This document shows positions 1 through 64,000 of a stretch of DNA of 64,000 nt, piece after piece. The stretch's first letter is position 1; the number at the start of each line of letters is the position of its first letter. The notes under the pieces were generated by a model. The model made no database searches. It was not told the DNA's origin and saw nothing but the letters and a program-made list of their open reading frames with translations. Made by a program: the position numbers and the translations under genes. The stretch comes from Bacteroidales bacterium Bact_19 (GTDB taxonomy: Bacteria; Bacteroidota; Bacteroidia; Bacteroidales; ML635J-15), in the NCBI GenBank assembly GCA_001603595.1, contig LUZK01000002.1, positions 2,884 through 66,883 of the forward strand, written 5' to 3'.

Positions 1-1130
1 TGAAAAATTCTATCTGCATACTCCGGATAAAGTTTTTCTAATATTTTTTTAAGTACTTTAAAATGATACTCTTGCTCGTTACCAACGACATAAATTATTA
101 AGTCGGGGTTAAATTCCTGAAATCTTTGTACTGCTGTTCCGAGATCTTGAGTCATATAAACCGTGGTACCGTCGCTGCGTAACAATAATTTTTTATCCAG
201 ACCTTCGTTGGATAAATCTATCCAAACAGAATTATCGGCTTCGCGATAAAAAATACCCTTTTCAAGACCTTTTTCAACTATTTCTTTGCCTAATAAATAT
301 GTTTGTGACTCGTAGTAAACTTTATCGAAAGTAATTCCCAAATCCGAATATGTTTTTGCAAATCCGGCATAAACCCACGAATTCATTATTTCCCAGATTT
401 TCATAATTTCGGGATCGTTACTTTCCCATTTTCGAAGCATTTCACGAGCCTCTTGCATTAGAGGGGCATTTTCCGCTTCTTCTTTTGTTAAACCTTGATC
501 AATTAATTCCTGAATTTGCTTTTTATATTCATTTTCGAAAAGCACATAAAAGTCTCCAACAAGTTTATCGCCTTTTTTGCCTGTATTTTCGGGATTTAGA
601 TCTTTTTTCCACTTTTGCCAGGCCAACATTGACTTACAAATGTGTATCCCCCTATCATTAATAAGATTAACTTTAATAACATTGTTTCCTGTTTCTGCAA
701 TTAATCTCGAGATGCTGTCTCCTAATAAATTGTTTCTGATATGACCAAGATGAAGCGGTTTATTTGTATTTGGAGATGAAAATTCTATCATTATGTTTTT
801 ACCGGAATTCTTGAAAAAAGAAAAATCGGTATAAATGAGATAATTTAGTTCATCAATCCAGTATTCTTGGGTCATCACAAGGTTCAAAAAACCTTTAATA
901 ACATTATATGAGGCAATTTCTGGCATTTTGGATCGTAAATATGCCCCGATTTCTTTGGCCGTTTGTTCTGGAGTTTTTTTACTGTATTTGAGGAAAGGAA
1001 AAACTACCAGAGTAAAATCTCCTTCAAAACCTTCACGGGTTTTTTCAATCTCTATATTCAAATCATCAGGATCAACATTGTAAAGTTTTTGAAGTACATC
1101 CTTTACGTGAACCTTAATACTCTTTTCCAT
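1..1130 (-). CDS. argS: arginine--tRNA ligase (N-terminal part; ORF runs off the left edge)
   Basis: Reverse-strand ORF starting at ATG 1130-1128. It is absent from the ORF track because it is open at the window edge. My translation reads MEKSIKVHVKDVLQKLY... and contains SSPNTNKPLHLGHIRN (class I HIGH signature in ArgRS context) and IIYVVGNEQEYHF. Confidence 0.85.
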   Translation of the reverse strand, partial: MEKSIKVHVKDVLQKLYNVDPDDLNIEIEKTREGFEGDFTLVVFPFLKYSKKTPEQTAKEIGAYLRSKMPEIASYNVIKGFLNLVMTQEYWIDELNYLIYTDFSFFKNSGKNIMIEFSSPNTNKPLHLGHIRNNLLGDSISRLIAETGNNVIKVNLINDRGIHICKSMLAWQKWKKDLNPENTGKKGDKLVGDFYVLFENEYKKQIQELIDQGLTKEEAENAPLMQEAREMLRKWESNDPEIMKIWEIMNSWVYAGFAKTYSDLGITFDKVYYESQTYLLGKEIVEKGLEKGIFYREADNSVWIDLSNEGLDKKLLLRSDGTTVYMTQDLGTAVQRFQEFNPDLIIYVVGNEQEYHFKVLKKILEKLYPEYADRIF

Positions 1131-1181
1131 ACAATTTATTTTCGTGTACAAAAATAAATACTAATAGTTTAAAAATTACCA

Positions 1182-1823
1182 TCATTTATCATTTTGTTGA
1201 TAAAATTCACAAAATTGTGAAATGCCGCAATTTAAACATTTAGGATTTCGGGCAGTGCAAATATATCTTCCATGAAGAATTAACCAGTGATGGGCTTTAG
1301 GAATATCTTGTTTCGGAATAAATTTAACTAGTTGCTTTTCAACTTGAAGAGGTGTTTTTGCATTGGTTGTTAGCCCAATTCGATTTGCCACTCGGAAAAC
1401 ATGTGTGTCAACGGGCATTTTAGGTTCATTAAATAAAACTGCCTGAATAACATGGGCTGTTTTTCTTCCCACTCCCGGTAATTTTCTTAATTCGTCATAA
1501 TCGTTGGGGACAAATCCATTATATTTTTCATAAATAAGTCTGGATGTTTCGGCAAGGTATTTTGCTTTGTTGTTAGGATATGAGCAAGATTTTATTATCT
1601 CAAAAATTTCTTCCGCACTTGCCAAACTCATTGATTTTGCATCAGGATAATTTCTGAATAGTTCTCGGGTAATTTGATTTACTCTTTTGTCGGTACATTG
1701 AGCTGATAAAATTACAGCAACAAGCAGTTGAAACGGATTTTCAAACATCAATTCTGTTTCAGCCATAAAGATATTTTTGCTAAACCAATCTAATACTTTT
1801 CTATATCTTTCTTTTTTTTCCAT
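1182..1823 (-). CDS. nth: endonuclease III (HhH-GPD DNA glycosylase/AP lyase)
   Basis: Has the HhH motif LPGVGRKTAHV and the C-terminal 4Fe-4S cluster loop CTARNPKCLNCGISQFC. Length is 213 aa. Confidence 0.9.
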   Translation of the reverse strand: MEKKERYRKVLDWFSKNIFMAETELMFENPFQLLVAVILSAQCTDKRVNQITRELFRNYPDAKSMSLASAEEIFEIIKSCSYPNNKAKYLAETSRLIYEKYNGFVPNDYDELRKLPGVGRKTAHVIQAVLFNEPKMPVDTHVFRVANRIGLTTNAKTPLQVEKQLVKFIPKQDIPKAHHWLILHGRYICTARNPKCLNCGISQFCEFYQQNDK

Positions 1824-1831
1824 AATAAAAA

Positions 1832-1857
1832 GAAAAACCGGAAAAATTCCGGCTTTT
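1832..1857 (-). terminator. putative intrinsic terminator downstream of trxB
   Basis: Hairpin GCCGGAATTTTTCCGGT followed by a T-run on the minus strand, immediately after the trxB stop. Confidence 0.5.
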
Positions 1858-1858
1858 G

Positions 1859-2791
1859 TTATTCTTTTTCAGCTAGAAATGTTTCTGCGTCTTTTGCTGC
1901 CATGCAACCTGAACCTGCAGCAGTTACTCCTTGTCTATATTTTGGATCCTGAACATCACCTGCAGCAAATACTCCCGGTATGTTAGTTTTTGTGCTTCCT
2001 TTTTCGGTAATTATATATCCATTTTTGTCTGTTTGCAGATATTCTTTGAAAATATCAGTGTTTGGAGTATGTCCGATAGCAAGGAAAAATCCATGAATAT
2101 TGATTATTTTTTCTTCGTTGGTTTTATTGTTTATAAGTCTTGCTCCTGTAACTCCACTTTTATCTCCGAGTATTTCAACTGTATTGTGATTCCAGAGAAT
2201 TTCTATTTTGGGATTGGTTAATACTCTTTTTTGCATTACTTTAGATGCTCTCAATTCATCTCGACGAACGATCATGTAAACTTTTTTACACAATCCGGCC
2301 AAGTATGAAGCTTCTTCGCAAGCAGTATCTCCACCACCAACAACTGCAACATCTTTATCACGATAGAAAAATCCGTCACAAGTAGCACATGCCGAAACTC
2401 CTAATCCTCTGTATTTTTCTTCGGATTCGAGTCCTAAATATTTAGCTGTAGCTCCTGTTGCAATAATAACAGATTCTGCTTCGATTTCGTGTGTGTGATC
2501 TGCTGTTACTTTTAAAGGATATCCGGAAAAATCAACTTTGGTAATGTATCCAAAACGAACATCAGTGCCAAATCTTTGAGCTTGAGCTTTCATTCTGTCC
2601 ATCAATTCAGGGCCGGTAATTCCTTCGGGAAACCCCGGAAAGTTCTCAATTTCAGTTGTTGTTGTAAGTTGTCCGCCAGGTTGTAATCCTTCGTAAACAA
2701 CAGGATTAAGATTAGCTCTTGCAGCATAAATGGCAGCTGTATATCCTGCGGGACCACTGCCAATAATCAAACATTTTACCTTTTCACTCAT
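1859..2791 (-). CDS. trxB: thioredoxin-disulfide reductase
   Basis: Has the FAD motif IIGSGPAGYTAAIYAARA, the redox-active CATCDG and the NADPH motif VVGGGDTACEEA. Length is 310 aa. Confidence 0.92.
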   Translation of the reverse strand: MSEKVKCLIIGSGPAGYTAAIYAARANLNPVVYEGLQPGGQLTTTTEIENFPGFPEGITGPELMDRMKAQAQRFGTDVRFGYITKVDFSGYPLKVTADHTHEIEAESVIIATGATAKYLGLESEEKYRGLGVSACATCDGFFYRDKDVAVVGGGDTACEEASYLAGLCKKVYMIVRRDELRASKVMQKRVLTNPKIEILWNHNTVEILGDKSGVTGARLINNKTNEEKIINIHGFFLAIGHTPNTDIFKEYLQTDKNGYIITEKGSTKTNIPGVFAAGDVQDPKYRQGVTAAGSGCMAAKDAETFLAEKE

Positions 2792-2804
2792 TTTTTATAT
2801 TAAT

Positions 2805-3248
2805 TTAAAAGTTTACTTTAATTTCTTTTCGCAAAGGAAAACATGATCCATCTTTTTTGTTGCATAATTGTCCATCAATTATTAGATTCAAAGAGCTAAT
2901 ATTTTCCTTTGGAATAAATTTACACTGGAATTCGGCTAAACCATGATAAGTACTTACTTCAACACCAAATACATCATCGAAAACTTTTTTGGGAACTGTA
3001 ATTTCTGAAAAATTGTATTCTATAAGGAAATTTTCGGCATTTTCAAAACTAAATTCCAATGGTAGAGGTCCTTCTTTAATATTCATTCCATACATGTAAT
3101 ATATATCTGGAATTTCGGCTTTTAAGTTCAGGATAAATGAACCGTCATCAGCTCTGTTAATTGAATAAAACCATTTAGTTTGTAATTCTTGCGAAAAAAT
3201 TTGCTGGCCAATAAGTAAGCTTAAAATAATAATAATATTCTTGAGCAT
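2805..3248 (-). CDS. secreted hypothetical protein, possibly DsbD N-terminal-like domain
   Basis: Has a signal peptide. The pattern ...YYMYGMNIKEGPLPLEFSF... resembles the thiol:disulfide interchange DsbD_N fold family. It sits next to trxB. The assignment is weak. Confidence 0.4.
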   Translation of the reverse strand: MLKNIIIILSLLIGQQIFSQELQTKWFYSINRADDGSFILNLKAEIPDIYYMYGMNIKEGPLPLEFSFENAENFLIEYNFSEITVPKKVFDDVFGVEVSTYHGLAEFQCKFIPKENISSLNLIIDGQLCNKKDGSCFPLRKEIKVNF

Positions 3249-3379
3249 AATTTAAAAATTTTGATTTAAACCGTAAATATATCAAAATGTTTGCCTAAAA
3301 ACAAAATAAATTTTTTAGTTTAAATAACATTAAGTATTTAAATATTCAAAATCAATGTACTGAAAGTCGAAATTATAAA

Positions 3380-4324
3380 TTACGGTAAAACTTCAATACT
3401 GTCTTTAGAAACAATATGAATTTTTGAAATGTATGACCCATAGCCAATCCAGTATCCATTAGCAGGGTCGCCCTGAATATTCGACTTTACTGATGCGGGA
3501 TTGGCAAAAGGATTTCCGGCAGTTATAAGATTTCTGTACCACGAACTCCAAAACTGAAATGACATTTTGTCCATTGTTGAAAGCTTAATAGAAATTGTAT
3601 CTCCGATTCTATATGCCAAAATGTCAACAAATTCAATGTTTTCAAGATTATCCATGAAGTCATTATAATATGCATTTCTTTCATATCCTTGTGAAATTGG
3701 CCCGTAAAACATTGTCGAATTATTGTCAATTTTATCGTCTAAAATATGAATCCCAAAAAACGGTCTGTAAAACCATTGATGACGCTTGTGATTTCGAACT
3801 GTTACGGAATAATAATTCCCAATTTCAATTGGGTCTTTCCAGAAAATATTAAAAAATCCCAGAGAATCATTAAAACTAAATTTATCAAATTTAATTGAAT
3901 CTATTGGGATTATTTTCGGTATTGAAGTTGTGGCAAAATATTCGTGATTATTCCAAAAAACTTTTAAATTATATATGCCGTTTTCCTGACCTTTAATTTT
4001 TGTACCTTTATATCCGTGATAAGGCCATCTTGGAAATATTGCAGGAATTAATGTGTCAATATTATTACCGTCATCTACAATTACTAAAGCTTGATTCCCT
4101 TTAATAATTGAATTTGCCACGGCAATAGTATCAACAGGATCGAAATAAGAAGCATTCTTAGTTATGAAAACAACAGCAAAACTATCCGGCTCAATAAAAG
4201 CTTCTACAGTAATTTTTTCATCGGCACGCGGCAAATCAACACTAATATCTTTTTCACATCCCCCAATCAATATCAGAAATGATATAATTAATGTTAACGT
4301 CGAAAAATTTAATAATCTTTTCAT
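3380..4324 (-). CDS. DUF4249-like lipoprotein, partner of the upstream TonB-dependent receptor
   Basis: Has the lipobox LIGGC. Its size and its position directly downstream of a CarboxypepD_reg-type TonB receptor are typical of DUF4249 in Bacteroidota. Confidence 0.6.
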   Translation of the reverse strand: MKRLLNFSTLTLIISFLILIGGCEKDISVDLPRADEKITVEAFIEPDSFAVVFITKNASYFDPVDTIAVANSIIKGNQALVIVDDGNNIDTLIPAIFPRWPYHGYKGTKIKGQENGIYNLKVFWNNHEYFATTSIPKIIPIDSIKFDKFSFNDSLGFFNIFWKDPIEIGNYYSVTVRNHKRHQWFYRPFFGIHILDDKIDNNSTMFYGPISQGYERNAYYNDFMDNLENIEFVDILAYRIGDTISIKLSTMDKMSFQFWSSWYRNLITAGNPFANPASVKSNIQGDPANGYWIGYGSYISKIHIVSKDSIEVLP

Positions 4325-4329
4325 GGTAT

Positions 4330-6705
4330 TTAAAATTTAAAATTCCAAGTTATTGCCGGTAAAATCGGGAATAAAGAAACTTGTTTTGCATAGTTTATAT
4401 ATGTTCCGTCTGTAACAGTTCCGGAACGGTAAAAGTAAATGAAGAAAGGATTTTTCCTGTTGTAAACATTGTAAACAGAAAAATTCCATGAAGATTCCCA
4501 CCTGTCTGTTTTTTTATTTATATAAGTTACTGATATATCAAGGCGATGATAAGGATCCATTCTGTAGGAGTTTCTGCGTCCATATTCGTTAATAATTTCC
4601 CCATCAATCATATATCTTCCTATAGGTAGGGTAGTTGTATTACCGGTGGCATAAACAAAAACCATAGAAGCTGACCATTTTTCATTTATTTGATAGGAAG
4701 ATGTTAAGGATAAATCATGTCTTCTGTCATATTTTGCTGGGAAAGGTTCACCGTTATCAACATCAGGGAAAGTTCTCTCAGTTTTTGACCATGTATATCC
4801 AATCCAACCTGTAAATCTTCCGGTACGTTTTTTAAGGAAAAACTCTAATCCATAAGAATATCCGTCGCCAAAAATAAAATAGTTATCGGCATTATCAGCG
4901 ACATCATCTCCCGGAAGGGCTCCATCAGCGTATTCAATTAAATTAAAAAGTTTTTTATAATATGCTTCAACAGAGGTTTCATAATGATCTTTAAAAAAAT
5001 TTCTGAAATATCCCACAGCATATTGTCTCCCCATTTGCGGTTTAACAACATCACTACACGGAACCCATAAATCTGTAGGTAGAGTTGATGCGGATAATGA
5101 AGCTAAATGAATGAATTGTTTGTTTTGCATAAAGCTGGCTTTAATGCTTGAATTTTGATCCAAGCTAATTTTCATAGATGCACGAGGCTCTAGTGACCAG
5201 TAAAATGCAACAGACTCACTTTTACCATATACAATTGTATCAATATTAGTTAAAAGAAATTCGTCTTTTACATATCTGGTGAATGGCCCAATTTGATTAA
5301 AAGTTGCAGCACGAATTCCACCGTACAGGGTAATTTTTTTGTTAATTTTAAAATCATCTCCTATATAAATAGCGGTTTCATGAGCATACTGTTTTGCTTT
5401 TGTATTTAAATCATAAACAATGTCGTTAAATTTAGCACTTACTGAATTAGGAGTAAAAATGTGAAAAATATATGATCCTCCAAATTTAATGGTGTGTTTT
5501 GGATTGGGAATAAAGGTAAAATCTTGTTTTAGATAATAGTCGCGTATTCCTGAATTTTGTATGAATTGGAAGCCACCGTTTTGGTCGTTCTCATCAGCCA
5601 TTTTAACATTGGTTCGAAATTTGTAATCAGAGGCAACTAAAGTAGTGTTAGAGAAAAATCGTGAACTATAGAGGTGATTCCATCTGAGGCTTAACATTCC
5701 GTTTCCCCATGGGATATTCATATCAAAACCTGCTTCCTTGCTTTTAAAAGAAAAAACATCTTCGCCATAATACGCACTCAGAAAAAGACGATTTTTGTCT
5801 GAAAATCTATAATTCAGTTTTAAGTTTAAATCGTAAAAGTGATATCCGGATCCTTTGAACCTTGAAGAATCACTAATAAAAGGATTAATAAGTAAGTCCA
5901 GATAAGTTCGTCTTGCAGAAACAAGGAAAGAAGCTGTATCTTTTTTAATAGGTCCCTGTACAGTTAATCTTGTTGCAATAGTGCCTATGCCTCCTTCAAA
6001 CTCATAGTTTTTCATATTCCCGTTTTTCATGGAAATGTCAAGAACTGAACTAATCCGACCTCCATACTCTGCCGGCATTCCGCCTTTGTAAATTTCCATA
6101 TCTTTTATGGCATCGGCATTAAAAACCGAGAAAAAGCCAAATAAATGCGCTGCATTATAAATAGTTGCTTCATCAAGAATAATAAGATTTTGATCAGGAC
6201 CTCCACCACGTACATAAAAACCTGAGTTTCCTTCACCTGCAGCTTGAATTCCGGGTAAAAGCTGAATGGTCTTCATTATATCCACTTCTCCCATAAAAGC
6301 AGGTAGAGCTTTAATTGTTTCTACAGGCAATTTAATTACAGACATTTTACTACTTTCGATATTTTGTTTTTTTTCACCGGTAACAACAACTTCAGTTGTT
6401 ATAATTGCAGTACTTTCAAGAGAAATATTTAAATTTTGATTTGAGCTTAAGTCTATATTTACTTCTTCTTCCTTATAACCAAGAAATGAAAAAACAATAC
6501 TATATTTCCCCTTTGGTAAAGATAAAGAATAAAATCCATAAGCATTAGTCGTTGTGCCTGTATTTAAATTCTTTACGAAAATATTAGCACCAATAATTTC
6601 TTCTCCTGATTTTTTATCTTTAATATAGCCGCTAATCGTGTACTTTTGATTAAAGGCGGAAATTGTTAATAAAGTATATATAGTTAAGAACAAAAATTTT
6701 TTCAT
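4330..6705 (-). CDS. TonB-dependent receptor (CarboxypepD_reg N-terminal domain, plug, beta-barrel)
   Basis: Has a signal peptide, the CarboxypepD_reg-like segment ISGYIKDKKSGEEIIGANIFV...TNAYGFYSL, and the plug region ...LPGIQAAGEGNSGFYVRGGGPDQNLILDEA. It ends in the aromatic terminal ...WNFKF. Confidence 0.85.
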   Translation of the reverse strand: MKKFLFLTIYTLLTISAFNQKYTISGYIKDKKSGEEIIGANIFVKNLNTGTTTNAYGFYSLSLPKGKYSIVFSFLGYKEEEVNIDLSSNQNLNISLESTAIITTEVVVTGEKKQNIESSKMSVIKLPVETIKALPAFMGEVDIMKTIQLLPGIQAAGEGNSGFYVRGGGPDQNLIILDEATIYNAAHLFGFFSVFNADAIKDMEIYKGGMPAEYGGRISSVLDISMKNGNMKNYEFEGGIGTIATRLTVQGPIKKDTASFLVSARRTYLDLLINPFISDSSRFKGSGYHFYDLNLKLNYRFSDKNRLFLSAYYGEDVFSFKSKEAGFDMNIPWGNGMLSLRWNHLYSSRFFSNTTLVASDYKFRTNVKMADENDQNGGFQFIQNSGIRDYYLKQDFTFIPNPKHTIKFGGSYIFHIFTPNSVSAKFNDIVYDLNTKAKQYAHETAIYIGDDFKINKKITLYGGIRAATFNQIGPFTRYVKDEFLLTNIDTIVYGKSESVAFYWSLEPRASMKISLDQNSSIKASFMQNKQFIHLASLSASTLPTDLWVPCSDVVKPQMGRQYAVGYFRNFFKDHYETSVEAYYKKLFNLIEYADGALPGDDVADNADNYFIFGDGYSYGLEFFLKKRTGRFTGWIGYTWSKTERTFPDVDNGEPFPAKYDRRHDLSLTSSYQINEKWSASMVFVYATGNTTTLPIGRYMIDGEIINEYGRRNSYRMDPYHRLDISVTYINKKTDRWESSWNFSVYNVYNRKNPFFIYFYRSGTVTDGTYINYAKQVSLFPILPAITWNFKF

Positions 6706-6853
6706 ATCGCTAATTTTTTTACAAAATTATTTTTAATAAATTTTCAAAACTATGAAACTATATTAAATAAAAGTTAAAAAAATCGGTCAACTAACATATT
6801 TTTTAGGTTAATTTTTTTGTTGTTCAAAAAAATATTAATTTTGCAAGCGAATT

Positions 6854-6927
6854 CGGGGTGTAGCTCAGTTGGTTAGAGTACGCGTCTGGGGGGCGCGGGG
6901 TCGGTAGTTCGAGTCTACTCACCCCGA
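6854..6927 (+). tRNA. tRNA-Pro (anticodon GGG)
   Basis: Manual cloverleaf fold. Acceptor is CGGGGTG/CACCCCG, D arm GCTC..GAGT, anticodon stem CGCGT/GCGCG with loop CTGGGGG, and T arm GGTAG-TTCGAGT-CTACT. Confidence 0.85.
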
Positions 6928-6928
6928 C

Positions 6929-6957
6929 AAAAAAACCGCTTATAAGCGGTTTTTTTT
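6929..6957. terminator. bidirectional intrinsic terminator between tRNA-Pro and ohr
   Basis: A-run, ACCGCT-TATA-AGCGGT, then T-run. The structure is flanked by convergent genes. Confidence 0.6.
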
Positions 6958-7372
6958 ATAATACATTTAATTTAACATCAATGTTGTTACGCGTAGCCTT
7001 CGAGTATGGGCACACCTGATGCGCCTTCTGAGCTAATTCTTCAGCAACAGATTTATCAACCCCTTTAACCTCGATATCGAGAACAACTGATAATCCTAAC
7101 CCACCATCAGCGTCTCTGCCAATAGCTACATTAGCAGTTACTTTAGTTCCTTCATGTTTTATTTTTTTCATTTTTGAGACGAGGTTTAAAGCTCCATCAT
7201 AGCAAGCCGAATAAGCTGCTGCAAAAAGTTGTTCAGGATTAGTATAGTTGCCTCCATCTCCACCAAGACCTTTAGGCATTCTAACATCCATATCAATAAC
7301 ACCATCATCACTTTTTACGTGGCCGTTTCTACCACCTTCTACACTAACTTTAGCTACATATAAGATATCCAT
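6956..7372 (-). CDS. ohr: organic hydroperoxide resistance protein (OsmC/Ohr family)
   Basis: 138 aa. Contains ...NPEQLFAAAYSACY... and ...AHQVCPYSKATRNN..., the two conserved Ohr cysteines in context. Confidence 0.85.
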   Translation of the reverse strand: MDILYVAKVSVEGGRNGHVKSDDGVIDMDVRMPKGLGGDGGNYTNPEQLFAAAYSACYDGALNLVSKMKKIKHEGTKVTANVAIGRDADGGLGLSVVLDIEVKGVDKSVAEELAQKAHQVCPYSKATRNNIDVKLNVL

Positions 7373-7527
7373 AAAAAATAAATTTTAGTTTAATGATATT
7401 AACATAAAAGTAATGCAAATGTTTAGGATGAGGGATAAAAAATTAAACAAAATTTTGATAAAAAAATTTTATTTATATGATACAAAAACGTGTGGAAAAT
7501 TTTATCTTTGCTTAAAAGTTTAATTTT

Positions 7528-8532
7528 ATGAAAAACGCGAATATCAAATCTGATTTTGATCCAATACTGGTTGAATTTTACAATTCTACAATTAAAGTAA
7601 ACACTTGTCCTTATTGCAATAGCAGTAGTTTTTACAGGCACGGAAAATATAAATTTACATATCGTTATAAATGCAGGGAATGTAAAAAAACTTTTATCCC
7701 AAGCACAGGGACTTCTATTCACTACCTAAAAAAGAAAAAGGTTTTTTTAGACTATGCTGAGATTTTAAAAGCTGATGGAATACTAACTTTACGAAAAATG
7801 TGTAAAAGGGTTGGTATTGCACCGCTTACGGCGTTTGATTGGCGGCATAAAATTTTAGCATCCGTTTCATATAATGATAAAAGTTTAGGGGAAGAAGCCT
7901 TATGTAAAGATGTTTGGATTTTATACAGTTTAAAGGGAAGAAAGGGAGTAAGATTTGATAATAAAATGTTTATAAAAAATCTAAAAGATCTGGATAAGAA
8001 AACATCTAAATTAGTTGCTGCAGACGGAAATTCCGGATATTCCATAAAATTGTCAAAGGTTGGAAGTCTTGAAGTTAGTGATATTAAAAGAGTTTTAGAA
8101 ATGAAAATTAAAGGAACCAGAAGGATAATTACTACCGAAAACAATATCTTTAATGATTTTGCTCAAAACTTAAAAATTGAACACAAAAAAATAAAATCAG
8201 AATTTATAAAACCTAAGGAATTAAGGCTGAGAAATTTTTTTAGTTTTAATGAAGATTTCAGGCATTGGATTAATAATTCTTTAAGAGGTGTTGCTACGAA
8301 ATACATTCAGCTTTATGCAAATTTTTATTCTTATTGTCGAAAAAAAATCTTTGATCCATTGAGTAGGAGTGTATTTATGAAAAAATATGTTTGGAGAATT
8401 TTTACAAGTATGGAAAATATTTATAAATCCTTTTTAACAAATTATTCAGAAATAGCATATACCGCTCCGATAAAAAGGTATTGGAAGACTTCTGGTATAT
8501 ATTTTATTGAATCAGATAAGGTGCCTTATTAA
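7528..8532 (+). CDS. IS1595-like transposase-related protein (zinc-ribbon N-terminus; catalytic DDE not evident)
   Basis: The N-terminus CPYCNSSSFYRHGKYKFTYRYKCRECKKTFIPSTGTSIH matches the transposase zinc-ribbon architecture of IS1595/ISXO2-type proteins. I could not find flanking inverted repeats or a clear DDE triad. Confidence 0.4.
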   Translation: MKNANIKSDFDPILVEFYNSTIKVNTCPYCNSSSFYRHGKYKFTYRYKCRECKKTFIPSTGTSIHYLKKKKVFLDYAEILKADGILTLRKMCKRVGIAPLTAFDWRHKILASVSYNDKSLGEEALCKDVWILYSLKGRKGVRFDNKMFIKNLKDLDKKTSKLVAADGNSGYSIKLSKVGSLEVSDIKRVLEMKIKGTRRIITTENNIFNDFAQNLKIEHKKIKSEFIKPKELRLRNFFSFNEDFRHWINNSLRGVATKYIQLYANFYSYCRKKIFDPLSRSVFMKKYVWRIFTSMENIYKSFLTNYSEIAYTAPIKRYWKTSGIYFIESDKVPY

Positions 8533-8586
8533 ATTAAAGTATCAAAATGTTGTTAAATTTTATATTTTTGCGAAAATTTAAGTATT

Positions 8587-9153
8587 ATGGAATTTGATGT
8601 TTTTTCTTATGTAGTGTTGCCATTATTGATATTTGTAGCTAGAATATTTGATGTTACAATAGGTACAATCAGAATTATTGTTGTGGCAAAGGGGAATAAG
8701 TTACTTGCTCCAATATTGGGATTTATTGAAGTATTAATCTGGATCGTAGTAATTGGGCAAATAATGGGAAATCTTAGTAACTGGGTATGTTATGTGTTTT
8801 ATGCAGCAGGATTTGCAACCGGAAATTATATAGGTATGGTTATAGAGGAAAGAATTGCATTGGGAATAGTAGGATTAAGGCTGGTTACCGCAAAACCTGC
8901 TACTGAATTAATGAAAAGATTGGAAGAGGAAGGCTATGGATTAACTTATATGGATGCTCATGGCATGAGAGGTCCTGTGCATGTTTTATATATAACATTA
9001 AGTAGAAAAAGACTGAATGATCTAGTAAAATTGATAAATCAGTATAATCCCGGAGCATTCTATACAATAGAAGATATAAGAATGGTCAACAAAGGAGTAT
9101 TTGCCCAATCCAATAAAGACAAAATGGGAATATTTCGCAGAAAGGGAAAATAG
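8587..9153 (+). CDS. UPF0316/DUF2179 family membrane protein
   Basis: The N-terminal TM helices with ...ARIFDVTIGTIRIIVVAKGNK... and the soluble C-terminal domain are typical of the family. Confidence 0.55.
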   Translation: MEFDVFSYVVLPLLIFVARIFDVTIGTIRIIVVAKGNKLLAPILGFIEVLIWIVVIGQIMGNLSNWVCYVFYAAGFATGNYIGMVIEERIALGIVGLRLVTAKPATELMKRLEEEGYGLTYMDAHGMRGPVHVLYITLSRKRLNDLVKLINQYNPGAFYTIEDIRMVNKGVFAQSNKDKMGIFRRKGK

Positions 9154-9156
9154 AAT

Positions 9157-10359
9157 ATGATTTTTAGAGAACTTTTCTCAGATAATAAGATTTTAGAAGC
9201 TATTGAATCATTTGGTTATGAAGAGTTAACCGAAATTCAGGAAAAAGTAATTCCCTCGATACTTGAAAGTAAAGACATACTTGCCTGTTCAAAGACAGGC
9301 AGTGGAAAAACTGCTGCTTATATATTACCAATAATTAAATCGCTTTCGGAGAATTTTACAGATGGAATTAGGGCAGTAATAATTTGTCCAACTCGAGAAA
9401 TTTGTCTTCAAATTGAAGAACAGATTGCAGGATTAGCTTATTATTATGAAAAAATATCTTATATATCCATCTATGGAGGAAATGATCAAGATAGTTTTGT
9501 AAAACAAAAAAATGCTTTAAGTAAAGGAGTTAATATAGTTGTTGCAACTCCCGGAAGATTGCTATCTCACATGGCACTTGGATACATAAATTATGAGAAA
9601 TTGCAGTTTTTAGTTTTGGATGAAGCTGATGAGATGCTCGACATGGGATTTTATGAAGATATAATGAAAGTTTTAACTTATCTTCCTTCGCGACAGACTT
9701 TATTGTTTTCGGCAACTATGCCACAAAAAATAAAAGTTCTTGCAGAAAAAATTCTGAAAGAGCCAATAATTATTGATTTAAATAAATCAAAACCAGCTGA
9801 TGAGATAAATCAATTGGCATATTTAGTATACCCTGACAACAAATTGAAGTTATTATTTTATGTTTTAAATAATTATCAATATAAAAGAGCTATTGTTTTT
9901 GCCTCAACAAAAACATCTGCCGGCAATATCTATAAAAAATTAAAAGAAAGTAAATATAATGTTATAGCTATAGATTCTTCCTATAACCAATTACAAAGAA
10001 TTGAGACAATTCGTAAGTTTAAAACTCGAGAAAACATAATTCTTGTTTCTACAAATTTATTATCACGAGGAGTTGATATAGAAGATGTTGAATTGATAAT
10101 TAATTATGAAATTCCGGAAAAAGTGGAAGATTATGTTCATAGAATAGGAAGAACTGCTCGAGCCGGTAAAACCGGATTGGCTATTAGTTTAATACAACCA
10201 TCAGAATTTTCTTATTTCCAACGTATTGAGAAATTTATGAACAAAACTGTCGAAAAATTCTCTTGCCCTGAAGAAATCGGTAATTCTCCGGTCTATGAAA
10301 TAGTTCGCAAATCCAAGCAGAATTATAAAAGAAGATCTTTTAAAAGAAAAAATCAATAA
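9157..10359 (+). CDS. DEAD-box ATP-dependent RNA helicase
   Basis: Has a Q-motif region, Walker A SKTGSGKTAAY, motif Ib PTRELC-like TREICLQ, DEAD (VLDEADEML), SAT, and HRIGRTARAG. Confidence 0.9.
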   Translation: MIFRELFSDNKILEAIESFGYEELTEIQEKVIPSILESKDILACSKTGSGKTAAYILPIIKSLSENFTDGIRAVIICPTREICLQIEEQIAGLAYYYEKISYISIYGGNDQDSFVKQKNALSKGVNIVVATPGRLLSHMALGYINYEKLQFLVLDEADEMLDMGFYEDIMKVLTYLPSRQTLLFSATMPQKIKVLAEKILKEPIIIDLNKSKPADEINQLAYLVYPDNKLKLLFYVLNNYQYKRAIVFASTKTSAGNIYKKLKESKYNVIAIDSSYNQLQRIETIRKFKTRENIILVSTNLLSRGVDIEDVELIINYEIPEKVEDYVHRIGRTARAGKTGLAISLIQPSEFSYFQRIEKFMNKTVEKFSCPEEIGNSPVYEIVRKSKQNYKRRSFKRKNQ

Positions 10360-13300
10360 TATTCAGAGCTTTGCTTTTTTCTACGTGTACGAGCTTCTTT
10401 AAAAGTAATTTTATCAATAATATCTCTGATTAATTCGCCAAATGTGTTAAAGTCTTTTGTGTAGAATACCCCAACGCCGGATGTGTATGGCCCGAATTCG
10501 GCTTCTAATTCATCATTCTTTCTAGAAAATCCTTTAATCCTGAAGTTGCCTGATCTGTTAACTTTTAACTGGATTTCAATATCTCCGACAAAGGCATTGT
10601 TATGAGTTCTACCTTCGCCGTAAGCCATATTCCCGTTTATTAAGATTCTGTCATTAAGAAGTTGTGTCGAGAGTGCAAGTTCTACTTCTTGTCCCGATAT
10701 ATCCGTTGCTCCCGGATTATACTTAAAACCAATGTCGAAATCTCTGCTTATCTGGGATAACCAATTACTAATTTGATTCGACAAAAGTTCAGAAGATGTT
10801 GTACCTAAGGCTGTTGTAGTTGTACCTATTTGAGATGTAGGATCCATACCGGGCATAGCCTGACTAAATCTGTTGGTTATCAAAAGAAATAGCATCTGTT
10901 TATTTATTTCGTCTTGAGTCATGCTGGCCAATTGACTCTTGACTTTTTCGTTCGCATTTGGAATTTTAATGTCAAAAACAATTTCAGGCGACATCAAATT
11001 ACCTGTCATTTTCATGTAACATTCTATGTTGGTAGGTCTATTATATACTTCTGATGAGTCAATATCAAAACCGGTCATCAATTCCTTTAAAGGAGCCTTA
11101 GTATAATAAACTGCATTTAAGTTTAAAATTGCTTCGTAAGGATCTCCATACCAGGTAATAGTACCCCCAGGTTGAATCCGGAATCTTTTGTTAATAATGT
11201 TTTGCAGTGTGAATAAGTAATCTCCTTCTACAATTTCAACTTCACCATACATGTAAAAATCTTCGTTCGAAGTGTACTCCATTTTTAAGTTTCCCTTTGC
11301 AAAACCTCTGATAATATCGCCTACTTTAGGGTCAAAAACAATTTGCACCTCAGCATCAGGAGTAATTTCAACATCCATCTTAAAATAGTATTTTGAGCCT
11401 TGAGTAGGATTGCCGGAAGTGTTTATTTCTGAAGAATCCACCGATGGTTGAATAAAGGTTATAAAATCTACATAAGAAGTTTCGTATGTTGATGTCATTG
11501 GTAAGAAAAATCTCGTTAATGGCATTGTTTTTCCAAAAACATCTATGCCATAATTGTCCAAATCTCCTCTAAATCTTATTGATCCAGATGCATAAACATT
11601 ACCATAAAATAAATCATTATCTTTTTCGGTTGTATTCATAGCTTTCAGATTATCAAAAACAGCAGTAATATCAAACCTGAAATTGCTGAAATTGTTATGT
11701 AAAATCGAGCCATTTACTGTAGCCGGATTTTTATTTACATCAAAAAGTTTAAAGTTATTAAATACTATGGCATTATTGCTAAATGTAATTTTATCATCTG
11801 TGCTTAATCTTAGATTTAAATAGTCATATGTTAATTCTGTTTTTTCAAATTTTATAAAACCTTGAATTTCGGGGTCTTTAATATTTCCATTTATTGTTAA
11901 TATTAAATCCATGTAACCGTTTACATTGCTTATTTCAAGGTCACTTAAAAAGTCTTCGAACATATTTAAGTATAAATTATTAACATTCAGGTTGAAATCT
12001 ATACTGTCTTTTTTAGGATAATAATTTGTTCTTAGTTTCATTAACTTATTGGACCCTTCAATCCTAATTCCGTTTTCATCATCAGTATATGCTCCGCTGA
12101 TATCGAACCTGCCAAAATCTTGTTCATTAATTTTAAAATCTGCAATACTTACTGAAGCTCTGAAGTTAGGATCTCCTAAAACACCGGACAGTCTCCCATT
12201 ACCTGAAAGTATTCCATTAAATTTAAATCCAATATCTTCAATATAATTATTAAAGTTAGAAACATCTACATTATTTATCAGAAAACGTAAAACATTTTTA
12301 CTTTCCGCACCAACCTCTCCATCAATTGATAAAGATTGATTGTTGTGTGAAATCATAAACTTATCAATGCTGAAAATATTATTTGTGAATTTGAGGGGCG
12401 TTCTTCGAATTTCCCAAAGTCTGTTCTCAACAATAAACCATGAATTTTCAAGTGCTCCATAAAAATTTGGAGAAGCTGTGTTTTCGTCTAAATGAATTTT
12501 TGTTCGGAAAAAGATATTTCCAGAATTATTTTGCTTAGTATCGTTGTTATTCCATAATAGCCTTAAATTGATACTATCGTTTTGTGTTGAAGTTGTTAAA
12601 ATAAAGTTTTCAAAAACCGGAAAAGTCTTTGTACTAATTTCTTGTATTGCTAAAACCAAACTCAACGAATCTTCAAAACTATTTATATCAATTTGAGAAC
12701 CCCAGAAATAAATGCTGTCATATTTTATTTCAGGAAGAGAAAAAACTATATTTAGTTTGTTGTAAGGCAAAGAGATGAATCCTTCTCCGATAATATCCTT
12801 ATTGATTGATAAGTGCGGTAAAAATATTTCTGTTAATTGATTACTGTTTTTTAGCGTAAAGTCAAAATTTAATGTATTTTCTGATTTAAAAAGATCATGT
12901 TCTTCATGCTTTACAAACGAAGGTAAATAGTTAGCAAGCAAATCATTTATTGCAATAAAAATTTCATTAAATGAAAAGTTACCGCGGAAATTAGCATCTA
13001 AAAAATCAGATCTAACTCTTAGGTTTTGATCAGAAGTAGTTTCATCAATAAAAGAACTTATGGAGAAATTCCCGGCTTTTATTGAATTATTGTTCTGCGA
13101 ATAGTAGAAATCACTTAAATTTATATTACTTTCAGGGAAAGTTAATATTTCACCTTTAACATCGGCAAAAATATTAAATCGTAACTCCGAATTAAGAGAG
13201 TCCGGGACAACATTAATTTTGCTTAAATTTGCTTTTAAATCTGCTCTTAAGTCAATAACAGGAGTTTTTCCCCGGTCATCGAATTGTCCATATAATTCAA

Positions 13301-14819
13301 CTTGTAGATTGGGATCATTAATTAAAATTTCACCTTTGTAAAAATCATTAGAAATTTCACTTTTAACATTTATACTATTGTAATTATAACCCAGAATACC
13401 TATATTTGAAATATCTGCTTTTATTTTTGCAGAGTAATTCCCAGATGAATCTGTATTACCATCTATTTCAGTAATAAAGTTTATTTTATCAAAAGTGTAA
13501 GGGTCTCCCGTAATTCTTCCAAGGTCTATATCAGTTCCTTCTACTTTTCCTTTAAATCTTATAAAAAAACTCTCGAAATCACTTTTTATAGAAAGGTCTG
13601 TACTTATTGATCCAACCGATGAATTAAAACTACCATAAGCAACAAGGTCATTGAGCATACCGGTTAAATTTCCTGAGAAACTAATGTTTTCAATATCTCT
13701 TACTGACTGCGGTAAAATTGTAGGTTCTTTTGGATTTAAGGTGTTAAGAAGTCTTTGTATATCTGTTGTGCTAAATTTCAGTTCAGAAATATTTCCAAAA
13801 ATAAATGCTAGATCAATATCTGGCATGCCGTCAATCGAAAGGTCAGCCAATAATTTAGAGTTTTCGCCATATCTTAAGCTGAAATTATTAAACTTGAATT
13901 TTGATAATCTTCCTTTAAAATTCCCTGAAATATGTAATTTGTCATGCCAATTCCTATATTCCGGCATAAATGGAGCCAAATCTGCAAAATCAAAAATCAA
14001 AGTATCAATATCCAGAATAAATTTTGACTTACTAATTACATCGTCCAAGTAGTTTTCATCACTTCCTAATATTGCTATTTGATTACATTTTAAAGTGGAA
14101 TTAATTGTTTTAAATAAGAAATTATTTAGTTCAATACCTTTAAGATGATAGACAAAGTCGGCACTTAATTTAGTAATGTTAATCCCTGAATTTTCATTTA
14201 AAGTAAAGTTTTTAATTGTGAGAAGAATAGAATCCGGCTGATACCTGAAATTTTCTATTTCAAGGTTTATCCCTGTAATATGAAGGTTCGAAGCATCAAA
14301 TAAATCATAATTTTTTGTTCCTAATTCATCCCTAAAATTGAAAGAAGAGTTTTTAAATTCAAAATTATTACAAATAATAGTTATTGGTTTTGATTCTTGT
14401 GTCGTATCTGTTGTTTCTGAACTGAATTTATTTAATATGTAATCATAATTTGCTGTTCCGGTTGAATCAATCCAAACATTTGCAAAAGCTTCATTAAAAA
14501 TAAATTTATCAATATGAACTTTACGATTCAGAACTTTGATTTTAGATATCTGTAAATTTATTTCTTTAACAAAAAATAATGTATCTCCAATTGTGTCGTT
14601 TATCCTGATGTTTTCCATAACAAGTTTATCGGGAAAACTTAAATATACTCTGTCGAGAGTTAAATCTATTTCATAATATTTTGCAGCAAAATTTATGATT
14701 TTTTTTGTCAAAAAACTTTGAATAGGAGGCGAAATTGCTAGAATGTAAAGCAATATTATGTTTTTGAAAAAAATCAAAAACAAGAATAAAAATACTCTCT
14801 TTATCCTAATTCTATACAA
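10353..14819 (-). CDS. tamB: translocation/assembly module protein TamB-like (DUF490 C-terminus)
   Basis: 1488 aa with an N-terminal TM anchor and very long beta-rich repeats. The C-terminal region ...NGNMAYGEG...GDIEIQLKVNRSGNFRIKGFSR is typical of Bacteroidota TamB. The true start may be internal. Confidence 0.75.
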   Translation of the reverse strand: MYRIRIKRVFLFLFLIFFKNIILLYILAISPPIQSFLTKKIINFAAKYYEIDLTLDRVYLSFPDKLVMENIRINDTIGDTLFFVKEINLQISKIKVLNRKVHIDKFIFNEAFANVWIDSTGTANYDYILNKFSSETTDTTQESKPITIICNNFEFKNSSFNFRDELGTKNYDLFDASNLHITGINLEIENFRYQPDSILLTIKNFTLNENSGINITKLSADFVYHLKGIELNNFLFKTINSTLKCNQIAILGSDENYLDDVISKSKFILDIDTLIFDFADLAPFMPEYRNWHDKLHISGNFKGRLSKFKFNNFSLRYGENSKLLADLSIDGMPDIDLAFIFGNISELKFSTTDIQRLLNTLNPKEPTILPQSVRDIENISFSGNLTGMLNDLVAYGSFNSSVGSISTDLSIKSDFESFFIRFKGKVEGTDIDLGRITGDPYTFDKINFITEIDGNTDSSGNYSAKIKADISNIGILGYNYNSINVKSEISNDFYKGEILINDPNLQVELYGQFDDRGKTPVIDLRADLKANLSKINVVPDSLNSELRFNIFADVKGEILTFPESNINLSDFYYSQNNNSIKAGNFSISSFIDETTSDQNLRVRSDFLDANFRGNFSFNEIFIAINDLLANYLPSFVKHEEHDLFKSENTLNFDFTLKNSNQLTEIFLPHLSINKDIIGEGFISLPYNKLNIVFSLPEIKYDSIYFWGSQIDINSFEDSLSLVLAIQEISTKTFPVFENFILTTSTQNDSINLRLLWNNNDTKQNNSGNIFFRTKIHLDENTASPNFYGALENSWFIVENRLWEIRRTPLKFTNNIFSIDKFMISHNNQSLSIDGEVGAESKNVLRFLINNVDVSNFNNYIEDIGFKFNGILSGNGRLSGVLGDPNFRASVSIADFKINEQDFGRFDISGAYTDDENGIRIEGSNKLMKLRTNYYPKKDSIDFNLNVNNLYLNMFEDFLSDLEISNVNGYMDLILTINGNIKDPEIQGFIKFEKTELTYDYLNLRLSTDDKITFSNNAIVFNNFKLFDVNKNPATVNGSILHNNFSNFRFDITAVFDNLKAMNTTEKDNDLFYGNVYASGSIRFRGDLDNYGIDVFGKTMPLTRFFLPMTSTYETSYVDFITFIQPSVDSSEINTSGNPTQGSKYYFKMDVEITPDAEVQIVFDPKVGDIIRGFAKGNLKMEYTSNEDFYMYGEVEIVEGDYLFTLQNIINKRFRIQPGGTITWYGDPYEAILNLNAVYYTKAPLKELMTGFDIDSSEVYNRPTNIECYMKMTGNLMSPEIVFDIKIPNANEKVKSQLASMTQDEINKQMLFLLITNRFSQAMPGMDPTSQIGTTTTALGTTSSELLSNQISNWLSQISRDFDIGFKYNPGATDISGQEVELALSTQLLNDRILINGNMAYGEGRTHNNAFVGDIEIQLKVNRSGNFRIKGFSRKNDELEAEFGPYTSGVGVFYTKDFNTFGELIRDIIDKITFKEARTRRKKQSSEYY

Positions 14820-14909
14820 AATGTTTTTATTTACATTGCAAATATCATGAAAAAAAATTAATCTATACAGAAAAAGAATTAGTTTTGTGAACGAAATTTT
14901 GTTAAAAAG

Positions 14910-15929
14910 ATGAGAGTAAAGGTTTTGGGAATAGAATCTTCATGTGATGACACCTCTGCTGCTGTTCTGATAGATGGGAAGTTATATTCAAATGTGATAA
15001 ATTCTCAGTCAATTCATCAAAAATATGGAGGAGTTGTACCTGAATTAGCAAGCAGAGCTCACCAGCAAAATATTGTATTGGTTGTGAAAGAAGCTCTCGA
15101 ATTAGCAGAGTTAAGTTTCGCTGATATTGATTTGATTGCTTTTACACGAGGTCCAGGTTTGTTAGGATCTTTACTTGTAGGTTCTTCTTTTGCTAAAGGT
15201 CTTGCAATTGCAGGAGGGAAAAAAATTATTGGAGTAAATCATCTGCATGGTCATTTATTGGCACATTTCTTACGCGAAAAAAACGAACCGGATTTTGTTC
15301 CTAAATATCCATTCTTGTGTTTGTTAGTATCAGGAGGACATACTCAAATTATTGTCGTTAAAAGTGCTCTTAATTATGAAATAATAGGCGAAACCATTGA
15401 TGATGCTGCCGGAGAAGCTTTCGATAAATGCGCTAAAGTTTTGGGACTCGGATATCCTGGAGGTCCGATTATTGATAAGTTGGCTCAGAAAGGGAATCCT
15501 GATTCAATCAAATTTTCAAAACCTCAAATTCCGAATTTTGACTTTAGCTTTAGCGGACTAAAAACCTCCTTTCTCTATCATATCAGAGATCAAATACACA
15601 AAAATCCCGAATATTTGAGCGATAATCTCGAAAACATATGTGCATCACTCCAAAAAACTATAGTGGAAATTTTAGCCGATAAACTTGCAAAAGCTGCAAA
15701 AATCACAGGAATAAAGGAAATCTCCATATCGGGTGGAGTATCTGCAAATAGTGGATTACGGACACAATTATTAAATATGGCAGAAAAAAATTCATGGAAT
15801 CTGCATTTGCCCAAATTAAAATATACCACCGATAATGCTGCCATGATTGCTCTTGTGGGCTATTATAGGTTTATTGAAGGATATTACGATTCTCTTGATG
15901 TAAGTACAGAAGCAAAATTAAATTTTTAA
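14910..15929 (+). CDS. tsaD: tRNA N6-adenosine threonylcarbamoyltransferase
   Basis: Contains ILGIESSCDDTSAAV, the ...HLHGHL... metal site, SGGHT and GGVSAN motifs. Length is 339 aa. Confidence 0.92.
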   Translation: MRVKVLGIESSCDDTSAAVLIDGKLYSNVINSQSIHQKYGGVVPELASRAHQQNIVLVVKEALELAELSFADIDLIAFTRGPGLLGSLLVGSSFAKGLAIAGGKKIIGVNHLHGHLLAHFLREKNEPDFVPKYPFLCLLVSGGHTQIIVVKSALNYEIIGETIDDAAGEAFDKCAKVLGLGYPGGPIIDKLAQKGNPDSIKFSKPQIPNFDFSFSGLKTSFLYHIRDQIHKNPEYLSDNLENICASLQKTIVEILADKLAKAAKITGIKEISISGGVSANSGLRTQLLNMAEKNSWNLHLPKLKYTTDNAAMIALVGYYRFIEGYYDSLDVSTEAKLNF

Positions 15930-15999
15930 CAAAAAAATAATTATTTGGTATAAATTTTGCTTAATTTTGAGCTATCTAAAAATTTTTAAATTAAATGTT

Positions 16000-16401
16000 A
16001 TGAAAAGGTTTATGTTTTTGATTTTTGCGGTTGCTTTTGCCGGAATTATTTATGCACAACAAGAAGGGCCGGCAATTTCATGGAAAGCTACAGTGCATGA
16101 TTTTGGAACTTTTAAAGAAGAAGCAGGAATTCAAACTGCCACATTTGAGTTTGTAAACACAGGAAACGCACCACTTTATCTGACAAATGTTAAAGCATCT
16201 TGCGGATGTACTACCCCGGAATGGAGTAAAGAACCAATTCAACCCGGTGGAAAAGGTTATGTTAAAGCAGCTTACAACCCGGCTAATCGTCCCGGAAAAT
16301 TCAATAAGTCAATTACTGTAACAACTAACGAAACAACTCAGCCAACATCTGTACTTTATATTAAAGGAGAAGTTATACCAAAAGAACAACAAGCTAACTA
16401 A
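16000..16401 (+). CDS. DUF1573 domain protein (secreted)
   Basis: Has a signal peptide (start taken at MKRFMFLIF, downstream of the ORF-track TTG). Contains the DUF1573 signature ...HDFGTFKEEAG...F.F.NTGN.PL....V.ASCGCTTPEW. Confidence 0.75.
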   Translation: MKRFMFLIFAVAFAGIIYAQQEGPAISWKATVHDFGTFKEEAGIQTATFEFVNTGNAPLYLTNVKASCGCTTPEWSKEPIQPGGKGYVKAAYNPANRPGKFNKSITVTTNETTQPTSVLYIKGEVIPKEQQAN

Positions 16402-16425
16402 TAACTAACCTATAAATTTATAGCT

Positions 16426-17523
16426 ATGAAAAAAATGATGTTTTTGTTTTGTTTAATGACAGTTTCATTAATTGTATTTTCACAAACAAAACAAGCCTCA
16501 ATAAGTTGGGATAAAACTGTACATAATTTCGGAACTTTTAAGGAAGAAGCCGGTCCTCAAACCTGTACATTTACATTTACAAATACCGGTAACGAAGTAC
16601 TTTACCTTACAGACGTTAAAGCCTCTTGCGGATGTACTACTCCCGAATGGACAAAAGAACCTGTAAAACCCGGAGAAAAAGGTTTTGTAAAAGCAACTTA
16701 TGATCCTAAAAACAGACCAGGTAAATTTAATAAATCTATCACCGTGTCCTCTAATGCAGATGTTGCAACTTCAATGTTGAGAATCGAAGGTGAAGTTATC
16801 CCAAGGGAAAAAGGAATTGAAGATTTTTATCCAAGAAATATCGGAGACCTAAGACTAACTACCTCGCACTTAGCATTTACTAAAGTATATAATACCGAAA
16901 CAAAATCAGATACTATTGGCATTGTTAATATGAGCTCCGAACCAATGGAAATAACTTTCGAAAATGTTCCTCCTCATATTACGATTTCAGTAGAACCAAA
17001 AAAACTTGCCGGTAAAAAAACTAATGAACCCTACGGACAAAAGGGAGTTATAAGAGTTACATACGATGCAAAGAAACGTAACGATTATGGTTTTATAATG
17101 GATAGAATTGATCTTGTAATCAACGGTAAAAAAGTTGACCAAAATCGTATTTCTATTAGTGCCACCATTGAAGAAGATTTTAGACATCTTACTGCCGAAG
17201 AACTTGCTAATGCACCAAAAATAGAATTTGAAACGATTGATTATGACTTCGGTACAATTAAACAAGGTGATAAAGTTTCTTATAATTATGTGTTTAAAAA
17301 TACCGGTAAAAGCGATTTGATAATTCGAAAAATAAAAGCCTCTTGTGGTTGTACTGCAACAAATCCCGAAAAAATGGTTATCAAACCGGGAGAATCCAGC
17401 CATATAACAGCTACTTTCAATTCTACAGGCAGAACCGGTAAACAAAGTAAAACTATTACGGTAATCACTAACGATCCAAAACAATCTTCCATAACTTTGA
17501 AGATTAGCGGAAACGTTGAATAA
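16426..17523 (+). CDS. DUF1573 domain protein with two DUF1573 repeats
   Basis: The N-terminal repeat is paralogous to the preceding gene (VKASCGCTTPEWTKEP). The second repeat is IKASCGCTATNPEKMVIKPGE. Confidence 0.75.
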   Translation: MKKMMFLFCLMTVSLIVFSQTKQASISWDKTVHNFGTFKEEAGPQTCTFTFTNTGNEVLYLTDVKASCGCTTPEWTKEPVKPGEKGFVKATYDPKNRPGKFNKSITVSSNADVATSMLRIEGEVIPREKGIEDFYPRNIGDLRLTTSHLAFTKVYNTETKSDTIGIVNMSSEPMEITFENVPPHITISVEPKKLAGKKTNEPYGQKGVIRVTYDAKKRNDYGFIMDRIDLVINGKKVDQNRISISATIEEDFRHLTAEELANAPKIEFETIDYDFGTIKQGDKVSYNYVFKNTGKSDLIIRKIKASCGCTATNPEKMVIKPGESSHITATFNSTGRTGKQSKTITVITNDPKQSSITLKISGNVE

Positions 17524-17552
17524 TAAAATTTAACTATTATTTTAATTAAAAA

Positions 17553-17588
17553 TCTTTTAGGAATTAACTCCTAAAAGATTTTTTTTTA
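17553..17588 (+). terminator. intrinsic terminator after the DUF1573 pair
   Basis: AATCTTTTAGGA-attaa-CTCCTAAAAGATT followed by T9. Confidence 0.55.
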
Positions 17589-17605
17589 ACTTGCAAATAA
17601 AAAAA

Positions 17606-20332
17606 ATGAGAAAAATTTTTCTTGTATTTTTAGTTTATATAGGAATTATTGAGTTTAGTTTCTCTCAAAAAAACTATCACGATGGTGTTTTAATTATTAA
17701 AACAAAAAATGCCGAAGCTGTAAAGAGCTATGTTAGTACAATTCTCGGATGCCAAAAAAATGAAATTTCCCTTCAACACGAATTTGTTTTACCTCCAGAT
17801 TACAAAAACAAACTTGAAGAAGCTAAAATAAAGTATGGCAATATAATTCCTGATATTAGTAATATTTATAGACTGAATTATAAATCGGATTATGATGAGT
17901 TAATACTTTCTCAAAAATTGTCAAAGCTGGACTTTGTAGAATATTGCGAACCTTTATATAAAATAGACTTACTTTATGTTCCAAATGACCCGTTAAATTC
18001 AAGTGATCAATATTGGCTACAAAATATTAAAGCCTTTGAAGCCTGGGATATCCATAAAGGCGATACTAACACTGTTATAGGAATTTCGGATACAGGAATC
18101 GACCTTTCGCATCCAGACCTAATTTATAATATAAGGTATAATTATCTTGATCCAATTGACGGAGTTGATAACGATAGTGATGGTTATATTGATAACTTTA
18201 GAGGTTGGAATTTTGGAGAAAATAATAATAATGTTCAGGCATCGGAAAATCCTCACGGGACTTATGTTTCGGGAATAGCCGGCGCTTCAACAGATAATGG
18301 CATCGGAGTTTCGGGAGCCGGATTTAAATGTAAAATTTTCCCACTAAAAATCATGAATTCTCAAGGTGTAATAGATAATGCTTATCAATCAATAATTTAT
18401 GCAGCACTTCATGGCGTTGACGTTATAAACTGTTCTTGGGGTTCTACATATTATCAGCAAATGGGGCAGGAGGTCGTTACTTACGCTACATTGGTTCACG
18501 ACTTGTTAATTGTTGCAGCAGCAGGTAATACAAACAGTGAAGTGGAATTTTATCCGGCTTCTTATGAATATGTAATATCGGTTGCTGGCACTACTTCTCT
18601 AGATGAAAGATGGTCGCCGGAAAATACTCCAACAGGAGCCGGATCATCTTATTCCTACTCTGTTGATATTTCGGCTCCCTCGGCAATGTTTAAAAGTACT
18701 GATAATGGCGGTGGTTATACTCTGATGTGGGGAGGAACATCCTTTGCTGCTCCTATAGTGTCGGGAGCGGCTGCAATTCTAAGATCTTATTATCCTCAAC
18801 TAACTGCCCTCGAAATTATTGAGCATTTGAAAAATACTGCGGATATTATTGATACCATACTTTATAATATTCCTTACGCAAATAAATTAGGAAAGGGACG
18901 TTTAAACCTTTACAGAGCTTTAAGCGAGGATTTCTCACCTTCGGTAAAATTCAGAAATCTATTTGTAAACGAAACGGCTAATTATGTAACACTAAACGGA
19001 AATTTTCAGAATCTCCTCGCTCCGGTTGAAAATCTTAAAGTTAACATTAGTTTAATAGCCGATTATTGTGAAATTGTTAACGATATTTTGGAAATTGGCA
19101 CTCTTGAGGCATCTCAAATATATGTTTCAGATAACGAGATAGTTATACAGAAAAACCAAAATATACCTTATGATTATGAAATTATTGTGAAATTTGACTA
19201 TGTCGGCAATAACTACAGCGATAAACAATTTGTTAAAATCCGAACAAATCCCGGATATAAAAACATTAATACTGATAAAATCTTATTATCTGTAACTCCA
19301 AATGGGCGTATTGGTTATTCGGACTTATCCGGAAGTATTGGCAACGGAATGATTTTCGACAACATCTTTTCTTTGTTTTATGATTGTGGAATCATTACCG
19401 GAAATTCAGCTTTAAATTTAAAATCTTCCATTCGTCAATCTCCCGATTTTAAAAATTTTATTTTTCCTTATTATGTCAATAATTGGGACCTCCACCACTG
19501 TCGTGTGGTTTTGAACGACAGCTTGGATGTTTCGCCAAATGGACTCGAGATTATTTGTGATTATTATGCCTGGGAAGGAGAGGAAAACAAAAACTTTATT
19601 ATTGCCGATTTTAAATTAGTAAATAAAGGGTTATACGATCAAAATAATTTCTATTTCGGAATTTTTACGGATTGGGATTTGATAAATCCTTCCCGAAACA
19701 GTATTGGCAGCATTCCTGAACATAATTTTGTTTATTGCCGTTCTGATGTTAATCAAAATCTATATGCAGGCATAAAAGTGTTGAATTCTCAAAATGTAAA
19801 AAATTATTTTATTCCTCAAATTTCCGGTGGTGACGGAGTTGTTGATCTAACAAACGGGCTTGAAGACCTCGAAAGGTTTTATATGATTAGTAATGAATCT
19901 TTTTCATATACAGGTAGTTCAGATATTGTAGGGGTTACTTCTACCGGTCCTTTTAATTTGTTGGCAGGTGATACGGTTACAATCGGAATGGCTTTTGTTG
20001 TTGCCGACAATTTGTTCGATTTAAATAATGCATTAATTCAATCCCAGGATCTGTATTTTAATGAGTTGTATCCTCAATTCATCGCTAACGAGAATATCAA
20101 AGAATTTAAAATTTTTCCAAATCCTGCTATTGATAAATTATTTATTGATTGTAAATCTTGCACCAACTCTAAGTTTGCACTTTATGATATTTTTGGTAAA
20201 CCTGTTTTAAATGGTGATTTAAATACCTATTATATTAATTTAAACTCATTAAATACCGGAATTTATTTTCTTGAGATCTACAGTACTGATGAAATTGTGA
20301 AAACAAAATTTATAAAACATGATTTGAAATAG
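17606..20332 (+). CDS. S8 (subtilisin-like) serine peptidase with T9SS C-terminal sorting domain
   Basis: Catalytic triad contexts are GISDTGID, HGTYVSGIAG and GTSFAAPIVSG. The C-terminus is FKIFPNPAIDKLFID...GIYFLEIYS... The start was moved to ATG MRKIFLVF. Confidence 0.85.
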   Translation: MRKIFLVFLVYIGIIEFSFSQKNYHDGVLIIKTKNAEAVKSYVSTILGCQKNEISLQHEFVLPPDYKNKLEEAKIKYGNIIPDISNIYRLNYKSDYDELILSQKLSKLDFVEYCEPLYKIDLLYVPNDPLNSSDQYWLQNIKAFEAWDIHKGDTNTVIGISDTGIDLSHPDLIYNIRYNYLDPIDGVDNDSDGYIDNFRGWNFGENNNNVQASENPHGTYVSGIAGASTDNGIGVSGAGFKCKIFPLKIMNSQGVIDNAYQSIIYAALHGVDVINCSWGSTYYQQMGQEVVTYATLVHDLLIVAAAGNTNSEVEFYPASYEYVISVAGTTSLDERWSPENTPTGAGSSYSYSVDISAPSAMFKSTDNGGGYTLMWGGTSFAAPIVSGAAAILRSYYPQLTALEIIEHLKNTADIIDTILYNIPYANKLGKGRLNLYRALSEDFSPSVKFRNLFVNETANYVTLNGNFQNLLAPVENLKVNISLIADYCEIVNDILEIGTLEASQIYVSDNEIVIQKNQNIPYDYEIIVKFDYVGNNYSDKQFVKIRTNPGYKNINTDKILLSVTPNGRIGYSDLSGSIGNGMIFDNIFSLFYDCGIITGNSALNLKSSIRQSPDFKNFIFPYYVNNWDLHHCRVVLNDSLDVSPNGLEIICDYYAWEGEENKNFIIADFKLVNKGLYDQNNFYFGIFTDWDLINPSRNSIGSIPEHNFVYCRSDVNQNLYAGIKVLNSQNVKNYFIPQISGGDGVVDLTNGLEDLERFYMISNESFSYTGSSDIVGVTSTGPFNLLAGDTVTIGMAFVVADNLFDLNNALIQSQDLYFNELYPQFIANENIKEFKIFPNPAIDKLFIDCKSCTNSKFALYDIFGKPVLNGDLNTYYINLNSLNTGIYFLEIYSTDEIVKTKFIKHDLK

Positions 20333-20336
20333 ATCT

Positions 20337-21002
20337 TTAACTTTGGATATTTTTCAAAATAATTTCGGAATCTTTAACAGATTTTTTCAACCACTCTGCA
20401 AGAATAATATCTCTTTCCTTTTTTGACAGATGCCAATCTATATTTGATTCGTTTAACTTATTCCTGAGTTCATAGAGAAAAATTGCCGCAGAAACTGAGA
20501 TGTTAAAACTTTCCGTGAACCCGAACATTGGTATATTTACATGTTCATCTGCAATATTAAGAGCAATTTCAGATAAGCCGGGGAGTTCGGCTCCGAATAC
20601 TAAAGCAACTTTCCCTTTTTTGATATCAAACTTTTGAAGTGAATTTTCTTTTGTATGTGGGGTTGTAGCAATAATACGGTAGCCTTGTTTTTTTAATTCA
20701 AGTAGTGCTCTTTCTGTATTATTTGAATATTGATTGTATCTATGAATATTTAACCATTGTGAAGATCCCATGGAAACTTCGGGATTTTCTTGATATTGAA
20801 AATTATTTTCTATAAAATGAACATCCTGAATTCCAAAACAATCACAAGATCTTAATACGGCAGAAGCATTGTGTGATTGAAATAAATCTTCCAGAACAAC
20901 AGTAATATATCTGGTTCTGTTATCCAAAACTTCATTAAATTTATTAAAACGATTTTCAGTAATCATTCCTGAAAGAATATTGATAACCTTTTCTTCTGTC
21001 AT
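20337..21002 (-). CDS. TrmH/SpoU family RNA 2'-O-methyltransferase
   Basis: SpoU motifs are present: ...HNASAVLRSCDCFGIQDVH..., ...ALVFGAELPGLS... and ...IPMFGFTESFNISVSAAI... Confidence 0.8.
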   Translation of the reverse strand: MTEEKVINILSGMITENRFNKFNEVLDNRTRYITVVLEDLFQSHNASAVLRSCDCFGIQDVHFIENNFQYQENPEVSMGSSQWLNIHRYNQYSNNTERALLELKKQGYRIIATTPHTKENSLQKFDIKKGKVALVFGAELPGLSEIALNIADEHVNIPMFGFTESFNISVSAAIFLYELRNKLNESNIDWHLSKKERDIILAEWLKKSVKDSEIILKNIQS

Positions 21003-21026
21003 TTTAAATAATTTTTGTACAAAAAT

Positions 21027-21050
21027 AAAAAAAGGGAGCCGAAACTCCCT
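21027..21050 (-). terminator. putative terminator after the HU gene
   Basis: Minus strand shows GGGAG-tttcgg-CTCCC followed by a T-run. Confidence 0.5.
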
Positions 21051-21074
21051 TATAAAATTCTAAAACGACGAAAT

Positions 21075-21350
21075 TTACTTAACAGCATTCTTTAATTCGC
21101 TGCCAACTGTGAATTTAACAACTTTTTTAGCCGGAATGTTAATAACTTGTGTTGGTTTTTGTGGGTTGCGACCTTTTCTAGCAGCTCTTTGAGCAACACC
21201 AAAAGTTCCAAAACCTACTAAAGCGATTTTGTCACCAGCTTTTAAAGTTTCAGTTGTAGCTTCGATGAAAGCGTCTAAAGCTTTTTTTGCGTCTGCTTTA
21301 GTTAAATTAGCTTTTTTTGCAATTGCGTCAATTAATTGTGCTTTGTTCAT
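21075..21350 (-). CDS. hup: HU family DNA-binding protein
   Basis: 91 aa: MNKAQLIDAIAKKANLTKADAKKALDAF...GFGTF...R.GRNPQ. Confidence 0.9.
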   Translation of the reverse strand: MNKAQLIDAIAKKANLTKADAKKALDAFIEATTETLKAGDKIALVGFGTFGVAQRAARKGRNPQKPTQVINIPAKKVVKFTVGSELKNAVK

Positions 21351-21747
21351 TTTACTTAAATTTAATGGTTAGTAAATAATAATTTTCATGACAAATATAG
21401 CTATAATCAAGTATTTGTCAAGTTTTTAAGCAATTTTTTTGCGAATTGTTGAAAAATTGTTGTAATTGTTAATTGCGATTGTGATTTTGTAAGGTTTTTA
21501 GGTTTATGTCTAATAAAAAATAGTTTAAAAGTTAGACAAAAAATCGAAATAATTCGTTTTTATATTTTGTTCTATTGTTATGTAAGTTTCATAGAATAAT
21601 TAATTTATATGTATTTTACCCAAAAATAAGATAGTTTTATAAAAATGTTTTATTTATGTAAAAATCTAAAGTGAAAGCAAAAGAATAACTTTTTAAAAAA
21701 AATCAATTCTGTTTTTGCAGAAAAGAAATTTTATATATCTTTGCAGC

Positions 21748-21837
21748 GGAGAAATGGCAGAGTGGTCGAATGCGGCGGTCTTGAAAACCGTTGAGCTCGC
21801 GAGGGCTCCGGGGGTTCGAATCCCTCTTTCTCCGCCA
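21748..21837 (+). tRNA. tRNA-Ser (anticodon UGA), CCA encoded
   Basis: Manual fold. Acceptor is GGAGAAA/TTTCTCC, anticodon stem GCGGT/ACCGT with loop CTTGAAA, long variable arm GAGCTCGCGAGGGCTCC, T arm GGGGG-TTCGAAT-CCCTC, then GCCA. Confidence 0.88.
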
Positions 21838-21842
21838 AGCTT

Positions 21843-21872
21843 AAAACCCATCGCTAAGGCGATGGGTTTTTT
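21843..21872 (+). terminator. intrinsic terminator after tRNA-Ser
   Basis: ACCCATCGC-TAAG-GCGATGGGT followed by T-run. Confidence 0.6.
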
Positions 21873-21876
21873 GTTT

Positions 21877-21962
21877 GTTCAAATCAGCCAAAAACCGCGT
21901 TTTTGAAGCGGATTTGAACAAGCTTAAAACCAGCGAACGCAGTTCGCGGTGGTTTTAAGCTT
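21877..21962. repeat. two further consecutive perfect or near-perfect hairpins
   Basis: GTTCAAATC...GATTTGAAC (21877-21919, with inner CCGC/GCGG) and AAGCTTAAAACCAGCGAAC-GCA-GTTCGCGGTGGTTTTAAGCTT (21920-21962). Confidence 0.6.
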
Positions 21963-22301
21963 GAATGCCTCCCCCTACGGGATCACAAATTTTGGCAACA
22001 AAATTTGTAATCCCAATCCTAATGCGATTTATAGATTTTGCGAAGCTAAATTCATAAGAGCACACAAATCTCTTCGCTCCAAAAATTATATAAACCTCTG
22101 CCAATACAGCTTCAAACCCTTTTATCCTCAAGCTCTTTCCAAATCTTAACATAGGATATTAACCTACACTCACACTCTACTAAACTTGGCTTAACGCCCT
22201 TAAAACTCTATCGTAGTAAAATTACCGACAAAAGTATTTAATCTTATTATAACAACACGCTCGGCGGAACAGTAAACAAACCAATCCGCAGAACAAAATA
22301 C

Positions 22302-22490
22302 TTGAAGATATGCTGGATGTGCGGATCTCCATATGAAAACTTTAAATCGAGTTCTTACGCTTGTTCTCAAAGGTGTACTAACAACCTGGCGTATGCTCTT
22401 AATAATGGCTACGCTCCACCAGCCAATATGGAGGAGCTGACAAAGGCGAAAAATGTGAAGGAGGTGGTTAAGGGATGGATTGGGGAATGA
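22302..22490 (+). CDS. small Cys-rich hypothetical protein (possible zinc ribbon)
   Basis: CWMCG...CSQRC gives four Cys. No other support; the ORF could be spurious. Confidence 0.25.
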   Translation: MKICWMCGSPYENFKSSSYACSQRCTNNLAYALNNGYAPPANMEELTKAKNVKEVVKGWIGE

Positions 22491-22669
22491 AAAAAGCTCC
22501 ATCACAATTTTTACAGAGGCCTTAAAAAGTTGAATGAATTACTTGTACTTTACATATTAAGTTGCTTTATTGAATCTTCAATCAAACTGGCACTTAAATA
22601 TTCAAATAGTACTTTAAAAAGTAAAGAATCATCATTGCTACCGTAATTAAACTTACAACACTTAATTAC

Positions 22670-24568
22670 TCATCTTGATATTACAATTGTTGTAGACAAC
22701 ACATTATCATCTTTGTAGATATTTAGGGCATATAAACCAGAAGTTAAATCAGAATTAATAACAATTTCATCACTAAATTCATATTCTTTACTAAATACAA
22801 TTGCACCAAGAGAATTAATAATTTCTATTTTAACATTTTTTTCTAATGGTTCTATCATCTTTATAATAAAATCCCCACTATTCGGATTCGGATAAACACT
22901 AATGTTATCTGATAATGGAATTTTGTCAATATTTTCACTGCTATTTTTTTTAAATGAAGCACATGTAAATGGTTCTATAGCTCTTATAGAAACATTGCTT
23001 CCCGTTAAAATACTAGTGTTATTTTGAATTGCAATTGACTCTCCAAAGTAACCAATTTCTGCATCTTCTGAATATGTTACTATACAATTATTGCCACCAA
23101 TTAATATGTTAGAACTGTATATATCACTTCGAAAATTGTTAATAACTTCTGAACACTGATTGAAATTTGATTGAAAACTAATTATTCCAAATAATTCAGC
23201 TTCCCCTGGGTCAAGAACAATAGTTTTATTGTTACAATCTAAACTGAAAGTTATGTTCAAAACATCAAACAAATCTAGTGATTGATTAAAATTTATATCA
23301 ATAGTTTGTTGCGTTGTAAGACTTTTATTAAATACCCAAAAATACACGTTATTATATTCATCTTTCAAAAAGGAGACAGCTATATTGGTTAAGGAAGAAC
23401 CACTATTTGCAACTATTGGATTTGATATATCGAAATATGTCTGAACGATTGGCTCATTTTGAAACATTGACCAAGCAGACTGTGAAGGGATCTCGTCAAA
23501 GTTGCCGATTACTACAGTAGATTGATTTGTTACATGATATGCGCTTATAAACTCTAAACTTGTTAATACATCTCCAGCATTAATTAATTTATTGTGCAAA
23601 TCCACTAAGTCGCTAATAAACACATCATCATATACATTATCCCATCTATTCATGCATAAATTACAATTGGTGGATATGCCAGGATAGTAGCTGCCTCCTC
23701 CACAACTAGCCTCTCTTGCCCAATAAAATATGCCTTTTGCTCCATAAAATACATTAGCAAAAATTTGATAGCGAAATTCCGCTAATGAAATTGCTAAAGG
23801 ATAAGTCTCTAGGCTAGGGGCTAACATCATTGTAAAAGGTAAATCATATTGTGCTGATTTTCTGGCAAATATATCTAAATTATAAAAATATCTATATTTA
23901 TTAGTAGGGTTAACAAATGGATAAAAATCCCCAATAAGAATATTTGGACTAGTATTTAAAATATAAGCATCAACATAAGATTCGTATTCTAACATTGTTG
24001 GAAGAGATCCTGGTATACCAAATAACTGTTCATAATTAGCATACGAAGGATAAAGTGTCGCCAATCGATAATGTGAAGAGTTATTATCTGCAATATCACC
24101 ATAAAACCAAGATATTTCGCTAAACTTTGGCTGTGATGGTTCATCTATGACATGCCATCCAATTACAGCAGGATGATCTCCCCAGTATTGTAAACCGCTT
24201 TGGCAAAGTGTACTATTGTATGATGAACCAGGTGCTAAATACCAATTTATATTAACTTCCGGGCAATTTAAAATGACATCTAAATTCAATAATTCAGCCC
24301 GATCCAAAAATTCTTTTGATGGAAGTGTAGTAACCCATTTCGTTGGACACTTTAGAAGATTGTGATATGGTAGAATAAGATTAAACTTTTGATCAGATAA
24401 AGTTTTTAGGTAATTATAATCTAATCCTTCAGTAATCTCGGTACCTGGAATTGCATAACTTGCATTATCAAAATCATAAACGCCGATTCCAATAAAAAAC
24501 TTTTTTTCTTGCGAGTGTGAAAAATTACTTATTAAAATTAATAAGAATAAATAGTATAATTTTTTCAT
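22670..24568 (-). CDS. secreted protein with T9SS C-terminal sorting domain (N-terminal part possibly glycosidase-like)
   Basis: Has a signal peptide. The C-terminus is VYPNPNSGDFIIKM...SGLYALNIY... The catalytic assignment is not supportable by eye. Confidence 0.65.
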   Translation of the reverse strand: MKKLYYLFLLILISNFSHSQEKKFFIGIGVYDFDNASYAIPGTEITEGLDYNYLKTLSDQKFNLILPYHNLLKCPTKWVTTLPSKEFLDRAELLNLDVILNCPEVNINWYLAPGSSYNSTLCQSGLQYWGDHPAVIGWHVIDEPSQPKFSEISWFYGDIADNNSSHYRLATLYPSYANYEQLFGIPGSLPTMLEYESYVDAYILNTSPNILIGDFYPFVNPTNKYRYFYNLDIFARKSAQYDLPFTMMLAPSLETYPLAISLAEFRYQIFANVFYGAKGIFYWAREASCGGGSYYPGISTNCNLCMNRWDNVYDDVFISDLVDLHNKLINAGDVLTSLEFISAYHVTNQSTVVIGNFDEIPSQSAWSMFQNEPIVQTYFDISNPIVANSGSSLTNIAVSFLKDEYNNVYFWVFNKSLTTQQTIDINFNQSLDLFDVLNITFSLDCNNKTIVLDPGEAELFGIISFQSNFNQCSEVINNFRSDIYSSNILIGGNNCIVTYSEDAEIGYFGESIAIQNNTSILTGSNVSIRAIEPFTCASFKKNSSENIDKIPLSDNISVYPNPNSGDFIIKMIEPLEKNVKIEIINSLGAIVFSKEYEFSDEIVINSDLTSGLYALNIYKDDNVLSTTIVISR

Positions 24569-24645
24569 AACGATTGTAATAATTACTATTTAACTTGTTG
24601 TTGGACATTATCAATTTCTAACTTTAGTCTCGAAACTTCTTTATT

Positions 24646-25710
24646 TTAGTCGATAATGTACAACGTTAATTCCTCAATTTTTTTCAACAATAAAGAATTC
24701 ATTTCACCAATTTCCACACCATTTTCTTTAATTTGTTCAGCGTTTGGTACAGAAGGAAGATGCCCATTTTCTTTTATATATAATTCAACATCACTTAGTT
24801 GCATTATATTGTAATCATTTGAAAAAACATAGTCTGGCCAACTTGATTGTAGCTTAATAACAAGCTCTTCAGCAATTATTTTCCCTCCAACAGCTAATTT
24901 GTATCCAGATGGAACTACATATTGGCTCCCATCATTACCATAATTAGTGGAAGATATTCCAATTGCAACAGCTCCATTTCCTTGTAAAATTAATGGCGTA
25001 GTCCATGAGTTTCCAGTTCTAAAAAACAGATTGTCTTTATAGTCAATGAATGCATGGCTTGCATCCGGTGCATAATGAATTCTTATCCCATCTGTGTCTA
25101 AACCTAAATCTGCTTTCCCAATAGCAATGTTTGCCCCTACTGGAAATGTGAGGTTTGTGAAGATATGAACTGTTCCATTGCCTTTTATCTCCATTCGATT
25201 AAGGTTATATGTTCTTAAAAAGAACGAAGAGTTTGTAGTCGTTCCAATAAAAGAATTAGGAGTGTAAAATCTTATATTTCCAGCAATAGTTAGTTTCTCA
25301 CTGTTGGCAGATGTTCCAATACTCAATGTTCCTGAAGACGGAATATAGATCAAACCAGTGCTCGTCATTCTCATTCTTTCCGTACCATTTGTAGAAAATG
25401 ACATATTATTTGGAGATAGCATATACATGCCAGTTGAGGTAGAGTTTGTAAATGAGTAACTAGGATCATTAGCACTACCATTTGGATAAAATATTTGTTC
25501 GTCGGTAATTCTTGGTACCCCAGCAAATTTTATTGCTCCTGATAAATTAATATTCCCACTCACATCAAGCTGCTCAGTGGGATCATCAGTGCCAAGTCCT
25601 AACGGCCCTGAAGGTGGGTATGGGTATGTGTTTGTCTGAGAAAACATTTTACCTCCACTTGTAGAAAAAGCGATTAAAATGATTATTAATGTAAAATAGT
25701 TTAATTTCAT
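24646..25710 (-). CDS. secreted tail-fibre-like repeat protein
   Basis: Has a signal peptide and low-complexity beta repeats. The conserved C-terminal module ...WPDYVF...L..VE.YIKENGHLP..P.A......G..IGEMN..LLKKIEELTLYI recurs in Bacteroidota fibre-like proteins. Confidence 0.5.
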   Translation of the reverse strand: MKLNYFTLIIILIAFSTSGGKMFSQTNTYPYPPSGPLGLGTDDPTEQLDVSGNINLSGAIKFAGVPRITDEQIFYPNGSANDPSYSFTNSTSTGMYMLSPNNMSFSTNGTERMRMTSTGLIYIPSSGTLSIGTSANSEKLTIAGNIRFYTPNSFIGTTTNSSFFLRTYNLNRMEIKGNGTVHIFTNLTFPVGANIAIGKADLGLDTDGIRIHYAPDASHAFIDYKDNLFFRTGNSWTTPLILQGNGAVAIGISSTNYGNDGSQYVVPSGYKLAVGGKIIAEELVIKLQSSWPDYVFSNDYNIMQLSDVELYIKENGHLPSVPNAEQIKENGVEIGEMNSLLLKKIEELTLYIID

Positions 25711-26090
25711 ATTATAGGTCTTAAAGTTTATAAATACAAATGTAATAACTATTTTTTACTTTTATTATGTAAATCTGAAAATTATATATGAAACACAAAT
25801 GAATATACATTAATCATATTAAATTATTTATAAGTATTATTAATAGTCTATCTGTATTTAAAATGATGACATAAAAGCGATTAAAACTAATATCTCAGTT
25901 ATTAAAAATATGTAGTGATATAACTAATTTGATTGGACGGTACTGACAATTTTTAAATTCTGTCAGTTTTTGTGGTAGTTAAAAATTAAGTAAAAATAGT
26001 ATAAATAGTAATAATAACAAAAGACTTTTTATGCGAATTTTGTTTTAGTCTTTCCTTTGTAAAGAATTCATTTTTTTATAAATTTGCAAA

Positions 26091-26882
26091 ATGAAAAGAA
26101 AGCTAATAATTATCATTCGCAAGCTTGGCTTATCAATGCTGGCCGACAAATGCAGGTTCCATTTGCACAAGATTAAATATCGTAAAAATATTTCTGACTT
26201 TTTTAAAACCAATGATGGAGTGCCAATGCCTCCGGCATATTTCATTTACGAAACTTATAGGTTAAACTATAATGGGTATTATTTTGGTGGTAAAGAAACA
26301 GCTCAGGAATTAGCAAAAACATTTTCAAAGTATGTTGATACTTCAAATTGCAGAATTCTGGATTGGGGTTGCGGTCCGGGTAGAATAGTAAGGCATTTGC
26401 CCGAAATATTACCAGCATCAGAAGTTTATGGATCAGACTACAATAAAGCATATATTGAATGGTGTAGTTCAAATCTGAAAAATGTCAAATTTATAACCAA
26501 TGAGCTTGCTCCACCGATCGATTTTCAAGATTCGTTTTTCGATGTTATTTATGGGATTTCGATTTTTACCCATTTATCAAAGGAAATGCACTATGCTTGG
26601 GCAACTGAGTTGCTAAGGATTCTAAAGCCAGGTGGAATACTTTATCTGACGATGCATGGAGAAGTTTTTAGAACAAAACTTATTGATGCCGACAAACTTA
26701 TTTTCGACAAGGGGCAATTAGTTTGTCAGACTACTTCAAAAGAGGGACATCGAACTTATGGTGCTTTTCAACCACCTTTCTTTGTGAGAAAACTTTTCAA
26801 ATCTGCTTCTGAAATAATTCATTTCCCGGGAACTGATAATAATGGCTCATTGACACAGGATGTCTGGATAATTAAAAAGTGA
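26091..26882 (+). CDS. class I SAM-dependent methyltransferase
   Basis: Motif I is ILDWGCGPGR and the post-I region is ...VYGSDYN... Length is 263 aa. Confidence 0.75.
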   Translation: MKRKLIIIIRKLGLSMLADKCRFHLHKIKYRKNISDFFKTNDGVPMPPAYFIYETYRLNYNGYYFGGKETAQELAKTFSKYVDTSNCRILDWGCGPGRIVRHLPEILPASEVYGSDYNKAYIEWCSSNLKNVKFITNELAPPIDFQDSFFDVIYGISIFTHLSKEMHYAWATELLRILKPGGILYLTMHGEVFRTKLIDADKLIFDKGQLVCQTTSKEGHRTYGAFQPPFFVRKLFKSASEIIHFPGTDNNGSLTQDVWIIKK

Positions 26883-26958
26883 ATTTTTTAATTTAAGTTG
26901 CTACTCTAATTTTACTATTAAATTCTAAAAACCTCTGATTTTACATTTTATATTATCT

Positions 26959-27261
26959 TTACCTCGGCCACCCCCTCCAAACCACCACCAAAAACAAAAT
27001 CCCCAATCCAATTAGGATAAAGAATCTATAGTTATACAAACCAAAGAAATTAAATGCTCCATTTTCGGACTCAGGAGCATTATTTTTTACAATTATCTTT
27101 TCCACCGCCACTTCCTTCACCACAACCACAGTATCAGCCTCTCTCTCAGCTTCCACATAAACAGTATCGTGAACTCGATGGAGCTTGATTTTTAGCTTTT
27201 CTTTGGTAAAGAAAACTGTATCGGTTAAGGGATTGGATTGGGGGATGATGACTTGTTGAGA
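26959..27261 (-). pseudogene. 5'-truncated copy of the 155-aa lipoprotein gene at 36457-36924
   Basis: About 290 nt align by eye with 36457-36760 at high identity, in the same orientation. The frame is open (...TKEKLKIKLHRVHDTVYVEAEREADTVVVVKE...VVWRGWPR). The signal peptide and start are missing, and the copy abuts the stop codon of the T9SS gene at 27265. Confidence 0.7.
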
Positions 27262-27264
27262 AAC

Positions 27265-29184
27265 CTATTGCTTCTCAAAACTTTTCACGATTACATTTCC
27301 ATCTCCATCAATTATTTTGATTTGGTAAACACCACTGGTAAAATCCTTAATATTAATTACCGTCAAATCATTTGAAAGTTGCATTGTTTTCACGAGTTGC
27401 CCCACAGAATTATATATATCACAGCTAACTGCAAGGTGGTTGAGCGGAGCCGAAACCACCATTCCAGTGATATCCAAATACAAATTATCCACAGCAGGAT
27501 TCGGATATATATTTACTGAATTAATTTCTTCTTCAGCAATTCCACTCCCGCAATCATTCACAAACACATCTTTCAATATCATTTTGCTTTCACCATATGC
27601 ATCGGTTACCATAATTGTGATTTGTTGACTGCCTGAAGTATGTGGTGTGTAAAACTCTACAGGTTTTGCAATACAATGTCCCCATTCGTGATTGGTAAGT
27701 GTGGCTTCGGAAATTAGTTCAGAATAATACTCTATCCCACCAATTTCAAAACTTGTTTCAGATAAACCAATCTCAATAGGAACAAACAGTGGTGGATAAT
27801 ATATGCTGTCAATAACCTGACCGACACTAGTTTCAATTGTGTATGGTGCCGATTTTCCAGAAATGTAAGCATAAACTGTAATTGTATCGTTACAGTTTAC
27901 TGTCTCGGGCAAAATAATATCAATATTCAGCTCGGGAGGTTCTGTATAGCATAAACCATCAATACCAAGACTATCAGTTTTTACCAGCCAGGCTTGCTGA
28001 GGAGGATTATAGCCTTGCCTGTCGTACTCATTCCCATATCCTGCAATAATAAAACCACCGTCACAAGTGTTTTTTATTGATTTTAACCATTGGTAAGTGC
28101 TCGTGGTGTCAATAGCATAATACTCTCTGTTCCAGCAAATATCGCCGATTTCTGTAATTTTCTGTAAATAGCCTCTTGATCCTCCATAATTAGTCCTGCT
28201 ATTCCCTAATACATATAAATCTTCATTTTTATAAATAAGTGATGCTATAAAGCATTCAATCTTATCAGATGTCGTGTTAGATAACCTATAATATGATCTG
28301 TAGTATTTCGTCCACATCAGATCTCCATCTCTGGAAACTTTTCTCAGGCATCCATCGAAATAATTGTTACCGGCAGCTTCAAATGCAGGATAGCCACCAC
28401 AAGCAATATAATTTGAATCTTGTGTCTCTATTATACCTGATACAGAACCATCATAACGGCTGCCGCTACCATAACCTCTCTCCCAAATTACATCGCCGGC
28501 AGTGTCTACCTTTATCAAATACCAGTCTTCGTCTGTTACTGTTGTGGGAAAACTGAAAGTGTGGCCTCCTATTAAAACACAAGAGTCTGTTGTAACTATT
28601 ATTTGTCTGCCTGACTCATTTCTCTGCCCATATGATCTCTCCCAAACAAAATTTCCTTGTTCATCAGTTTTAACTAAATACATAAAAGCATCGTCTAATT
28701 CAGAGCTATATATTTGACCTGTAATAAAGAAATCTCCATTAATAAATTGTGTCAAATTGAATCCCTTTTTCCATACGTCATCTTGATTTATTATAGCACA
28801 TTTTACAGAATCAAACACATTGTCAAATTTGTATAAGTATAGGCCGTGATAATAATTTACCTCGTTGATAATAGCTCCAGCAGAATAAAAATTTCCACCA
28901 TCAGATATTAAACTATTAGAAAAACCCTCCCAAAACTGGTTCTCATTATTTCCGTTTACCTTTTTCCAAACGATGTTTCCTTCAAGATCAATATACCTAA
29001 GTGCAAATGTTCTAACTCCAGTTGAGTTCCCTGTACCTGTCATTAAAACATAGCCTGTATCCAGAGACAAAACACTACTTGTGATATGGGCTATTGTATC
29101 CTCAATGATTTTATTGAAAACTACTTGAGAATACAACCCAAATGTGCTAAAGCATAATAATATAATTAAAAAAATCCTTTTCAT
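27265..29184 (-). CDS. secreted repeat (beta-propeller-like) protein with T9SS C-terminal sorting domain
   Basis: Signal peptide starts at MKRIFLIILLCFS. The C-terminus is VNIYPNPAVDNLYLDI...GVYQIKII... Confidence 0.7.
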   Translation of the reverse strand: MKRIFLIILLCFSTFGLYSQVVFNKIIEDTIAHITSSVLSLDTGYVLMTGTGNSTGVRTFALRYIDLEGNIVWKKVNGNNENQFWEGFSNSLISDGGNFYSAGAIINEVNYYHGLYLYKFDNVFDSVKCAIINQDDVWKKGFNLTQFINGDFFITGQIYSSELDDAFMYLVKTDEQGNFVWERSYGQRNESGRQIIVTTDSCVLIGGHTFSFPTTVTDEDWYLIKVDTAGDVIWERGYGSGSRYDGSVSGIIETQDSNYIACGGYPAFEAAGNNYFDGCLRKVSRDGDLMWTKYYRSYYRLSNTTSDKIECFIASLIYKNEDLYVLGNSRTNYGGSRGYLQKITEIGDICWNREYYAIDTTSTYQWLKSIKNTCDGGFIIAGYGNEYDRQGYNPPQQAWLVKTDSLGIDGLCYTEPPELNIDIILPETVNCNDTITVYAYISGKSAPYTIETSVGQVIDSIYYPPLFVPIEIGLSETSFEIGGIEYYSELISEATLTNHEWGHCIAKPVEFYTPHTSGSQQITIMVTDAYGESKMILKDVFVNDCGSGIAEEEINSVNIYPNPAVDNLYLDITGMVVSAPLNHLAVSCDIYNSVGQLVKTMQLSNDLTVINIKDFTSGVYQIKIIDGDGNVIVKSFEKQ

Positions 29185-29212
29185 AACACAAATATACACA
29201 ATTCTGAAACAC

Positions 29213-31050
29213 AAAGAGGCTGTCTAAAAAGGCGGCTTTTTTATTTTTATCAAATTTAGCATTTTTATCGTTTGATTTATTGACGAGCAGAATTTCGTGA
29301 ATAAATTGTTAATATCCACTAATTTTAAGACAAATTTCCAATTCCAGTCTAAATAGACAGACTTATTTAGAACAAACATCAAGAAAACACGACTAAGCAG
29401 CCATTTTTCTTAAATTATGAGCAATAGCCATCAATCCAAACTCAATGTTTACTTTTTCTAGGCCTCTGAGAGTAAATCTGTTGAACTTGTTATTCGACTT
29501 TAATTGCCCAAAAACAGCTTCGGGTTCTACAGGCCTTTTGCTTCTATGATATAACCCTTTTTCATTTGTTAGATTTTCTCTCGCTTTTGCTTTAAGTTGA
29601 TTCAATCGATGATTTACTTCAATCTGTCTGTCGCCAGATGCCTTGTGGCACATTGCTCTTAATGGGCAACCCTGACAATTGGAAGCTTTGTAAAATGTTA
29701 CGTTAGATTTATAGCCATTATCAGATATTCTAATGCCTTGTCCGATGTTAACTAGGTGCTGTCCCATGGGGCAAACATAATAATCTTCATCGCTATTGTA
29801 GAATAAGTTTTGCACTGAAAATATATTATTTTTGGCTTTCCGCTTTTGCTCGATGTGAAAGTAACTGTACTTTACATAAGCTTCAATATTCTTACTCTCA
29901 AGAAGTTCAAAGTTCTGCTCACTACCATATCCAGCATCAGCAACAACTTCTTTGCTTTGCTTTCTGTGCAGTTGCTCGAAAGATGTTAAGTGACTTGTAA
30001 ATGTTGTAGTATCGCCAGGTGTTTGATGGATACTAAAATGCGTTATGAATTGGTTCTCTGTTGATATTTGGGGATTGTAACATGGCTTTAGCTGGCCGTT
30101 CATCATGTGGTCTTCTTTTGTCCTCATAAAGGTAGCATCATGATCTGTTTTGCTAAAGCTATTGCGATTTCCCATTATATCAAGCTGACTTTCATATTTT
30201 TCTAATCTTGGTAAAAGTTCATGCTGAAGCTCATGTAATTGTTTCTCCGTTGCTTTGTCTTTTTGTTTCAACTTCTTGTTTAGCTCTGAAAGACGATTCT
30301 TTATCTCTTCCGAGTCAATTGGTTTTTTTACTTCTTCTTTATTGGGTTCACTGGAGTCTTCCTTTATTTGATTATCAATATCATCAAGTATTGAAGCAAT
30401 TTTGTTTTCCAACTTTGCCTTGTTTTTCTCTACTGATCCACGCCAAACAAAAGTGTATTTGTTCGATGCTGACTCAATCTTTGTCCCATCAATATACTGT
30501 ACTTCAAGACTTACATAACCGCACTCTTGCAATATCTTAACAATTTCTGCAAACAACTTGTGTATCTCTTTTTTTAATCTTTTCCCTCGGAACATATTGA
30601 TTGTTCTAAAATCTGGATATGATTTTCCTGACAACCACATAAAGTAAATGTTTTCTTGAAGTGCTTTTTCAATCTTTCGACAAGAATAAATATTGCTTAA
30701 GTAACTGTAAAACAGAACTTTAATCATCATCCTTGGGTGAAAACTACTTGTGCCTCCTCCTGCATACTGCTGGAGAATACTGCTTATGTCTAATTGATCA
30801 ACTACTTGATTTACCAACCTTACTGGATGATTTGCTGGTATCAAATCAGAAATATTTTCCGGGAAAAGTACAATTTGATTGCTTGCTAATTCTTTAAATA
30901 TTACCTTTGCCATAGCTTTGTTGTTTCAACACTAAATTAATAAAATTTAGTGATACTGAGCCGGTTGCAGCAGAAATGTTGCAACCTTTTTACTAACAAC
31001 AAATTATTAATAAAAAAAAGCTGCCTAATTACTTTTTAGACAGCCTCTTT
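29213..31050 (-). mobile_element. IS1182-family (IS5 group) insertion sequence
   Basis: Perfect 19-bp terminal inverted repeats AAAGAGGCTGTCTAAAAAG (29213-29231) and CTTTTTAGACAGCCTCTTT (31032-31050). They continue imperfectly inward (GGCGGCTTTTTT / AAAAAAGCTGCC) and enclose a single transposase gene. Confidence 0.8.
29393..30913 (-). CDS. IS1182-family DDE transposase
   Basis: The N-terminal DUF772-like region is ...PANHPVRLVNQVVDQLD...GGTSSFHPRMMIKVLFYSYL..IYSCRKIE.A..ENI.FMWL. The C-terminal region is FGQLKSNNKFNRFTLRGLEKVNIEFGLMAIAHNLRK. Confidence 0.85.
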   Translation of the reverse strand: MAKVIFKELASNQIVLFPENISDLIPANHPVRLVNQVVDQLDISSILQQYAGGGTSSFHPRMMIKVLFYSYLSNIYSCRKIEKALQENIYFMWLSGKSYPDFRTINMFRGKRLKKEIHKLFAEIVKILQECGYVSLEVQYIDGTKIESASNKYTFVWRGSVEKNKAKLENKIASILDDIDNQIKEDSSEPNKEEVKKPIDSEEIKNRLSELNKKLKQKDKATEKQLHELQHELLPRLEKYESQLDIMGNRNSFSKTDHDATFMRTKEDHMMNGQLKPCYNPQISTENQFITHFSIHQTPGDTTTFTSHLTSFEQLHRKQSKEVVADAGYGSEQNFELLESKNIEAYVKYSYFHIEQKRKAKNNIFSVQNLFYNSDEDYYVCPMGQHLVNIGQGIRISDNGYKSNVTFYKASNCQGCPLRAMCHKASGDRQIEVNHRLNQLKAKARENLTNEKGLYHRSKRPVEPEAVFGQLKSNNKFNRFTLRGLEKVNIEFGLMAIAHNLRKMAA

Positions 31051-31065
31051 AATATAAACTTTAAT

Positions 31066-34000
31066 TTATTCGACAATTACTGTCTGAGAGTCTATGATTT
31101 TGCTGTCTTGTAAGACCATTACTTTATAATGGCCATTTTTTAACCCTGTTACATTGACTTCAGTTGATCCCTGTTCTATTTGTGTTATTCGTTTAACAGT
31201 TTGCCCGATAGAGTTGATAATATTAACTTCACAACTATTGCATGGATTTTTTAATTTGATTGTAAAACTACCTTGATTCGGATTCGGAACAATTTCGAAA
31301 GCTACATGAGTAGTTGATTCATTATCTATTCTTCCTTTAGGGTTTTGGTCTGATTCGTTATCATTTCCTGTTGATTTAGTAAAGGAATTAGTTTCACAAT
31401 CTTGAATAGCCAGCATAAATTCGTCAAAAGAAATTAAACCTTCATAAGCAGATTTTTCTGCTTGAATTTTACACAACCATTGTTCAACAAATGCTAATTC
31501 AGGCACATTTTGATCATCTGTTAGTCCAATTGAAATACTTTCTAGCTTAACAATAGCATCTTCGTATTGACCTAACATTCTATAAAGAAGTGCAATATCC
31601 AGATTATATTCTACGTTAAAAGTGTAAGGAATATTAGGATTCTCGATTACTGTTTTATTCATTTCTATAACATTTCCAATCCCAATCAAAAACGAAGTAT
31701 TTGATTTATCAAAATTAACAAAAGTTTGAAAATCGGAAAGAATACTGTGTAGTTTTCCATTTGCGATTGATTGCCAATATTGCATTTCAGAATTATCGTA
31801 ATTGTTGCAAGATAAAACCAAATCAATATATTTATTGATTATACTTATGTAATCAGATTCGGAATTTACTAAAAAAGAAAGATTCTCTAATTCTATTATT
31901 GCTAAATCTACAGGATATGATTCACCATCGATTACAACATTTGGCAAATCATTTTCAAATTGTTCTTCATTTTCACTTAACATTTCAATAGATTGAGTAA
32001 TTGGCAATGGACTTCCCATGTTCATCTGAATACATGAAAGATATGATGGAGTAACGTCTGTGACAGTTACCGCAACTGAAGGAATACTAACAGGATATTT
32101 TGTCAGTGAATAATGCGTTCCTCCCACTGGTGATTGGTTAGCCACTGATGACCATCTATTATGAGTAGCTGTTATTGATGGTACTTTTACTGGAACGTAA
32201 CCATGTAAAGCATAATAATTGTTATCTGCTTGTAATTGGTTATATTGATCTAATAGTACTACTGAACCATAATTTAGATAGATTGTTTTATAATTGCCTG
32301 ACAAATCGCAAGTGTATGGTTTAACTATTGTGCCATTTGCAACATTTACACCAATATTATTATCGTTAACAAAAGCACATTCCATATTCAAATCGAAGCC
32401 TCCATTTGTCTTAACTCCATCAACTGTATTTGATTGTAGATATGTGTTCTCAATATCTATATGCGCTGTTGCACTTCCTTGGTAATATATCCCATAATTA
32501 TTATAATTGATATTGCAATCAATAAACTCAGATGTCATGCTCATCGCATCACAATATACTCCGTAACTTGTATTATTAATAACAGAACAGTTGTTTAAAT
32601 GTAAACCTTTGCCATAAATGTTTATCCCCTGAGTATTATATCTGAATGTACTATTTGTGATGTAAAGTGGGGCTCCGTTGGTCCATGTAAGATTTCCATA
32701 AATACCATACTGTCCATATTCAAAAACAGAACCATTAATCGTTACATTAGATTGCCCACTAAACAAAAAACTCCTATGGCTATTGTTTGTACCTGTTGAA
32801 GAAGTTACTTTCACATTGTCAAATGTTACTGGATATGGTGCATCTGTCTGCATTCTTTTACTAGTGCCCATTTCTATCTTACAGTTCTCAAAAGTAAGTG
32901 AAGAAAGCTGAGGAAAATGTACTGTATTTTGTTGAACCTCAAGAACTTTATCAGACTGTCCTGTTCCAGAAAACAAAATAGAAGCACCAGTACCAGCGGT
33001 GATATTATATGTTGCATCAACTCCTGGATTACTGAATTTAATAAAACCATTTCCTGAAAATGTAAACTGTGCATTTGTGCCAATCTGTAAATTTCCAATG
33101 ATCTCTAGGGTTGATGTATTATGGCTTAAGATTATTTCACCACCAATATTATAAGACAGAGTAGCTATATCAGTAGATGATTTATCAATTAAAATAGATC
33201 CACCCTCTCCAAGAAAGATTTGTCCATCATCCTCAATTATTAACTCACCTCCAGGCTCAACATCAATTTGACCTCTCCAAGCTTCACCATTTACTCCTGT
33301 AATACTGCCATCAACTACTAAAGTACTACCATTTCTCACAATTATTTTAGCATTGTAAGGTAACTCAACATGGCATGTGATGTCGCATTGTGCATTATTT
33401 TCAATAATTATATCTTCGTAAACACGGATGTTAAAATCCCATGTTTCATCTGAACTAATAATGATAGGAGAGTTTACATTATAGCAATCATCAATAATGA
33501 ATTGTCTTACACTAGTAAGATAATATGCTCTATGAGCTCTGCCAATTTGGGATGGTGATAAGTAATTTCTTGAATTGCCTTGATTTCCCATAATATTATT
33601 AGTTACTCTGTCATACATTGGAATTGTGTTATCATAAGGGCTTACATCCCAAGCATAATTTATAGGAGGACACTCTGAATAGGGACACGAACTAGTGATG
33701 TGTGGAGCATTTCCTGGATATGGACTCCCAAACAAATCAGCAAACCAGTTTCCTGAGCTATTCATGGTGGCAACTGTAGTTGGACAACCTCCGCCAAGGT
33801 AAGTATGACATAGGTCTATGTTATGGCCTAGTTCATGAGCAACTCCTCCAGAAACCGCCCAACCACCTTGTGTATAAGCCGATGTTATTACGCAATAAAC
33901 TGGAGAGTCAAGATCTGAATCGCTTGGTATATTTGCGAAGGAATAAGGACCTCCAGCCTGTGTGAAAAAAATATTTATTTCTTGCAAATCACTTGGTGTA

Positions 34001-34305
34001 TTATCATAATTATTAACATTATAGACACTATATGGAGAAGTTGTAACCACAATATTACTTAATACGCTTAAACTTGAAGATGTATTTCCTGTTGAATTTC
34101 TGTAGAAATAAACATTATTTAAGGTGTATTCAAAGTATGGATTTGACAAACTTGTTACTCCAGCTATTGGGTCTGAAGGAGACATATTAATCATTTTATT
34201 ATTACAGAGCCATTCGTAAATATCCAATATTCTCGCAAGATCTCCAAGCGGGTTATTAGGGTCATCATGTTGAAAATTATTTCCCCCACTATTATTTTGC
34301 ATCAC
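31066..34305 (-). CDS. zinc metalloprotease (HEXXH) with beta-helix repeat region and T9SS C-terminal sorting domain; lacks its own signal peptide
   Basis: Contains VAHELGHNIDLCH and parallel beta-helix-type repeats (...NNTSYGVYCD...NNYGIYYQG...). The C-terminus is FEIVPNPNQGSFTIKL...GHYKVMVL. The ORF begins at a GTG with no signal sequence. Confidence 0.75.
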   Translation of the reverse strand: MMQNNSGGNNFQHDDPNNPLGDLARILDIYEWLCNNKMINMSPSDPIAGVTSLSNPYFEYTLNNVYFYRNSTGNTSSSLSVLSNIVVTTSPYSVYNVNNYDNTPSDLQEINIFFTQAGGPYSFANIPSDSDLDSPVYCVITSAYTQGGWAVSGGVAHELGHNIDLCHTYLGGGCPTTVATMNSSGNWFADLFGSPYPGNAPHITSSCPYSECPPINYAWDVSPYDNTIPMYDRVTNNIMGNQGNSRNYLSPSQIGRAHRAYYLTSVRQFIIDDCYNVNSPIIISSDETWDFNIRVYEDIIIENNAQCDITCHVELPYNAKIIVRNGSTLVVDGSITGVNGEAWRGQIDVEPGGELIIEDDGQIFLGEGGSILIDKSSTDIATLSYNIGGEIILSHNTSTLEIIGNLQIGTNAQFTFSGNGFIKFSNPGVDATYNITAGTGASILFSGTGQSDKVLEVQQNTVHFPQLSSLTFENCKIEMGTSKRMQTDAPYPVTFDNVKVTSSTGTNNSHRSFLFSGQSNVTINGSVFEYGQYGIYGNLTWTNGAPLYITNSTFRYNTQGINIYGKGLHLNNCSVINNTSYGVYCDAMSMTSEFIDCNINYNNYGIYYQGSATAHIDIENTYLQSNTVDGVKTNGGFDLNMECAFVNDNNIGVNVANGTIVKPYTCDLSGNYKTIYLNYGSVVLLDQYNQLQADNNYYALHGYVPVKVPSITATHNRWSSVANQSPVGGTHYSLTKYPVSIPSVAVTVTDVTPSYLSCIQMNMGSPLPITQSIEMLSENEEQFENDLPNVVIDGESYPVDLAIIELENLSFLVNSESDYISIINKYIDLVLSCNNYDNSEMQYWQSIANGKLHSILSDFQTFVNFDKSNTSFLIGIGNVIEMNKTVIENPNIPYTFNVEYNLDIALLYRMLGQYEDAIVKLESISIGLTDDQNVPELAFVEQWLCKIQAEKSAYEGLISFDEFMLAIQDCETNSFTKSTGNDNESDQNPKGRIDNESTTHVAFEIVPNPNQGSFTIKLKNPCNSCEVNIINSIGQTVKRITQIEQGSTEVNVTGLKNGHYKVMVLQDSKIIDSQTVIVE

Positions 34306-34319
34306 AACAATATTAACTT

Positions 34320-34523
34320 TTAATCTTTAATATCATCTCCTGATGATGGGATATAATTCTCTATTAGGTTGTAGCGGTTCAAATATGCAGTTGAACTGCC
34401 AATACATGAAGTCGATTTAGTTGCCGTAAAAGGAGCAATAACATCATTGTCATTATCATACTGCGACACACATTGCAATGATACAATTAAAAAAAATAAA
34501 ATAATAAATGGTTTTAGTTTCAT
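34320..34523 (-). CDS. signal-peptide-bearing 67-aa ORF, probably the detached N-terminus of the metalloprotease
   Basis: MKLKPFIILFFLIVSLQCVSQ... The ORF ends 14 nt upstream of, and in a different frame from, the 1079-aa ORF. Confidence 0.5.
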   Translation of the reverse strand: MKLKPFIILFFLIVSLQCVSQYDNDNDVIAPFTATKSTSCIGSSTAYLNRYNLIENYIPSSGDDIKD

Positions 34524-34546
34524 AACGTTTGGTTTTTAATTAATAA

Positions 34547-35806
34547 TTATATTTTACTCACACTTTTAATTTCAAACGATTGGTCTACATATTCAATATA
34601 AAGCCAATAGAGGCCTGGCTTAAAGTTTGACAGGTTAATACTATATGTATTTAAATTTTCAAGGTGGTGTTCCTCTAGTATTACCCCTCCTAAAGTAAAT
34701 ATTTTAATATTTGAAATATCTCTCTCTCTAGAGATTATAAAAATATCTCCAAATGCAGGAACTGGGAATACATGTACTTGATGATTATAATTATTATTTT
34801 GAACTCTAGACGAAAAGTCAAATTCAATGATAGATCCAGAATTAAGTGTTTGCGAATAAGTTATATATTTACCATTGCCAATCGCCAAAATTGGGTTGTT
34901 ATGAACTCTATCTGGCCTTATAAAATATTGATTATCTGGCAAATTTAACAAATCAATGTTTTCACCATTCATTTTAAAAAGCATTTGATCTGAATTGTTG
35001 TTAAATGAAGTAATCCACACATAATTATCATCATCTACGAAAACTGGTTGGCACTTTTCTATTTGAAGATTATCGTTAAGTTCTTGCATTTCCTGCCATT
35101 GATCTCCCTCATAAATACACAATCCCTTATCTGTTCCACAGTATAATTTATTATTCATATCTATTTCAATACCATAAATTACATTTGAAGAAATTTCTGA
35201 GTTCAAAGTGTCAAAAATTTCAAATTCGTTATTAGAATACCTCACTAAACCTTGATTGATTGTTGCAATCCAGATTACTGAATCATTCTGAATTTCAATA
35301 TCATAAATGTCATCAGAAGGTATTGAAGAGTTTTGTGTGTTATACCATTCGAAATTTATTCCATCAAAATAAGCAACCCCCGAATTCCAACTATGAAACC
35401 AAACGTTATTATTTTCTGATATTTTAATTCCTATCACATCATAATATGGATCATGAATTAACCATGTTGTATTTTGATCAAATTCAGCCATAGGCTCACC
35501 TGCTGTACCTATCCATATATGATTTGTTGTGTCAACAGCCAGAGCCTGACAAAAGAAATGAGGAAGACCAGAATTTTCCTGTTTATAAAACGCTTCAACC
35601 TCATAATTACTATTTAATTTTGCAAGTCCACCAATAGTTGCAACCCACACATTGTTGTTTTTATCTAGAACTAAATCTTTAATTGTTGGATATATAGACC
35701 CGCTAAAAATACTATCTGGCATAACAAAAGAAGTAACTACTTGAGTACTGAGTGTATCAAAAATTGCTGTAAGTACAAATATTAATAATAAGATTTTCTT
35801 TTTCAT
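34547..35806 (-). CDS. beta-propeller (two-component-regulator-propeller-like) protein with T9SS C-terminal sorting domain
   Basis: Has repeated ...N.VW.AT..GL..-type blades. The C-terminus is VHVFPVPAFGDIFII...PGLYWLYIEY. Confidence 0.65.
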   Translation of the reverse strand: MKKKILLLIFVLTAIFDTLSTQVVTSFVMPDSIFSGSIYPTIKDLVLDKNNNVWVATIGGLAKLNSNYEVEAFYKQENSGLPHFFCQALAVDTTNHIWIGTAGEPMAEFDQNTTWLIHDPYYDVIGIKISENNNVWFHSWNSGVAYFDGINFEWYNTQNSSIPSDDIYDIEIQNDSVIWIATINQGLVRYSNNEFEIFDTLNSEISSNVIYGIEIDMNNKLYCGTDKGLCIYEGDQWQEMQELNDNLQIEKCQPVFVDDDNYVWITSFNNNSDQMLFKMNGENIDLLNLPDNQYFIRPDRVHNNPILAIGNGKYITYSQTLNSGSIIEFDFSSRVQNNNYNHQVHVFPVPAFGDIFIISRERDISNIKIFTLGGVILEEHHLENLNTYSINLSNFKPGLYWLYIEYVDQSFEIKSVSKI

Positions 35807-36456
35807 AAAATATGCTTTATAATTTTAAATTTACTAATTATTGATAATTTACAGTTATTATTAGAAGAAAAATTCTACAAGTGTCTTTGTTTAGAAGGTT
35901 TATAGAATTCTATTAGACTAAAATTTAAATTACTATTATTAATCAAATGCTCAAATGTGTAATATTAAGAATCTGAAAACAAATATATTGCTATTTTTCA
36001 CAAAATTACAATAGTATTTAATATATTATACTAAGATACAATATTAACTAACATTAAACCTTTTTGGTAACACAAGTGTGTATTTTTGAAACAATTTGCA
36101 CAATAATGGTATTGTTATAATTTTAGAAATATTTAGTTTGTATAAAAACAATTAAAGCAATTGAGATTATTAGGAAGTTCATAGAGGTGAATGATATTCT
36201 GCTTAATGGTATTACTAAAAAGTGATTTTATATCTACATACTTTGATCTCGCACGATTAAGTGCGTGAACCCGGTGGGATTGCATCGTGTGGTAGCACAA
36301 TCTTTTTTATGTAAATTTACTTTGTTGATGTTTTCATTTACCATAAGTCAAAAATAGTAAATAAATGACTGGATAATATAAATAGGGATAAGATTTTACT
36401 CAATTAATGATGGCGTCTATATTTCAAACTAATTAGTTTTGAACTAAAATTTGTTT

Positions 36457-36924
36457 TCACCTCGGCCACCCCCTCCAAACCACCAACCCAAACAAAATTC
36501 CCAACCCAATAAGAATAAAGATTCTATAGTTATACAAACCAAACAAATTAAATGCTCCATTTTCGGACTTCGGAGCATTGTTTTTCAATACTACCCTCTC
36601 CACTGGTATTTCCTTCACCACAACAACCGTATCCGCCTCTCTCTCAGCTTCTACATAAACAGTGTCGTGGATGCGATGGAGCTTGAGTTTTAGCTTTTCT
36701 TTGGTGATGATCACTGTGTCGTTTAGTTTGCTTTCGTGGAAGGATGTATCGATCCTGGTTGCGGGGATGATAGTTGTGTCCTGGATGCGGATGGTGTCTT
36801 TGGTTTTGAGCTCTGGATGGAGAGCGATCAAGCGATTAAGTCGCTTTTGTGGAGTACAGGAAATTAAAAATATCGCTGCGGATACTATTAATAATATGTG
36901 TTTCATGGTTCTCATATTTTTCAC
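36457..36924 (-). CDS. lipoprotein with C-terminal TM anchor (last gene of the compact module)
   Basis: Has the lipobox FLISC and the C-terminal TM segment IFILIGLGILFGLVVW. It has a truncated paralog at 26959-27261. Confidence 0.6.
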   Translation of the reverse strand: MKNMRTMKHILLIVSAAIFLISCTPQKRLNRLIALHPELKTKDTIRIQDTTIIPATRIDTSFHESKLNDTVIITKEKLKLKLHRIHDTVYVEAEREADTVVVVKEIPVERVVLKNNAPKSENGAFNLFGLYNYRIFILIGLGILFGLVVWRGWPR

Positions 36925-36967
36925 TTTTTGTTATTTGTTATTTGGAGTTTGTAATTTGGCATTTGCC

Positions 36968-37552
36968 TTAGATGTAGCCATCATCTGCCATCGAGATATA
37001 GTTATTATTAGTAATAATCAAATGATCCAACAAAGCAATATCCATAATTTTGCCTGTATCTCTGACTTTCCTGGTTAAAGTAATATCGGCCTCACTGGGC
37101 TTTAGGTTGCCTGATGGATGATTGTGGCACATAATAATACTTGTGGCCAATGAGTTTAATGCAACACTGAAGAGTAATCTTATATCTGCTACAGTTCCAG
37201 TGATGCCACCCATACTCAAGAAGTGATATCCTAAAATTGAATTCGATCGATCCAAAAGAAGGATGAGCATTTCTTCCCTGGTGTCGATCTGGTTACTCCA
37301 AATTTCTTTGAATACTTTATAAGCATCGGCAGAAGTGCCTATTACCACTCTCTCATGTGGCTTCTGAGTTTTGCTGTAAACGATTTTAACCTTTGGAGGC
37401 TTGTCTGGTACTGTGGCTTTGCCAAGTCCTGCAGTTTGATCCTTCTTTTGTTTTCGAACAATAAGAACTGCTGCAGTAAAGCTGACAAGCAAGACGATTA
37501 TGACAATATACTTTTTCATATTTTCTCTACGAAAGATTTCTGAACTCATCAA
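36968..37552 (-). CDS. RadC-like JAB/MPN domain protein with N-terminal TM anchor
   Basis: The JAMM motif context is IIMCHNHPSGNLKPSEADITLT. The N-terminus contains YIVIIVLLVSFTAAVLIV. Confidence 0.8.
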   Translation of the reverse strand: MMSSEIFRRENMKKYIVIIVLLVSFTAAVLIVRKQKKDQTAGLGKATVPDKPPKVKIVYSKTQKPHERVVIGTSADAYKVFKEIWSNQIDTREEMLILLLDRSNSILGYHFLSMGGITGTVADIRLLFSVALNSLATSIIMCHNHPSGNLKPSEADITLTRKVRDTGKIMDIALLDHLIITNNNYISMADDGYI

Positions 37553-38108
37553 GTTTTACATTCCTGCCTGGGCATGCGGTGGAATTCCCGATAATCTCTT
37601 TGTGGCCGTAAACTGGCAGCTTTTTGTTTAACTTATCATTTATGTACTTGATAAGGTTCTTCAGCGATTTTCTTTGTGCATCGCTGGGTTGCTCAGTCTC
37701 GAAATTGCCGTTGAGAACAATTCCGATTCCGGTAGCATTTGCATTGATTGTGTGCCAACTCATTGATGTCAATTTGTTGGTTTGGTAAACTGTTCCATCA
37801 GGATCAATGCAAAAATGATATGCAATCCTGGGTGCATTTAATCTACCTTTGGGATCGATGTGCCATCGGGCAAAATCGTAAACTGTAAATTTGCCTGCTG
37901 GTGATGCAGAATGATGGATGATTATTCTGTCAATTTTATCAGTACTTCTTTGCTGATACTCGCCTCTGTGTGGCAATTTTTCAATAATATCGTTTATCAT
38001 AGTCATAATTTTTAATTTTCGTAATACAAGAAAAATCACCAGCACGATTGCGCCAGCGACAAACCACTTTTTGTGCTTCTTTACCGTATCGACAACCGGA
38101 ATTATCAT
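37527..38108 (-). CDS. N-acetylmuramoyl-L-alanine amidase (Amidase_2/PGRP fold) with N-terminal TM anchor
   Basis: Contains ...IIIHHSASP..., ...GIGIVLNGNFE... and ...YGHKEI..STACPG..., the zinc ligand contexts of T7-lysozyme-type amidases. Confidence 0.8.
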   Translation of the reverse strand: MIIPVVDTVKKHKKWFVAGAIVLVIFLVLRKLKIMTMINDIIEKLPHRGEYQQRSTDKIDRIIIHHSASPAGKFTVYDFARWHIDPKGRLNAPRIAYHFCIDPDGTVYQTNKLTSMSWHTINANATGIGIVLNGNFETEQPSDAQRKSLKNLIKYINDKLNKKLPVYGHKEIIGNSTACPGRNVKLDEFRNLS

Positions 38109-38500
38109 ACCATTGCTCTGGTTATTCGTGCCATGTCGGTAAGCTCTACAACTTTTTTATAACCATTGCTTAACAAAGCTGCTTCGGTTTGTGGTCCGAA
38201 ATATCCATCCTCACTAATTCCAGCTTTGTAGGCTTTGTTTAAGCCCTTCTGAAGGTTTAAAACATAATTGCCTTTGCAACCAAGCTTGATGGGATAAGCT
38301 CGACATTCCTGGTAATCTATTCCACTCTGAATAGGTGTTGGAGATGGTGATGGATTTACTCCTGATCCAGAACCGCCATTGCTTCCTGCGGATGAATCGG
38401 TTCCAAATCCAAAACGCTGCCTTATTTCTTCTCTTTTCCAGAAAATTATTGCTCCAACGATTGCAATAATTATCAGTACAATTACATTTTGCGATTTCAT
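38105..38500 (-). CDS. membrane-anchored peptidoglycan-binding (PG_binding_1-like) protein
   Basis: Has an N-terminal TM. The C-terminus is ...VLNLQKGLNKAYKAGISEDGYFGPQTEAALL... It overlaps the amidase start by 4 nt. Confidence 0.65.
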   Translation of the reverse strand: MKSQNVIVLIIIAIVGAIIFWKREEIRQRFGFGTDSSAGSNGGSGSGVNPSPSPTPIQSGIDYQECRAYPIKLGCKGNYVLNLQKGLNKAYKAGISEDGYFGPQTEAALLSNGYKKVVELTDMARITRAMV

Positions 38501-38510
38501 TTTGTCTGAT

Positions 38511-38990
38511 TTAATAGGTTATTCCACTTTGTCTTAAAATATCGCGAACTTCTTCCATTTCGCCGCTGTCGAGATCATCGGCCAACCAGCTTTTTAAATC
38601 TCCAGTAAGATCAGCGAAAAATGTTCCTCCATCCTTTTTTCTGGTACCAAAACACTTTTGCAAAAAGTTCCAATCGTCCTGAGTCCTCAAGCGCATCATT
38701 ACATCCATGATGCTTTCTTCTTGAGTTCCTGATCCGTTCATCGAGCTTTCTAGAGTAGTACACATTGAATAATACTCACCTTTTTCAAAAGTGAGATTCT
38801 CTGTGTTCACGTCTATCTTCTCGATATCCTTGTGCAACATCCTGCGGATGGCAAACTCTATCTTGTTTTTGAACAAAAGAATAAGCACAACAATTAGTAT
38901 GATTGTCCAGGCTCTCCGCTTTTTGTCGGGAGGCACTGCATCATACCTGCGTTTTGCTTCTATTCCTGTTGCCAACAAATACTGATACAT
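38511..38990 (-). CDS. hypothetical single-pass membrane protein
   Basis: The ORF has the TM segment WTIILIVVLILLF. The C-terminal helical repeat GSGTQEESIMDVMMRLRTQDDWNFLQKCF is faintly annexin-repeat-like. Confidence 0.5.
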   Translation of the reverse strand: MYQYLLATGIEAKRRYDAVPPDKKRRAWTIILIVVLILLFKNKIEFAIRRMLHKDIEKIDVNTENLTFEKGEYYSMCTTLESSMNGSGTQEESIMDVMMRLRTQDDWNFLQKCFGTRKKDGGTFFADLTGDLKSWLADDLDSGEMEEVRDILRQSGITY

Positions 38991-38993
38991 GGA

Positions 38994-39293
38994 CTAAGAT
39001 TTTAAAATTGTCAATACCCTCTTTACATACTTTGGAAGCCTTAGCATCAGCTGAGCTTCTGATAATTCTTCGCCTTCGTCAAGCATTTCCTTAACTACTG
39101 GTATCAATTCAGGTTTTTCATGTATCATCTCGACTGTGCTAATCAAGTCTTCGTGATTGATGGACTGATTGAGAATTTTAAAAGCATTTAGCTTCTGCGA
39201 AAGTTCCTGCGGATCTTCTGCAGTTAGCTGAATTTCTTTCTGAAGCTCTTTGCCTCCTTCGCTGATGGTGATGGATAATTTGTAAGTTTTCAT
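38994..39293 (-). CDS. hypothetical protein
   Basis: The ORF is tightly packed, with 1-3 nt gaps on both sides. Confidence 0.45.
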   Translation of the reverse strand: MKTYKLSITISEGGKELQKEIQLTAEDPQELSQKLNAFKILNQSINHEDLISTVEMIHEKPELIPVVKEMLDEGEELSEAQLMLRLPKYVKRVLTILKS

Positions 39294-39294
39294 C

Positions 39295-40353
39295 TTATTC
39301 TTGATTTTCTTTGTTCAAGTTTTCGTTATCTTCATTTTCGGGATCGCTGCCAGCAAATTCATCTTCTGGAATAAGAACATCCATGAGCTGCATTCTTTGC
39401 TCAACGGATAATCCTTTTATCATTCCAATCAGATTGTCGAAGGAGTTATCGCTGATGTTTTCCTGATTTCCTTTATCAGTAAATCCATCATCATCAAAAA
39501 CTGATTTTGTGCCTTTCAGATTCGATTCTGGTTTTGACTCATCTTTATCAGATTTGTTTTTCTTTTTGAATGATTTTCTAACAAGATCATCAGCTTCAGA
39601 AAGTCCTAAAGCTGATTTGCCAAGTTCTAGCAATCCACCGGCAATTGTTTTGGTGTATTCCTTAACTGTGCCTAATCCTTCAGCTTTGCGTTCTTCAAAC
39701 TCTTCGAGTTGATTCATCAACTTTCTTTCCTTCTCTTCGATTTCTCGAGCTCGAAGTTCAAGTTTGTAGAGTTCCATTTTCATCTCAAGATCGGCAATTC
39801 TCTTGATGGCTTCTGCCTCTCTTTTTGCTGAAATTTCATCATACTCAGCCTTGATGGAGCGTGTGGCATCGGAAACATTTTTGTCTATAATACCTTGGAG
39901 ATCCTGGTATGAAAAACCCCCGAAGCCGCCCATATTTCCTGTTCCTGTTTGCGGTCGAACAGGAAAGCCCGAAAAACCCGTCGGCATCATTTGTTCTTGG
40001 CCAACCGGATATACGGATGTGCCGCCTAAGAACAAAGGCTGTCCCAAATCATTTCCTTTATACTTATCAAACTTAAGCTTGAAGTATTTTTTTGTGGAGT
40101 TTAGCATATTGCCAGGATTGGATTTCTCTGCGTTTCCAATCACTATTACAAGCTCATGCGGATAATCTTTGTTCGCATGATCAATTAGGAAATTTCGGCA
40201 TTTTTCGACATCTGCCGAAGTTCCCGAAATGATTTCTTTCATCTGGTTCTGCAATGGACGTATGCTCCACAAATCATAAATTGGGATGGTATGACTGCAA
40301 AACCTTTCTGCAAAGTTTTCATCGTAATCGTGTATGTCGAAAATATGTTGCAT
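39295..40353 (-). CDS. hypothetical protein with central coiled coil and acidic tail
   Basis: 352 aa. The coiled-coil segment is ...EAEAIKRIADLEMKMELYKLELRAREIEEKERKLMNQLEEFEERK... Confidence 0.55.
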   Translation of the reverse strand: MQHIFDIHDYDENFAERFCSHTIPIYDLWSIRPLQNQMKEIISGTSADVEKCRNFLIDHANKDYPHELVIVIGNAEKSNPGNMLNSTKKYFKLKFDKYKGNDLGQPLFLGGTSVYPVGQEQMMPTGFSGFPVRPQTGTGNMGGFGGFSYQDLQGIIDKNVSDATRSIKAEYDEISAKREAEAIKRIADLEMKMELYKLELRAREIEEKERKLMNQLEEFEERKAEGLGTVKEYTKTIAGGLLELGKSALGLSEADDLVRKSFKKKNKSDKDESKPESNLKGTKSVFDDDGFTDKGNQENISDNSFDNLIGMIKGLSVEQRMQLMDVLIPEDEFAGSDPENEDNENLNKENQE

Positions 40354-40691
40354 TACTTCACTATTTTGATTCGGACGTATTTTACTGTATATGTAAAGCT
40401 GTGAGATCGTGAGAAATTCACAGCTCCTTTGTGTCTGGTGATAATTTCATAGTCAATATTTTGCGGTGTGCTGATTGTCTTTTGTATTATGTGGCTTTCG
40501 CTTGCGGAATGAAACTCAAGCCAAAAATCGGTTGCAACTTCAATATTGATTTCATGTATCAATACTGTTTCATCTCTGGATACGTCAATCCTGTGAGGAC
40601 TGTCGGCCTGATGATGAGTAATTGTATAGGATGGATTTGATCCTATTTCAGTATCTATCATGCTTTTTAATATGCTGTCTGATGATTTCAT
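40353..40691 (-). CDS. hypothetical small beta-rich protein
   Basis: The ORF's stop overlaps the next gene's start and its start overlaps the upstream gene by 4 nt. Confidence 0.5.
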   Translation of the reverse strand: MKSSDSILKSMIDTEIGSNPSYTITHHQADSPHRIDVSRDETVLIHEINIEVATDFWLEFHSASESHIIQKTISTPQNIDYEIITRHKGAVNFSRSHSFTYTVKYVRIKIVK

Positions 40692-40996
40692 TTTTCAAGG
40701 ATTAAATACACTGATGTTTGTTGTCCCATAAATCCGCTAACTACTCCGCTGATAAGCTCCATGTCGAGATTTTTGTCAAAAATCAGTGGTCTTTTGTTTG
40801 GCGGGCAATCCATCGCTTTGCCGAACTCGAAGCTGTGCAACATTACATTCCTGCCGTTGTCGAAATTCAACGACAGATTGACTCCGCCTGAACAAAAAGC
40901 ACCACGAACTCTCTTAAAATCTTTGACAGTGAACCTAAAGGATTCACTGCCTTGATTTTTCAAATCTCCTCCATATATCTTATGCAAAGAGTACAT
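40688..40996 (-). CDS. hypothetical small beta-rich protein
   Basis: The ORF has overlapping junctions on both sides. Confidence 0.5.
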   Translation of the reverse strand: MYSLHKIYGGDLKNQGSESFRFTVKDFKRVRGAFCSGGVNLSLNFDNGRNVMLHSFEFGKAMDCPPNKRPLIFDKNLDMELISGVVSGFMGQQTSVYLILEK

Positions 40997-41381
40997 TTAC
41001 TATCTCTTCTAAATTGTTGGTTAATAATACTTGCACCTGAAGATTGTAATTGGCTGCCCAATCTGGATCGCGGAAACGAATTATCATTTCGTCGCCTGAA
41101 ACCTGAATCGGTTTAAACCAGGAGAAAAATCTTTTATTTGGTGCTACTGAATCGGAACACATCAAGTTGGCAGCTTCGAATTGCTCGGGCAAAACATCTG
41201 CTCCTTTTACTTTCACCTGTTCCAGAACCGAATTTTCACCAGCATTAGCATTTGAGATTGCAATGCCGACAAGATATTTATAATCTTTGTCAAGCTCTTC
41301 CTTCAGCTCATGAACTTTGTCGTTTACTATGACTTTATCAATACACTGAATGATAAAGCTTGTTTTACTCAATTCTGTCAT
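40980..41381 (-). CDS. hypothetical small beta-rich protein
   Basis: The ORF has a 17-nt overlap with the downstream gene. Confidence 0.5.
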   Translation of the reverse strand: MTELSKTSFIIQCIDKVIVNDKVHELKEELDKDYKYLVGIAISNANAGENSVLEQVKVKGADVLPEQFEAANLMCSDSVAPNKRFFSWFKPIQVSGDEMIIRFRDPDWAANYNLQVQVLLTNNLEEIVNVLFA

Positions 41382-41383
41382 AA

Positions 41384-41644
41384 TTATTTCCCTCCTGATT
41401 TTAATCTTTCAGCCTTGATCTTAATTTCCTCAATCTCTTCGGTGTGCTTTTCCAATATCTTTGAATGAAGCTGCACCGACTTTGTGAGATACTCAATATC
41501 CTTCTGACTGCCTTTTATTGCAAGAGCAAGCTCTTGAATAATCTTTTTTAGTTCCCGAACATTGGCAACAAAAAAAGTGAGTGTGACGCCGTTTATCGAC
41601 AGCAACACACTGATTATGATCCCGAATACAGTTTCACTAGTCAT
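41384..41644 (-). CDS. hypothetical single-pass membrane protein with coiled-coil tail
   Basis: I chose the internal start MTSETVFGIIISVLL... This gives an 8-nt overlap with the upstream ORF instead of a 92-nt out-of-frame overlap. Confidence 0.45.
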   Translation of the reverse strand: MTSETVFGIIISVLLSINGVTLTFFVANVRELKKIIQELALAIKGSQKDIEYLTKSVQLHSKILEKHTEEIEEIKIKAERLKSGGK

Positions 41645-41891
41645 TTTGGTTGTCGTCTTTAATGTTTGTACTTCCGGTTCTTCGGTATAAAATTGCTTCA
41701 GCAAATTTCTGGAGTGCTTTTGGTGCAAATCCTGCGGTTATCAGCAGCGCATCCAACTCAAAGTATATCTTTCCTTCAATCATTTGCCAGGTGATGATGA
41801 CAAATGCAAAAATCAATGTCATCAACGATTGCAAACGCATCAGGGAATCTATTCCTTTACGCTCTTCCAGATATCTTTTGATTAAACTCAT
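41637..41891 (-). CDS. hypothetical small membrane protein (holin-like topology)
   Basis: 84 aa with hydrophobic segments LMTLIFAFVIITW and ALLITAGFA. Confidence 0.45.
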   Translation of the reverse strand: MSLIKRYLEERKGIDSLMRLQSLMTLIFAFVIITWQMIEGKIYFELDALLITAGFAPKALQKFAEAILYRRTGSTNIKDDNQND

Positions 41892-41911
41892 ACCTTGATT
41901 TGGTTTTGGTA

Positions 41912-42280
41912 TTATTCAAAATCTTGATTAAAAGTCGTTGTTTGACCTTTTTCAATTTTTACATTTTGAGTTTTTGTGACACCTTCAAACGTAACACTTA
42001 CAGTATAGTCTCCTGCAACAAGCTCCATCTGATAAAAACCATTATCATCTGTTATTGCAGTAAATTTTGTTCCAGATCCATTCACAGCTTGTACTTCAAG
42101 ATTTTTTAGCGGGATAGATACTTTGGTAATTTTCCCACTTAATTTTCCCTTGTTTAACACTTCGCTGATTCCACCAACGCCGCTAACAGCATTGTATAAA
42201 TCAGGATTTTGGCGGATTGATCTTGCCAAATCGGCTCTTGCCTCTTTCGAAAGGGCTTTTATCGCACTCTTTAAATCCAT
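41912..42280 (-). CDS. protein with CarboxypepD_reg-like beta-sandwich
   Basis: Contains ...LSGKITKVSIPLKNLEVQAV...TDDNGFYQMELVAGDYTVSV... Confidence 0.55.
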   Translation of the reverse strand: MDLKSAIKALSKEARADLARSIRQNPDLYNAVSGVGGISEVLNKGKLSGKITKVSIPLKNLEVQAVNGSGTKFTAITDDNGFYQMELVAGDYTVSVTFEGVTKTQNVKIEKGQTTTFNQDFE

Positions 42281-42342
42281 AGCTCTTTGTTTTTAATGAT
42301 TAAAAAATAACAAAGAGGTCCGGTTGCCCGGATCCTCATTCG

Positions 42343-42984
42343 TTAGTAACTCTTTACCTCAGTGCCGATAAGTTTCAGCTTCACAAAACCACTCATGCTT
42401 GTTGGAGCATCTTCGATGTCGAAAGAGATGGTTTTCTTAGGCACAATCAGCTTTGGGTTGTTGAGGATGATGATTCCGAAATCTCTGTTTACATTGTAAC
42501 CAAACACAGGTGCCTGGAACATGTCAACAGGGTTTTTACTCATTATCTCGCGAGTTGCGATCTTAAAGGTGAACACGGCATTTGCCAAGAAATCTGGAAA
42601 GAGTTCGTCGAAACGTCCAGTTGCTCCACTTCTGTATTGCAAACTAATTGCAGATAAAAGGAAGAACTGATTCTCTGCCAGCTCGGCATCGTCTATGTTA
42701 CGAAGCCCGGCTTCACTCTTTTCGTTTTTCTTGATGATGTCGGTACTGGTTCCGGCAAGTTCCCTGATCACAAAATATTCCTTGTCGGAAATTTGTGCTC
42801 TGTCTTCCTTCAACATCTTTTGCATGTTGGGAGGAAGATTCGGAATTCTCTCGATCATCTGTTTTCTGAACAAACTTGCACCAAGTTTTGAAAACTCTGC
42901 TGCCTTTTTTCTACTCTCGGCTCCAACTTCTAAGTTGCCGCTTAATCCGCTGAGGATGATTTCCTCACTTGTCATTTCGCTCAT
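42343..42984 (-). CDS. hypothetical protein, first gene after the iteron-rich intergenic region
   Basis: 213-aa ORF with a beta-rich C-terminal half. No motif recognised. Confidence 0.55.
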   Translation of the reverse strand: MSEMTSEEIILSGLSGNLEVGAESRKKAAEFSKLGASLFRKQMIERIPNLPPNMQKMLKEDRAQISDKEYFVIRELAGTSTDIIKKNEKSEAGLRNIDDAELAENQFFLLSAISLQYRSGATGRFDELFPDFLANAVFTFKIATREIMSKNPVDMFQAPVFGYNVNRDFGIIILNNPKLIVPKKTISFDIEDAPTSMSGFVKLKLIGTEVKSY

Positions 42985-43026
42985 TTTAGTAATTATTTTA
43001 ATTAAACATTAGTAAGTAATTTCTTT

Positions 43027-43157
43027 GCATGGCGCATGGCGCATAGGGCATGGGGCTGTTTGTGCTAAAATTTTACATTTTTCTTTTTGCATAATACTAT
43101 TTTTGGCACAAATGTCCTGCTCACTGCTATTTGAGCTCCATGCTCCATGCTCCATGC
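43027..43157. repeat. inverted arrays of the heptamer GCATGGN
   Basis: GCATGGC GCATGGC GCATAGG GCATGGG lies at 43027-43054. Three CTCCATG units (the reverse complement of CATGGAG) lie at 43136-43156, separated by about 80 bp of AT-rich spacer. Confidence 0.75.
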
Positions 43158-43200
43158 TTTTCATTATCACAATTTTATTTTTAAAATCAACTTTCCACTT

Positions 43201-43243
43201 AAGTACTTTAGGCACTTTAGGCACTCCAAGTACTCTAGGCACT
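43201..43243. promoter_or_regulatory. iteron-like direct repeats
   Basis: TAGGCACT occurs at 43209, 43218 and 43236. AAGTACT occurs at 43201 and 43228. All lie in the 262-bp non-coding gap inside the otherwise gapless module. Confidence 0.6.
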
Positions 43244-43246
43244 TTT

Positions 43247-43498
43247 TTACCTGTAAAGCTCACTCGAAGCCTGTCTGATGCAGTTTTTCCACTTCATCTT
43301 TGGATGTGTTTCCCTGATTTTCTTTGCCCTTTCGGTAATCATTTTAAATCTGGATGACACTTCTGCATTTTTCTTTTTGCCTGCAAGTGTTCTATACTTT
43401 TTGGGCTTAGCTGTGATGCTTTTTCTTTTCATTCCGCTTACTGGTGTTTTGGTCTCAACTACGCTTTTTTTTTTACTGCTTTCCAGGCTTCTTTCCAA
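43247..43498 (-). CDS. small, extremely basic hypothetical protein
   Basis: 83 aa and Lys/Arg-rich (KKKS...KRKSITAKPKKYRTLAGKKKN...). It overlaps the end of the 732-aa gene by 40 nt. Confidence 0.45.
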   Translation of the reverse strand: MERSLESSKKKSVVETKTPVSGMKRKSITAKPKKYRTLAGKKKNAEVSSRFKMITERAKKIRETHPKMKWKNCIRQASSELYR

Positions 43499-45657
43499 GC
43501 TTTTGATCCTCCTCCTTTTTCTTTAGCAATTTGTCGCACTTGACTGAACATTTGATTATATTCGTGTGCTGCTGCTATCTGCTTTGGAGATAGTGGTCTG
43601 GCATAAGCTTCGGTGAAAATCTTTTTGTAATATTTCTTTCGGTGAACTTCATCATAAGGCTTTTTATCCTTTTTGATTTCTTCACGAACGAGTGTTGCGT
43701 AAGCTTTGCTGTTCAAGCCCTGGCGTTTGAGGTAGTTTGCCTGCTTTTGAGAGATTGGAGCTTCACCAAGTCCTCTGAGCGATCGCTGGCGAATTTTCCA
43801 GATTACCAATGCTGCAATTCCAATGGTGACAATAACTGCCACAATTATCAGCATAGTTTTGTTTTTGATCAAGAAATACTTGAATCTGCTGATTTCGTTA
43901 CCGTCTTTGTCACGGTAGATTTTTGTCTCTTTACCGTTCTCATCAATAACGGTTTCAACACTTACACCTGACTTTTCGTCGGTCTGAACATTGGATGTTG
44001 CAGCAGCTGCTCCATCTGGTGTTTCTTTTTCTGATCCTGTTGCCATATACTTTGATTTTGTTTGTGTATTACTTGCCGGACTTGGAGCCTCTTTTGTTTC
44101 GTCAACGATGCTGCCGTCCGGTCTTTTCAATTTCAGATTTTTAACTATCGCTATAATGCTGCCGAATACCTGGGTCACGGCAGCAATTATCGCTGGAGCA
44201 ATCCCGAGCTGTCCTTTTAGTCCGGCTTTTCTTGCTCCACGACCATTCATAACCATAGTCTTAAAATAGGCTTTGTCGCCTCCTAATGAATGCCACTTTT
44301 GTTCTGCCTTATCCTTTGCATCAACAAACTGTTTCCATTCTGCTGTGGTGTAACCAAGCTTTTTAGCATCGGCTTCACTGGCATAACCAATGGCGAGTTT
44401 CTCGGCCATAAACAATGCGTTTGCTCTCAGAAAAGCTTCCATTGACTTTCTTAATGTGAAAGTTGCTGGATTGTACTTATTAAGTGCATGACCAACTTTT
44501 GCAATCTTTGGATTGTTTTCTTTAAACTTCTGAACGCCTTGTTTTACTTTGGCTCCGATTTTCTTCAGAAGGCCGCCAGATTTTGGAGCATTAGGATTTT
44601 TCCGTAGCTTGATGGCTGCAAGTCCTTCAAGATCGTCTGGCGAATACTTGTCGCTGATCAGTTCTTGAAGCATATCGTTGTCGGCCAAAACTTTGAGATA
44701 ATACAATTCTTCATCGCCATCGCCTGACAATCCTTTTACAGATTCGTCGAGTCCAAATTGAATGGCTTTGTAGAAATTCTGGTAGAGTGTTCCCTTGCTG
44801 ATGGCGTTGCGGATGGCTTCATCACGGCTTTCGTCATCGGCAAAGCTGCTGATGATTTCGTTAACAAGAGCAAGTTCTTGTTGGTTGTCGTTAAGTTGTG
44901 ACATCTCGGATGGACTGGTCACTTCTTTTTCGAGTGTTTGCTTTGCATCCACCAATTGTTTTAGGATGATATTGCGCTGTAGTTCCGACCCAGTTATCAC
45001 TGAATCGAAATCATCTTCTGGACCAACAATTGCAACATTGCCAAGTATGCCCTGGACAATCTCAAGTTGGTCGTCCTCCACATAAGCACCGGACAGGTTC
45101 TCCGGATCAAAATTCTGTGTGAGCTCGCTGATCATGTCAGCGGAAACTGAGCCTAATTCTTCTAATCTCATGTCAATAATTATTTGATTCTTAATCGGTT
45201 TTGCTTCAAAATTGAAATATGGAATTTCTGGAACGCAGTCAATCACGTATCTTGTTCCATCGCTGCTGTATGCTACTGGGTAAATATGTTGCCACTGACT
45301 TTCTTTTTTATAAGCAGCGATAACAAGCTCGTGTTTGTGGCCAAGATTTGTCAGGATTGCTGAAATGAGTATGCTCATATCATCGCAATCGCCAATCTGA
45401 TCGTAAAGTGTTCGTTGTGGGGTGCGCAATTGTTCTCTTCCTGGCTGATCGTTTTGATAACGGATGTTTTGACGGACAAAGTTCCAGATACCTTCGAAAG
45501 TTGACTTGCAATTATTTGCCTGAAGATTGAACGCCAGTTCCTGAACTGCTGGATAATTCTCTCCAACTATTCTCTTGATGGCATCAATGGTGTCGTAAAC
45601 ATCTGCATATTGCTTGAGTGTTGTACTTTTTCCCGAAACTGTATAGTCTTTCATCAT
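43459..45657 (-). CDS. large membrane protein with N-terminal transglutaminase-like cysteine protease core
   Basis: The Cys context is YDQIGDCDDMSILISAILTNLGH, the His context is ...WQHIYPV... and the Asp context is ...YVIDCV... TM segments are GIAPAIIAAVTQVFGSIIAIV and MLIIVAVIVTIGIAALVIW. The tail is very basic. Confidence 0.7.
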   Translation of the reverse strand: MMKDYTVSGKSTTLKQYADVYDTIDAIKRIVGENYPAVQELAFNLQANNCKSTFEGIWNFVRQNIRYQNDQPGREQLRTPQRTLYDQIGDCDDMSILISAILTNLGHKHELVIAAYKKESQWQHIYPVAYSSDGTRYVIDCVPEIPYFNFEAKPIKNQIIIDMRLEELGSVSADMISELTQNFDPENLSGAYVEDDQLEIVQGILGNVAIVGPEDDFDSVITGSELQRNIILKQLVDAKQTLEKEVTSPSEMSQLNDNQQELALVNEIISSFADDESRDEAIRNAISKGTLYQNFYKAIQFGLDESVKGLSGDGDEELYYLKVLADNDMLQELISDKYSPDDLEGLAAIKLRKNPNAPKSGGLLKKIGAKVKQGVQKFKENNPKIAKVGHALNKYNPATFTLRKSMEAFLRANALFMAEKLAIGYASEADAKKLGYTTAEWKQFVDAKDKAEQKWHSLGGDKAYFKTMVMNGRGARKAGLKGQLGIAPAIIAAVTQVFGSIIAIVKNLKLKRPDGSIVDETKEAPSPASNTQTKSKYMATGSEKETPDGAAAATSNVQTDEKSGVSVETVIDENGKETKIYRDKDGNEISRFKYFLIKNKTMLIIVAVIVTIGIAALVIWKIRQRSLRGLGEAPISQKQANYLKRQGLNSKAYATLVREEIKKDKKPYDEVHRKKYYKKIFTEAYARPLSPKQIAAAHEYNQMFSQVRQIAKEKGGGSKAWKEAWKAVKKKA

Positions 45658-45741
45658 AAAATCAATTTATTTTCAGCGGTATGATGGAACCTCCATCTCT
45701 AATCGACAACATTTTTTTATTTGTCATTTTTAATGGAGGTT

Positions 45742-46299
45742 TCATAATAGCAGATAGTCTTCGTTAACACTAAGTGTGATTCCCTCAGCCTGGATAAAGC
45801 CAATAAGTTTTACTTTTAGCTGTTTCAGATGCACTTGATTCCAGTATGTTGCTGGTTTTGAAACCACCTGCCATACTGTTGCATCTGGCGGCAACACTTC
45901 CGATTCCTTAAAAAGCGACAATGAATTGAATAGGTCAACATTGTATTCCAATGGAATATTTGTTACCTGTCGATTTTTAAGAACTAAGTTTCCTGGAAGT
46001 ATGTTTGTTTGCTCGGCTACCAGCTTCTGGCTCTTTGGCGAATAGCAGTCCAAACTAAGTTGATTGAGAGTGTAATCTTTACCTGAGAAATTGCGGATCT
46101 CGATGTATCCTTTCATTTTAAAACCACTGGTGAAAATGTCCACCAAATCTTTAAAGCTTTCAAGCTTCTTCGCAGCTTTAAGCGAGGTATCTCCAAGCTT
46201 CAGCTTTTCGGTGTCCTTCACCCTCTTAAAAAACTTCCAGGCTATTCCGAAAGTCAGAATAACCGCTACAATAATCAGGATATGTTTCAGCTTTGGCAT
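45742..46299 (-). CDS. hypothetical N-terminally anchored protein (LEA_2/beta-sandwich-like?)
   Basis: Has the TM segment ILIIVAVILTFGIAW. The remainder is beta-rich. Confidence 0.5.
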   Translation of the reverse strand: MPKLKHILIIVAVILTFGIAWKFFKRVKDTEKLKLGDTSLKAAKKLESFKDLVDIFTSGFKMKGYIEIRNFSGKDYTLNQLSLDCYSPKSQKLVAEQTNILPGNLVLKNRQVTNIPLEYNVDLFNSLSLFKESEVLPPDATVWQVVSKPATYWNQVHLKQLKVKLIGFIQAEGITLSVNEDYLLL

Positions 46300-46425
46300 A
46301 TTCGCATTAAATTCTTAATGCAATAATATGGTGAGTGAAATTAACGCTTTCCGTTAAATGAGGTTATTGGTGAGTAATGGGGAGTTATTTCTGGTAAGGA
46401 GTGGTGAAATAAGAATAGTAGCCGA

Positions 46426-47397
46426 TTATTCATCATATTCAAATAAATTAAAATCTATTTTTTGATATGGTGAATGATTATTTGCATTCAAAACAGTATA
46501 CTTTTTTAATTTATCTAAATTCTCTTGCTTTATTTCTTGTAATAAGTCTGGAGATAATCCCCAATTCTCAATATGTCCAACAAACAACCTTGTTAGTTGT
46601 TTTTCAAACTCTGTTTCGTCAAGTCCTTCCCAACTATTCACATATTCCTTTATCCAGTCATTTACGTATTCATTGCAATACCCAACTATTATATTTGTAT
46701 TGTTGGAATATGGTATTACATGAATAAACACATCATTTAGAGGTTCAACTTGTCTTGGGTTGGTTATTAAATTTTCTATTGGGCTAAAAACTGCAGAACC
46801 GTATATGTCTAAAAACGGATACTTGTACACTTTGAATGTAAATCTTGAAGTTGCATCTTGCAATTCCTCTTCAAAAATCTTCTTGATTCTGTCCAAATCT
46901 TTAACTCCAAGCTCATTTCCATCCTTTGAAATCCTAATTGAATCTAAACCAGCATCACCTCTTAAAGTTTCCGCATTTAAAATCCTTGAGAATTGTTCAA
47001 TGTTAACTAGTTTTTTTCGTATTTCAGCACAAACTACTCTGTAACTTAACAATAACTGGACTTGATATGATTCCAAATCAATGGGGTGCGTTTCAACTTC
47101 CTTAAATATTGAAGAGTCATGGTTATTACAAAATATCGGGAGTGAAAATGCCTTCCGTTTTCCAATACGTTTCATTTCAAATGGTGGCATATTCTTTTTC
47201 CACGAAAAAGGGTCAGTCGGTTTGAGTTCAATTAAATGACCGTCAACAGAAACGTTATCTAAAATGCCATTTTCTTGTAACATGTGTGAATTTATTGCAT
47301 TCTTTTCGCATCCATCAATTAAGCATTTCCATGTTTTAGAATGTACATTCTTAATAATATTTGCAATTACTTGCTGTTTTTTTGAAGGTCTTGACAT
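46426..47397 (-). CDS. hypothetical protein with N-terminal C-x4-C-x6-SH and CNNHD motifs
   Basis: 323-aa ORF containing WKCLIDGCEKNAINSHML and ...FSLPIFCNNHDSSIFKEVE... It is isolated by 126-bp and about 280-bp non-coding flanks. Confidence 0.55.
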   Translation of the reverse strand: MSRPSKKQQVIANIIKNVHSKTWKCLIDGCEKNAINSHMLQENGILDNVSVDGHLIELKPTDPFSWKKNMPPFEMKRIGKRKAFSLPIFCNNHDSSIFKEVETHPIDLESYQVQLLLSYRVVCAEIRKKLVNIEQFSRILNAETLRGDAGLDSIRISKDGNELGVKDLDRIKKIFEEELQDATSRFTFKVYKYPFLDIYGSAVFSPIENLITNPRQVEPLNDVFIHVIPYSNNTNIIVGYCNEYVNDWIKEYVNSWEGLDETEFEKQLTRLFVGHIENWGLSPDLLQEIKQENLDKLKKYTVLNANNHSPYQKIDFNLFEYDE

Positions 47398-47678
47398 AAT
47401 TTTCTTTATTTGAACCTAACTTCTCTATTTACACACAAATTAAATAACATTTGTAAACCAATTTTCATTTATTTAATGTTTTTTTTCAAGCCTTACAAGA
47501 GCATTTTTTAAATCAATTATAACTCCAAATTATAAATATGTATTTATAAAATTGAAATGCATTTGCTAAACAAAATTTTTTCCATAATGCTTAATTATTT
47601 ACGGCCTGTAAATATAGTATTTCCATATCAAAATGTAACGCTATTGTGAAAAAAATAATGAACTTTTATAAACAGCCT

Positions 47679-47823
47679 TTATCTAAGAAACTCCTTAATC
47701 ATCTTTACCTGCTTCGGCATTAAAATCCTTAACCTCTGTTTTCCTGGGCTGAGTTTGAGGAGTTGTTTGCGGATTGGAGTGAGCCAATTGTAGATGGTGT
47801 TGCAAATAGTTGGACTACAAATA
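47679..47823 (-). pseudogene. 5'-truncated copy A of the DUF4248-like gene 3' end
   Basis: The minus-strand translation is ...TIYNWLTPIRKQLLKLSPGKQRLRILMPKQVKMIKEFLR*. There is no start codon. Confidence 0.8.
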
Positions 47824-48193
47824 CAATTTAAAAGGGTACGCGCAAAGCCTACCTACCATTTACCCAATCTCCAAAAATAGAATAAGTTAAAATTAAAAAA
47901 AAATAGGAAATACTCTTAATTATTGTAGTCAATCCCCTTTTTTGTGCTTGTGTGGCTTAAGCGAAGGTGTATTCCCTGGAGTTTCCTTATTGTCTCTTTG
48001 TCGCCTATCAGGCTTACCTGTTGACTTAGCGGTTCGTTTTGGACCTGTTTTTATTCCCATAGCATTAAATGTTTAATTTGTAATCCATAAATAATTTCCA
48101 AAATACAACATGCAACTAACAAAATATCTATATTTTATCTGACTTCAATAATTGTTAAAAAAAACCAATACAGAAGGTTAATTTATTCAGTAT

Positions 48194-48739
48194 TTACCAT
48201 TTATCATCTTCTGCTAACTTAGTAAAATTAAAAATATTACTAAAAGTGAAATTTAAGATAAAACTTGGATTTTTGACAAATGCAGATTTCATAACATTTT
48301 GACCATTTTTTAAAGCAAATGTTTCCAAAGTAGTTCTTTCACCTTCTTTTGATAACCCATCGTCATATTTCTGGGTAAGCATAATATTTTTCAAAGTCAC
48401 CCTATACCTGTTTTCTTTAAATTCAATTATGACAAATCCATCAAAAAAACTTCTCGCTATGTACATTGGACATACCATTTCACTAAAACCTGCACCTTTA
48501 AAATCTGCATCTATTGGCTTTAAATTCCCATAAATTTTATTTTCTTCTATTTGATAATTTTCTAAAAATCCAGACTCTTTTACCAAAGTAATTAATTCAA
48601 TTTCAGTTAAGTCAGTCTCAAATACTTTCTGCCAAAAAACAAAATTATTCTCAGCGACAAAATTGTTGCTCGTATCTTGAGCAGATGTATCGAAAATTAT
48701 AAGAATAAAAGTCAATACTAGTAATATTTTCACTTTCAT
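48194..48739 (-). CDS. secreted hypothetical protein
   Basis: Has the signal peptide MKVKILLVLTFILIIFDTSAQ. Confidence 0.5.
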   Translation of the reverse strand: MKVKILLVLTFILIIFDTSAQDTSNNFVAENNFVFWQKVFETDLTEIELITLVKESGFLENYQIEENKIYGNLKPIDADFKGAGFSEMVCPMYIARSFFDGFVIIEFKENRYRVTLKNIMLTQKYDDGLSKEGERTTLETFALKNGQNVMKSAFVKNPSFILNFTFSNIFNFTKLAEDDKW

Positions 48740-48818
48740 AATGACCCAATTTTTTAATTAGTATAAAGTTCTAATTCGAAATAAATGTAACAAACTTTTA
48801 CAAGTGTTATTATTGAAT

Positions 48819-49682
48819 TTAATTTTGCTTTATTTCCTTTGTCTTAGTTTTAAAAACTGTTCCAGTGGCAACTCCACCAAATGAGAAAATCATTCTATCT
48901 GTCAATCCTGCAATTTCAATTTGATTATCAATAGGAAAATACTTCCTTGCTTCAAAAAAGAAACTAAAATCGTTTAGTGGAATGGAAATTTTAAAGCCCC
49001 CGCCCAAAATATTTCGACTTAATTTTGAATTTGATCGGTTCAATTCTTCAAACGAAGTCCCTGTTGCAATATTTTCATAAACATACATATAATTTAATTG
49101 TGGGCTTATTGTAAAACCCACAAGTCCAAAATCGGTATTCGTGATATATCCAAACTGATATCCAAAATTAATATTGAAATTTCTAAAACCTGTGTTTAAT
49201 GGATTTATACTATTCGCCAGTGCATAAGGTGCCATAGACGCATCAACAAAAAACAAATTTAGAAGCCTTGAATTATAATCAATACCTGCTTGCCTAATGT
49301 TTGATAATCTGAATCCTATCAGCATTTGAAATTCATTGTCCACAAAAGCTAGTTTCCTCATGTCAATTGAATCACCTGAAATATAATTTGCTTTTAGAAA
49401 AGGATTATATTTGAAAATTGTTGTCAAAGTTGTTAATTTATCTTTCCCAGATGATTTTGCTTTACCATTTGATAAGCCAATATTCCAATCCAAAGCAACT
49501 TGTCCAGATGTCGAACTTTTTTCAGATGTAAACTCATACAAATTCCCACCACCAACACCTGAAATTGCAAATGTATTTACTCTTGGGTTATAAAGAATTC
49601 CAATAGGTGAGGGTTGTTGAGAATACACGCTTACTGCTACTATAATACAAGTAAATAATAAAACTAACTTCTTTTTGCTCAT
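48819..49682 (-). CDS. secreted hypothetical protein, possibly an outer-membrane beta-barrel
   Basis: The start is taken at MSKKKLVLLFTCIIVAVSVYSQ. Alternating beta-strand patterns are present throughout. Confidence 0.5.
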   Translation of the reverse strand: MSKKKLVLLFTCIIVAVSVYSQQPSPIGILYNPRVNTFAISGVGGGNLYEFTSEKSSTSGQVALDWNIGLSNGKAKSSGKDKLTTLTTIFKYNPFLKANYISGDSIDMRKLAFVDNEFQMLIGFRLSNIRQAGIDYNSRLLNLFFVDASMAPYALANSINPLNTGFRNFNINFGYQFGYITNTDFGLVGFTISPQLNYMYVYENIATGTSFEELNRSNSKLSRNILGGGFKISIPLNDFSFFFEARKYFPIDNQIEIAGLTDRMIFSFGGVATGTVFKTKTKEIKQN

Positions 49683-49807
49683 ATTAAAATGTAATAAATG
49701 GTTAACAATTAAATAAATTCTGTTCAAAATTACCAACTTATAAACTATTTACAAAATATAAATTGATAAATTTTTATAATAAATGCAACTTCTGAAAATG
49801 CTATTTT

Positions 49808-49962
49808 TCACCCCAAAAACTCCCAAATCATCTTCACCTGCTTCGGCATCAAAATCCTTAACCTCTATTTTCTCGGGCTCATTTCGAGGAGTTGTTTGCG
49901 GATTGGAGTAAGCCAATTGTAGATGGTGCGAGGCTCTGTGATTCTCGGACTATAAATCCGAG
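49808..49962 (-). pseudogene. 5'-truncated, stop-containing copy B of the DUF4248-like gene 3' end
   Basis: The minus-strand translation is ...TEPRTIYNWLTPIRKQLLEMSPRK*RLRILMPKQVKMIWEFLG*. Confidence 0.8.
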
Positions 49963-49989
49963 GGAGCTGGGCAAAGTATTCCACAATGA

Positions 49990-51186
49990 TTATTCACTCT
50001 TATAGTGTCTCGAAATATACTCTGCAATTTTTGTAACAACTTCATTGGCGATATTATATTTCGTTGTTTCCATGCCATTTGAATATTCTTGAAGTTTTGA
50101 ATATAATTCATATTTATCCCAAATGTCCTCAATTGTACCGTCAATCCATATGTGATATTTGAACTTTACATTTTCCATACTTCTGTTAAAATCGACCTGT
50201 CCAATAAACAACGAACCTTCTCGATGTCCTTTACCACTAAAGGATTCTATTCCAAAGAAAATGCGATCATCCTTACTCACTCTCAGCCATATTGTGCTAA
50301 ATCTTTCGTTATTGTTCTTTAATGAAATTAGCTCACTTTCAGAAATTATATTTTTCTTGAGGAGTAAATCTTTTATTTGAACTTTAAGTTCATCTGAAAC
50401 TTTATCAATCGCATTGTTAAATTCTTGAGCGATTTTTTCTGAATTAATAATATTGGAAAGTATTATCTGATGTATTTCATTTTTCATTTCAATTGTGCTT
50501 ACTTGATTTGTTAGAGATCTAACTAAAATTATATATTGCTTAATTGATTCTCGTATAATTGGGATATCAGTGGATTCTTTATAACACATTTCAAGCCAAT
50601 CCAAAATATCTTTTTTGTAGGATAAGGAATAGTAATCTTTGCCTGAATGCAACTTACTTTCTACACTATTCTCTCCATTTAAAGTTAAGTAAATAAGAAT
50701 TTTGTTTTGCTTCGGGATTCTATTTATATAACTTCTATAGCGTTCTAATTGAAGACTCTGATCACTAGCATATATTTTGTTTTCAATACAAATTTGAAAA
50801 ATGTCATTTGAAATTAAAATATCAATTCGTCCTCCATTGTTACTTTTAACTTTTCCGATGTCCTTTTCACATTCAACAATGACATTTTTCAATTTATTCG
50901 AATCGGGAACATCGGCATTTTCCCAATCGCAATCAGATGCTTTCTTTCTGTTAAGCATTTCAATAAATAAAAACAAAAACTTTTCATCGAGTAAGTGAGA
51001 ACCTTTTGGATTCAGTAATTCGCTTATAAAGGCAGAATGAGTTTTAACTTCATCAGTTCTTCGATCAAGAATGTTAAATAAATTAAATTTCTCTCCTTTA
51101 ATTTTTTCAATTTCTCTAAATTTCTTTATAGACCTCCCGATTAAATCCAGAGTAACATCAATTGACTTTTTTTCGATGTCTGTCAT
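49990..51186 (-). CDS. PD-(D/E)XK nuclease family protein (PDDEXK_4-like)
   Basis: The N-terminal region is FNLFNILDRRTDEVKTHSAFISELLNPKGSH. The catalytic core is GGRIDILISNDIFQICIENKIYASDQSLQLERY. Confidence 0.75.
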   Translation of the reverse strand: MTDIEKKSIDVTLDLIGRSIKKFREIEKIKGEKFNLFNILDRRTDEVKTHSAFISELLNPKGSHLLDEKFLFLFIEMLNRKKASDCDWENADVPDSNKLKNVIVECEKDIGKVKSNNGGRIDILISNDIFQICIENKIYASDQSLQLERYRSYINRIPKQNKILIYLTLNGENSVESKLHSGKDYYSLSYKKDILDWLEMCYKESTDIPIIRESIKQYIILVRSLTNQVSTIEMKNEIHQIILSNIINSEKIAQEFNNAIDKVSDELKVQIKDLLLKKNIISESELISLKNNNERFSTIWLRVSKDDRIFFGIESFSGKGHREGSLFIGQVDFNRSMENVKFKYHIWIDGTIEDIWDKYELYSKLQEYSNGMETTKYNIANEVVTKIAEYISRHYKSE

Positions 51187-51189
51187 ATG

Positions 51190-51495
51190 CTATCGAATTT
51201 CTTTGCCAGAAGACTTTAGCTTTAGATATTTCTTCCCATTTTGATGATGAAAGAGTAATCCATTATCATAAAACTGCGTTGAAACAACAGTATTGCTAAT
51301 TCCACTTTTCATTTGAACTGTCCCGCTTCCTGTAGTCATATATACATCGCCATTGCTATAGGTAATGGCATAAGATTCTTTGCCATCAAATAACCCCTGT
51401 GAAACGTGAATAGCTCCGCTTTTTCCAACTGTTCTTGTTCCTGAACCTTCTTTCTCAAGACAACGACCATCTTTAATTAAGTATAATTTTGCCAT
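51190..51495 (-). CDS. small hypothetical beta-rich protein, translationally adjacent to the nuclease
   Basis: The start is taken at MAKLYLIKDGR. The ORF-track N-terminal extension runs into repeat C. The stop lies 3 nt before the nuclease start. Confidence 0.45.
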   Translation of the reverse strand: MAKLYLIKDGRCLEKEGSGTRTVGKSGAIHVSQGLFDGKESYAITYSNGDVYMTTGSGTVQMKSGISNTVVSTQFYDNGLLFHHQNGKKYLKLKSSGKEIR

Positions 51496-51535
51496 AATTT
51501 TTATTTTGTTTGTTACATTCTTAATAATTATTATC

Positions 51536-51637
51536 TTATCCCAAAACACTCCTAATCATTTTCACCTGCTTCGGCATCAAAATCCTTAACCGTTGTTTTC
51601 CTGGGCTGAGTTCGAGAAGTTGTTGGCGGATTGGAGT
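51536..51637 (-). pseudogene. 5'-truncated copy C of the DUF4248-like gene 3' end
   Basis: The minus-strand translation is ...TPIRQQLLELSPGKQRLRILMPKQVKMIRSVLG*. Homology stops at TPIR. Confidence 0.8.
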
Positions 51638-51763
51638 AGTTAAAGTGAGCTTCGTTTTAAAGCATCAGGTTCTCTTGTAATCAAATTTTTCTAACACAAG
51701 TGCCGAACAAATTTTCAATTACAGAGAAAACCCAATGCTTTTGATTCCTACTTGCAAAAGTAA

Positions 51764-51955
51764 TTACTTGCCATTAATTTCATCAAGAATAATCTGAATT
51801 TCGTCTTGACATTGACCGCAAACTGTTCCTGCTTCAGTTATTTGCCCAACCTCCTCAACAGTTTTTAAGCCATTTTCTTTAATCGCTTTAACAATTGTAC
51901 TTTTATATACTTCCATACAAGTACAAATCATTTTATCATCATCCATAATTTTCAA
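51764..51955 (-). CDS. BFD-like [2Fe-2S]-binding domain protein
   Basis: Contains C-x-C...C-x2-C (MICTCMEV...GTVCGQCQ). Length is 63 aa. Confidence 0.7.
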   Translation of the reverse strand: MKIMDDDKMICTCMEVYKSTIVKAIKENGLKTVEEVGQITEAGTVCGQCQDEIQIILDEINGK

Positions 51956-51956
51956 T

Positions 51957-53588
51957 TTAAATTAGTTCAAAAATTTTCAAATCTTCTTCAACAGTTTTGA
52001 TTGTTTGAACGCCAAAACTTTCTTGCACTGCTTTTAATAGGTTTGGAGTTAAAAATCCTGGTAGTGTTGGGCCAACATGTGTGTTTTTAATTCCAAGATA
52101 TAATAAAGCAAGATGGACTATGATTGCTTTCTGTTCATACCAAGCAATGTTAAAAACAATCGGCAACTTGTTTATATCATCTAAGTTCAAAACCTCTTTT
52201 AATTTTAATGCAACAAATGCCCATGAATAGCTGTCATTACACTGTCCTGCATCCAACACCCTAGGTATTCCATTGATTGTTCCTAAATTCAGTTTGTTGT
52301 AACGATATTTTGCACATCCTGAGGTAAGAATTACAGTGTCTTTTGGCAATGCATTTGCGAATGCGGTGTAATATTCACGACTCTTAAATCTTGCATCGCA
52401 GCCCGACATAACAACTAAACGTTTGATTGCGCCAGAATTAACTGCTTCAAGAACTTTATCAGCAAGTGCAAGTACTTGATCATGTGCAAAACCAATTGTT
52501 ATTTCTCCTGTTTCAAGAGCAGTTGGTGGTGGGCATGTTTTTGCTAATTCAATGATTTCAGAAAAATCTTTATGTCCATTAGGGAGTTTTTTGTCGAGTA
52601 TTTTCCATTCTGGCATCGCAGTAGCACCAGTTGTAAAAATACGGTCATTATAGGTCGTCATTCTTCTTGGTGGAACTAGACAATTAGTTGTGAATAACAC
52701 AGGACCATTAAAAGTTTCAAATTCCTCTAACTGGCGATGCCAAGCATTTCCATAATTGCCAACTAAATGGCTGTATTTTTTAAGATTTGGATATGCATGT
52801 GCAGGTAACATTTCGGAATGTGTATAAATGTCAATTCCTTTTCCTTCAGTTTGAATTAGTAATTGCTCCAGATCTTTCAAATCGTGTCCGCTAATCAATA
52901 TTCCAGGATTCTTCTTAACACCAATTTGGACTTGTGTAATTTCTGGCGTTCCAAAAACCGTAGTATTCGCTTTGTCTAACAATGCCATTACTTTAACGCC
53001 ATGTTCGCCAGTTCTTACAACCCAATTAAATGCATCGCTCAAAGTTATAGGCTTGGTTATCATTACCAAGCTTTCTTCCATAAAGCTATAAATCTCCTGA
53101 TCTTCAAATCCTAGATTAAATGCATGTTCGGTATAAGCAGCCATACCTTTAACCCCAAATAATACATACTGTTTTAAGCCGCGAATATCATCGTCGGCAT
53201 CGTAAGTCATCGTTCCAACAAATTTCGATTTTGCAATCAATTCATCATCAGTTTTGCCAATCCAAGTGATTGATTGATGACTTTCAGACACATTAATCTT
53301 TAATTTTAGATTGTCACGAAAAGCAAAACATTCTTTAACAGCTTTAATTATTGACTTATCGTCAAAATTTGCATTTGTAATAGTCATAAACAAACAATTT
53401 GTTATGTGCTTACTTTCTGCGTTTGTGTCAATACCATTATTTCTGGCTTCGATTGTTAAATATGATAATCCTTGACATGCAAAGATTAGCAAATCCTGAA
53501 TATCTGAAGTTTGTTCATTTTTTCCACAAACTCCTTTAATTGTGCAGCCTGTATTTTTGGCCGTTTCCTGACATTGGTTACAAAACAT
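51957..53588 (-). CDS. hcp: hydroxylamine reductase / hybrid-cluster protein
   Basis: The N-terminal cluster motif is [23 protein letters not shown]. Length is 543 aa, with conserved ...TNCL.PP... and ...GQCNDSYS... contexts. Confidence 0.92.
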
Positions 53589-53740
53589 AATTGTATAATT
53601 TAAGTTATAATAATTTTGCTGGTTCTGCTTTAATTTGGGTTGATATTTTCCATGTCTTCAAAAATACAAAAATAAAAGCAATTAGCCAAATAAATTCTGC
53701 AAAATTATTATACAATTTTACTTTCATATTTTGTCAGAAT

Positions 53741-53923
53741 CTACCCCAAAAACTCCCTAATCATCTTCACCTGCTTCGGCATCAAAATCCTTAATCTTTG
53801 TTTTCCGGGGCTAAGTTCGAGGAGTTGTTTGCGGATTGGAGTAAGCCAATTGTAGATTGTGCGGGGTGTGGTATCGTAGTAATCCGCGAGTTCTTGGATA
53901 GTATATGTTGGCTTTGTTTCCAT
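53741..53923 (-). CDS. small HTH protein, DUF4248-like (intact copy D)
   Basis: 60 aa. YTIQELADYYDTTPRTIYNWL...MPKQVKMIREFLG fits my recollection of the Bacteroidota DUF4248 pattern (Y.. .ELA..Y...... ; P.QV..I...LG). Confidence 0.6.
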   Translation of the reverse strand: METKPTYTIQELADYYDTTPRTIYNWLTPIRKQLLELSPGKQRLRILMPKQVKMIREFLG

Positions 53924-54043
53924 ACATACAAATATACGGTATATGGTCTAAAATGCAAAATGCAAAGTGGTTTGATATAATGCTATCGCAACAGTTACAG
54001 AGGAAATGAGCCATTTTCAAATTATCTTTACTTAAAAAAACTT

Positions 54044-54541
54044 ATGAATGATTTATATCTTGATCTCGAATGGTTTTTTAACCAAGAAATTTTTTTGGTT
54101 GGCTATGCATACTCACTCACAAATTATGGTCAATTATATGATCAGACTCTTACAATAGAAAATATTAAGCGATTGCTTGAGCCAATTGATGGCTATATTT
54201 TCTTTTATGGTCCAGATATCGGCATGCTTGAAAAATCCACAGGCCTCGATATTCGCAATAACTATTCTTGCATTAACCTTCTAAAAGTCTTCCGTGATAT
54301 TATGCCAGGATTAGACTCCTACAGACTTGCTTACTTAGAAGAAATGTTCGAAATCAAACGCTCACAACGCCAATACAAATCCAACATCTTCAAACTCGCC
54401 GAAGACTGGAACAATCCATACAAAAAACCACAAGTCCTTAAATATAATATGGAGGATGTAATAAATCTTGTTCGTCTAAAACGTGAAGTTTTTGGGCTGT
54501 ATCTTGTTGGAGATGATTATTTGGATTGGGTGAGGATGTGA
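54044..54541 (+). CDS. RNase H-like (YprB/DEDD-type) exonuclease domain protein
   Basis: Contains LDLEW (DxE), ...FFYGPDIGML... and ...YNMEDVINLV..., matching the RNase_H_2/YprB-type acidic motif spacing. Confidence 0.55.
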   Translation: MNDLYLDLEWFFNQEIFLVGYAYSLTNYGQLYDQTLTIENIKRLLEPIDGYIFFYGPDIGMLEKSTGLDIRNNYSCINLLKVFRDIMPGLDSYRLAYLEEMFEIKRSQRQYKSNIFKLAEDWNNPYKKPQVLKYNMEDVINLVRLKREVFGLYLVGDDYLDWVRM

Positions 54542-54682
54542 GGACTTTTTAAACCTTTGAAGCAGAAACTTTATCATCACCACCAGCATCTATCGTAATA
54601 ATGTTTTCTAAAAGGTTGAATGACAAATTTTCTAACTTTTTATCTAAAACTTTTTTCTCATCAGCATTAAAATAAACAATAG

Positions 54683-55252
54683 CTATAAACCTTTACGAGT
54701 ATTCTTGTCTTCTTTATATATTTCAACTTGTTTTAAGAAATTATCCTTTAAAGTTCTTGCAAGTTTAAACTCAACAATTGTTATATCTTCTGACCCGTAT
54801 GAAAAATTAAAATCACTACTACCGCCGCCATTATTAACTTGTTGATTAATATCAAATTCTGAGTTATCACAAAGCATTGCAAACATCGGGTATAATACCT
54901 CTTCTTTTACTTTTTGCATTGATTGAAAAACCTTATATCCTTTTCTATCCTCAATGTACTTTTTGAATGTCAATAATCTTTCCTTAGCTTCATCATATGA
55001 ATTCCTAAAAGTTTTTTTTAGTTTACTTTTTTGTGCACTAACAAACTCTCTATAATCATTTTCAAAATCAACAGATAAATAATTATTAATATTGATCGTT
55101 TCTGCATCTATTTTAAGCTTATTATTATCCTCGCTTTCTCCAATGGGTCTTAATCTTCCGCTTTTATAATCAAAGTATCTAATTATAAGATATGTACCTA
55201 CAATTGCTGCAATTGCAACAACAATTACTTTCGAAAGTTCTTTATTTGACAT
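54683..55252 (-). CDS. hypothetical N-terminally anchored protein (possible D...E-x-K motif at the C-terminus)
   Basis: Has the TM segment VIVVAIAAIVGTYLII. The C-terminus is ...SSDFNFSYGSEDITIVEFKLA... Confidence 0.45.
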   Translation of the reverse strand: MSNKELSKVIVVAIAAIVGTYLIIRYFDYKSGRLRPIGESEDNNKLKIDAETININNYLSVDFENDYREFVSAQKSKLKKTFRNSYDEAKERLLTFKKYIEDRKGYKVFQSMQKVKEEVLYPMFAMLCDNSEFDINQQVNNGGGSSDFNFSYGSEDITIVEFKLARTLKDNFLKQVEIYKEDKNTRKGL

Positions 55253-55304
55253 TTTAAATAAATCTTTATATTTTTTAATTTACATATTTTTTAATGTGCA
55301 CTCA

Positions 55305-56030
55305 TCAACCATACAAATACTTCTCAATAAGCTCCGATTTAAACTCAGAAAGTTTAACCCCATCAAAACCAGAAACCTCTTTGTTTAAGACCTCAACAAT
55401 GTACTTTTCTTTAGTGTTATTATCCCAATTATCATAATCCTTTGGTATTACCATTTTTATAGGTTTTCTTGATTTATCAATGTCTTCTTGATTAAAGCTT
55501 TTAACTTCATACATAGGATTTGCTTCAAAAAAGACTTCTATTAGTTCTTGTCGTTTTAATATCTTCAAGTATGGTAAAAGCTTATCCTCCTTAATATTTA
55601 AGTTCTTTGACAAATTTTCTTTATAAAAAGAGACTTCCCATTCATTTGGATTATATCTCTCTGATTGAGTAAGATTGATAATTCCTTCATACAAAGCTTT
55701 AATCAACTGCTTTCTATTTACTGCTGTTTTAATAAATACTTTTCCATTCTCATCTGGTTCTGAGATAATAAAAAGATCCCACTCATAATTTATTCTTACA
55801 ATATCAAACTTGATTTCATTACCTTCTGGATTAAATGTAAATGATGTTTGCTGGACATTTGTTGTTAATGCTTTTAACCAGTATTTCAAGTCAAGTATCG
55901 GATCATATACATACGAAAAACTTGATTCAAAAATAACCTTTTCGGCTTTAATCTTAAAATGAATCCAACCTGCGATCACTTCATAAAAATCAACTTTTAT
56001 TTCAGTTATTAATTTGTTTGTTTTTCCCAT
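55305..56030 (-). CDS. hypothetical protein immediately downstream of res
   Basis: 241-aa ORF starting 6 nt after the res stop. No motif recognised. Confidence 0.45.
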   Translation of the reverse strand: MGKTNKLITEIKVDFYEVIAGWIHFKIKAEKVIFESSFSYVYDPILDLKYWLKALTTNVQQTSFTFNPEGNEIKFDIVRINYEWDLFIISEPDENGKVFIKTAVNRKQLIKALYEGIINLTQSERYNPNEWEVSFYKENLSKNLNIKEDKLLPYLKILKRQELIEVFFEANPMYEVKSFNQEDIDKSRKPIKMVIPKDYDNWDNNTKEKYIVEVLNKEVSGFDGVKLSEFKSELIEKYLYG

Positions 56031-56036
56031 TTTTTA

Positions 56037-58694
56037 TCAGTTAATCAATTGCCCCACTTTATTAACAACCTTATATTCAATGTCATCAAATTCATTAAAA
56101 TGAGCTTTGCCACATTTTATCTTCAGTTGCTCATCGCCGCTAAGTTTTAACAGATCGACTTCTTTAGTTCCAGTGTCCTTTGTTTCAGTCACAAAATAAA
56201 CTTTTTTATCGCCCTCAAAAACTATTGCCCAGTCAGGATTATACTTTCCAATTGGGGTAGGGATTTTAAACCAGTTTGGAAGTTTAAAATAAAATTTAAC
56301 TTGCTCACTTGTTTCACAATCTTGTGCAAATTTGCTTTCTACACCAGAATCCAAAGGCATGAATTCTTCATAAATAGTTTTTGAGTTATCTGAAACCTTA
56401 AATGTAAAATCATTTAAGTAAACAAAAAAATCCTTATCATCAAACAATTCTAGTGCGTAAAATTCAGAATCTCCAATTTTATGATACTTAATTCCATCAA
56501 TCATAAGATCGTACAAAGTGCGATTGATTGCCTGCGAAGCCAAATCAAGAAATAATTGTGGATTTATCAAAATATCTCCAATACGGCCAGATTCACTTAA
56601 AATTTCTTGAATTGTTGATCTTGTTAATTCTGTTTTGCTCTGTATATAACCCAAAACATCGGGAATTTTCCAAGAATAACCGCCATATGATTCTATCTTG
56701 TCGCCAACGTAAGAAGTGCCAACGCCTTCATCGGTCATTGTAACCGAGACTTTTGTAGAGCGTATTGAAGGTGCTTTTATTTCGGATATTTCCTTTAAGG
56801 ATTTTGCAGCAAGTATAATCAAGTCTTTTGTAGAGTAATCAACCCGATAAGTTGTTTTGGTTCTAATTTTTTCCCAAATTTCAAGAAAACGTGAGTCGGC
56901 TTCAAACCCTTTGCGGTATTTGATTTGTGTTAGGTCTTTTGAATTTTTAATACGACCAGTAAATTTAACCCCGCAATCTTCTTCAATTTCTTTTTGCAGT
57001 GCTTTTGCAAAGTCGTCATACGATTCGTTTGCAATAACAGTCAGGCGGTTTATGGTTTGGTCATAAATTCGTTTACCTTCCTTATCAACTGCAAGTCTTA
57101 AACCTCGTCCAATTTCCTGACGTTTTTTTATTTCTGATTTTGTTTCGTTTAGCGTACAAATTTGAAATACATTTGGATTATCCCAACCCTCACGCAATGC
57201 TGAATGCGAAAAGATAAAACGTAATGGATTCTCTACATCCAAAAGTTTTTCTTTGTCTTTCATTATAAGGCTGTATGTGTCATCATCAGCCTGGGTTTCG
57301 CCCGAAGTGTCTTTCATTTTTCCTTTTTTGTCTTGCGAAAAATAGCCGTTGTGTATCTCAGCAATTGGGAAATTATCAAGTGTTTTAAATGCTGGTTTGG
57401 CAATTAGTTCTTTATAAATTTCCTCAAACCACATGGCAAATTTTCCATGATTTGAGTTTCCCGAAGCATCGTATTGCCTATAATTTGCAACTTTATCAAT
57501 AAAGAAAAGCGATAATACTTTAATCCCTTTGGGTTTTAAACGAAGTTCTTTTTTTAGGTGTTCTTCAACCGTTTTGCGAATTTGAAACTTCATTATTTCA
57601 TCTGTCAAACCGCCTTGTGAATCGCCTTTGTATAAGATATTACCATTCGATAATGAAATGCATTGGTTTGAAGCATCTATTTCTTCAATGATATAACCAT
57701 TTGAGTAAATTTCTCGCTCATTTGAAAGTTTATATAGGTCGTCGCCAACTTTTACAGTAAATGTTTTTTTCTTTACGGCATCCTTTTCATTAACAAAGAT
57801 TGAAACTTTTGCAGTTACCTTTGTTTTCGCAGCAAATAAAGAATCGAGCGAAACAAATGCATCATTATTAGAGTTTTCCTCAATTATGGAATCAACCTCA
57901 ATTTGTTTTACCAAACCCATGTCGTAGGCTTTTACAGGATTGAGGCTGTATGTAAGGTTATATTGGTTTTTGTGAGTTGCAGAATAACGAAGCGTACAAA
58001 GTGGTATGAGATTATCAATAGCTGTAATACGTTTTTCGGTTTCCATGTTTTGCGGTTCGTCCACAATTACAATTGGATTGGTAGTTTGAATAAACTCAAC
58101 TGGTCTTTGACCGTTTAATTTATCGTTTGGTTTATTAATAATGTTTTCGTCTTTGGCAAATGAATCAATATTGATTACTAAAACCTCAATATTGTTGCCT
58201 GTTGCAAAACCTCGCAACGATGAAACTTTTGTACTGTCGTAAACCTGAAAATGAACTGGAACATTATCGTAAAGATTTTGAAAATGTTCATGTGTGATTT
58301 CGAGGTTTTTTAAAACACCTTCACGGATTGCCACCGATGGAACAACAATTACAAATTTCTTAAAACCATATTGTTTAAAAAGCTCATAAATAGTGCGCAA
58401 ATACACATAAGTTTTACCTGTACCTGTTTCCATTTCTACCGAAAAATGAAAACCGTCTAACTTCTCGGTCTTGCAAATATCATTTACGGTTTGAATTTCC
58501 TGTAAATTTTCAAGTACCTGTTCTTCGGACAATACAAGTTTATTTCCAATTCCATTGATTAAATCTAATTTGCCTTTTTCTTCAAGTTTAAATTCCACAA
58601 TGGAATCTTCCATTGGCTGCCCCTCAAACAAGGCTGTAATAGACTTTATTGCATCTTGCTGATATTGCAAATTGGGTTCAAAAGATAGCTTCAT
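56037..58694 (-). CDS. res: Type III restriction enzyme Res subunit (SF2 helicase + PD-(D/E)XK)
   Basis: Walker A is EMETGTGKTY and motif II is IVIVDEPQNM. The helicase C-terminal motif is ...ALREGWDNPNVF... The C-terminal nuclease is NPDWAIVFEGDKKVYFVTETKDT. Confidence 0.88.
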   Translation of the reverse strand: MKLSFEPNLQYQQDAIKSITALFEGQPMEDSIVEFKLEEKGKLDLINGIGNKLVLSEEQVLENLQEIQTVNDICKTEKLDGFHFSVEMETGTGKTYVYLRTIYELFKQYGFKKFVIVVPSVAIREGVLKNLEITHEHFQNLYDNVPVHFQVYDSTKVSSLRGFATGNNIEVLVINIDSFAKDENIINKPNDKLNGQRPVEFIQTTNPIVIVDEPQNMETEKRITAIDNLIPLCTLRYSATHKNQYNLTYSLNPVKAYDMGLVKQIEVDSIIEENSNNDAFVSLDSLFAAKTKVTAKVSIFVNEKDAVKKKTFTVKVGDDLYKLSNEREIYSNGYIIEEIDASNQCISLSNGNILYKGDSQGGLTDEIMKFQIRKTVEEHLKKELRLKPKGIKVLSLFFIDKVANYRQYDASGNSNHGKFAMWFEEIYKELIAKPAFKTLDNFPIAEIHNGYFSQDKKGKMKDTSGETQADDDTYSLIMKDKEKLLDVENPLRFIFSHSALREGWDNPNVFQICTLNETKSEIKKRQEIGRGLRLAVDKEGKRIYDQTINRLTVIANESYDDFAKALQKEIEEDCGVKFTGRIKNSKDLTQIKYRKGFEADSRFLEIWEKIRTKTTYRVDYSTKDLIILAAKSLKEISEIKAPSIRSTKVSVTMTDEGVGTSYVGDKIESYGGYSWKIPDVLGYIQSKTELTRSTIQEILSESGRIGDILINPQLFLDLASQAINRTLYDLMIDGIKYHKIGDSEFYALELFDDKDFFVYLNDFTFKVSDNSKTIYEEFMPLDSGVESKFAQDCETSEQVKFYFKLPNWFKIPTPIGKYNPDWAIVFEGDKKVYFVTETKDTGTKEVDLLKLSGDEQLKIKCGKAHFNEFDDIEYKVVNKVGQLIN

Positions 58695-58697
58695 GGT

Positions 58698-60767
58698 TTA
58701 AATTGTTTTAAATTCAATACCTGCATCTTTCATTTGCAATACAGTGTTGGTTTTTAATTGGTCGTTGCCTTTGAATAACTTATCCAAAGCAACTACTTTC
58801 AATGGTTTTTCTTTTAAAACTGCATCAATGATTTCCTGTGTAGCTTTTTCGAGCATGAAAACCAGTTCGTTTCCATTTATTTTGAAATAGTATGTTGCTC
58901 GTTCAATCTTGCAATTCAGGTCTTTACCACTTTTTAAAAGTAACTCGTAAACCATGTTTTCAATAGTTGCATTTTCGGCTACGGGGTCAATGAAAAGTTT
59001 CATTTGTTCCTCTAATGCCTTAGCATCTTTACCATTAATTTGCTGCCATTGTTTAAAGTTGCTATCGTTTAGTTTTAGGACTTTAAAACCTTTATCGCAT
59101 TGGTCTATTTTATCCATTTTCTCGATATTCTCATTGGCTTTGTCCCTTGCTATTTCCTGTTGCTTAATAAGTTTTTCTATTTCGGGGCTATGCTTGCCAT
59201 CGTTGAACATTGAGGCAGGCTGGTTCTTTTTCAGTTCCTCAATTTGTTGTTGCAGTTCAGCAACCTTTTCCATTAGGTTGGCTGTTTCTTTGCCTAATGT
59301 TTCTTTTTCTGTTTGAATTTTTTTTATAACCCTACGTATTCTTTCTTTTGAAACATCTGAAATAGTTTTATAACCAGAATTGAAAGCTTCGCTTTTATCA
59401 TCACATTGTTCGTCAAGTTGAACACAGATAAATTTTCTTTTGCTTCCATCTTGTTTATTTAAATCCAAAACAGCATGTGCTGTTGTACCAGAACCTGAGA
59501 AGAAATCCAAAATTATTTCTTCTTTATTTTGTTCGTCATTTTTCGCTACAGGATTAAATAATAACATCATCTTTTGAATTAAAGTAGTAGGTTTTGGAAA
59601 TGTAAAAGCATCAATTTCCATTAACTCTTTAATCTCTTTTGTCCCCAAATCGACTGTACCAGCCTCACTAAATTTCCAAAAATTTATTGGGACCATTCCT
59701 TCGTCAAGTTCAGATAAAAATCTTTTAATTCTAGGATATTTTGCTTTACCGTCAGCCCCCCAATGCAATCTGTTTTCTCTCAAAAACTCTTCATATTTTT
59801 CTTTGCTTACTTTCCAAGCATTAGTAGGATGGTCTATTTCTTCACCTGTATTTGGATTAACAATAGTGTATGATAAATTTGGTCTTGCTTCACGTGTTAC
59901 TTGGTTTACAAATGAAACACTTGTCCAAATCCCACGAGGGTCATTATCGGGATTAGAATAACCTTCTTGTTTGTCTTCGGGTCTAGTTTCACGTAAAACT
60001 TCAACATCAGTTGATTTACGATAAAAGAGAATATGCTCAGTTGATGCTGTCATTAATTTTGCATTATTGCTCCTTCCATATCGCTTCTCCCAAATAATGT
60101 TTGAAATAAAATTTTCCTCTCCAAAAACTTCATTCATCAATAATCGAAGATTGTGTACCTCATTATCATCAATTGAAACGAAAATTAGACCATCTTGTCT
60201 TAATAAGTTCTTAGCCAAAAACAATCGAGGATACATCATATTGAGCCAATTGCTATGGTATTGTCCGTTTTCTTTGCTGTTTTTACGGAACATACCGTCT
60301 TTGGTCATGTAGCCCTCTTCGTCTTTGTCGCCTACACGTTTTTGGTATTCTTCTTTAGTTTCTGAAAATTTGTCGGGGTAAATAAATGAATCGCTGCCGG
60401 TGTTGTAAGGTGGGTCAATGTATATCATTTTAATTTTACCGAAATAGCTTTTTTGCAGTACTTTCAGCACTTCAAGGTTTTCGCCCTCAATAAAAATATT
60501 TTCGGTTTCGTCAAAGTTTATAGATTCTTCTTTTGCAGGGATTAAAGTCTTTGTGGTTGGTGCTTGTAACACTTTAAAAGCCTCGCTTTTACCAGCCCAA
60601 TTTAAGACATAACGCTCGTTACTAAACGTAATGTCCTCGCCAAGTGTGGCTTTCAGTTTTTCCCAATCAATTTTTCCTTCGGTAAATACTTCAGGGAGTA
60701 TTTCCTGCAGGGCTTTTATTTTTTCCGTTTCTGGTGTGAGACTTTGTCCGTTCATATCATTGTTCAT
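58698..60767 (-). CDS. mod: Type III Mod DNA methyltransferase (beta-class, DPPY before FxGxG)
   Basis: Contains IYIDPPYNTGSD and then ILDFFSGSGTTAHAV. A long coiled-coil insert follows (...EKVAELQQQIEELKKNQ...). Confidence 0.88.
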   Translation of the reverse strand: MNNDMNGQSLTPETEKIKALQEILPEVFTEGKIDWEKLKATLGEDITFSNERYVLNWAGKSEAFKVLQAPTTKTLIPAKEESINFDETENIFIEGENLEVLKVLQKSYFGKIKMIYIDPPYNTGSDSFIYPDKFSETKEEYQKRVGDKDEEGYMTKDGMFRKNSKENGQYHSNWLNMMYPRLFLAKNLLRQDGLIFVSIDDNEVHNLRLLMNEVFGEENFISNIIWEKRYGRSNNAKLMTASTEHILFYRKSTDVEVLRETRPEDKQEGYSNPDNDPRGIWTSVSFVNQVTREARPNLSYTIVNPNTGEEIDHPTNAWKVSKEKYEEFLRENRLHWGADGKAKYPRIKRFLSELDEGMVPINFWKFSEAGTVDLGTKEIKELMEIDAFTFPKPTTLIQKMMLLFNPVAKNDEQNKEEIILDFFSGSGTTAHAVLDLNKQDGSKRKFICVQLDEQCDDKSEAFNSGYKTISDVSKERIRRVIKKIQTEKETLGKETANLMEKVAELQQQIEELKKNQPASMFNDGKHSPEIEKLIKQQEIARDKANENIEKMDKIDQCDKGFKVLKLNDSNFKQWQQINGKDAKALEEQMKLFIDPVAENATIENMVYELLLKSGKDLNCKIERATYYFKINGNELVFMLEKATQEIIDAVLKEKPLKVVALDKLFKGNDQLKTNTVLQMKDAGIEFKTI

Positions 60768-60785
60768 TTCAATTTATTTATCATT

Positions 60786-61724
60786 TTACCAATACCTTTT
60801 ATTCAGATAGGTTATTAAACTTCTGTAATTATTGTCAAAAATAAGAGGTTTTAATAGTTTTTGAGGTGTAATAACATTGTATTTTCCCGGTTCTTTCAAT
60901 TGCGACTTCCATGCTTCTTCAATTCCTGATTGCATCAAATCCGGCGCAGTAACCTGATAACGTAGGTTAAGGTTGTTTTCGGGAATTATATCAAAATGCA
61001 ACCAATCATCGGCATTTAATTCATTCGCTTTATTTTTTGTCATTTGCCAAGCCAACAAGGTTTGTCGCATGATTTGGTAAAAGGGTTCGTAATATAAATT
61101 GTCTATACTTACTGTCCTCTTTATGGGCGAATCTTTGTCATCAATCAATGCATCATATCTGTTTTTTCTGGTTGCACCGCTTGAACCTTCAGACTTATCA
61201 GATTTTGAATAAAGCTCTGTATATTTCCATTCAATAAGAACTTGTATTTTCTTTCCATTCTTTAGTTTTCCTGTCATCATCGCATCTACAGAAGTACAAT
61301 TAGCACCACGTGTTTGCTCTTTACCTTCTGCAACTTCTCCGAGATAACTATGTTTACTCACTACTTCAAAGCCAATATATCCATTTTCAAAGTCAGGGAA
61401 AACCTCTACAAAGTCTGAATTTAGATTTTGCAAAACTCTTAAAGCAGCTTCCTTATCATTTCTCAGAAAGAACAAATGATTTACACAAGAAACCTGCGAC
61501 GACAACAAATGTCCAGACGGTTCTGTAGAACCAGGCCACCACACAATATCATATAAATCAAAATATTTTATTGCATCCTTTCGAATTTTAGCCCATATAT
61601 TTTTTTTTGCATCAGTCAAAACAAAGGGATAGTCAACTCCTTGATGCAGTCCTTTGCCAGGGTCTTTAAAGAAAGAATCTCTTATTCTAATTACTTTTTC
61701 TCTTTCAACTTCTCTGTAATTCAT
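60786..61724 (-). CDS. hypothetical protein with PD-(D/E)XK-like core, first gene of the R-M operon
   Basis: Contains ...GHLLSSQVSCVNHLFF... and ...CTSVDAMMTGKLKNGKKIQVLIEWKYTE (D...E-x-K). It lies 18 nt upstream of mod. Confidence 0.5.
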   Translation of the reverse strand: MNYREVEREKVIRIRDSFFKDPGKGLHQGVDYPFVLTDAKKNIWAKIRKDAIKYFDLYDIVWWPGSTEPSGHLLSSQVSCVNHLFFLRNDKEAALRVLQNLNSDFVEVFPDFENGYIGFEVVSKHSYLGEVAEGKEQTRGANCTSVDAMMTGKLKNGKKIQVLIEWKYTELYSKSDKSEGSSGATRKNRYDALIDDKDSPIKRTVSIDNLYYEPFYQIMRQTLLAWQMTKNKANELNADDWLHFDIIPENNLNLRYQVTAPDLMQSGIEEAWKSQLKEPGKYNVITPQKLLKPLIFDNNYRSLITYLNKRYW

Positions 61725-62211
61725 GATATTTTATGCTTTGTTTTTGTCTGACCAAAATTAAAAAAAATGATACAACTTTGAAATTATATTTTTTTATAAT
61801 TTCTATTTTTAATAAAAACTTTTTTTTCGATTTACCACATACTACTTACTATTAGCCATTTAACATGCTGAATATCAATGTGTTAATTCACGTTGTAAGT
61901 AAAAAAAGACCTTACTTTTCTTACTATATTGACATCTATTTAATCTTTGTTGTAATTTGTAGTACAAAAAAAAATAAAACATACTACTCTACACTCGTTT
62001 AATGTCATAAGATACAGAGGTATGTAGTTATGTAGTAGGTGATTTTGGCATTTTTTCGTATTTTTTTTATTTTTTCATTTTTTTTGATGAAAATTATTGT
62101 ATAGTTTTACGAATTAAAATAATAAGATGTACATATTTACAATATAACGTCAATATTGTGCACCAGATAAATATATAAACAAGTTATCGCTAATGATAAA
62201 AAAGATATCAC

Positions 62212-63177
62212 ATGCAAAAAATAATACTATTGCAAGAAATTATTGATGATCTAGTTAATCCTGAGACAAGTTTATCATCACCACTAATTAAATTAAACTA
62301 TTTTTCAAAATTAATTAGAAATGAAGATCTTATTTCATACACAAATAATGAATTGAATGGTTACACTCAAGATCTTAACGAAATTCCTAGTTACAGAAGA
62401 GCTTCTGCCACCATACTTATTGATTTTCAGGTTTCTACACATCGGCATAATAATAAGCAGCTACCTATTATATTGCTTGAGAAAGACCATCAAGAATACT
62501 TCAATTACATTTACATAAAAGAGGGTATTGCTGTTATTGAAGACTTTGTAAAAGATAGTTTCAGTGACCACAATTATGAAAAATTATATGTCATGCCAAT
62601 TCCTATGGAAATTCTTCCAGCACTTCAAGAGCCAGCGCGAAAACTATACAAGGCATTTTCCAGAGTTGATGTCGTTAATGCAAATTTAACAACTAATTTT
62701 AGTTCAGTAATTGCTATTCCCAATGCAATTAGAGTTAGATTGCTTGATTTCGTTATGTCAATTGCTGAAGATTTCGGCGACAAATTAGAAATAGAATCTT
62801 TTAATAAAAAATCTACAGAAAACAATAAAACAATAATAAATCATATGAATACAACAATAAACAATTCCGGAGATGGTAACGTCATCAATACAGGAAATGA
62901 AAATGAAATTGACAATAAAGTAACTTTGTACAAAGGTGATATTCAAAGACTAAAGAAAGAACTTCTAAACCATGGAATAGAAGAAAATGACATTTCGGAA
63001 CTCAATAAAATAATTACAAGTGAAGAACCGAACAGAGAACATAATCGTTTAGGTGTAAAATCAATTGATTGGATTTCAAATATTATTAAAAAATCATTAA
63101 ATGGAGTAGGAAAAATTGCTTCTGGTATTTCATCAACAATTCTAGCTGAATTAATTAAACAATATTACGGGATGTAA
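62212..63177 (+). CDS. AbiTii-like domain protein
   Basis: The N-terminus LLQEIIDDLVNPETSLSSPLIKLNYFSKLIRNEDLISYTNNELNGY...IPSYRR matches my recollection of the AbiTii N-terminal domain pattern. Confidence 0.5.
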   Translation: MQKIILLQEIIDDLVNPETSLSSPLIKLNYFSKLIRNEDLISYTNNELNGYTQDLNEIPSYRRASATILIDFQVSTHRHNNKQLPIILLEKDHQEYFNYIYIKEGIAVIEDFVKDSFSDHNYEKLYVMPIPMEILPALQEPARKLYKAFSRVDVVNANLTTNFSSVIAIPNAIRVRLLDFVMSIAEDFGDKLEIESFNKKSTENNKTIINHMNTTINNSGDGNVINTGNENEIDNKVTLYKGDIQRLKKELLNHGIEENDISELNKIITSEEPNREHNRLGVKSIDWISNIIKKSLNGVGKIASGISSTILAELIKQYYGM

Positions 63178-63192
63178 TAAAACCAATATAAT

Positions 63193-63369
63193 ATGAAAAC
63201 ACAGGCAAATTCAAATCCAATATTAAGTTTTAGAGAAAAACAAGCCTTGAAAAGCAATGCCAAGTTAAGCACTGTAAATTGTAAGAAACAGGAATCTGTT
63301 TTAAATGATCATGGCACAATGATTACAGAAACCAGAGAACAAATTGATACAAGTGAAATAAGTGGTTAA
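63193..63369 (+). CDS. candidate RiPP (graspetide-type) precursor peptide 1, 58 aa
   Basis: Below the ORF-track cutoff. The sequence is MKTQANSNPILSFREKQ...HGTMITETREQIDTSEISG. It is paralogous to the next ORF. Confidence 0.5.
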   Translation: MKTQANSNPILSFREKQALKSNAKLSTVNCKKQESVLNDHGTMITETREQIDTSEISG

Positions 63370-63371
63370 TT

Positions 63372-63575
63372 ATGAAAAACAATCCAATTTTAAACTTTAG
63401 ATTTTTACAAAAGGAATCTGTTGTAAAAAAAGATTCAGACAAAACACAATTTAAAGATGCTGGTTTAAAAAATCAAGCAACAATGATTACAAAAAGTAGA
63501 GAAGCTATCGATAGTTCTGAAATATCAATGACCTATGAATCAATGCAAGACACTATTCATTTCGAACAGAAATGA
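63372..63575 (+). CDS. candidate RiPP (graspetide-type) precursor peptide 2, 67 aa
   Basis: The sequence is MKNNPILNFRFLQKE...QATMITKSREAIDSSEISMTYES... Confidence 0.5.
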   Translation: MKNNPILNFRFLQKESVVKKDSDKTQFKDAGLKNQATMITKSREAIDSSEISMTYESMQDTIHFEQK

Positions 63576-64000
63576 TGTTACGACAGACTACTTAATATCC
63601 AAGTTTAAAGAATATTCTTCGGACTTTCTTAGAATTGATTCTGAAGATATTAATTTAATTGATATTGAGTATAATGACAAACATGGAACATTGGTATCAA
63701 TAGACGATTCAACTTACGAATTGTCTCAAGTAAAATCGGCATATTATCGCAGAGCTCCAACAACTTTTGCTTCAGTCGAAGATGAACTTGATAAACCATA
63801 TCTATATAATGAACGAAGACATTTTTTTGAAGGGATTTATTTAGGCATAAATGGATGTAAATGGATTAACCCCATATTTAAAACTTATTCAGGTGAAAGA
63901 AAATTAATGCAACTTAGTTTAGCTAAAAGAATTGGTCTTCATATACCAGAGACAATTGTTACAAATAAGTTGATAAAAGCAAAGGAATTTATAAGTAAAA
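63535..64000 (+). CDS. ATP-grasp family protein (N-terminal part; runs off the right edge), MvdC/MvdD-like RiPP maturase candidate
   Basis: My translation from ATG 63535 is MNQCKTLFISNRNDVTTDYLISKFKEY...SGERKLMQLSLAKRIGLHIPETIVTN. The last motif is the usual start of the ATP-grasp central domain. The ORF is absent from the track because it is open-ended. Confidence 0.6.
   Translation, partial: MNQCKTLFISNRNDVTTDYLISKFKEYSSDFLRIDSEDINLIDIEYNDKHGTLVSIDDSTYELSQVKSAYYRRAPTTFASVEDELDKPYLYNERRHFFEGIYLGINGCKWINPIFKTYSGERKLMQLSLAKRIGLHIPETIVTNKLIKAKEFISK

What the first reader, a model, noticed from the sequence alone, without database searches (positions are those of the whole stretch)
36457..46299. 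Compact 9.8-kb, 17-gene unidirectional module with phage-like lysis genes but no recognisable phage hallmark genes
All ORFs are on the minus strand. Junctions are minimal or overlapping: 37527-37552, 38105-38108, 40353, 40688-40691, 40980-40996, 41637-41644 and 43459-43498. There is only one internal non-coding gap, and it is filled with iterons. The only recognisable products are an Amidase_2 endolysin-type amidase, a PG_binding_1 protein, a RadC/JAB protein, a CarboxypepD_reg-like beta-sandwich and a transglutaminase-like 732-aa membrane protein. At least eight products carry a single TM helix, and four consecutive small proteins (102-133 aa) plus the 213-aa protein are beta-rich. I found no Walker A motif, terminase, portal, tail, integrase or HUH Rep motif. 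Size, gene density and the abundance of small membrane proteins recall tailless, internal-membrane phages (PM2-like corticoviruses, FLiP-like finnlakeviruses, both about 9-10 kb). I cannot see the double-jelly-roll capsid or packaging ATPase that define those groups. It could be a divergent or novel prophage or virus-derived particle, a satellite, or a non-viral envelope-remodelling operon.
Basis: partly seen in the sequence, partly recalled or inferred. Interest (0 to 1): 0.8.

Follow-up and report, generated by a model that had tools for sequence, protein, structure and literature searches.

The report
Hallmark-less virus-like mobile element, Bacteroidales
The 17-gene block is real and is the conserved core of an apparently undescribed mobile element of Bacteroidota that probably builds tailless, membrane-containing virus-like particles from jelly-roll proteins, yet carries no recognisable replication, integration or DNA-packaging gene.

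Summary
In detail: 17 tightly packed minus-strand ORFs (36457-46299), nine with TM helices, GC 39.7% against about 32% around them, and no terminase, portal, integrase, Rep or Walker A motif.

The block is fully syntenic in about 60 Bacteroidales/Marinilabiliales metagenome and MAG contigs and is under strong purifying selection (dN/dS 0.05-0.27).

The most conserved protein (213 aa) and the 133-aa protein are predicted jelly-roll sandwiches. Their best-TM structural neighbours are capsid proteins of the membrane-containing viruses SH1 and HHIV-2, but the scores are weak. The 732-aa protein's N-terminus matches a virion protein of the membrane-containing phage SSIP-1. The peptidoglycan hydrolase is swapped (amidase or glucosaminidase) between copies, and the CarboxypepD_reg protein evolves fastest.

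The real unit is larger. It starts at an outward-facing DEDD exonuclease gene (54044-54541) with a small HTH gene, followed by a cargo hotspot holding defence genes. Copies are 90-92% identical in unrelated or 72%-identical flanks, and several occur per genome, so the element moves.

A distant relative of the core sits on a 53-kb circular plasmid of the cultured Persicobacter psychrovividus.

There are no hits in IMG/VR, PHROGs, isolated phages or PADLOC. No free circular form, att site or particle is shown. My verdict is a new virus-like element whose mechanism is inferred, not demonstrated.

The parts
54044..54541 (+). DEDD-type 3'-5' exonuclease (Pfam RNase_H_2, PolB-exonuclease-like). It faces outward and marks the left edge of the mobile unit.
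   Evidence: Pfam PF13482. DxE and YxxxD motifs are visible in the translation. It lies upstream of the module on the opposite strand in 22 of 24 long loci. Homology between copies starts at its stop codon.
53741..53923 (-). Small HTH_17/DUF4248-like DNA-binding protein (60 aa), divergent from the exonuclease gene.
   Evidence: ORF. Homologues in L010, L012 and L014 hit HTH_17. It is conserved upstream of the module in many loci.
46405..53740 (-). Cargo hotspot of four cassettes: hcp 51957-53588; 119 aa plus PDC-S26 candidate defence gene 49990-51186; 305 aa plus 181 aa; 323 aa at 46426-47397. Each is preceded by a copy of about 100-125 nt of the HTH gene's 3' end (51537-51638, 49810-49933, 47688-47799).
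   Evidence: Repeat copies are 90-92% identical, and the two aligned (49.8 kb and 47.7 kb) start at the same point. PDC-S26 scores E = 1e-94. Other loci carry different cargo in the same place: type II R-M, NOV_C, RHS, T9SS proteins.
46300..46404 (-). Conserved leader/promoter region of the module, with three CC(C)AtTAAC-like boxes and two short palindromes.
   Evidence: Homology among 10 loci starts sharply at TTACCAGAAAT.
45742..46299 (-). g1: N-terminal TM anchor plus beta-rich domain (185 aa).
   Evidence: Syntenic in all loci. An analogue with the same architecture precedes the g2 homologue in L070.
43459..45657 (-). g2: 732-aa membrane protein with an N-terminal transglutaminase-like (papain-fold) domain. 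I infer a particle-associated cell-wall or entry enzyme.
   Evidence: DUF553, E = 6.6e-11. Residues 9-154 match SSIP-1 structural protein gp34, E = 2e-10, and a Geoglobus pleomorphic virus protein. Core gene shared with distant modules, E = 2e-38, and with plasmid pPP10, E = 1.5e-32.
43247..43498 (-). g3: 83-aa very basic protein (pI 10.7). I infer a DNA-binding protein.
   Evidence: Conserved in all loci. It sits immediately upstream of the variable repeat arrays.
42985..43246 (-). Intergenic repeat region: 9-mer array plus two mutually inverted 7-mer arrays.
   Evidence: TRF. Hairpin z = -3.9. Many loci have arrays at this position with different units, and they are absent in L010, L012, L014 and L009.
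42343..42984 (-). g4: 213-aa protein, the most conserved of the module. N-terminal helices plus a single jelly-roll; candidate major shell protein.
   Evidence: 70 homologues at 52-93% identity. dN/dS 0.049. AF2 pLDDT 67, pTM 0.62. Foldseek neighbours are mostly SJR capsid proteins, with best TM to SH1 6qt9_g. The family has 240 representative clusters.
41912..42280 (-). g5: CarboxypepD_reg beta-sandwich, the fastest-evolving protein. Candidate spike or receptor-binding protein.
   Evidence: Pfam, E = 1.6e-11. Weak PHROG tail-fibre hits. 29-42% identity between loci where g4 is 74-92% identical. Highest dN/dS, 0.17-0.47.
41384..41891 (-). g6 and g7: two small single-TM proteins (84 aa and about 87-114 aa). 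g7 has a C-terminal coiled coil.
   Evidence: Weak Rz-like spanin hit for g7.
40353..41381 (-). g8 (133 aa), g9 (102 aa) and g10 (112 aa): small beta-sandwich proteins. g8 is a confident jelly-roll-like fold; candidate minor shell or vertex proteins.
   Evidence: g8 AF2 pLDDT 83. Best TM 0.54 to HHIV-2 6h82_b; also SPV1, CCMV and Ena. A g8 homologue directly follows the g4 homologue in distant modules, E = 1e-13 to 6e-17. g8-g9 similarity is weak. That g9 and g10 are paralogues is inferred only from similar C-terminal strand patterns.
39295..40353 (-). g11: 352-aa protein with a globular N-terminal domain, Gly-rich linker, long coiled coil and acidic tail. Candidate scaffold or assembly protein.
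   Evidence: 55-80% identical across loci. A coiled-coil protein of the same size occupies the same position in distant modules.
38511..39293 (-). g12 (99 aa, acidic, helical) and g13 (159 aa, TM plus C-terminal domain).
   Evidence: A g13 homologue is present in pPP10, E = 1e-12.
36457..38500 (-). Membrane-anchored wall-remodelling/egress cassette: g14 (TM + PG_binding_1), g15 (TM + Amidase_2), g16 (TM + RadC/JAB), g17 (155 aa, N- and C-terminal TM).
   Evidence: Pfam and TM segments. Amidase_2 is replaced by Glucosaminidase at the same position in other copies. Some copies have an extra diverged RadC paralogue.
26961..27235 (-). Second, diverged copy of the 3' half of g17. Its last 26 nt are identical to 36459-36484. 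With g17 it brackets a 9.5-kb segment of T9SS-cargo genes.

Best explanation
The block is the particle-forming and egress core of a previously uncharacterised family of mobile, virus-like elements of Bacteroidota.

Shown:
- The core genes are g1, g2, g4, g8-type small beta-sandwiches, a coiled-coil protein, g13 and a peptidoglycan hydrolase. In this window they form a 17-gene operon-like unit under strong purifying selection.
- That unit is tied to an outward-facing DEDD exonuclease gene and a small HTH gene.
- The unit occurs in several copies per genome, in unrelated chromosomal contexts.
- It has an internal cargo hotspot loaded with defence genes.
- A distant version lies on a 53-kb circular plasmid of a cultured Persicobacter.

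Inferred mechanism:
- g4 (N-terminal helices plus a single jelly-roll) forms the shell of a tailless particle assembled on a lipid vesicle.
- The vesicle is studded with the many single-pass membrane proteins (g1, g2, g6, g7, g13).
- g8-g10 are minor or vertex jelly-roll proteins, and g11 is a scaffold.
- g5 is the fast-evolving receptor-binding spike.
- g2 is a particle-borne papain-fold enzyme used at entry, like its homologue in SSIP-1 virions.
- The basic g3 recognises the adjacent repeat arrays on the element's DNA.
- g14-g17 (PG-binding, amidase or glucosaminidase, JAB, TM protein) open the wall for release.

No replication, integration or packaging gene is recognisable. The 10-kb Bacteroidales form is therefore most likely either dependent on host or helper functions (satellite-like or semi-domesticated), or it uses proteins of unknown type.
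For: - Synteny of all 17 genes in about 24 long loci and 44 metagenome contigs.
- dN/dS of 0.05-0.27 for every gene.
- Module GC is 3-11 points above the flanks in nearly all loci.
- Patchy distribution: 13 loci among 185,579 species genomes, with 2-3 copies in two MAGs.
- Copies are 90-92% identical while their flanks are unrelated or 71.6% identical, and the edge is sharp at the exonuclease stop codon.
- g4 and g8 are predicted jelly-rolls. Their neighbours include SJR capsid and penton proteins of SH1, HHIV-2, SPV1, CCMV, circoviruses and the FLiP penton.
- The g2 N-terminus is homologous to SSIP-1 structural protein gp34.
- Non-orthologous replacement of the PG hydrolase.
- g5 is the most divergent gene.
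- Repeat arrays with copy-specific units lie next to the basic protein gene.
- The cargo hotspot holds defence genes, as in temperate phages and satellites.
- The distant modules L068-L070 share g2, g4 and g8 in the same order and add an Mtd-like receptor-binding fibre and a lysin.
- Persicobacter plasmid pPP10 carries g2-, g4- and g13-like genes with Rep/ParAB, and a second rearranged copy lies on another replicon.
Against: - No terminase, portal, packaging ATPase, Rep, primase, polymerase or integrase.
- No att site, tRNA target, terminal repeat or conserved non-coding end was found.
- In the loci examined whose contigs were long enough to show context, the module had other sequence on both sides; no contig of about 10 kb looked like a free circle, though terminal overlaps were not checked.
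- No relative in IMG/VR, PHROGs or 50,697 isolated-phage records.
- The fold matches are weak: E = 1e-2 to 1e-5, TM 0.3-0.54. They also include non-viral jelly-rolls such as Ena pilins, GOLD domains and furin P-domains.
- The g4 model is of only moderate confidence (pLDDT 67).
- The repeat arrays are absent from some intact copies.
Confidence: 0.55

Rival explanations
1. Domesticated virus-derived particle system, similar to a gene transfer agent or viriform. The host keeps the structural and lysis genes of an old membrane-containing virus to make particles that carry random or host DNA, or no DNA, for its own benefit.
For: - Replication, integration and packaging genes are completely absent.
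- Every gene is under strong purifying selection.
- In the long-contig loci examined the module had other sequence on both sides.
- It is always next to the same exonuclease gene.
- L037 and L041 share an orthologous upstream flank.
Against: - Element copies are much more similar (92%) than their shared flank (72%), or they sit in unrelated flanks.
- There are 2-3 divergent copies per genome.
- Distribution is very patchy.
- GC is consistently foreign.
- The internal defence-cargo hotspot and copy-specific repeat arrays are traits of selfish elements rather than of a vertically inherited host operon.
Confidence: 0.2
2. Non-viral cell-envelope apparatus carried on a mobile island. The jelly-roll proteins would build a surface fibre, lattice or compartment, as the Ena jelly-roll pilins do. 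The TM-anchored PG-binding, amidase and JAB proteins would locally remodel the wall for its assembly.
For: - Ena1C, Ena2A and Ena3A are among the top Foldseek hits for both g4 and g8.
- Nine of 17 proteins are membrane-anchored.
- No virus hallmark gene is present.
- T9SS-cargo genes are frequent neighbours.
Against: - g2 is homologous to a virion structural protein of SSIP-1 and to a pleomorphic-virus protein.
- The hydrolase type is swapped freely, as expected if wall breakage rather than a particular bond matters.
- The distant modules carry an Mtd-like receptor-binding fibre typical of phages.
- Best TM scores are to capsid components of membrane-containing viruses.
- A very basic protein plus DNA repeat arrays sit inside the operon.
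Confidence: 0.15
3. A complete temperate virus of the known FLiP/phiCjT23 (Finnlakeviridae) or PM2 (Corticoviridae) type, diverged beyond sequence recognition.
For: - The host phylum, the size (about 10 kb), the gene density and the many small membrane proteins resemble FLiP and phiCjT23.
- phiCjT23 prophages also lack an integrase and use XerC/D.
Against: - No tblastn similarity to any isolated phage, including these.
- g4 is predicted to have one jelly-roll after a helical N-terminus, not the double jelly-roll of the 239-aa phiCjT23 MCP.
- No HUH or rolling-circle Rep motif.
- No repeated or dif-like sequence was seen flanking the block, although a dedicated dif search was not made.
Confidence: 0.05
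4. A multi-gene anti-phage defence or abortive-infection system, since it lies in a defence island.
For: Neighbours include R-M systems, PDC-S26, GmrSD, retron-type RT, OLD and NOV_C.
Against: - No PADLOC hit for any module protein tested.
- 17 co-conserved genes dominated by beta-sandwich and membrane proteins do not resemble any known defence system.
- The defence genes are the variable cargo, not the conserved part.
Confidence: 0.05

Closest known systems
Vertical single-jelly-roll, internal-membrane viruses (kingdom Helvetiavirae: SH1/HHIV-2/HCIV-1 sphaerolipoviruses, Simuloviridae, Thermus phage P23-77)
   Same: - Small jelly-roll shell proteins of about 130-230 aa, one with an N-terminal helix like the VP9 penton protein.
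- Many small membrane proteins.
- Best TM-score structural neighbours of g4 (SH1 6qt9_g) and g8 (HHIV-2 6h82_b).
   Different: - No FtsK/HerA-type packaging ATPase.
- No sequence similarity.
- Host is Bacteroidota.
- Much smaller gene set.
- The orientation of the barrels in a shell is unknown.
Salisaeta icosahedral phage 1 (SSIP-1)
   Same: - Bacteroidota-related host (Salisaeta).
- Internal membrane.
- Its virion protein gp34 is homologous to the g2 N-terminal transglutaminase-like domain, E = 2e-10.
- There is a weak, non-significant profile alignment of g4 to its structural protein gp45.
   Different: SSIP-1 is a 43.8-kb lytic phage with 57 genes. No other gene is detectably shared.
FLiP and phiCjT23 (Finnlakeviridae) and their Flavobacterium prophages
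   Same: - Bacteroidota hosts.
- Genomes of 7.6-9.2 kb.
- Internal membrane.
- No packaging ATPase.
- Integrase-less prophages.
   Different: They have a double jelly-roll MCP, a rolling-circle Rep and dif/XerCD flanks. None of these was found here, and there is no sequence similarity.
Gene transfer agents and other domesticated viriforms
   Same: Structural and lysis genes without replication or integration genes, kept under purifying selection.
   Different: GTAs are tailed (HK97-fold) and vertically inherited at one locus. This element is multi-copy, patchy, compositionally foreign and carries cargo.
Hallmark-less virus-like elements and vesicle-forming plasmids (Charybdis elements, bioRxiv 10.1101/2025.08.03.668216; haloarchaeal plasmid pR1SE, recalled from my own knowledge)
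   Same: - A conserved putative structural module plus a variable accessory module.
- No virus, plasmid or transposon hallmark gene.
- A relative resides on a plasmid.
   Different: Different hosts (archaea), sizes and proteins. No homology was tested or expected.

Membership tests
Finnlakeviridae (FLiP, phiCjT23) | [quoted passage not shown] | tested here: not met
   The g4 AF2 model has a helical N-terminus plus one 8-stranded sandwich. No protein in the block resembles FLiP or phiCjT23 by tblastn. The model's confidence is moderate.
Finnlakeviridae (FLiP, phiCjT23) | Rolling-circle (HUH) replication initiation protein | tested here: not met
   No Pfam, PHROG or NCBIfam Rep hit and no HUH motif.
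Finnlakeviridae (FLiP, phiCjT23) | Circular ssDNA genome; prophages flanked by dif (XerC/D) sites | tested here: inconclusive
   No direct or inverted repeat brackets the block. A dedicated dif-motif search was not made. The nucleic-acid type cannot be tested here.
Corticoviridae (PM2-like) | DJR MCP plus FtsK/HerA-type packaging ATPase (Walker A/B) | tested here: not met
   No credible Walker A motif in any frame of the module, and no ATPase family hit.
Helvetiavirae (Sphaerolipoviridae, Simuloviridae, Matshushitaviridae) | Two single jelly-roll major capsid proteins | tested here: inconclusive
   g4 and g8 are predicted jelly-rolls with best TM to SH1 and HHIV-2 capsid chains, but E-values are 2e-3 to 1.4e-2 and TM is 0.39-0.54. 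In distant modules the two genes are adjacent.
Helvetiavirae (Sphaerolipoviridae, Simuloviridae, Matshushitaviridae) | A32-like/FtsK-HerA packaging ATPase | tested here: not met
   Absent from the module. The plasmid relative pPP10 has a 174-aa RecA-like P-loop protein of unknown role.
Integrated temperate phage (generic prophage) | Integrase or transposase with att or terminal repeats | tested here: not met
   No recombinase family hit. No att-like repeats at the two ends. No tRNA target.
Integrated temperate phage (generic prophage) | Presence/absence polymorphism and mobility between genomes | tested here: met
   Copies are 90-92% identical in unrelated or 72%-identical flanks. There are multiple copies per genome. 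Only 13 loci occur among 185,579 species.
Gene transfer agent / domesticated viriform | Single vertically inherited locus congruent with host phylogeny | tested here: not met
   Multi-copy, with the element younger than its flanks and foreign GC.
Gene transfer agent / domesticated viriform | Particles package random host DNA | not testable with these tools
   Needs particle purification and sequencing.
Known anti-phage defence systems (PADLOC) | Match of the component proteins to a defence-system model | tested here: not met
   Zero hits for the eight module proteins tested. Only cargo genes hit: PDC-S26 and type II R-M.
Ena-type jelly-roll pili | DUF3992 subunits of about 110-120 aa with an N-terminal Cys-containing connector, in a spore-former | tested here: not met
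   No Pfam hit for g4 or g8. The fold similarity is generic jelly-roll, TM 0.3-0.5. The host is Bacteroidota. The Cys connector was not examined.

The most novel reading that the evidence does not exclude
The module defines a new lineage of tailless, membrane-containing viruses, or of plasmid-borne virus-like transfer particles, in Bacteroidota. Their shell would be built from a helix-plus-single-jelly-roll protein and small jelly-roll partners. They would replicate, integrate and package DNA without any known hallmark enzyme. There would be a full-size episomal form (Persicobacter pPP10-like, L068-L070-like) and a reduced 10-kb chromosomal form that captures defence cassettes at a recombination hotspot in its HTH gene.
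Probability: 0.35. Interest if true: 0.85.

Novelty: new variant of a known kind. Interest (0 to 1): 0.72.

Why it matters
If these elements make particles, they add a virus-like lineage that current discovery pipelines do not recognise. It is absent from IMG/VR, PHROGs and the isolated-phage records searched, and I found no description of it in the literature searched.

Single-jelly-roll, membrane-containing viruses with solved capsid structures come mainly from haloarchaea and Thermus. This lineage would extend them to anaerobic Bacteroidales and Marinilabiliales.

It would also be a case of virion formation without a recognisable packaging ATPase, Rep or integrase. That bears on how minimal a virus or a virus-derived transfer agent can be.

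The element is also a vehicle for defence systems, which sit in a defined internal hotspot.

The question is directly testable, because a relative of the core sits on a plasmid of a culturable strain, Persicobacter psychrovividus NBRC 101262.

Tried and rejected
- **Terminal inverted repeats.** The 13-mer TTTGGAGGGGGTG occurs in inverted orientation at both ends in the window and in the L036 group. It is missing from the right end of most loci, including the closest relative, and it lies in coding sequence. Dropped.
- **att or dif-type direct repeats flanking the block.** None found.
- **tRNA integration target.** None found.
- **IMG/VR scans** with g4, g2, the g4 alignment and two distant family members. 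No relatives.
- **tblastn against isolated phages** with g4, three distant g4 homologues and a pPP10 module protein. Nothing.
- **Profile searches of PDB sequences** with g4 and g8. Nothing meaningful.
- **hhalign of g4 against SSIP-1 gp45, gp46 and ORF35.** Only a non-significant alignment to gp45.
- **Internal paralogy by hhalign.** Only RadC/gX is convincing; g8/g9 is weak.
- **The GLLELGKS 'Walker A' in g11.** It lies in a coiled coil and is not credible.
- **Empty-site search through exact look-up of flanking window proteins.** Not on record.
- **The gap as a conserved replication origin.** Not supported, because intact copies lack it.
- **PADLOC and NCBIfam on module proteins.** Nothing.
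- **The last homologue search with the diverse alignment** returned only 7 proteins because of the candidate cap.

Full report
**Observation.** The window is low-GC Bacteroidota DNA; the flanking genes carry T9SS Por_Secre_tail domains. The segment is a GC island, 39.7% against about 32% on both sides. Pfam recognises only five things: DUF553/Transglut_core in the 732-aa protein, CarboxypepD_reg, PG_binding_1, Amidase_2 and RadC. PHROGs adds only lysis and RadC families plus weak tail-fibre hits for the CarboxypepD_reg protein. NCBIfam and PADLOC add nothing. Nine products have a TM-like segment, and there is no credible Walker A or HUH motif in any frame. The 262-nt gap at 42985-43246 holds three short tandem arrays. 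Two of them are mutually inverted and pair as a long hairpin (z = -3.9).

**The block is a conserved, functional unit.**
- The 213-aa protein has 70 database homologues at 52-93% identity, none annotated.
- Fetching their contigs, a scan of 185,579 species genomes and a metagenome scan gave about 60 loci.
- In every locus long enough to judge, all 17 genes are present in the same order.
- Against the closest relative (L010), every gene has dN/dS of 0.05-0.27. The 213-aa protein is the most constrained (0.049, 95% amino-acid identity at about 80% nucleotide identity). The CarboxypepD_reg, PG-binding and last proteins are the least constrained.
- At the hydrolase position, Amidase_2 is replaced by Glucosaminidase in about half the copies.
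- Some copies have an additional diverged RadC paralogue.

**What the proteins look like.**
- AlphaFold2 with a 28-sequence alignment models the 213-aa protein as about 60 helical residues followed by one eight-stranded sandwich (pLDDT 67, pTM 0.62).
- Foldseek against the PDB returns mostly single-jelly-roll capsid proteins: CCMV/BMV, circoviruses, satellite viruses, luteovirids, the FLiP penton and PBCV-1. The best TM is to a capsid chain of the membrane-containing archaeal virus SH1. Non-viral Ena jelly-roll pilins also appear.
- Against BFVD there are 36 hits below 1e-3, many of them CRESS-DNA capsids.
- The 133-aa protein gives a confident sandwich (pLDDT 83). Its best TM (0.54) is to chain b of HHIV-2, with SPV1, CCMV, Ena, GOLD and furin P-domains also listed. 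No hit has E below 1e-3.
- In sphaerolipoviruses the penton protein is a jelly-roll with an N-terminal helix that contacts the membrane. That is the architecture predicted for the 213-aa protein.
- These matches show a jelly-roll fold and are compatible with capsid roles, but they do not prove them.
- Independently, residues 9-154 of the 732-aa protein match gp34, an annotated structural protein of the membrane-containing Salisaeta phage SSIP-1 (E = 2e-10), and a protein of a Geoglobus pleomorphic virus.

**The true extent of the element.**
- Homology between copies begins sharply about 100 nt upstream of the first gene, at a conserved leader. It fades inside the variable C-terminus of the last gene.
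- Gene-cluster analysis of 24 long loci showed a 165-aa RNase_H_2 (PolB-exonuclease-like DEDD) gene on the opposite strand upstream of the module in nearly all of them.
- That gene is either directly adjacent (64-400 nt) or separated from the module by 1.5-7.7 kb of unrelated genes.
- A small HTH_17/DUF4248-like gene usually lies between them.
- The intervening genes are typically defence systems: type II R-M in L010, NOV_C, RHS, and in this window the PDC-S26 candidate.
- In the window the exonuclease is at 54044-54541 and the HTH gene at 53741-53923.

**Evidence for mobility.**
- Three contigs from one metagenome (L036, L037, L041) and L039 share 90-92% nucleotide identity from the exonuclease stop codon to the last module gene.
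- Their flanks are unrelated (L036) or only 71.6% identical (L037 against L041).
- Two MAGs carry two and three divergent copies.
- Only 13 loci were found among 185,579 species representatives, all in Bacteroidales or Marinilabiliales MAGs.
- Module GC exceeds flank GC in almost every locus.

These are properties of a horizontally moving element, not of a vertically inherited operon. The mechanism of movement is not visible:
- There is no recombinase.
- There is no tRNA target.
- There are no end repeats.
- An apparent 13-nt terminal inverted repeat in the window is not general.

**A wider family and a cultured relative.**
- An exhaustive profile search found 240 representative clusters related to the 213-aa protein, 200-285 aa long.
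- Two distant members lie in modules (L068-L070) that share homologues of g2 (E = 2e-38), g4 (E = 2e-21) and g8 (E = 1e-13 to 6e-17) in the same order, with g8 directly after g4.
- Those modules also have a TM-plus-beta protein like g1, two further small beta proteins, a coiled-coil protein of g11's size, a Glucosaminidase/M15 lysin, an Mtd-like receptor-binding fibre and a strawberry-notch-type helicase. They have no PHROG hits either.
- tblastn against PLSDB found the family on plasmid pPP10 (53.2 kb, circular) of Persicobacter psychrovividus NBRC 101262.
- There, g2-, g4- and g13-like genes sit with the same helicase, a small RecA-like ATPase, an amidase, a DUF4248 gene, two Rep genes, ParAB and a toxin-antitoxin pair.
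- A second, rearranged copy at 93-97% identity lies on the 1.07-Mb replicon pPP1.
- The conserved core therefore exists both on an autonomous replicon and, in Bacteroidales, as a compact chromosomal form lacking the helicase and ATPase.

**The repeat-filled gap.** Arrays of 7-9-nt tandem repeats occur at the same position, between the basic 83-aa protein gene and the 213-aa protein gene, in many copies. The repeat unit differs from copy to copy, and in the window and L003 the arrays are arranged as inverted sets. Four intact copies, including the closest relative, have only about 40 nt there. The arrays are thus real but dispensable. Co-variation with a DNA-binding protein, possibly the adjacent basic protein, is my inference and is untested.

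**Interpretation.** The best-supported reading (about 0.55) is a particle-forming, virus-like mobile element with these inferred roles:
- g4 forms the shell.
- g8-g10 are minor or vertex proteins.
- g11 is a scaffold.
- g5 is the diversifying receptor-binding protein.
- g2 is a particle-borne entry enzyme.
- The single-pass proteins populate an internal or enveloping membrane.
- g14-g17 are the release cassette.

All functional assignments beyond fold and family are inferences. Because no replication, integration or packaging function is recognisable, the 10-kb form may be helper-dependent or host-dependent.

The rivals are:
- a domesticated GTA-like system (0.2);
- a non-viral envelope structure on a mobile island (0.15);
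- an unrecognisably diverged FLiP- or PM2-type phage (0.05);
- a defence system (0.05).

**Comparison with known groups.** The block fails the defining tests for Finnlakeviridae and Corticoviridae: no double jelly-roll, no Rep, no ATPase. It meets only the fold criterion, inconclusively, for Helvetiavirae. It fails the vertical-inheritance criterion for GTAs. I found no description of it in the literature searched. The Charybdis elements are a conceptual parallel only.

**Limits.**
- The fold matches are weak.
- The g4 model is of moderate confidence.
- No free or circular form was seen.
- Host identities are MAG-level.

Noticed in passing
window 47688-47799, 49810-49933, 51537-51638 and 53741-53870: Four copies of the last 100-130 nt of the small HTH gene, one of them inside the intact gene. 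They are 90-92% identical, and the 49.8-kb and 47.7-kb fragments aligned start at the same nucleotide. Each precedes a different cassette: hcp; 119 aa plus PDC-S26; 305 plus 181 aa; 323 aa. This looks like serial cassette capture by recombination at one site. Other loci show a single copy.
   Followed up: partly
window 26961-27235 and 36459-36484: A diverged (86%) second copy of the 3' half of the last module gene, ending in a 26-nt exact repeat. It lies 9.5 kb downstream and, with g17, brackets four T9SS-cargo genes (27265-35806). L039 has a similar partial copy 1.2 kb downstream of its last gene.
   Followed up: partly
window 49990-51186: The 398-aa PDDEXK_4 protein matches the PADLOC candidate defence family PDC-S26 (E = 1e-94). 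A ResIII/endonuclease restriction-type gene lies at 56037-58694. The surroundings are a defence island.
   Followed up: partly
window 51957-53588: A hybrid-cluster protein (Prismane, hcp) gene sits as a cassette inside the element's cargo region. In L036 an hcp homologue lies on the other side of the exonuclease gene.
   Followed up: no
window 47929-48082: A 154-nt stretch encoding a small basic ORF is 95% identical to L028:3781-3932, upstream of another copy of the module. It may be a shared small cargo gene or a repeat.
   Followed up: no
window 46300-46404 (and alignment A3): The conserved leader contains three CC(C)AtTAAC-like boxes and two short palindromes (TTAACGGAAAGCGTTAA and GCATTAAGAATTTAATGC) just upstream of the first gene. 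These are possible operator sites.
   Followed up: no
L071/L072 (Persicobacter plasmid pPP10) and L073 (pPP1): The g2-like gene of pPP10 spans the record origin and is therefore missing from the PLSDB gene table. The pPP1 copy of the module is interrupted by an insertion of about 6 kb holding a 1295-aa minus-strand ORF.
   Followed up: partly
L003-L005, L009: Retron-type or group-II-type RVT_1 genes, OLD-family nucleases and a PAPS_reduct/AAA_15 pair flank other copies of the element.
   Followed up: no
window 36968-37552: The RadC/JAB protein carries an N-terminal TM or signal-anchor segment, as do the PG-binding and amidase proteins. This is unusual for RadC and suggests an extracytoplasmic JAB peptidase.
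   Followed up: no

Follow-up and report, generated by a model that had tools for sequence, protein, structure and literature searches.

How does a small HTH gene come to be accompanied by three truncated copies of itself, each followed by a different set of genes? The 64,000-nucleotide stretch of DNA analysed here (the window), from an uncultured member of the Bacteroidales, raises this question at a single locus. A sequence-only reading had described one intact and three co-oriented, 5′-truncated copies, and a repeat search of the window recovers these as one direct-repeat family with four members, D, C, B and A, at the places described (Table 1). At ≤2 mismatches, a 36-nt core, TTAAGGATTTTGATGCCGAAGCAGGTGAAGATGATT, is present at four places, all on the minus strand, with 0 occurrences expected from 100 shuffles.

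Four copies in one register

Profile alignment confirms that the copies begin at the stop codon and differ in their 5′ breakpoints. The stop codon is in register in 4/4 copies (TAG, TAA, TGA and TAA), and homology among the four ends there; the breakpoints of the three remnants are sharp and unequal, at about codons 20, 21 and 27. The remnants themselves thus stand as first described, but the 5′ ends originally assigned to B (49962) and A (47823) lie 24-28 nt past detectable homology. The ~37-nt piece upstream of B has no detectable derivation from the HTH gene; its hairpin fold scores are z = -1.25 at B and z = -3.2 at the remnant of the related locus L048.

Table 1. Features of the locus in window coordinates
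Feature	Position	Strand	Basis
Second variable region, RNase_H_2 side	54683-62141	minus	Pfam
RNase_H_2-superfamily gene, divergent from D	54044-54541	+	Pfam
Copy D, intact 60-aa HTH gene	53741-53923	minus	ORF and profile alignment
Cassette 1, cargo span	51764-53588	minus	
Cassette 1, hcp (Prismane)	51957-53588	minus	Pfam
Cassette 1, BFD-like [2Fe-2S] gene	51764-51955	minus	Pfam
Remnant C, gene nt 80-183 with stop codon	51536-51639	minus	profile alignment
Cassette 2, cargo span	49990-51495	minus	
Cassette 2, 101-aa ORF	51190-51495	minus	
Cassette 2, 398-aa PD-(D/E)XK nuclease	49990-51186	minus	PDDEXK_4 7e-34; PADLOC PDC-S26 1e-94
~37-nt piece upstream of B, hairpin CTCGGA..TCCGAG, also at L048 remnant	49935-49971	minus	
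Remnant B, gene nt 57-183 with stop codon, nonsense Q42*	49808-49934	minus	profile alignment
Cassette 3, cargo span	47929-49736	minus	
Cassette 3, 305-aa ORF	48819-49736	minus	ORF call
Cassette 3, 181-aa ORF	48194-48739	minus	ORF call
Cassette 3, 43-aa basic ORF	47929-48060	minus	ORF call
Remnant A, gene nt 62-183 with stop codon	47679-47800	minus	profile alignment
Cassette 4, ~280-nt leader and p323	46405-47678	minus	
Cassette 4, 323-aa Cys/His-rich ORF (p323)	46426-47397	minus	
Distal hotspot boundary: ~100-nt non-coding block 46300-46404 (TTACCAGAAATCAC...), then p185 gene	45742-46404	minus	
Conserved ~10-kb module, fixed right neighbour of hotspot	36457-45657	minus	

Each copy is followed downstream by unrelated genes, and Pfam, PADLOC and ORF calls agree with the gene content first reported behind D, C, B and A. 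The ORFs of cassette 3 have no family match in Pfam or PADLOC. The cassettes hold whole genes only, and their ends lie 3-395 nt past a stop codon. PDC-S26, the family matched by the cassette 2 nuclease, is a PADLOC candidate defence family.

The sequence-only reading had also argued for protein-level constraint before the copies became junctions, and its codon counts are reproduced: C differs from D at 6 synonymous and 3 non-synonymous codons, exactly as first counted, and A from D at 9 and 3 (first counted as 8 and 3). Relative to D, dN/dS (Nei-Gojobori) is 0.15 for C, 0.18 for B and 0.07 for A, compared with 0.04 among functional alleles; for scars against functional alleles it is 0.05-0.18, with differences largely synonymous. 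The private changes of the scars comprise 8 synonymous and 22 non-synonymous or nonsense changes (73%), including 4/5 non-synonymous in remnant C, and the scars bear nonsense and scrambling mutations. The four copies differ mutually at 7-11 of 78 nt, as do alleles from different genomes. The scars are therefore distinct, once functional alleles that decayed neutrally afterwards, and the claim of earlier constraint holds.

Copy D is 80-95% identical to the proteins P0001-P0004 and to the genes of about 25 loci. Its Pfam matches are sub-threshold (HTH_17, 22.2 bits; DUF4248, 17.7 bits against a cutoff of 27), so that the label DUF4248-like is only loosely true, although DUF4248 is the commonest sub-threshold match across the HTH protein family. 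D is a peripheral DUF4248/HTH_17-like protein.

A shared frame with variable filling

About 25 Bacteroidales/Marinilabiliales loci share the order RNase_H_2, HTH gene, variable part, p185 and transglutaminase module. The RNase_H_2 gene adjoins the HTH gene in all loci examined; the two genes make up the conserved left flank that anchors recombination, with D as the proximal anchor of the hotspot. On the other side, the non-coding block at 46300-46404 is kept in all loci examined. Beyond p185, the ~10-kb module encodes a transglutaminase-like 732-aa protein, p213, small ORFs, p352, PG-binding, amidase and RadC proteins and p155, at a GC content of 0.37-0.43 as against about 0.26-0.38 in the rest of the window. 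Support for its earlier description as phage-like is limited to the amidase, PG-binding and RadC genes, and the structure model of p352 has no fold match in the PDB. The second variable region holds 189-aa and 241-aa ORFs, a type III R-M system (res 56037-58694, mod 58698-60767) and REase-ARP (60786-61724). A ~350-nt non-coding block (61784-62141), also present in L001 and L002, marks its boundary, and in relatives the region is occupied by other defence systems.

The variable part is as short as ~220 nt in the empty locus L029 and reaches ~9.3 kb in L027, which has three cassettes; the window has four. Cargo at the related loci is mostly defence (CBASS, AAA_13, NACHT, methylase+HATPase and PDC-S26). 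The window matches L001 at 92-96% identity as far as the HTH stop and again from 46404; the interval between has nothing in common, with 7.4 kb of hcp and other cargo in the window and 5.2 kb of CD-NTase/TIR-STING/AAA_13 in L001. Parts of the cassettes recur elsewhere: the block with the 43-aa ORF is 98% identical to L027 12858-12995, and three other contigs encode exactly the p323 protein.

At least four further lineages have similar scars. In L027 there are three mini-remnants and one remnant that starts at about nt 65-67 and runs to nt 183, L013 has two remnants and L048 one, and short ones are found in L008, L009, L011 and L012. Scar 5′ ends in the window and its relatives fall at nt 44, 57, 60, 62, 65, 80, 86 and ~150-162; that all differ fits illegitimate joins. 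Behind each scar lies its native sequence: that of A matches L009 and L048, with ~260 nt 83% identical to the sequence behind the L009 mini-remnant, and the first ~37 nt past the stop of B match the post-stop sequence of L005. The proposal that the copies are junctions delimiting independently acquired gene sets is thus borne out, and the locus is strongly polymorphic among relatives. Two observations had been named beforehand as refuting the first reading, a dispersed repeat and an invariant array, and neither is made: across the window and roughly 400 kb of related loci the repeat is confined to this slot, and the array is variable. On balance, the interval from the HTH gene to p185 and the transglutaminase module looks like a slot that gathers and exchanges accessory genes, mostly for anti-phage defence.

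Proposed additive insertion and exchange

The layout of the locus, its polymorphism, the allelic origin and later decay of the scars and the recombination breakpoints can be read from the sequences; in what order the slot was filled, and by which enzymes, is inferred. We lean, with a little more than even confidence, towards serial additive insertion with displacement, followed by reshuffling through homologous exchange and gene conversion. Donor DNA, from a related element of another cell or a second copy within the genome, would pair through the left flank (RNase_H_2 and the HTH gene), and its far end would join within the resident HTH gene or else at homology in the post-stop leader or p185. 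A far join inside the resident gene would place an incoming intact gene with its cargo upstream and displace the resident 3′ part, with its promoter region and cargo, downstream as a 5′-truncated scar. Repeated rounds would yield D-hcp/BFD, C-PD(D/E)XK, B-two ORFs and A-p323, the newest set adjoining D. The scars would afterwards serve as short homology arms through which cassettes are exchanged, lost or gained and copies convert one another. The enzymology may be RecA-type homologous recombination with illegitimate joining (homology-facilitated illegitimate recombination).

Recombination breakpoints are visible in several comparisons. In the near-identical strain L048, the last cassette is 100% identical to that of the window from gene nt 157 to ~110 nt inside p185; beyond this block the flank is 2-5% diverged and the upstream cassettes differ. 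Between L001 and L005, identity is ~93% for CBASS and ~75% for RNase_H_2, with the boundary in the leader. Exchange boundaries thus lie in the post-stop leader and inside p185 as well, wherever homology exists. L024 and L025 are identical over >2 kb apart from gene nt ~122-205, a patch with 14 mismatches. Within the window, nt 130-165 is homogenised among the four copies (Fisher p = 4e-5) and free of private mutation in the scars, both flanks having some; homogenisation in the window, and not in L027 or L013, indicates gene conversion. Copy D itself is mosaic: its nt 1-155 are L021/L001-like, as is RNase_H_2, and nt 156-183 L005-like. Its last 28 nt thus come from another haplotype than the left flank, and the sequence data agree with the earlier idea that incoming DNA carries a replacement 3′ end.

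Other observations count against additive insertion. Junctions cluster at gene nt ~150-162 (the D haplotype switch, the A/L048 breakpoint, the mini-remnant starts and the third mini-remnant of L027), away from nt 81-107, where the gene has its longest invariant stretch; homologous recombination alone would not predict such clustering. Whole-gene cassettes are tidier than random illegitimate joins would give. B and the L048 remnant share a 5′ end and the ~37-nt hairpin piece despite different upstream genes. Finally, many relatives have a 64-nt palindromic unit right behind the stop codon, and unrelated cargo starts in its loop in two independent lineages (L013 and L024/L025).

Weighing other routes

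These same observations give some substance to site-specific capture, which we regard as possible but doubtful. Cassettes would carry an attachment sequence like the HTH 3′ end and insert at the 3′ end of the gene or a scar, the 64-nt palindrome being the empty or minimal site; a tyrosine, serine, Xer-like or hairpin-specific recombinase encoded elsewhere would cross over near nt ~150-160. The system would then resemble SCC elements at the rlmH 3′ end, integron cassettes or Xer-dependent pdif modules. Consistent with this, the gene end from nt 157 moves with downstream cargo (A, L048) and the part before it with upstream sequence (B and the L048 remnant), and nt 130-165 is spared mutation. The palindromic unit occurs directly after HTH stop codons only, at 7 loci (8 exact left-arm matches and, in addition, a variant copy behind the intact gene in L027), and is tandem in L008. 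However, it is absent from the window, and no recombinase was detected among the tested window ORFs or in the 10-kb flanks of some 20 related loci. No structured or attC-like site common to the cassette ends was found, 5/7 of their flanks being unstructured and unrelated, and nt 130-165, read directly, has no dyad symmetry, nor is it conserved from copy to copy in L027 or L013. Scar lengths vary widely, L024 and L025 have identical cargo yet different gene 3′ ends, and CBASS exchange has its boundary in the leader instead of at nt 157. Integrase-driven serial integration of mobile elements, as first proposed, accordingly has no direct support, given that no recombinase was found in the regions covered, that the 5′ breakpoints are unequal, that the cassette ends have no structured site in common and that exchange boundaries also fall in the post-stop leader and p185; the better fit of the two alternatives then offered is a recombination hotspot that swaps downstream cargo.

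A purely intragenomic origin is unlikely. Unequal or illegitimate crossing-over between element copies or sister chromosomes, or tandem duplication with deletion, would concatenate units of HTH gene and cargo and trim their 5′ parts, making horizontal transfer of cassettes unnecessary. The gene-conversion signals would fit, as would two MAGs that each hold two loci with different cargo (L005/L006 and L007/L012), although MAGs may mix strains and the number of copies per genome is hence uncertain. In the distant relative L046, moreover, the hcp-BFD pair lies beside the same module, on the opposite side of RNase_H_2, which suggests local reshuffling of neighbouring genes. Against this, the four alleles of the window differ as much as those of different genomes, and p323 and CBASS are more alike than their flanks, which indicates transfer between lineages.

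Less likely still, the last ~50 nt might be a functional promoter-proximal, operator or RNA element, required for expression or regulation of the gene set behind it and duplicated with that set. Each copy is directly upstream of a gene set, nt 130-165, free of private mutations in the window copies, would suit such a role, and in relatives the stop is followed by a conserved leader with TAnnTTTG at its end. Behind the stops of D and B there are Bacteroidetes-type promoter motifs (53659-53690, cassette 1; 49725-49755, cassette 3), but they lie past the stop, outside the repeat, and window-wide 7 were found where 7 were expected. Most related loci express different cargo and have no scar whatever (L001, L005, L006 and L010), nt 130-165 is variable between copies in L027 and L013, and the scars carry nonsense and scrambling mutations. 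A dispersed REP/MITE-like repeat overlapping the gene end by accident, for which the small palindromic unit at the same position in relatives might speak, is highly improbable, since every copy in the window and the related loci occupies one slot, orientation and coding register, divergence is codon-structured and the window has no palindrome.

Additive insertion with displacement has precedents, in that sequential displacement is documented in T6SS effector-immunity arrays and Rhs loci (PMC5361080); by analogy, the window array would resemble T6SS effector-immunity arrays and Rhs orphan arrays. The three gene-tail scars would then mark earlier gene sets pushed downstream, a useful, if not unprecedented, record of how such a slot is filled.

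The repeated gene end and its gene sets

A repeat search of the window returned a single four-member family of direct repeats on the minus strand, consisting of an intact HTH gene (D) and three 5′-truncated copies of it (C, B and A, termed scars), each of which precedes its own cargo to form a cassette (see the table below). A 36-nt core of the repeat occurs four times in the window at ≤2 mismatches, with 0 occurrences expected from 100 shuffles. With the remnant limits set by a profile of 17 full-length HTH alleles, A, B and C each show a sharp 5′ edge, and the stop codon is in register in every copy. The repeats are 104-127 nt long, unequal in length and allelically diverged, and their likeness stops at the stop codon. 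The sequence-only reading had the coordinates and codon counts essentially right, save that it drew the 5′ ends of A and B about 25 nt too long. Further 5′ HTH sequence or post-stop leader upstream of C and A, as suggested by eye, was unsupported by nhmmer profiles of the gene and the leader.

Coordinates of the gene copies and other features described in the text (L numbers are handles of related loci or contigs; gene nt are positions 1-183 of the HTH gene including the stop codon)
Feature	Locus	Position	Strand	Content
D	window	53741-53923	minus	intact 60-aa ORF; cargo: hcp (Prismane), BFD-like gene
C	window	51536-51639	minus	gene nt 80-183; cargo: 101-aa ORF, PDDEXK_4 nuclease
B	window	49808-49934	minus	gene nt 57-183; cargo: 305-aa and 181-aa ORFs without family match
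A	window	47679-47800	minus	gene nt 62-183; cargo: 323-aa ORF (p323)
43-aa ORF	window	47929-48060	minus	very basic, MGIKTGPKRTAKSTGKPDRRQRDNKETPGNTPSLKPHKHKKGD
Match to 43-aa-ORF block	L027	12858-12995		98% identical
hcp-BFD coding block	window	51762-53601		78% nucleotide homology with L046
hcp, BFD, DUF1801	L046	1268-4411		no HTH gene
Conserved module	window	36457-46299		GC 0.37-0.43
~100-nt block	window	46300-46404		C-rich, TTACCAGAAATCACTCCCCATTACTCC...
~350-nt block	window	61784-62141		AT-rich, non-coding
~350-nt block	L001	3380-3705		84%
~350-nt block	L002	4107-4464		78%
AbiTii gene	window	62212-63177
65-nt direct repeat	window	63296-63524		74% identity
Primase-helicase-like gene	L010	244-1536		BT4734-like_N / PriCT_2 / VapE
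HTH gene fragment	L030	10001-10066		gene nt 1-66 only
Mismatch patch	L024	5020-5105		gene nt ~122-205
Mismatch patch	L025	6270-6355		gene nt ~122-205
Leader	L001	6565-6647
Leader	L005	2901-2983
Leader	L008	10406-10487
Leader	L010	10185-10261
Leader	L027	6674-6756, 9225-9305, 13988-14067
Palindromic unit	L008	10184-10400		tandem
Palindromic unit	L009	1091-1203
Palindromic unit	L011	10184-10295
Palindromic unit	L027	6561-6671, 9113-9221
Palindromic unit	L021	2625-2689
Palindromic unit	L013	4461-4510		left arm only
Palindromic unit	L024/L025			left arm only

The nuclease behind C matches the PADLOC candidate defence family PDC-S26 (1e-94), and cassette 2 is the only one in the window's array with a recognised defence candidate. 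Exact-protein look-ups returned no record for D or for the PD-(D/E)XK protein, and Rfam gave no match in or near the array. A 43-aa ORF lies inside a sharply bounded block of ~145 nt that recurs in L027, a related locus, with two of the three differences synonymous; since the block sits in otherwise unrelated cargo at both loci, this ORF looks tiny and recently shared.

D matches DUF4248 (PF14053) over residues 29-60 only, at 17.7 bits (E = 0.0038), and HTH_17 (PF12728, an excisionase/MerR-like HTH) over residues 7-27, at 22.2 bits; the gathering threshold of 27 bits is reached in neither case. Sub-threshold matches to DUF4248 are the commonest in the family (7/18 members, best E = 2.4e-5), and those to HTH_17 occur in 5/18 relatives. 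The gene can thus be called DUF4248-like, as first proposed, in the sense of a peripheral relative; it is not a member by Pfam's own threshold. The HTH family is small, with four representatives of 90%-identity clusters in a word-indexed search and 54 in an exhaustive profile search; it was not found in IMG/VR, where only generic HTH matches were obtained. Nowhere in the literature searched are DUF4248 genes described as a junction site. In the related locus L010, the HTH gene has a primase-helicase-like gene ~9 kb upstream, recalling the neighbourhood of DUF4248 genes in Bacteroides, with VirE/primase, HU-like and amidase genes.

A variable slot between fixed flanks

On its upstream side, D adjoins a divergent RNase_H_2-superfamily gene, followed by a defence island (type III R-M, REase-ARP, AbiTii). 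Downstream of the 323-aa ORF, a conserved block of ~10 kb (p185, a 732-aa transglutaminase-like protein, small ORFs, p352, a PG-binding protein, an amidase and RadC) is followed by ordinary T9SS-cargo genes. Housekeeping chromosome makes up the left 36 kb of the window. Scans of genomes and metagenomes, together with look-ups of contigs, yielded ~25 related loci in Bacteroidales/Marinilabiliales, all of which share the order RNase_H_2 (−), HTH (+), a variable part, a ~100-nt block, p185, transglutaminase and the remaining module genes. Up to the HTH stop, and again from 46404 on, the window is 92-96% identical to L001, with nothing in common between. Whether other strains carry different cassettes had been raised by the sequence-only reading; they do, the variable part being as short as ~220 nt in L029, where the site is effectively empty, and as long as ~9.3 kb in L027.

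The cargo of the relatives is mostly defence-related and includes CD-NTase with TIR-STING, AAA_13, SMC_N/AAA_21 and a methylase with HATPase, as well as NACHT, HD, an ORC/CDC6-like protein and PDC-S26. A second variable region with defence systems (type I and III R-M, GmrSD and MmeI-like) lies on the RNase_H_2 side. With variation on both sides, the conserved RNase_H_2/HTH pair sits at the centre of a two-sided hotspot for defence and accessory genes.

Defence hotspots are known from P2/P4-like elements and as core-gene-flanked hotspots of E. coli and Pseudomonas. The present locus shares with defence islands its fixed flanks around extremely variable, unrelated and defence-rich cargo (CBASS, R-M, NACHT, Abi-like ATPases, PDC-S26), its empty (L029) and filled alleles, and exchange via recombination in the flanks. 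Unlike known defence hotspots, it is flanked by the RNase_H_2/HTH pair and the uncharacterised ~10-kb module, and has 3′ scars of a flanking gene between cargo sets, a feature not described for those hotspots in the literature searched. Neither the hotspot itself nor scars of a gene end between defence cassettes were found described in that literature.

The conserved module has a somewhat raised GC content and is widespread in Bacteroidota MAGs, where every one of 77 p352 homologues is annotated 'hypothetical'. It had been called phage-like, and a phage origin was not demonstrated: searches of PHROGs and Pfam recognised the amidase, PG-binding and RadC genes only, with no demonstrable phage structural genes, the HTH family gave only generic matches in IMG/VR, and the AF2 model of p352 (pLDDT 69), which predicts a small alpha/beta domain with a 100-residue helix, has no PDB match at E ≤ 0.001. 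The ~100-nt block upstream of p185 ends in a small hairpin (GCATTAA-GAAT-TTAATGC); conserved at all related loci, it forms the distal limit of the hotspot. On the RNase_H_2 side, the variable defence region is apparently bounded on its outside by a non-coding block of ~350 nt that matches no Rfam family. A pair of short neighbouring paralogous ORFs (58 and 67 aa), located downstream of the AbiTii gene, contains a 65-nt direct repeat.

In L046, a distant relative of the module, hcp, BFD and DUF1801 lie on the opposite side of RNase_H_2. Its hcp is 84% aa-identical to that of the window, and the nucleotide homology is confined to the hcp-BFD coding block. Judging from this arrangement and the coding-only homology, hcp-BFD may be an old neighbour of the locus and not a roaming cassette.

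Recurrence, origin and exchange of the scars

Scars recur in the related loci. In L027, three cargo sets are delimited by an intact gene, one remnant (nt ~65-67 to 183) and three mini-remnants (very short 3′-end pieces of the gene). L013 has two remnants (starts nt 44 and nt 86-90), L048 has one (start nt 60), and L008, L009, L011/L044 and L012 have remnants of 20-30 nt. Every remnant extends through the stop codon, and the 5′ ends are all unlike, with repeat starts among loci at nt 44, 57, 60, 62, 65, 80 and 86. The layout of a displacement array, in which an intact anchor is accompanied by co-oriented, 5′-truncated 3′ copies with their own genes, is present in the window, L027, L013 and L048. 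A fragment reciprocal to the scars, joined to unrelated sequence, was found in L030.

The four window copies mutually differ at 7-11 of 78 nt, the level seen between alleles of different genomes, and D is nearer the gene of L005 (95.5%) than its own scars (~92%). Scars differ from functional alleles mainly at third codon positions, with a dN/dS of 0.05-0.18 against D compared with 0.04 among intact alleles, whereas scar-private substitutions (8 synonymous vs 22 non-synonymous or nonsense) are near the neutral expectation. Together these patterns indicate that the scars are former functional alleles that have decayed since truncation, and not recent copies of the resident gene; the earlier proposal that the copies were under protein-level constraint before they became junctions is thereby borne out. 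The scars also keep native downstream sequence: 260 nt after A match the sequence behind the L009 mini-remnant, and 37 nt after B match the post-stop sequence of L005. A dispersed REP- or MITE-like repeat, which the sequence-only reading named as the finding that would overturn it, does not describe these copies, which are confined to the HTH slot in the window and related loci and diverge in a codon-structured manner.

Recombination has left several traces. The exact 323-aa protein is present on three other contigs, among which L049 has the same junction upstream of A as the window, and L048 has different upstream genes (320 and 335 aa) and a longer remnant. The L048 remnant differs from A at 13/94 positions in nt 63-156; from nt 157, identity is 100% for ~1.5 kb, through p323, the 100-nt block and ~110 nt of p185, beyond which L048 and the window diverge by 2-5%. 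This pattern indicates that the p323 cassette was recently exchanged, with one crossover in the conserved flank and the other at the extreme 3′ end of the copy. A simple B/A recombinant is only partly true of the L048 remnant, which is B-like at its 5′ end, D-like in the middle and A from nt 157 on, with six private changes. Between L001 and L005, CBASS is ~93% and RNase_H_2 ~75% identical; the left exchange boundary lies in the post-stop leader, and gene nt 166-225 form the most divergent patch. L024 and L025 are 100% identical over >2 kb save 14 mismatches in one patch, the last ~60 nt of the gene and ~20 nt past the stop, which is a micro-replacement of the gene end.

D itself is a mosaic. 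The adjoining RNase_H_2 gene and intergenic region resemble L001/L021, nt 130-155 match L021 exactly, and seven positions in the last 28 nt of D differ from L021 and match L005. The block nt 130-165 is the most variable between genomes and shows 0-3 differing sites among the window's four copies (Fisher p = 4e-5), with no such effect in L027 and L013. This homogenisation, restricted to the window, points to local gene conversion or crossing-over; it does not make nt 130-165 a universal recombination core.

In relatives, a conserved leader of ~85 nt follows the HTH stop and ends in GTTTGTAAGTTTG, which corresponds to the Bacteroidetes −7 element TAnnTTTG with TTTG ~20 nt upstream. It lies behind intact and mini-remnant stops alike, including all three L027 mini-remnants, and is probably the promoter of the cargo, as predicted from these motifs. 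The window's array has no significant leader copy; TAnnTTTG-type motifs follow the stops of D and B, and scans for sigma-70 promoters and terminators gave nothing above shuffle expectation.

A 64-nt palindromic unit, GCCGACCTATAAGCAACATTGTTTCAT-loop-ATGAAACAATAATTTGCTTAAGAGTCGG, is found ~17 nt past the HTH stop codon at seven loci, with eight exact left-arm matches and a variant copy after the intact gene of L027. The unit starts with the gene's own ATGCCGA and stands between a gene-like TTTTAT in front and a copy of the final ~30 nt of the gene, stop codon included, behind. It is absent from the window.

Sequential displacement and its alternatives

Sequential displacement is the simplest account of these observations. 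Incoming DNA would be anchored in the RNase_H_2/HTH flank, and its other end would join either inside the resident gene, leaving a scar, or in other homology, leaving none; homologous exchange and gene conversion through the scars would follow. The variable, sharp 5′ junctions and the mosaic D suggest that insertion may combine a homologous anchor with an illegitimate join (homology-facilitated illegitimate recombination, HFIR). Selection probably favours events that keep the promoter of each older gene set, which would explain why the gene's end is retained in every scar.

Sequential displacement has been proposed for T6SS effector-immunity arrays of Vibrio cholerae, with a tie to Rhs C-terminal displacement (Kirchberger et al., 2017, PMC5361080); the paper cites Jackson et al. 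(2009) on the orphan arrays that such displacement leaves at Rhs/CdiA loci. The present array resembles both in its conserved upstream anchor, in the insertion of new modules beside it, and in older modules that move downstream with the displaced gene's 3′ end, such that the array records the order of acquisition; in each case HFIR and homologous exchange of whole arrays are proposed, with no integrase. In the T6SS/Rhs arrays, the displaced piece is a variable, toxin-encoding 3′ end with its immunity gene, whereas the piece displaced here is conserved, being the 3′ end of a small regulator-like gene, and unrelated operons (defence, hcp, unknowns) that begin past the stop codon make up the cargo. 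The host also differs (Bacteroidales), and relatives have a palindromic unit at the junction.

A dedicated mechanism acting in trans, either site-specific or hairpin-directed, is an unlikely alternative, kept in view by four features that displacement leaves unexplained: the clustering of junctions near nt 150-162; the presence of whole genes only in the cassettes; a hairpin-bearing piece of ~37 nt common to B and the L048 remnant despite their different upstream genes; and the palindromic unit, in whose loop unrelated cargo starts at an identical position in L013 and L024/L025, which are independent lineages. Against it, no recombinase was found in the window ORFs tested (including those of 36-64 kb), in keeping with the first impression that no integrase was visible, and the flanks of the relatives yielded none either. 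Moreover, 5/7 cassette-end flanks are unstructured and unrelated, and the palindrome is not in the window. Somewhat more doubtful still is a specific form of this idea, in which the DUF4248-like 3′ end would be the attachment site of an undescribed, integron-like system of defence-cassette capture in Bacteroidales: a recombinase or hairpin-cleaving enzyme encoded elsewhere would direct crossovers to nt ~150-160, the palindrome would be the empty or minimal site, and nt 130-165 would be kept in scars as the active site.

Site-specific elements at gene ends fit less well than displacement. SCC/SCCmec at the 3′ end of rlmH (orfX) and islands at tRNA/tmRNA genes form tandem elements that keep the gene intact; their repeats are short and of fixed length with the recombinase core inside, and ccr or an integrase is present in the array or genome, some elements being served in trans. 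Insertion at the 3′ end of an intact gene and gene-end direct repeats that part tandem elements are found here too. Unlike in those islands, the repeats are of 104-127 nt with unequal starts and allelic divergence, not of fixed extent around a core, and no recombinase was found nearby.

Integrons are co-oriented arrays of small cassettes, with the newest beside a fixed site and older ones pushed back. The present cassettes are likewise co-oriented, with what would be the newest next to the fixed site and older ones displaced; unlike integrons, they appear to carry their own promoters (putative), and the window has neither an intI among the ORFs tested nor attC-like imperfect palindromes at its cassette ends, the flanks upstream of C and A being unstructured (z = 0.44 and 0.07) and a small hairpin occurring at B only. 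The integron comparison has also been made for displacement arrays (PMC5361080).

The hotspot described here is a previously uncharted site of defence and accessory genes in uncultured Bacteroidales/Marinilabiliales. Candidate defence genes can be collected from it by way of the fixed flanks, and its cargo without family match includes the 323-aa Cys/His protein, the 305/181-aa pair and the 43-aa basic protein. The scars are a rare ordered record of successive acquisitions and are also reused as homology arms for cassette exchange, which bears on the turnover of chromosomal defence islands without visible mobile-element genes. If the clustering of junctions at nt ~150-160 and the palindrome did reflect a dedicated enzyme, the locus would represent a new kind of cassette system.

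Follow-up and report, generated by a model that had tools for sequence, protein, structure and literature searches.

The stretch of DNA analysed here, a window of 64 kb, very probably ends within a compact cassette of three genes for a graspetide (omega-ester RiPP) of the thuringinin branch, for which side-chain cross-links are predicted. The cassette takes up the final ~800 bases of the window on the plus strand, and the window end cuts through its third gene. In the list of open reading frames, two tandem small ORFs are present exactly as the initial annotation had described them: precursor gene A, or E-type (63193..63369, +), encodes 58 aa (MKTQANSNPILSFREKQALKSNAKLSTVNCKKQESVLNDHGTMITETREQIDTSEISG), and precursor gene B, or K-type (63372..63575, +), encodes 67 aa. 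The third ORF begins at ATG 63535 (MNQCKTLFISNRNDVTTDYLISKF...), overlaps precursor B by the 41 nt that had been reported (63535-63575), and stays open through base 64000. According to its translation and profile matches, it encodes the N-terminal 155 codons (63535..64000, +) of a putative ATP-grasp RiPP maturase (graspetide ligase), the remaining ~160 codons of which lie beyond the window.

The 155-aa ligase fragment matched the NCBIfam model TIGR04187 with an E value of 4.2e-22 (model positions 3-155 of 312), and further matches were obtained with MvdC (E 1.9e-13), MvdD (E 8.1e-13) and Grasp-with-SPASM (E 3.2e-10). All four models describe ATP-grasp ribosomal peptide maturases and are covered in their first half, which agrees with the entry into an ATP-grasp fold that had been proposed for this ORF. 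In addition, the fragment matched the microviridin ligase structure MdnB 5ig8 (E 4e-7) and, weakly and under the gathering score, the Pfam MvdD pre-ATP-grasp domain (E 1.6e-4). A word-based protein search with the fragment returned one relative, and an exhaustive HMMER profile search was required to recover the others: 3938 ligase relatives at E <= 0.001, mostly of 310-330 aa. The nearest full-length relative is the 317-aa ligase of loci L023 and L024, with 77% identity to the fragment across all 155 residues. Full-length relatives (P0003, P0004, P0005 and the gene of L016) matched the maturase models TIGR04187, TIGR04185, TIGR04184 and TIGR04192 end to end, with E values from 1e-57 to 1e-68. 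Among solved structures, MdnB 5ig8 (E 2.6e-29) and MdnC 5ig9 (E 1.3e-26) aligned with P0003 from end to end, and the alignment of relatives with MdnB/MdnC takes in the DWR and EINPxGEW motifs of the C-terminus. The initial annotation had made its reading depend on a complete ATP-grasp domain, and the full domain is indeed found in full-length relatives of 313-321 aa that are up to 77% identical to the fragment. The scores of the ligase relatives are all under the NCBIfam curated cut-offs, as is that of the characterised thuringinin ligase TgnB (173 bits vs 350); no equivalog model covers this branch of ligases. Each related locus has one ligase. A look-up of the names of ligase cluster members gave the generic label 'RimK-type ligase-like' alone, and a plasmid search for the ligase yielded nothing but distant ligases of <= 35% identity.

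The two precursors are 49% identical to each other and share a leader, as had been claimed: NPILSFR in precursor A (63214..63234, +) and NPILNFR, extended to NPILNFRFL, in precursor B (63381..63401 for the seven-residue motif, +). This motif is kept as NP[IL]Lx[FY][RK] in the precursors of all relatives. Both leaders fit Phhx(1,2)h, the graspetide leader signature derived by Makarova et al. (PMC8939145), as P-I-L-S-F in A and P-I-L-N-F in B. The common block rich in Thr/Ser and Asp/Glu that had been pointed out is likewise present, as TMITETREQIDTSEIS in A and TMITKSREAIDSSEIS in B. The core peptides are TMITETREQIDTSE in precursor A (63316..63357, +) and TMITKSREAIDSSE in precursor B (63480..63521, +). 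Per-position conservation over 28 distinct cores gives T-x-I-T-x-[T/S]-R-E-x-x-D-x-[S/T]-E as the consensus, with T4, R7 and E14 found in 28/28 cores and E8 and D11 in 27/28, counts in which part of the conserved positions was fixed by the search pattern itself. Position 13 is Ser or Thr in 27 of the 28. In TMITETREQIDTSE, T1, T4 and T6 are putative ester donors, and E8, D11 and E14 are putative acceptors. The donors (T1, T4 and T/S6) all lie N-terminal to the acceptors, each of these positions being kept in 27-28 of the 28 cores, and the order of donor before acceptor is a rule for the cores of all known graspetides. Among the relatives, the leader and core are kept and the linker between them varies freely, which is the pattern expected of a RiPP precursor.

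Related loci contain one to three precursors, each with one to four cores, and the two window precursors have one core each. Bacteroidota loci retain this pair of paralogues with its order unchanged, an E-type precursor (ITETRE) preceding a K-type precursor (ITK[T/S]RE). E-type orthologues of precursor A occupy the same position in L001, L004, L007, L008, L010, L016 and L024. Past its core, precursor B extends by 17 aa at the C-terminus (ISMTYESMQDTIHFEQK), into the start of the ligase gene, and K-type orthologues with this extension were detected in L001, L016, L023, L024 and L025. The tail of the K-type precursors (ISMT[YH]E[ES]M[QH]D[TS]..., window 63522-63575) lies partly within the stretch overlapping the ligase and is absent from relatives such as L004, L007 and L008; the tail may owe its conservation to the ligase codons in the overlap and not to a role of its own. 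A second leader element, Y/F-D-x-x-x-G-x-W, was observed in longer precursors (L005 111-461, L006 1549-1845, and L009-L014) and in the Psychrobacillus precursors of a published graspetide census; the short precursors of the window and of its nearest relatives lack it.

We gathered 31 related loci by look-ups of encoding contigs, a genome scan and a metagenome scan. Exact look-ups of precursor B and of the AbiTii protein encoded upstream of it gave no match, and the nearest of the loci is 77% identical. The genome scan contributed loci from Arcicella, Aquimarina, Mucilaginibacter hurinus, Clostridium tepidiprofundi, a Bacteroidetes genome, a Eubacteriales genome, an Ignavibacteriaceae genome and a PVC-group genome, and the related loci as a whole span Bacteroidota, Clostridia, Ignavibacteriaceae and a PVC-group genome. 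Wherever the flanks are present in these 31 loci, the gene order of precursor(s), ligase and membrane protein is conserved. We also searched the window and the first 14 loci, translated in six frames, for the core pattern [TS]xx[TS]x[TS]RExx[DE]xx[DE], and every match lay in a small ORF directly 5' of the ligase, on its strand. Such placement of the core pattern beside the ligase is far above chance. The 17 further loci agree wherever upstream sequence exists, some of them with degenerate cores or assembly frameshifts. The small ORFs had been expected to accompany homologues of the ligase, and among the 31 related loci they do so beside every homologue having upstream sequence.

In every locus with downstream sequence, the gene directly 3' of the ligase, usually overlapping it, encodes a three-helix membrane protein of 250-311 aa with the invariant residues H34, H39, E81, K83, Y90, S128, R130, C131, K135 and N172. 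By synteny with every relative, the remaining part of the window ligase and a membrane protein of ~280 aa almost certainly lie just past base 64000; the ligase would be expected to end in ...EINPxGEWxWLE..., and the membrane-protein gene, overlapping it, to encode the motifs H..(L/I)PH, S.RC and N..VADNTAD. Pfam and NCBIfam scans assigned the membrane protein to no family, and its 66 homologues are all annotated as hypothetical. A confident AlphaFold2 model (mean pLDDT 81.8) is all-helical; its helices are long and its C-terminus forms a coiled coil. Foldseek found nothing significant for this model in PDB or BFVD. No protease or transporter gene is linked to the cassette in any of the 31 loci. 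The membrane protein is the sole candidate for export or immunity, and our guess is that it serves in export of the product or in immunity of the producer.

The cassette is usually surrounded by restriction, abortive-infection and mobile-element genes. An AbiTii abortive-infection gene (62212-63177, +; 321 aa; Pfam E 3e-27, PADLOC E 9e-30) ends shortly before precursor A, which begins 15 nt after it on the same strand; this tight junction suggests that the cassette may be co-transcribed with the AbiTii gene. Tight same-strand junctions with other defence genes were also observed in L001/L016 (an MmeI-type enzyme) and L009 (a RiboL-PSP HEPN protein). On the minus strand, the window contains a type III restriction-modification system consisting of Res (56037-58694) and Mod (58698-60767), and a REase-ARP / PD-(D/E)XK nuclease gene (60786-61724) next to the AbiTii gene. 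With a further PD-(D/E)XK protein (49990-51186, -), a hit to the PADLOC candidate defence family PDC-S26 at E 1.5e-94, the features of a defence island extend over the 50-64 kb region. Among the relatives, Eco57I/MmeI-type restriction-modification enzymes flank L001/L016, L006 and L031; ParA and a RiboL-PSP HEPN protein flank L009; an Mrr/nSTAND protein flanks L020; an AAA_21/AAA_15 ATPase flanks L021; a DUF4011 helicase flanks L005; and DUF4365 and YhcG nucleases flank L011 and L020. Integrases or transposases flank L008, L011, L012 and L013, and housekeeping genes surround L007 and L030. Elsewhere in the window, the region 36000-46000 (-) has a G+C content of 0.37-0.41 vs ~0.31 and many short same-strand ORFs, including an amidase/endolysin-like gene (37527-38108), a tail-fibre-like fragment (41912-42280) and a gene for a transglutaminase-like protein of 732 aa; this block may be what is left of a prophage or tailocin. 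The tRNA genes tRNA-Pro(GGG) (6854-6928) and tRNA-Ser(TGA) (21748-21837) do not adjoin the cassette.

Given this setting, we considered whether the cassette could instead be a conflict or anti-phage module of defence islands, in which the membrane protein would act as a Pycsar-TM-like effector that forms pores or disrupts membranes and the cross-linked peptide would restrain or trigger it. We regard this as unlikely. It is favoured by the neighbouring AbiTii and type III restriction-modification genes, by the defence-like genes that flank several relatives, and by the lack of any linked transporter or leader protease in all loci. The membrane protein also matched two PADLOC PycTM models weakly (E 4.8e-4 and 4.3e-3), and a precomputed match to Pfam PF18967 is listed for 3 of its 66 homologues. 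However, the PycTM matches are marginal and were not reproduced by a separate Pfam scan at E <= 1, the predicted fold of the membrane protein has no significant counterpart in PDB or BFVD, and the ligase gave no match in the PADLOC search. Moreover, several loci lie amid housekeeping genes (L007 and L030) or next to transposases and integrases alone (L008, L012 and L013), and small accessory cassettes of any function tend to gather in such islands. In viral contigs, neither ligase relatives nor copies of the cassette were found. Finally, a Pycsar system combines a PycTM effector with a linked pyrimidine cyclase, and a cyclase-like gene was found in one of the 31 loci. A nucleotide cyclase was accordingly rejected as a component of the cassette: the 188-aa guanylate-cyclase-like gene (weak Pfam PF00211) occurs in L006 alone (455-1021, ~0.5 kb upstream of the precursor) and is absent from the other 30 loci and the window.

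It is still less likely that the window copy is a decayed, non-functional remnant of a graspetide cassette. The downstream half of its ligase lies outside the window, and the ligase of a close relative, represented by L001-L003 on three independent contigs, has an in-frame TAA. However, none of the three frames seen in the window is interrupted, the leader, core and N-terminal part of the ligase are conserved, and L016 and L024, as sister loci, have intact copies too. In L001, the single TAA is located at 8295-8297, where relatives have Ala, Pro or Ser, and the same codon was observed in L002 and L003, in three contigs from three samples of this 67%-identical sister locus. A frameshift in the L001 ligase, which was considered as well, was ruled out in favour of this single stop codon. 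The near-identical L016 has Ser at the position of the TAA and an intact ligase; L001-L003 probably represent a nonsense-mutated copy within one population.

That the ATP-grasp enzyme would be a RimK/LysX-like amino-acid ligase extending or tagging the small proteins, or the small ORFs unrelated regulators, is highly improbable: RimK models do match full-length relatives (Pfam RimK E 3e-7; TIGR00768 E 1e-8 to 1e-15), but such matches are expected of any ATP-grasp enzyme, whereas each of the top four models is a RiPP-maturase ATP-grasp, 40-50 orders of magnitude ahead of RimK/LysX, the ligase has an MvdD-type pre-ATP-grasp domain, and the precursors contain no Glu/Asp tails and show a strictly conserved internal Thr...Glu/Asp pattern instead.

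For the preferred reading, a graspetide cassette, a mechanism may be proposed by analogy with characterised ligases. The window ligase would bind the N-terminal leader NPIL[S/N]FR, as suggested by MdnB/MdnC, PsnB and TgnB. With ATP, it would convert the side-chain carboxylates of Glu and Asp in the core to acyl phosphates, and the hydroxyls of the upstream Thr/Ser residues would then attack these acyl phosphates and generate side-chain macrolactone rings. The invariant Arg forms a mirror axis in the core T1-x-I-T4-x-T6-R-E8-x-x-D11-x-S-E14, which gives the pairs T6/E8, T4/D11 and T1/E14. Because the donor and acceptor positions mirror each other about Arg7, nested rings are predicted: esters T6-E8, T4-D11 and T1-E14, two or three per core, would shape the peptide into a small hairpin. 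To our knowledge, every characterised graspetide is a protease inhibitor, and protease inhibition would therefore be the default expectation for the product.

If this reading is right, graspetides gain a well-delimited and widely scattered family that occupies at least 31 loci across several phyla. Its core is unusually regular and symmetric, with three donors, an invariant Arg and three acceptors, and its E-type and K-type precursor paralogues have been retained since ancient times. The minimal layout of three genes makes the cassette an easy target for heterologous expression. In addition, the always-linked membrane protein and the recurrent position next to restriction and abortive-infection genes could shed light on the role of such membrane proteins and on a possible part of some graspetides in conflicts with phages or mobile elements. 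Should the conflict-module reading prove true, the membrane protein of thuringinin-branch clusters would have a role other than export.

Several known graspetides may be compared with the window cassette. Microviridin (group 1; MdnA/MdnB/MdnC) has the core TxKxPSDxxE, the leader PFFARFL and two ligases. It resembles the window family in its ligases, MdnB/MdnC being the best match among solved structures, and in its leader, since the family also has a short, hydrophobic leader started by Pro. In contrast, the window family has no TxKxPSDxxE, no conserved lactam Lys, one ligase, and no GNAT or ABC-transporter/protease genes. The initial annotation had noted that the core is unlike that of microviridin, and this was confirmed, as both core and leader differ.

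Thuringinin, like the window cassette, has one ATP-grasp ligase, Thr-only donors and Glu/Asp acceptors. When the repeat TIVTETIENADPDE of its precursor TgnA was aligned with TMITETREQIDTSE, T1, T4, T6, E8, D11 and E14 coincided. The group 3 core motif that Lee et al. reportedly described in 2020, TxxTxxxExxDxD, is consistent with the TgnA repeats. In the window, T1, T4, E8 and D11 fit this motif, whereas Ser/Thr stands in place of its last Asp, and TgnA lacks the invariant Arg7 of the window family. TgnA is trivalent, with the tandem repeats TTIVTETIENADPDE, TTIHTFTVENNDTDE and TTRITKTLENIDPDE (PMC8939145 supplement); the window precursors, in contrast, are monovalent, and those of relatives carry 1-4 cores. 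Gene order differs as well: the B. thuringiensis HS18-1 plasmid has the ligase, membrane protein and precursor in this order, whereas the precursor(s) come first in the window family. Thuringinin clusters have a specific membrane protein of their own (census cluster 18; PMC8939145), and an hhalign comparison of the family membrane protein with it revealed no significant similarity (probability 1.2%, E 0.045). The B. thuringiensis thuringinin ligase (TgnB) is 26-33% identical to the ligases of the related loci; this direct identity is low, and the window ligase would fall in the thuringinin branch indirectly, via the Psychrobacillus ligase that accompanies the same precursor family. Thuringinin contains two esters per repeat, and OEP6-1 contains three nested ones (PMC12291112). 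OEP6-1, a stem-loop graspetide of group 6 from Bacteroidetes, has the topology that the symmetric arrangement of three donors and three acceptors would suggest for the window cores. The ligases of group 6 belong to the same thuringinin branch (PMC8939145 supplement).

The closest correspondence was found in the supplement of the same census, which lists three adjacent precursors of Psychrobacillus sp. FJAT-21963 in clusters 2737 and 6621 (PMC8939145). Their cores are TLVTETREGIDRSE, TLITKTREGIDQSE, TRTREGVDRSE and TYTRESIDRSE (PMC8939145). The neighbouring ligase is assigned to 'Branch_Thuringinin' and to no group of Lee et al., and these entries, which appear in the supplement alone, are uncharacterised (PMC8939145). 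Among these precursors, KQL33360 is 44% identical to the precursors of L012/L013 from Clostridia over 96 aa, that is, over its full length (E 2e-18), and KQL33358 and KQL33359 match at least 12 loci more weakly. The short precursors of the window have the same core as those of Psychrobacillus, yet they are absent among the top listed matches of the census queries. They also differ from the Psychrobacillus precursors in being shorter (58 and 67 aa), in lacking YDxxxGxW, in having a single core and in coming from a low-GC lineage, probably of Bacteroidota. The full-length precursor matches and the common core indicate that census clusters 2737 and 6621 and the related loci make up one family. 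The suggestion of a less-studied or new graspetide group therefore holds in its first part and fails in its second, since the core is already present in clusters 2737 and 6621 (Makarova 2022). As the same core is recorded in the census for Psychrobacillus, within the thuringinin branch, the window cassette is, on sequence grounds, a further member of an already listed and uncharacterised precursor family rather than a new group. It shares with the Psychrobacillus clusters the same core, the same type of leader and the arrangement of several paralogous precursors beside one ligase.
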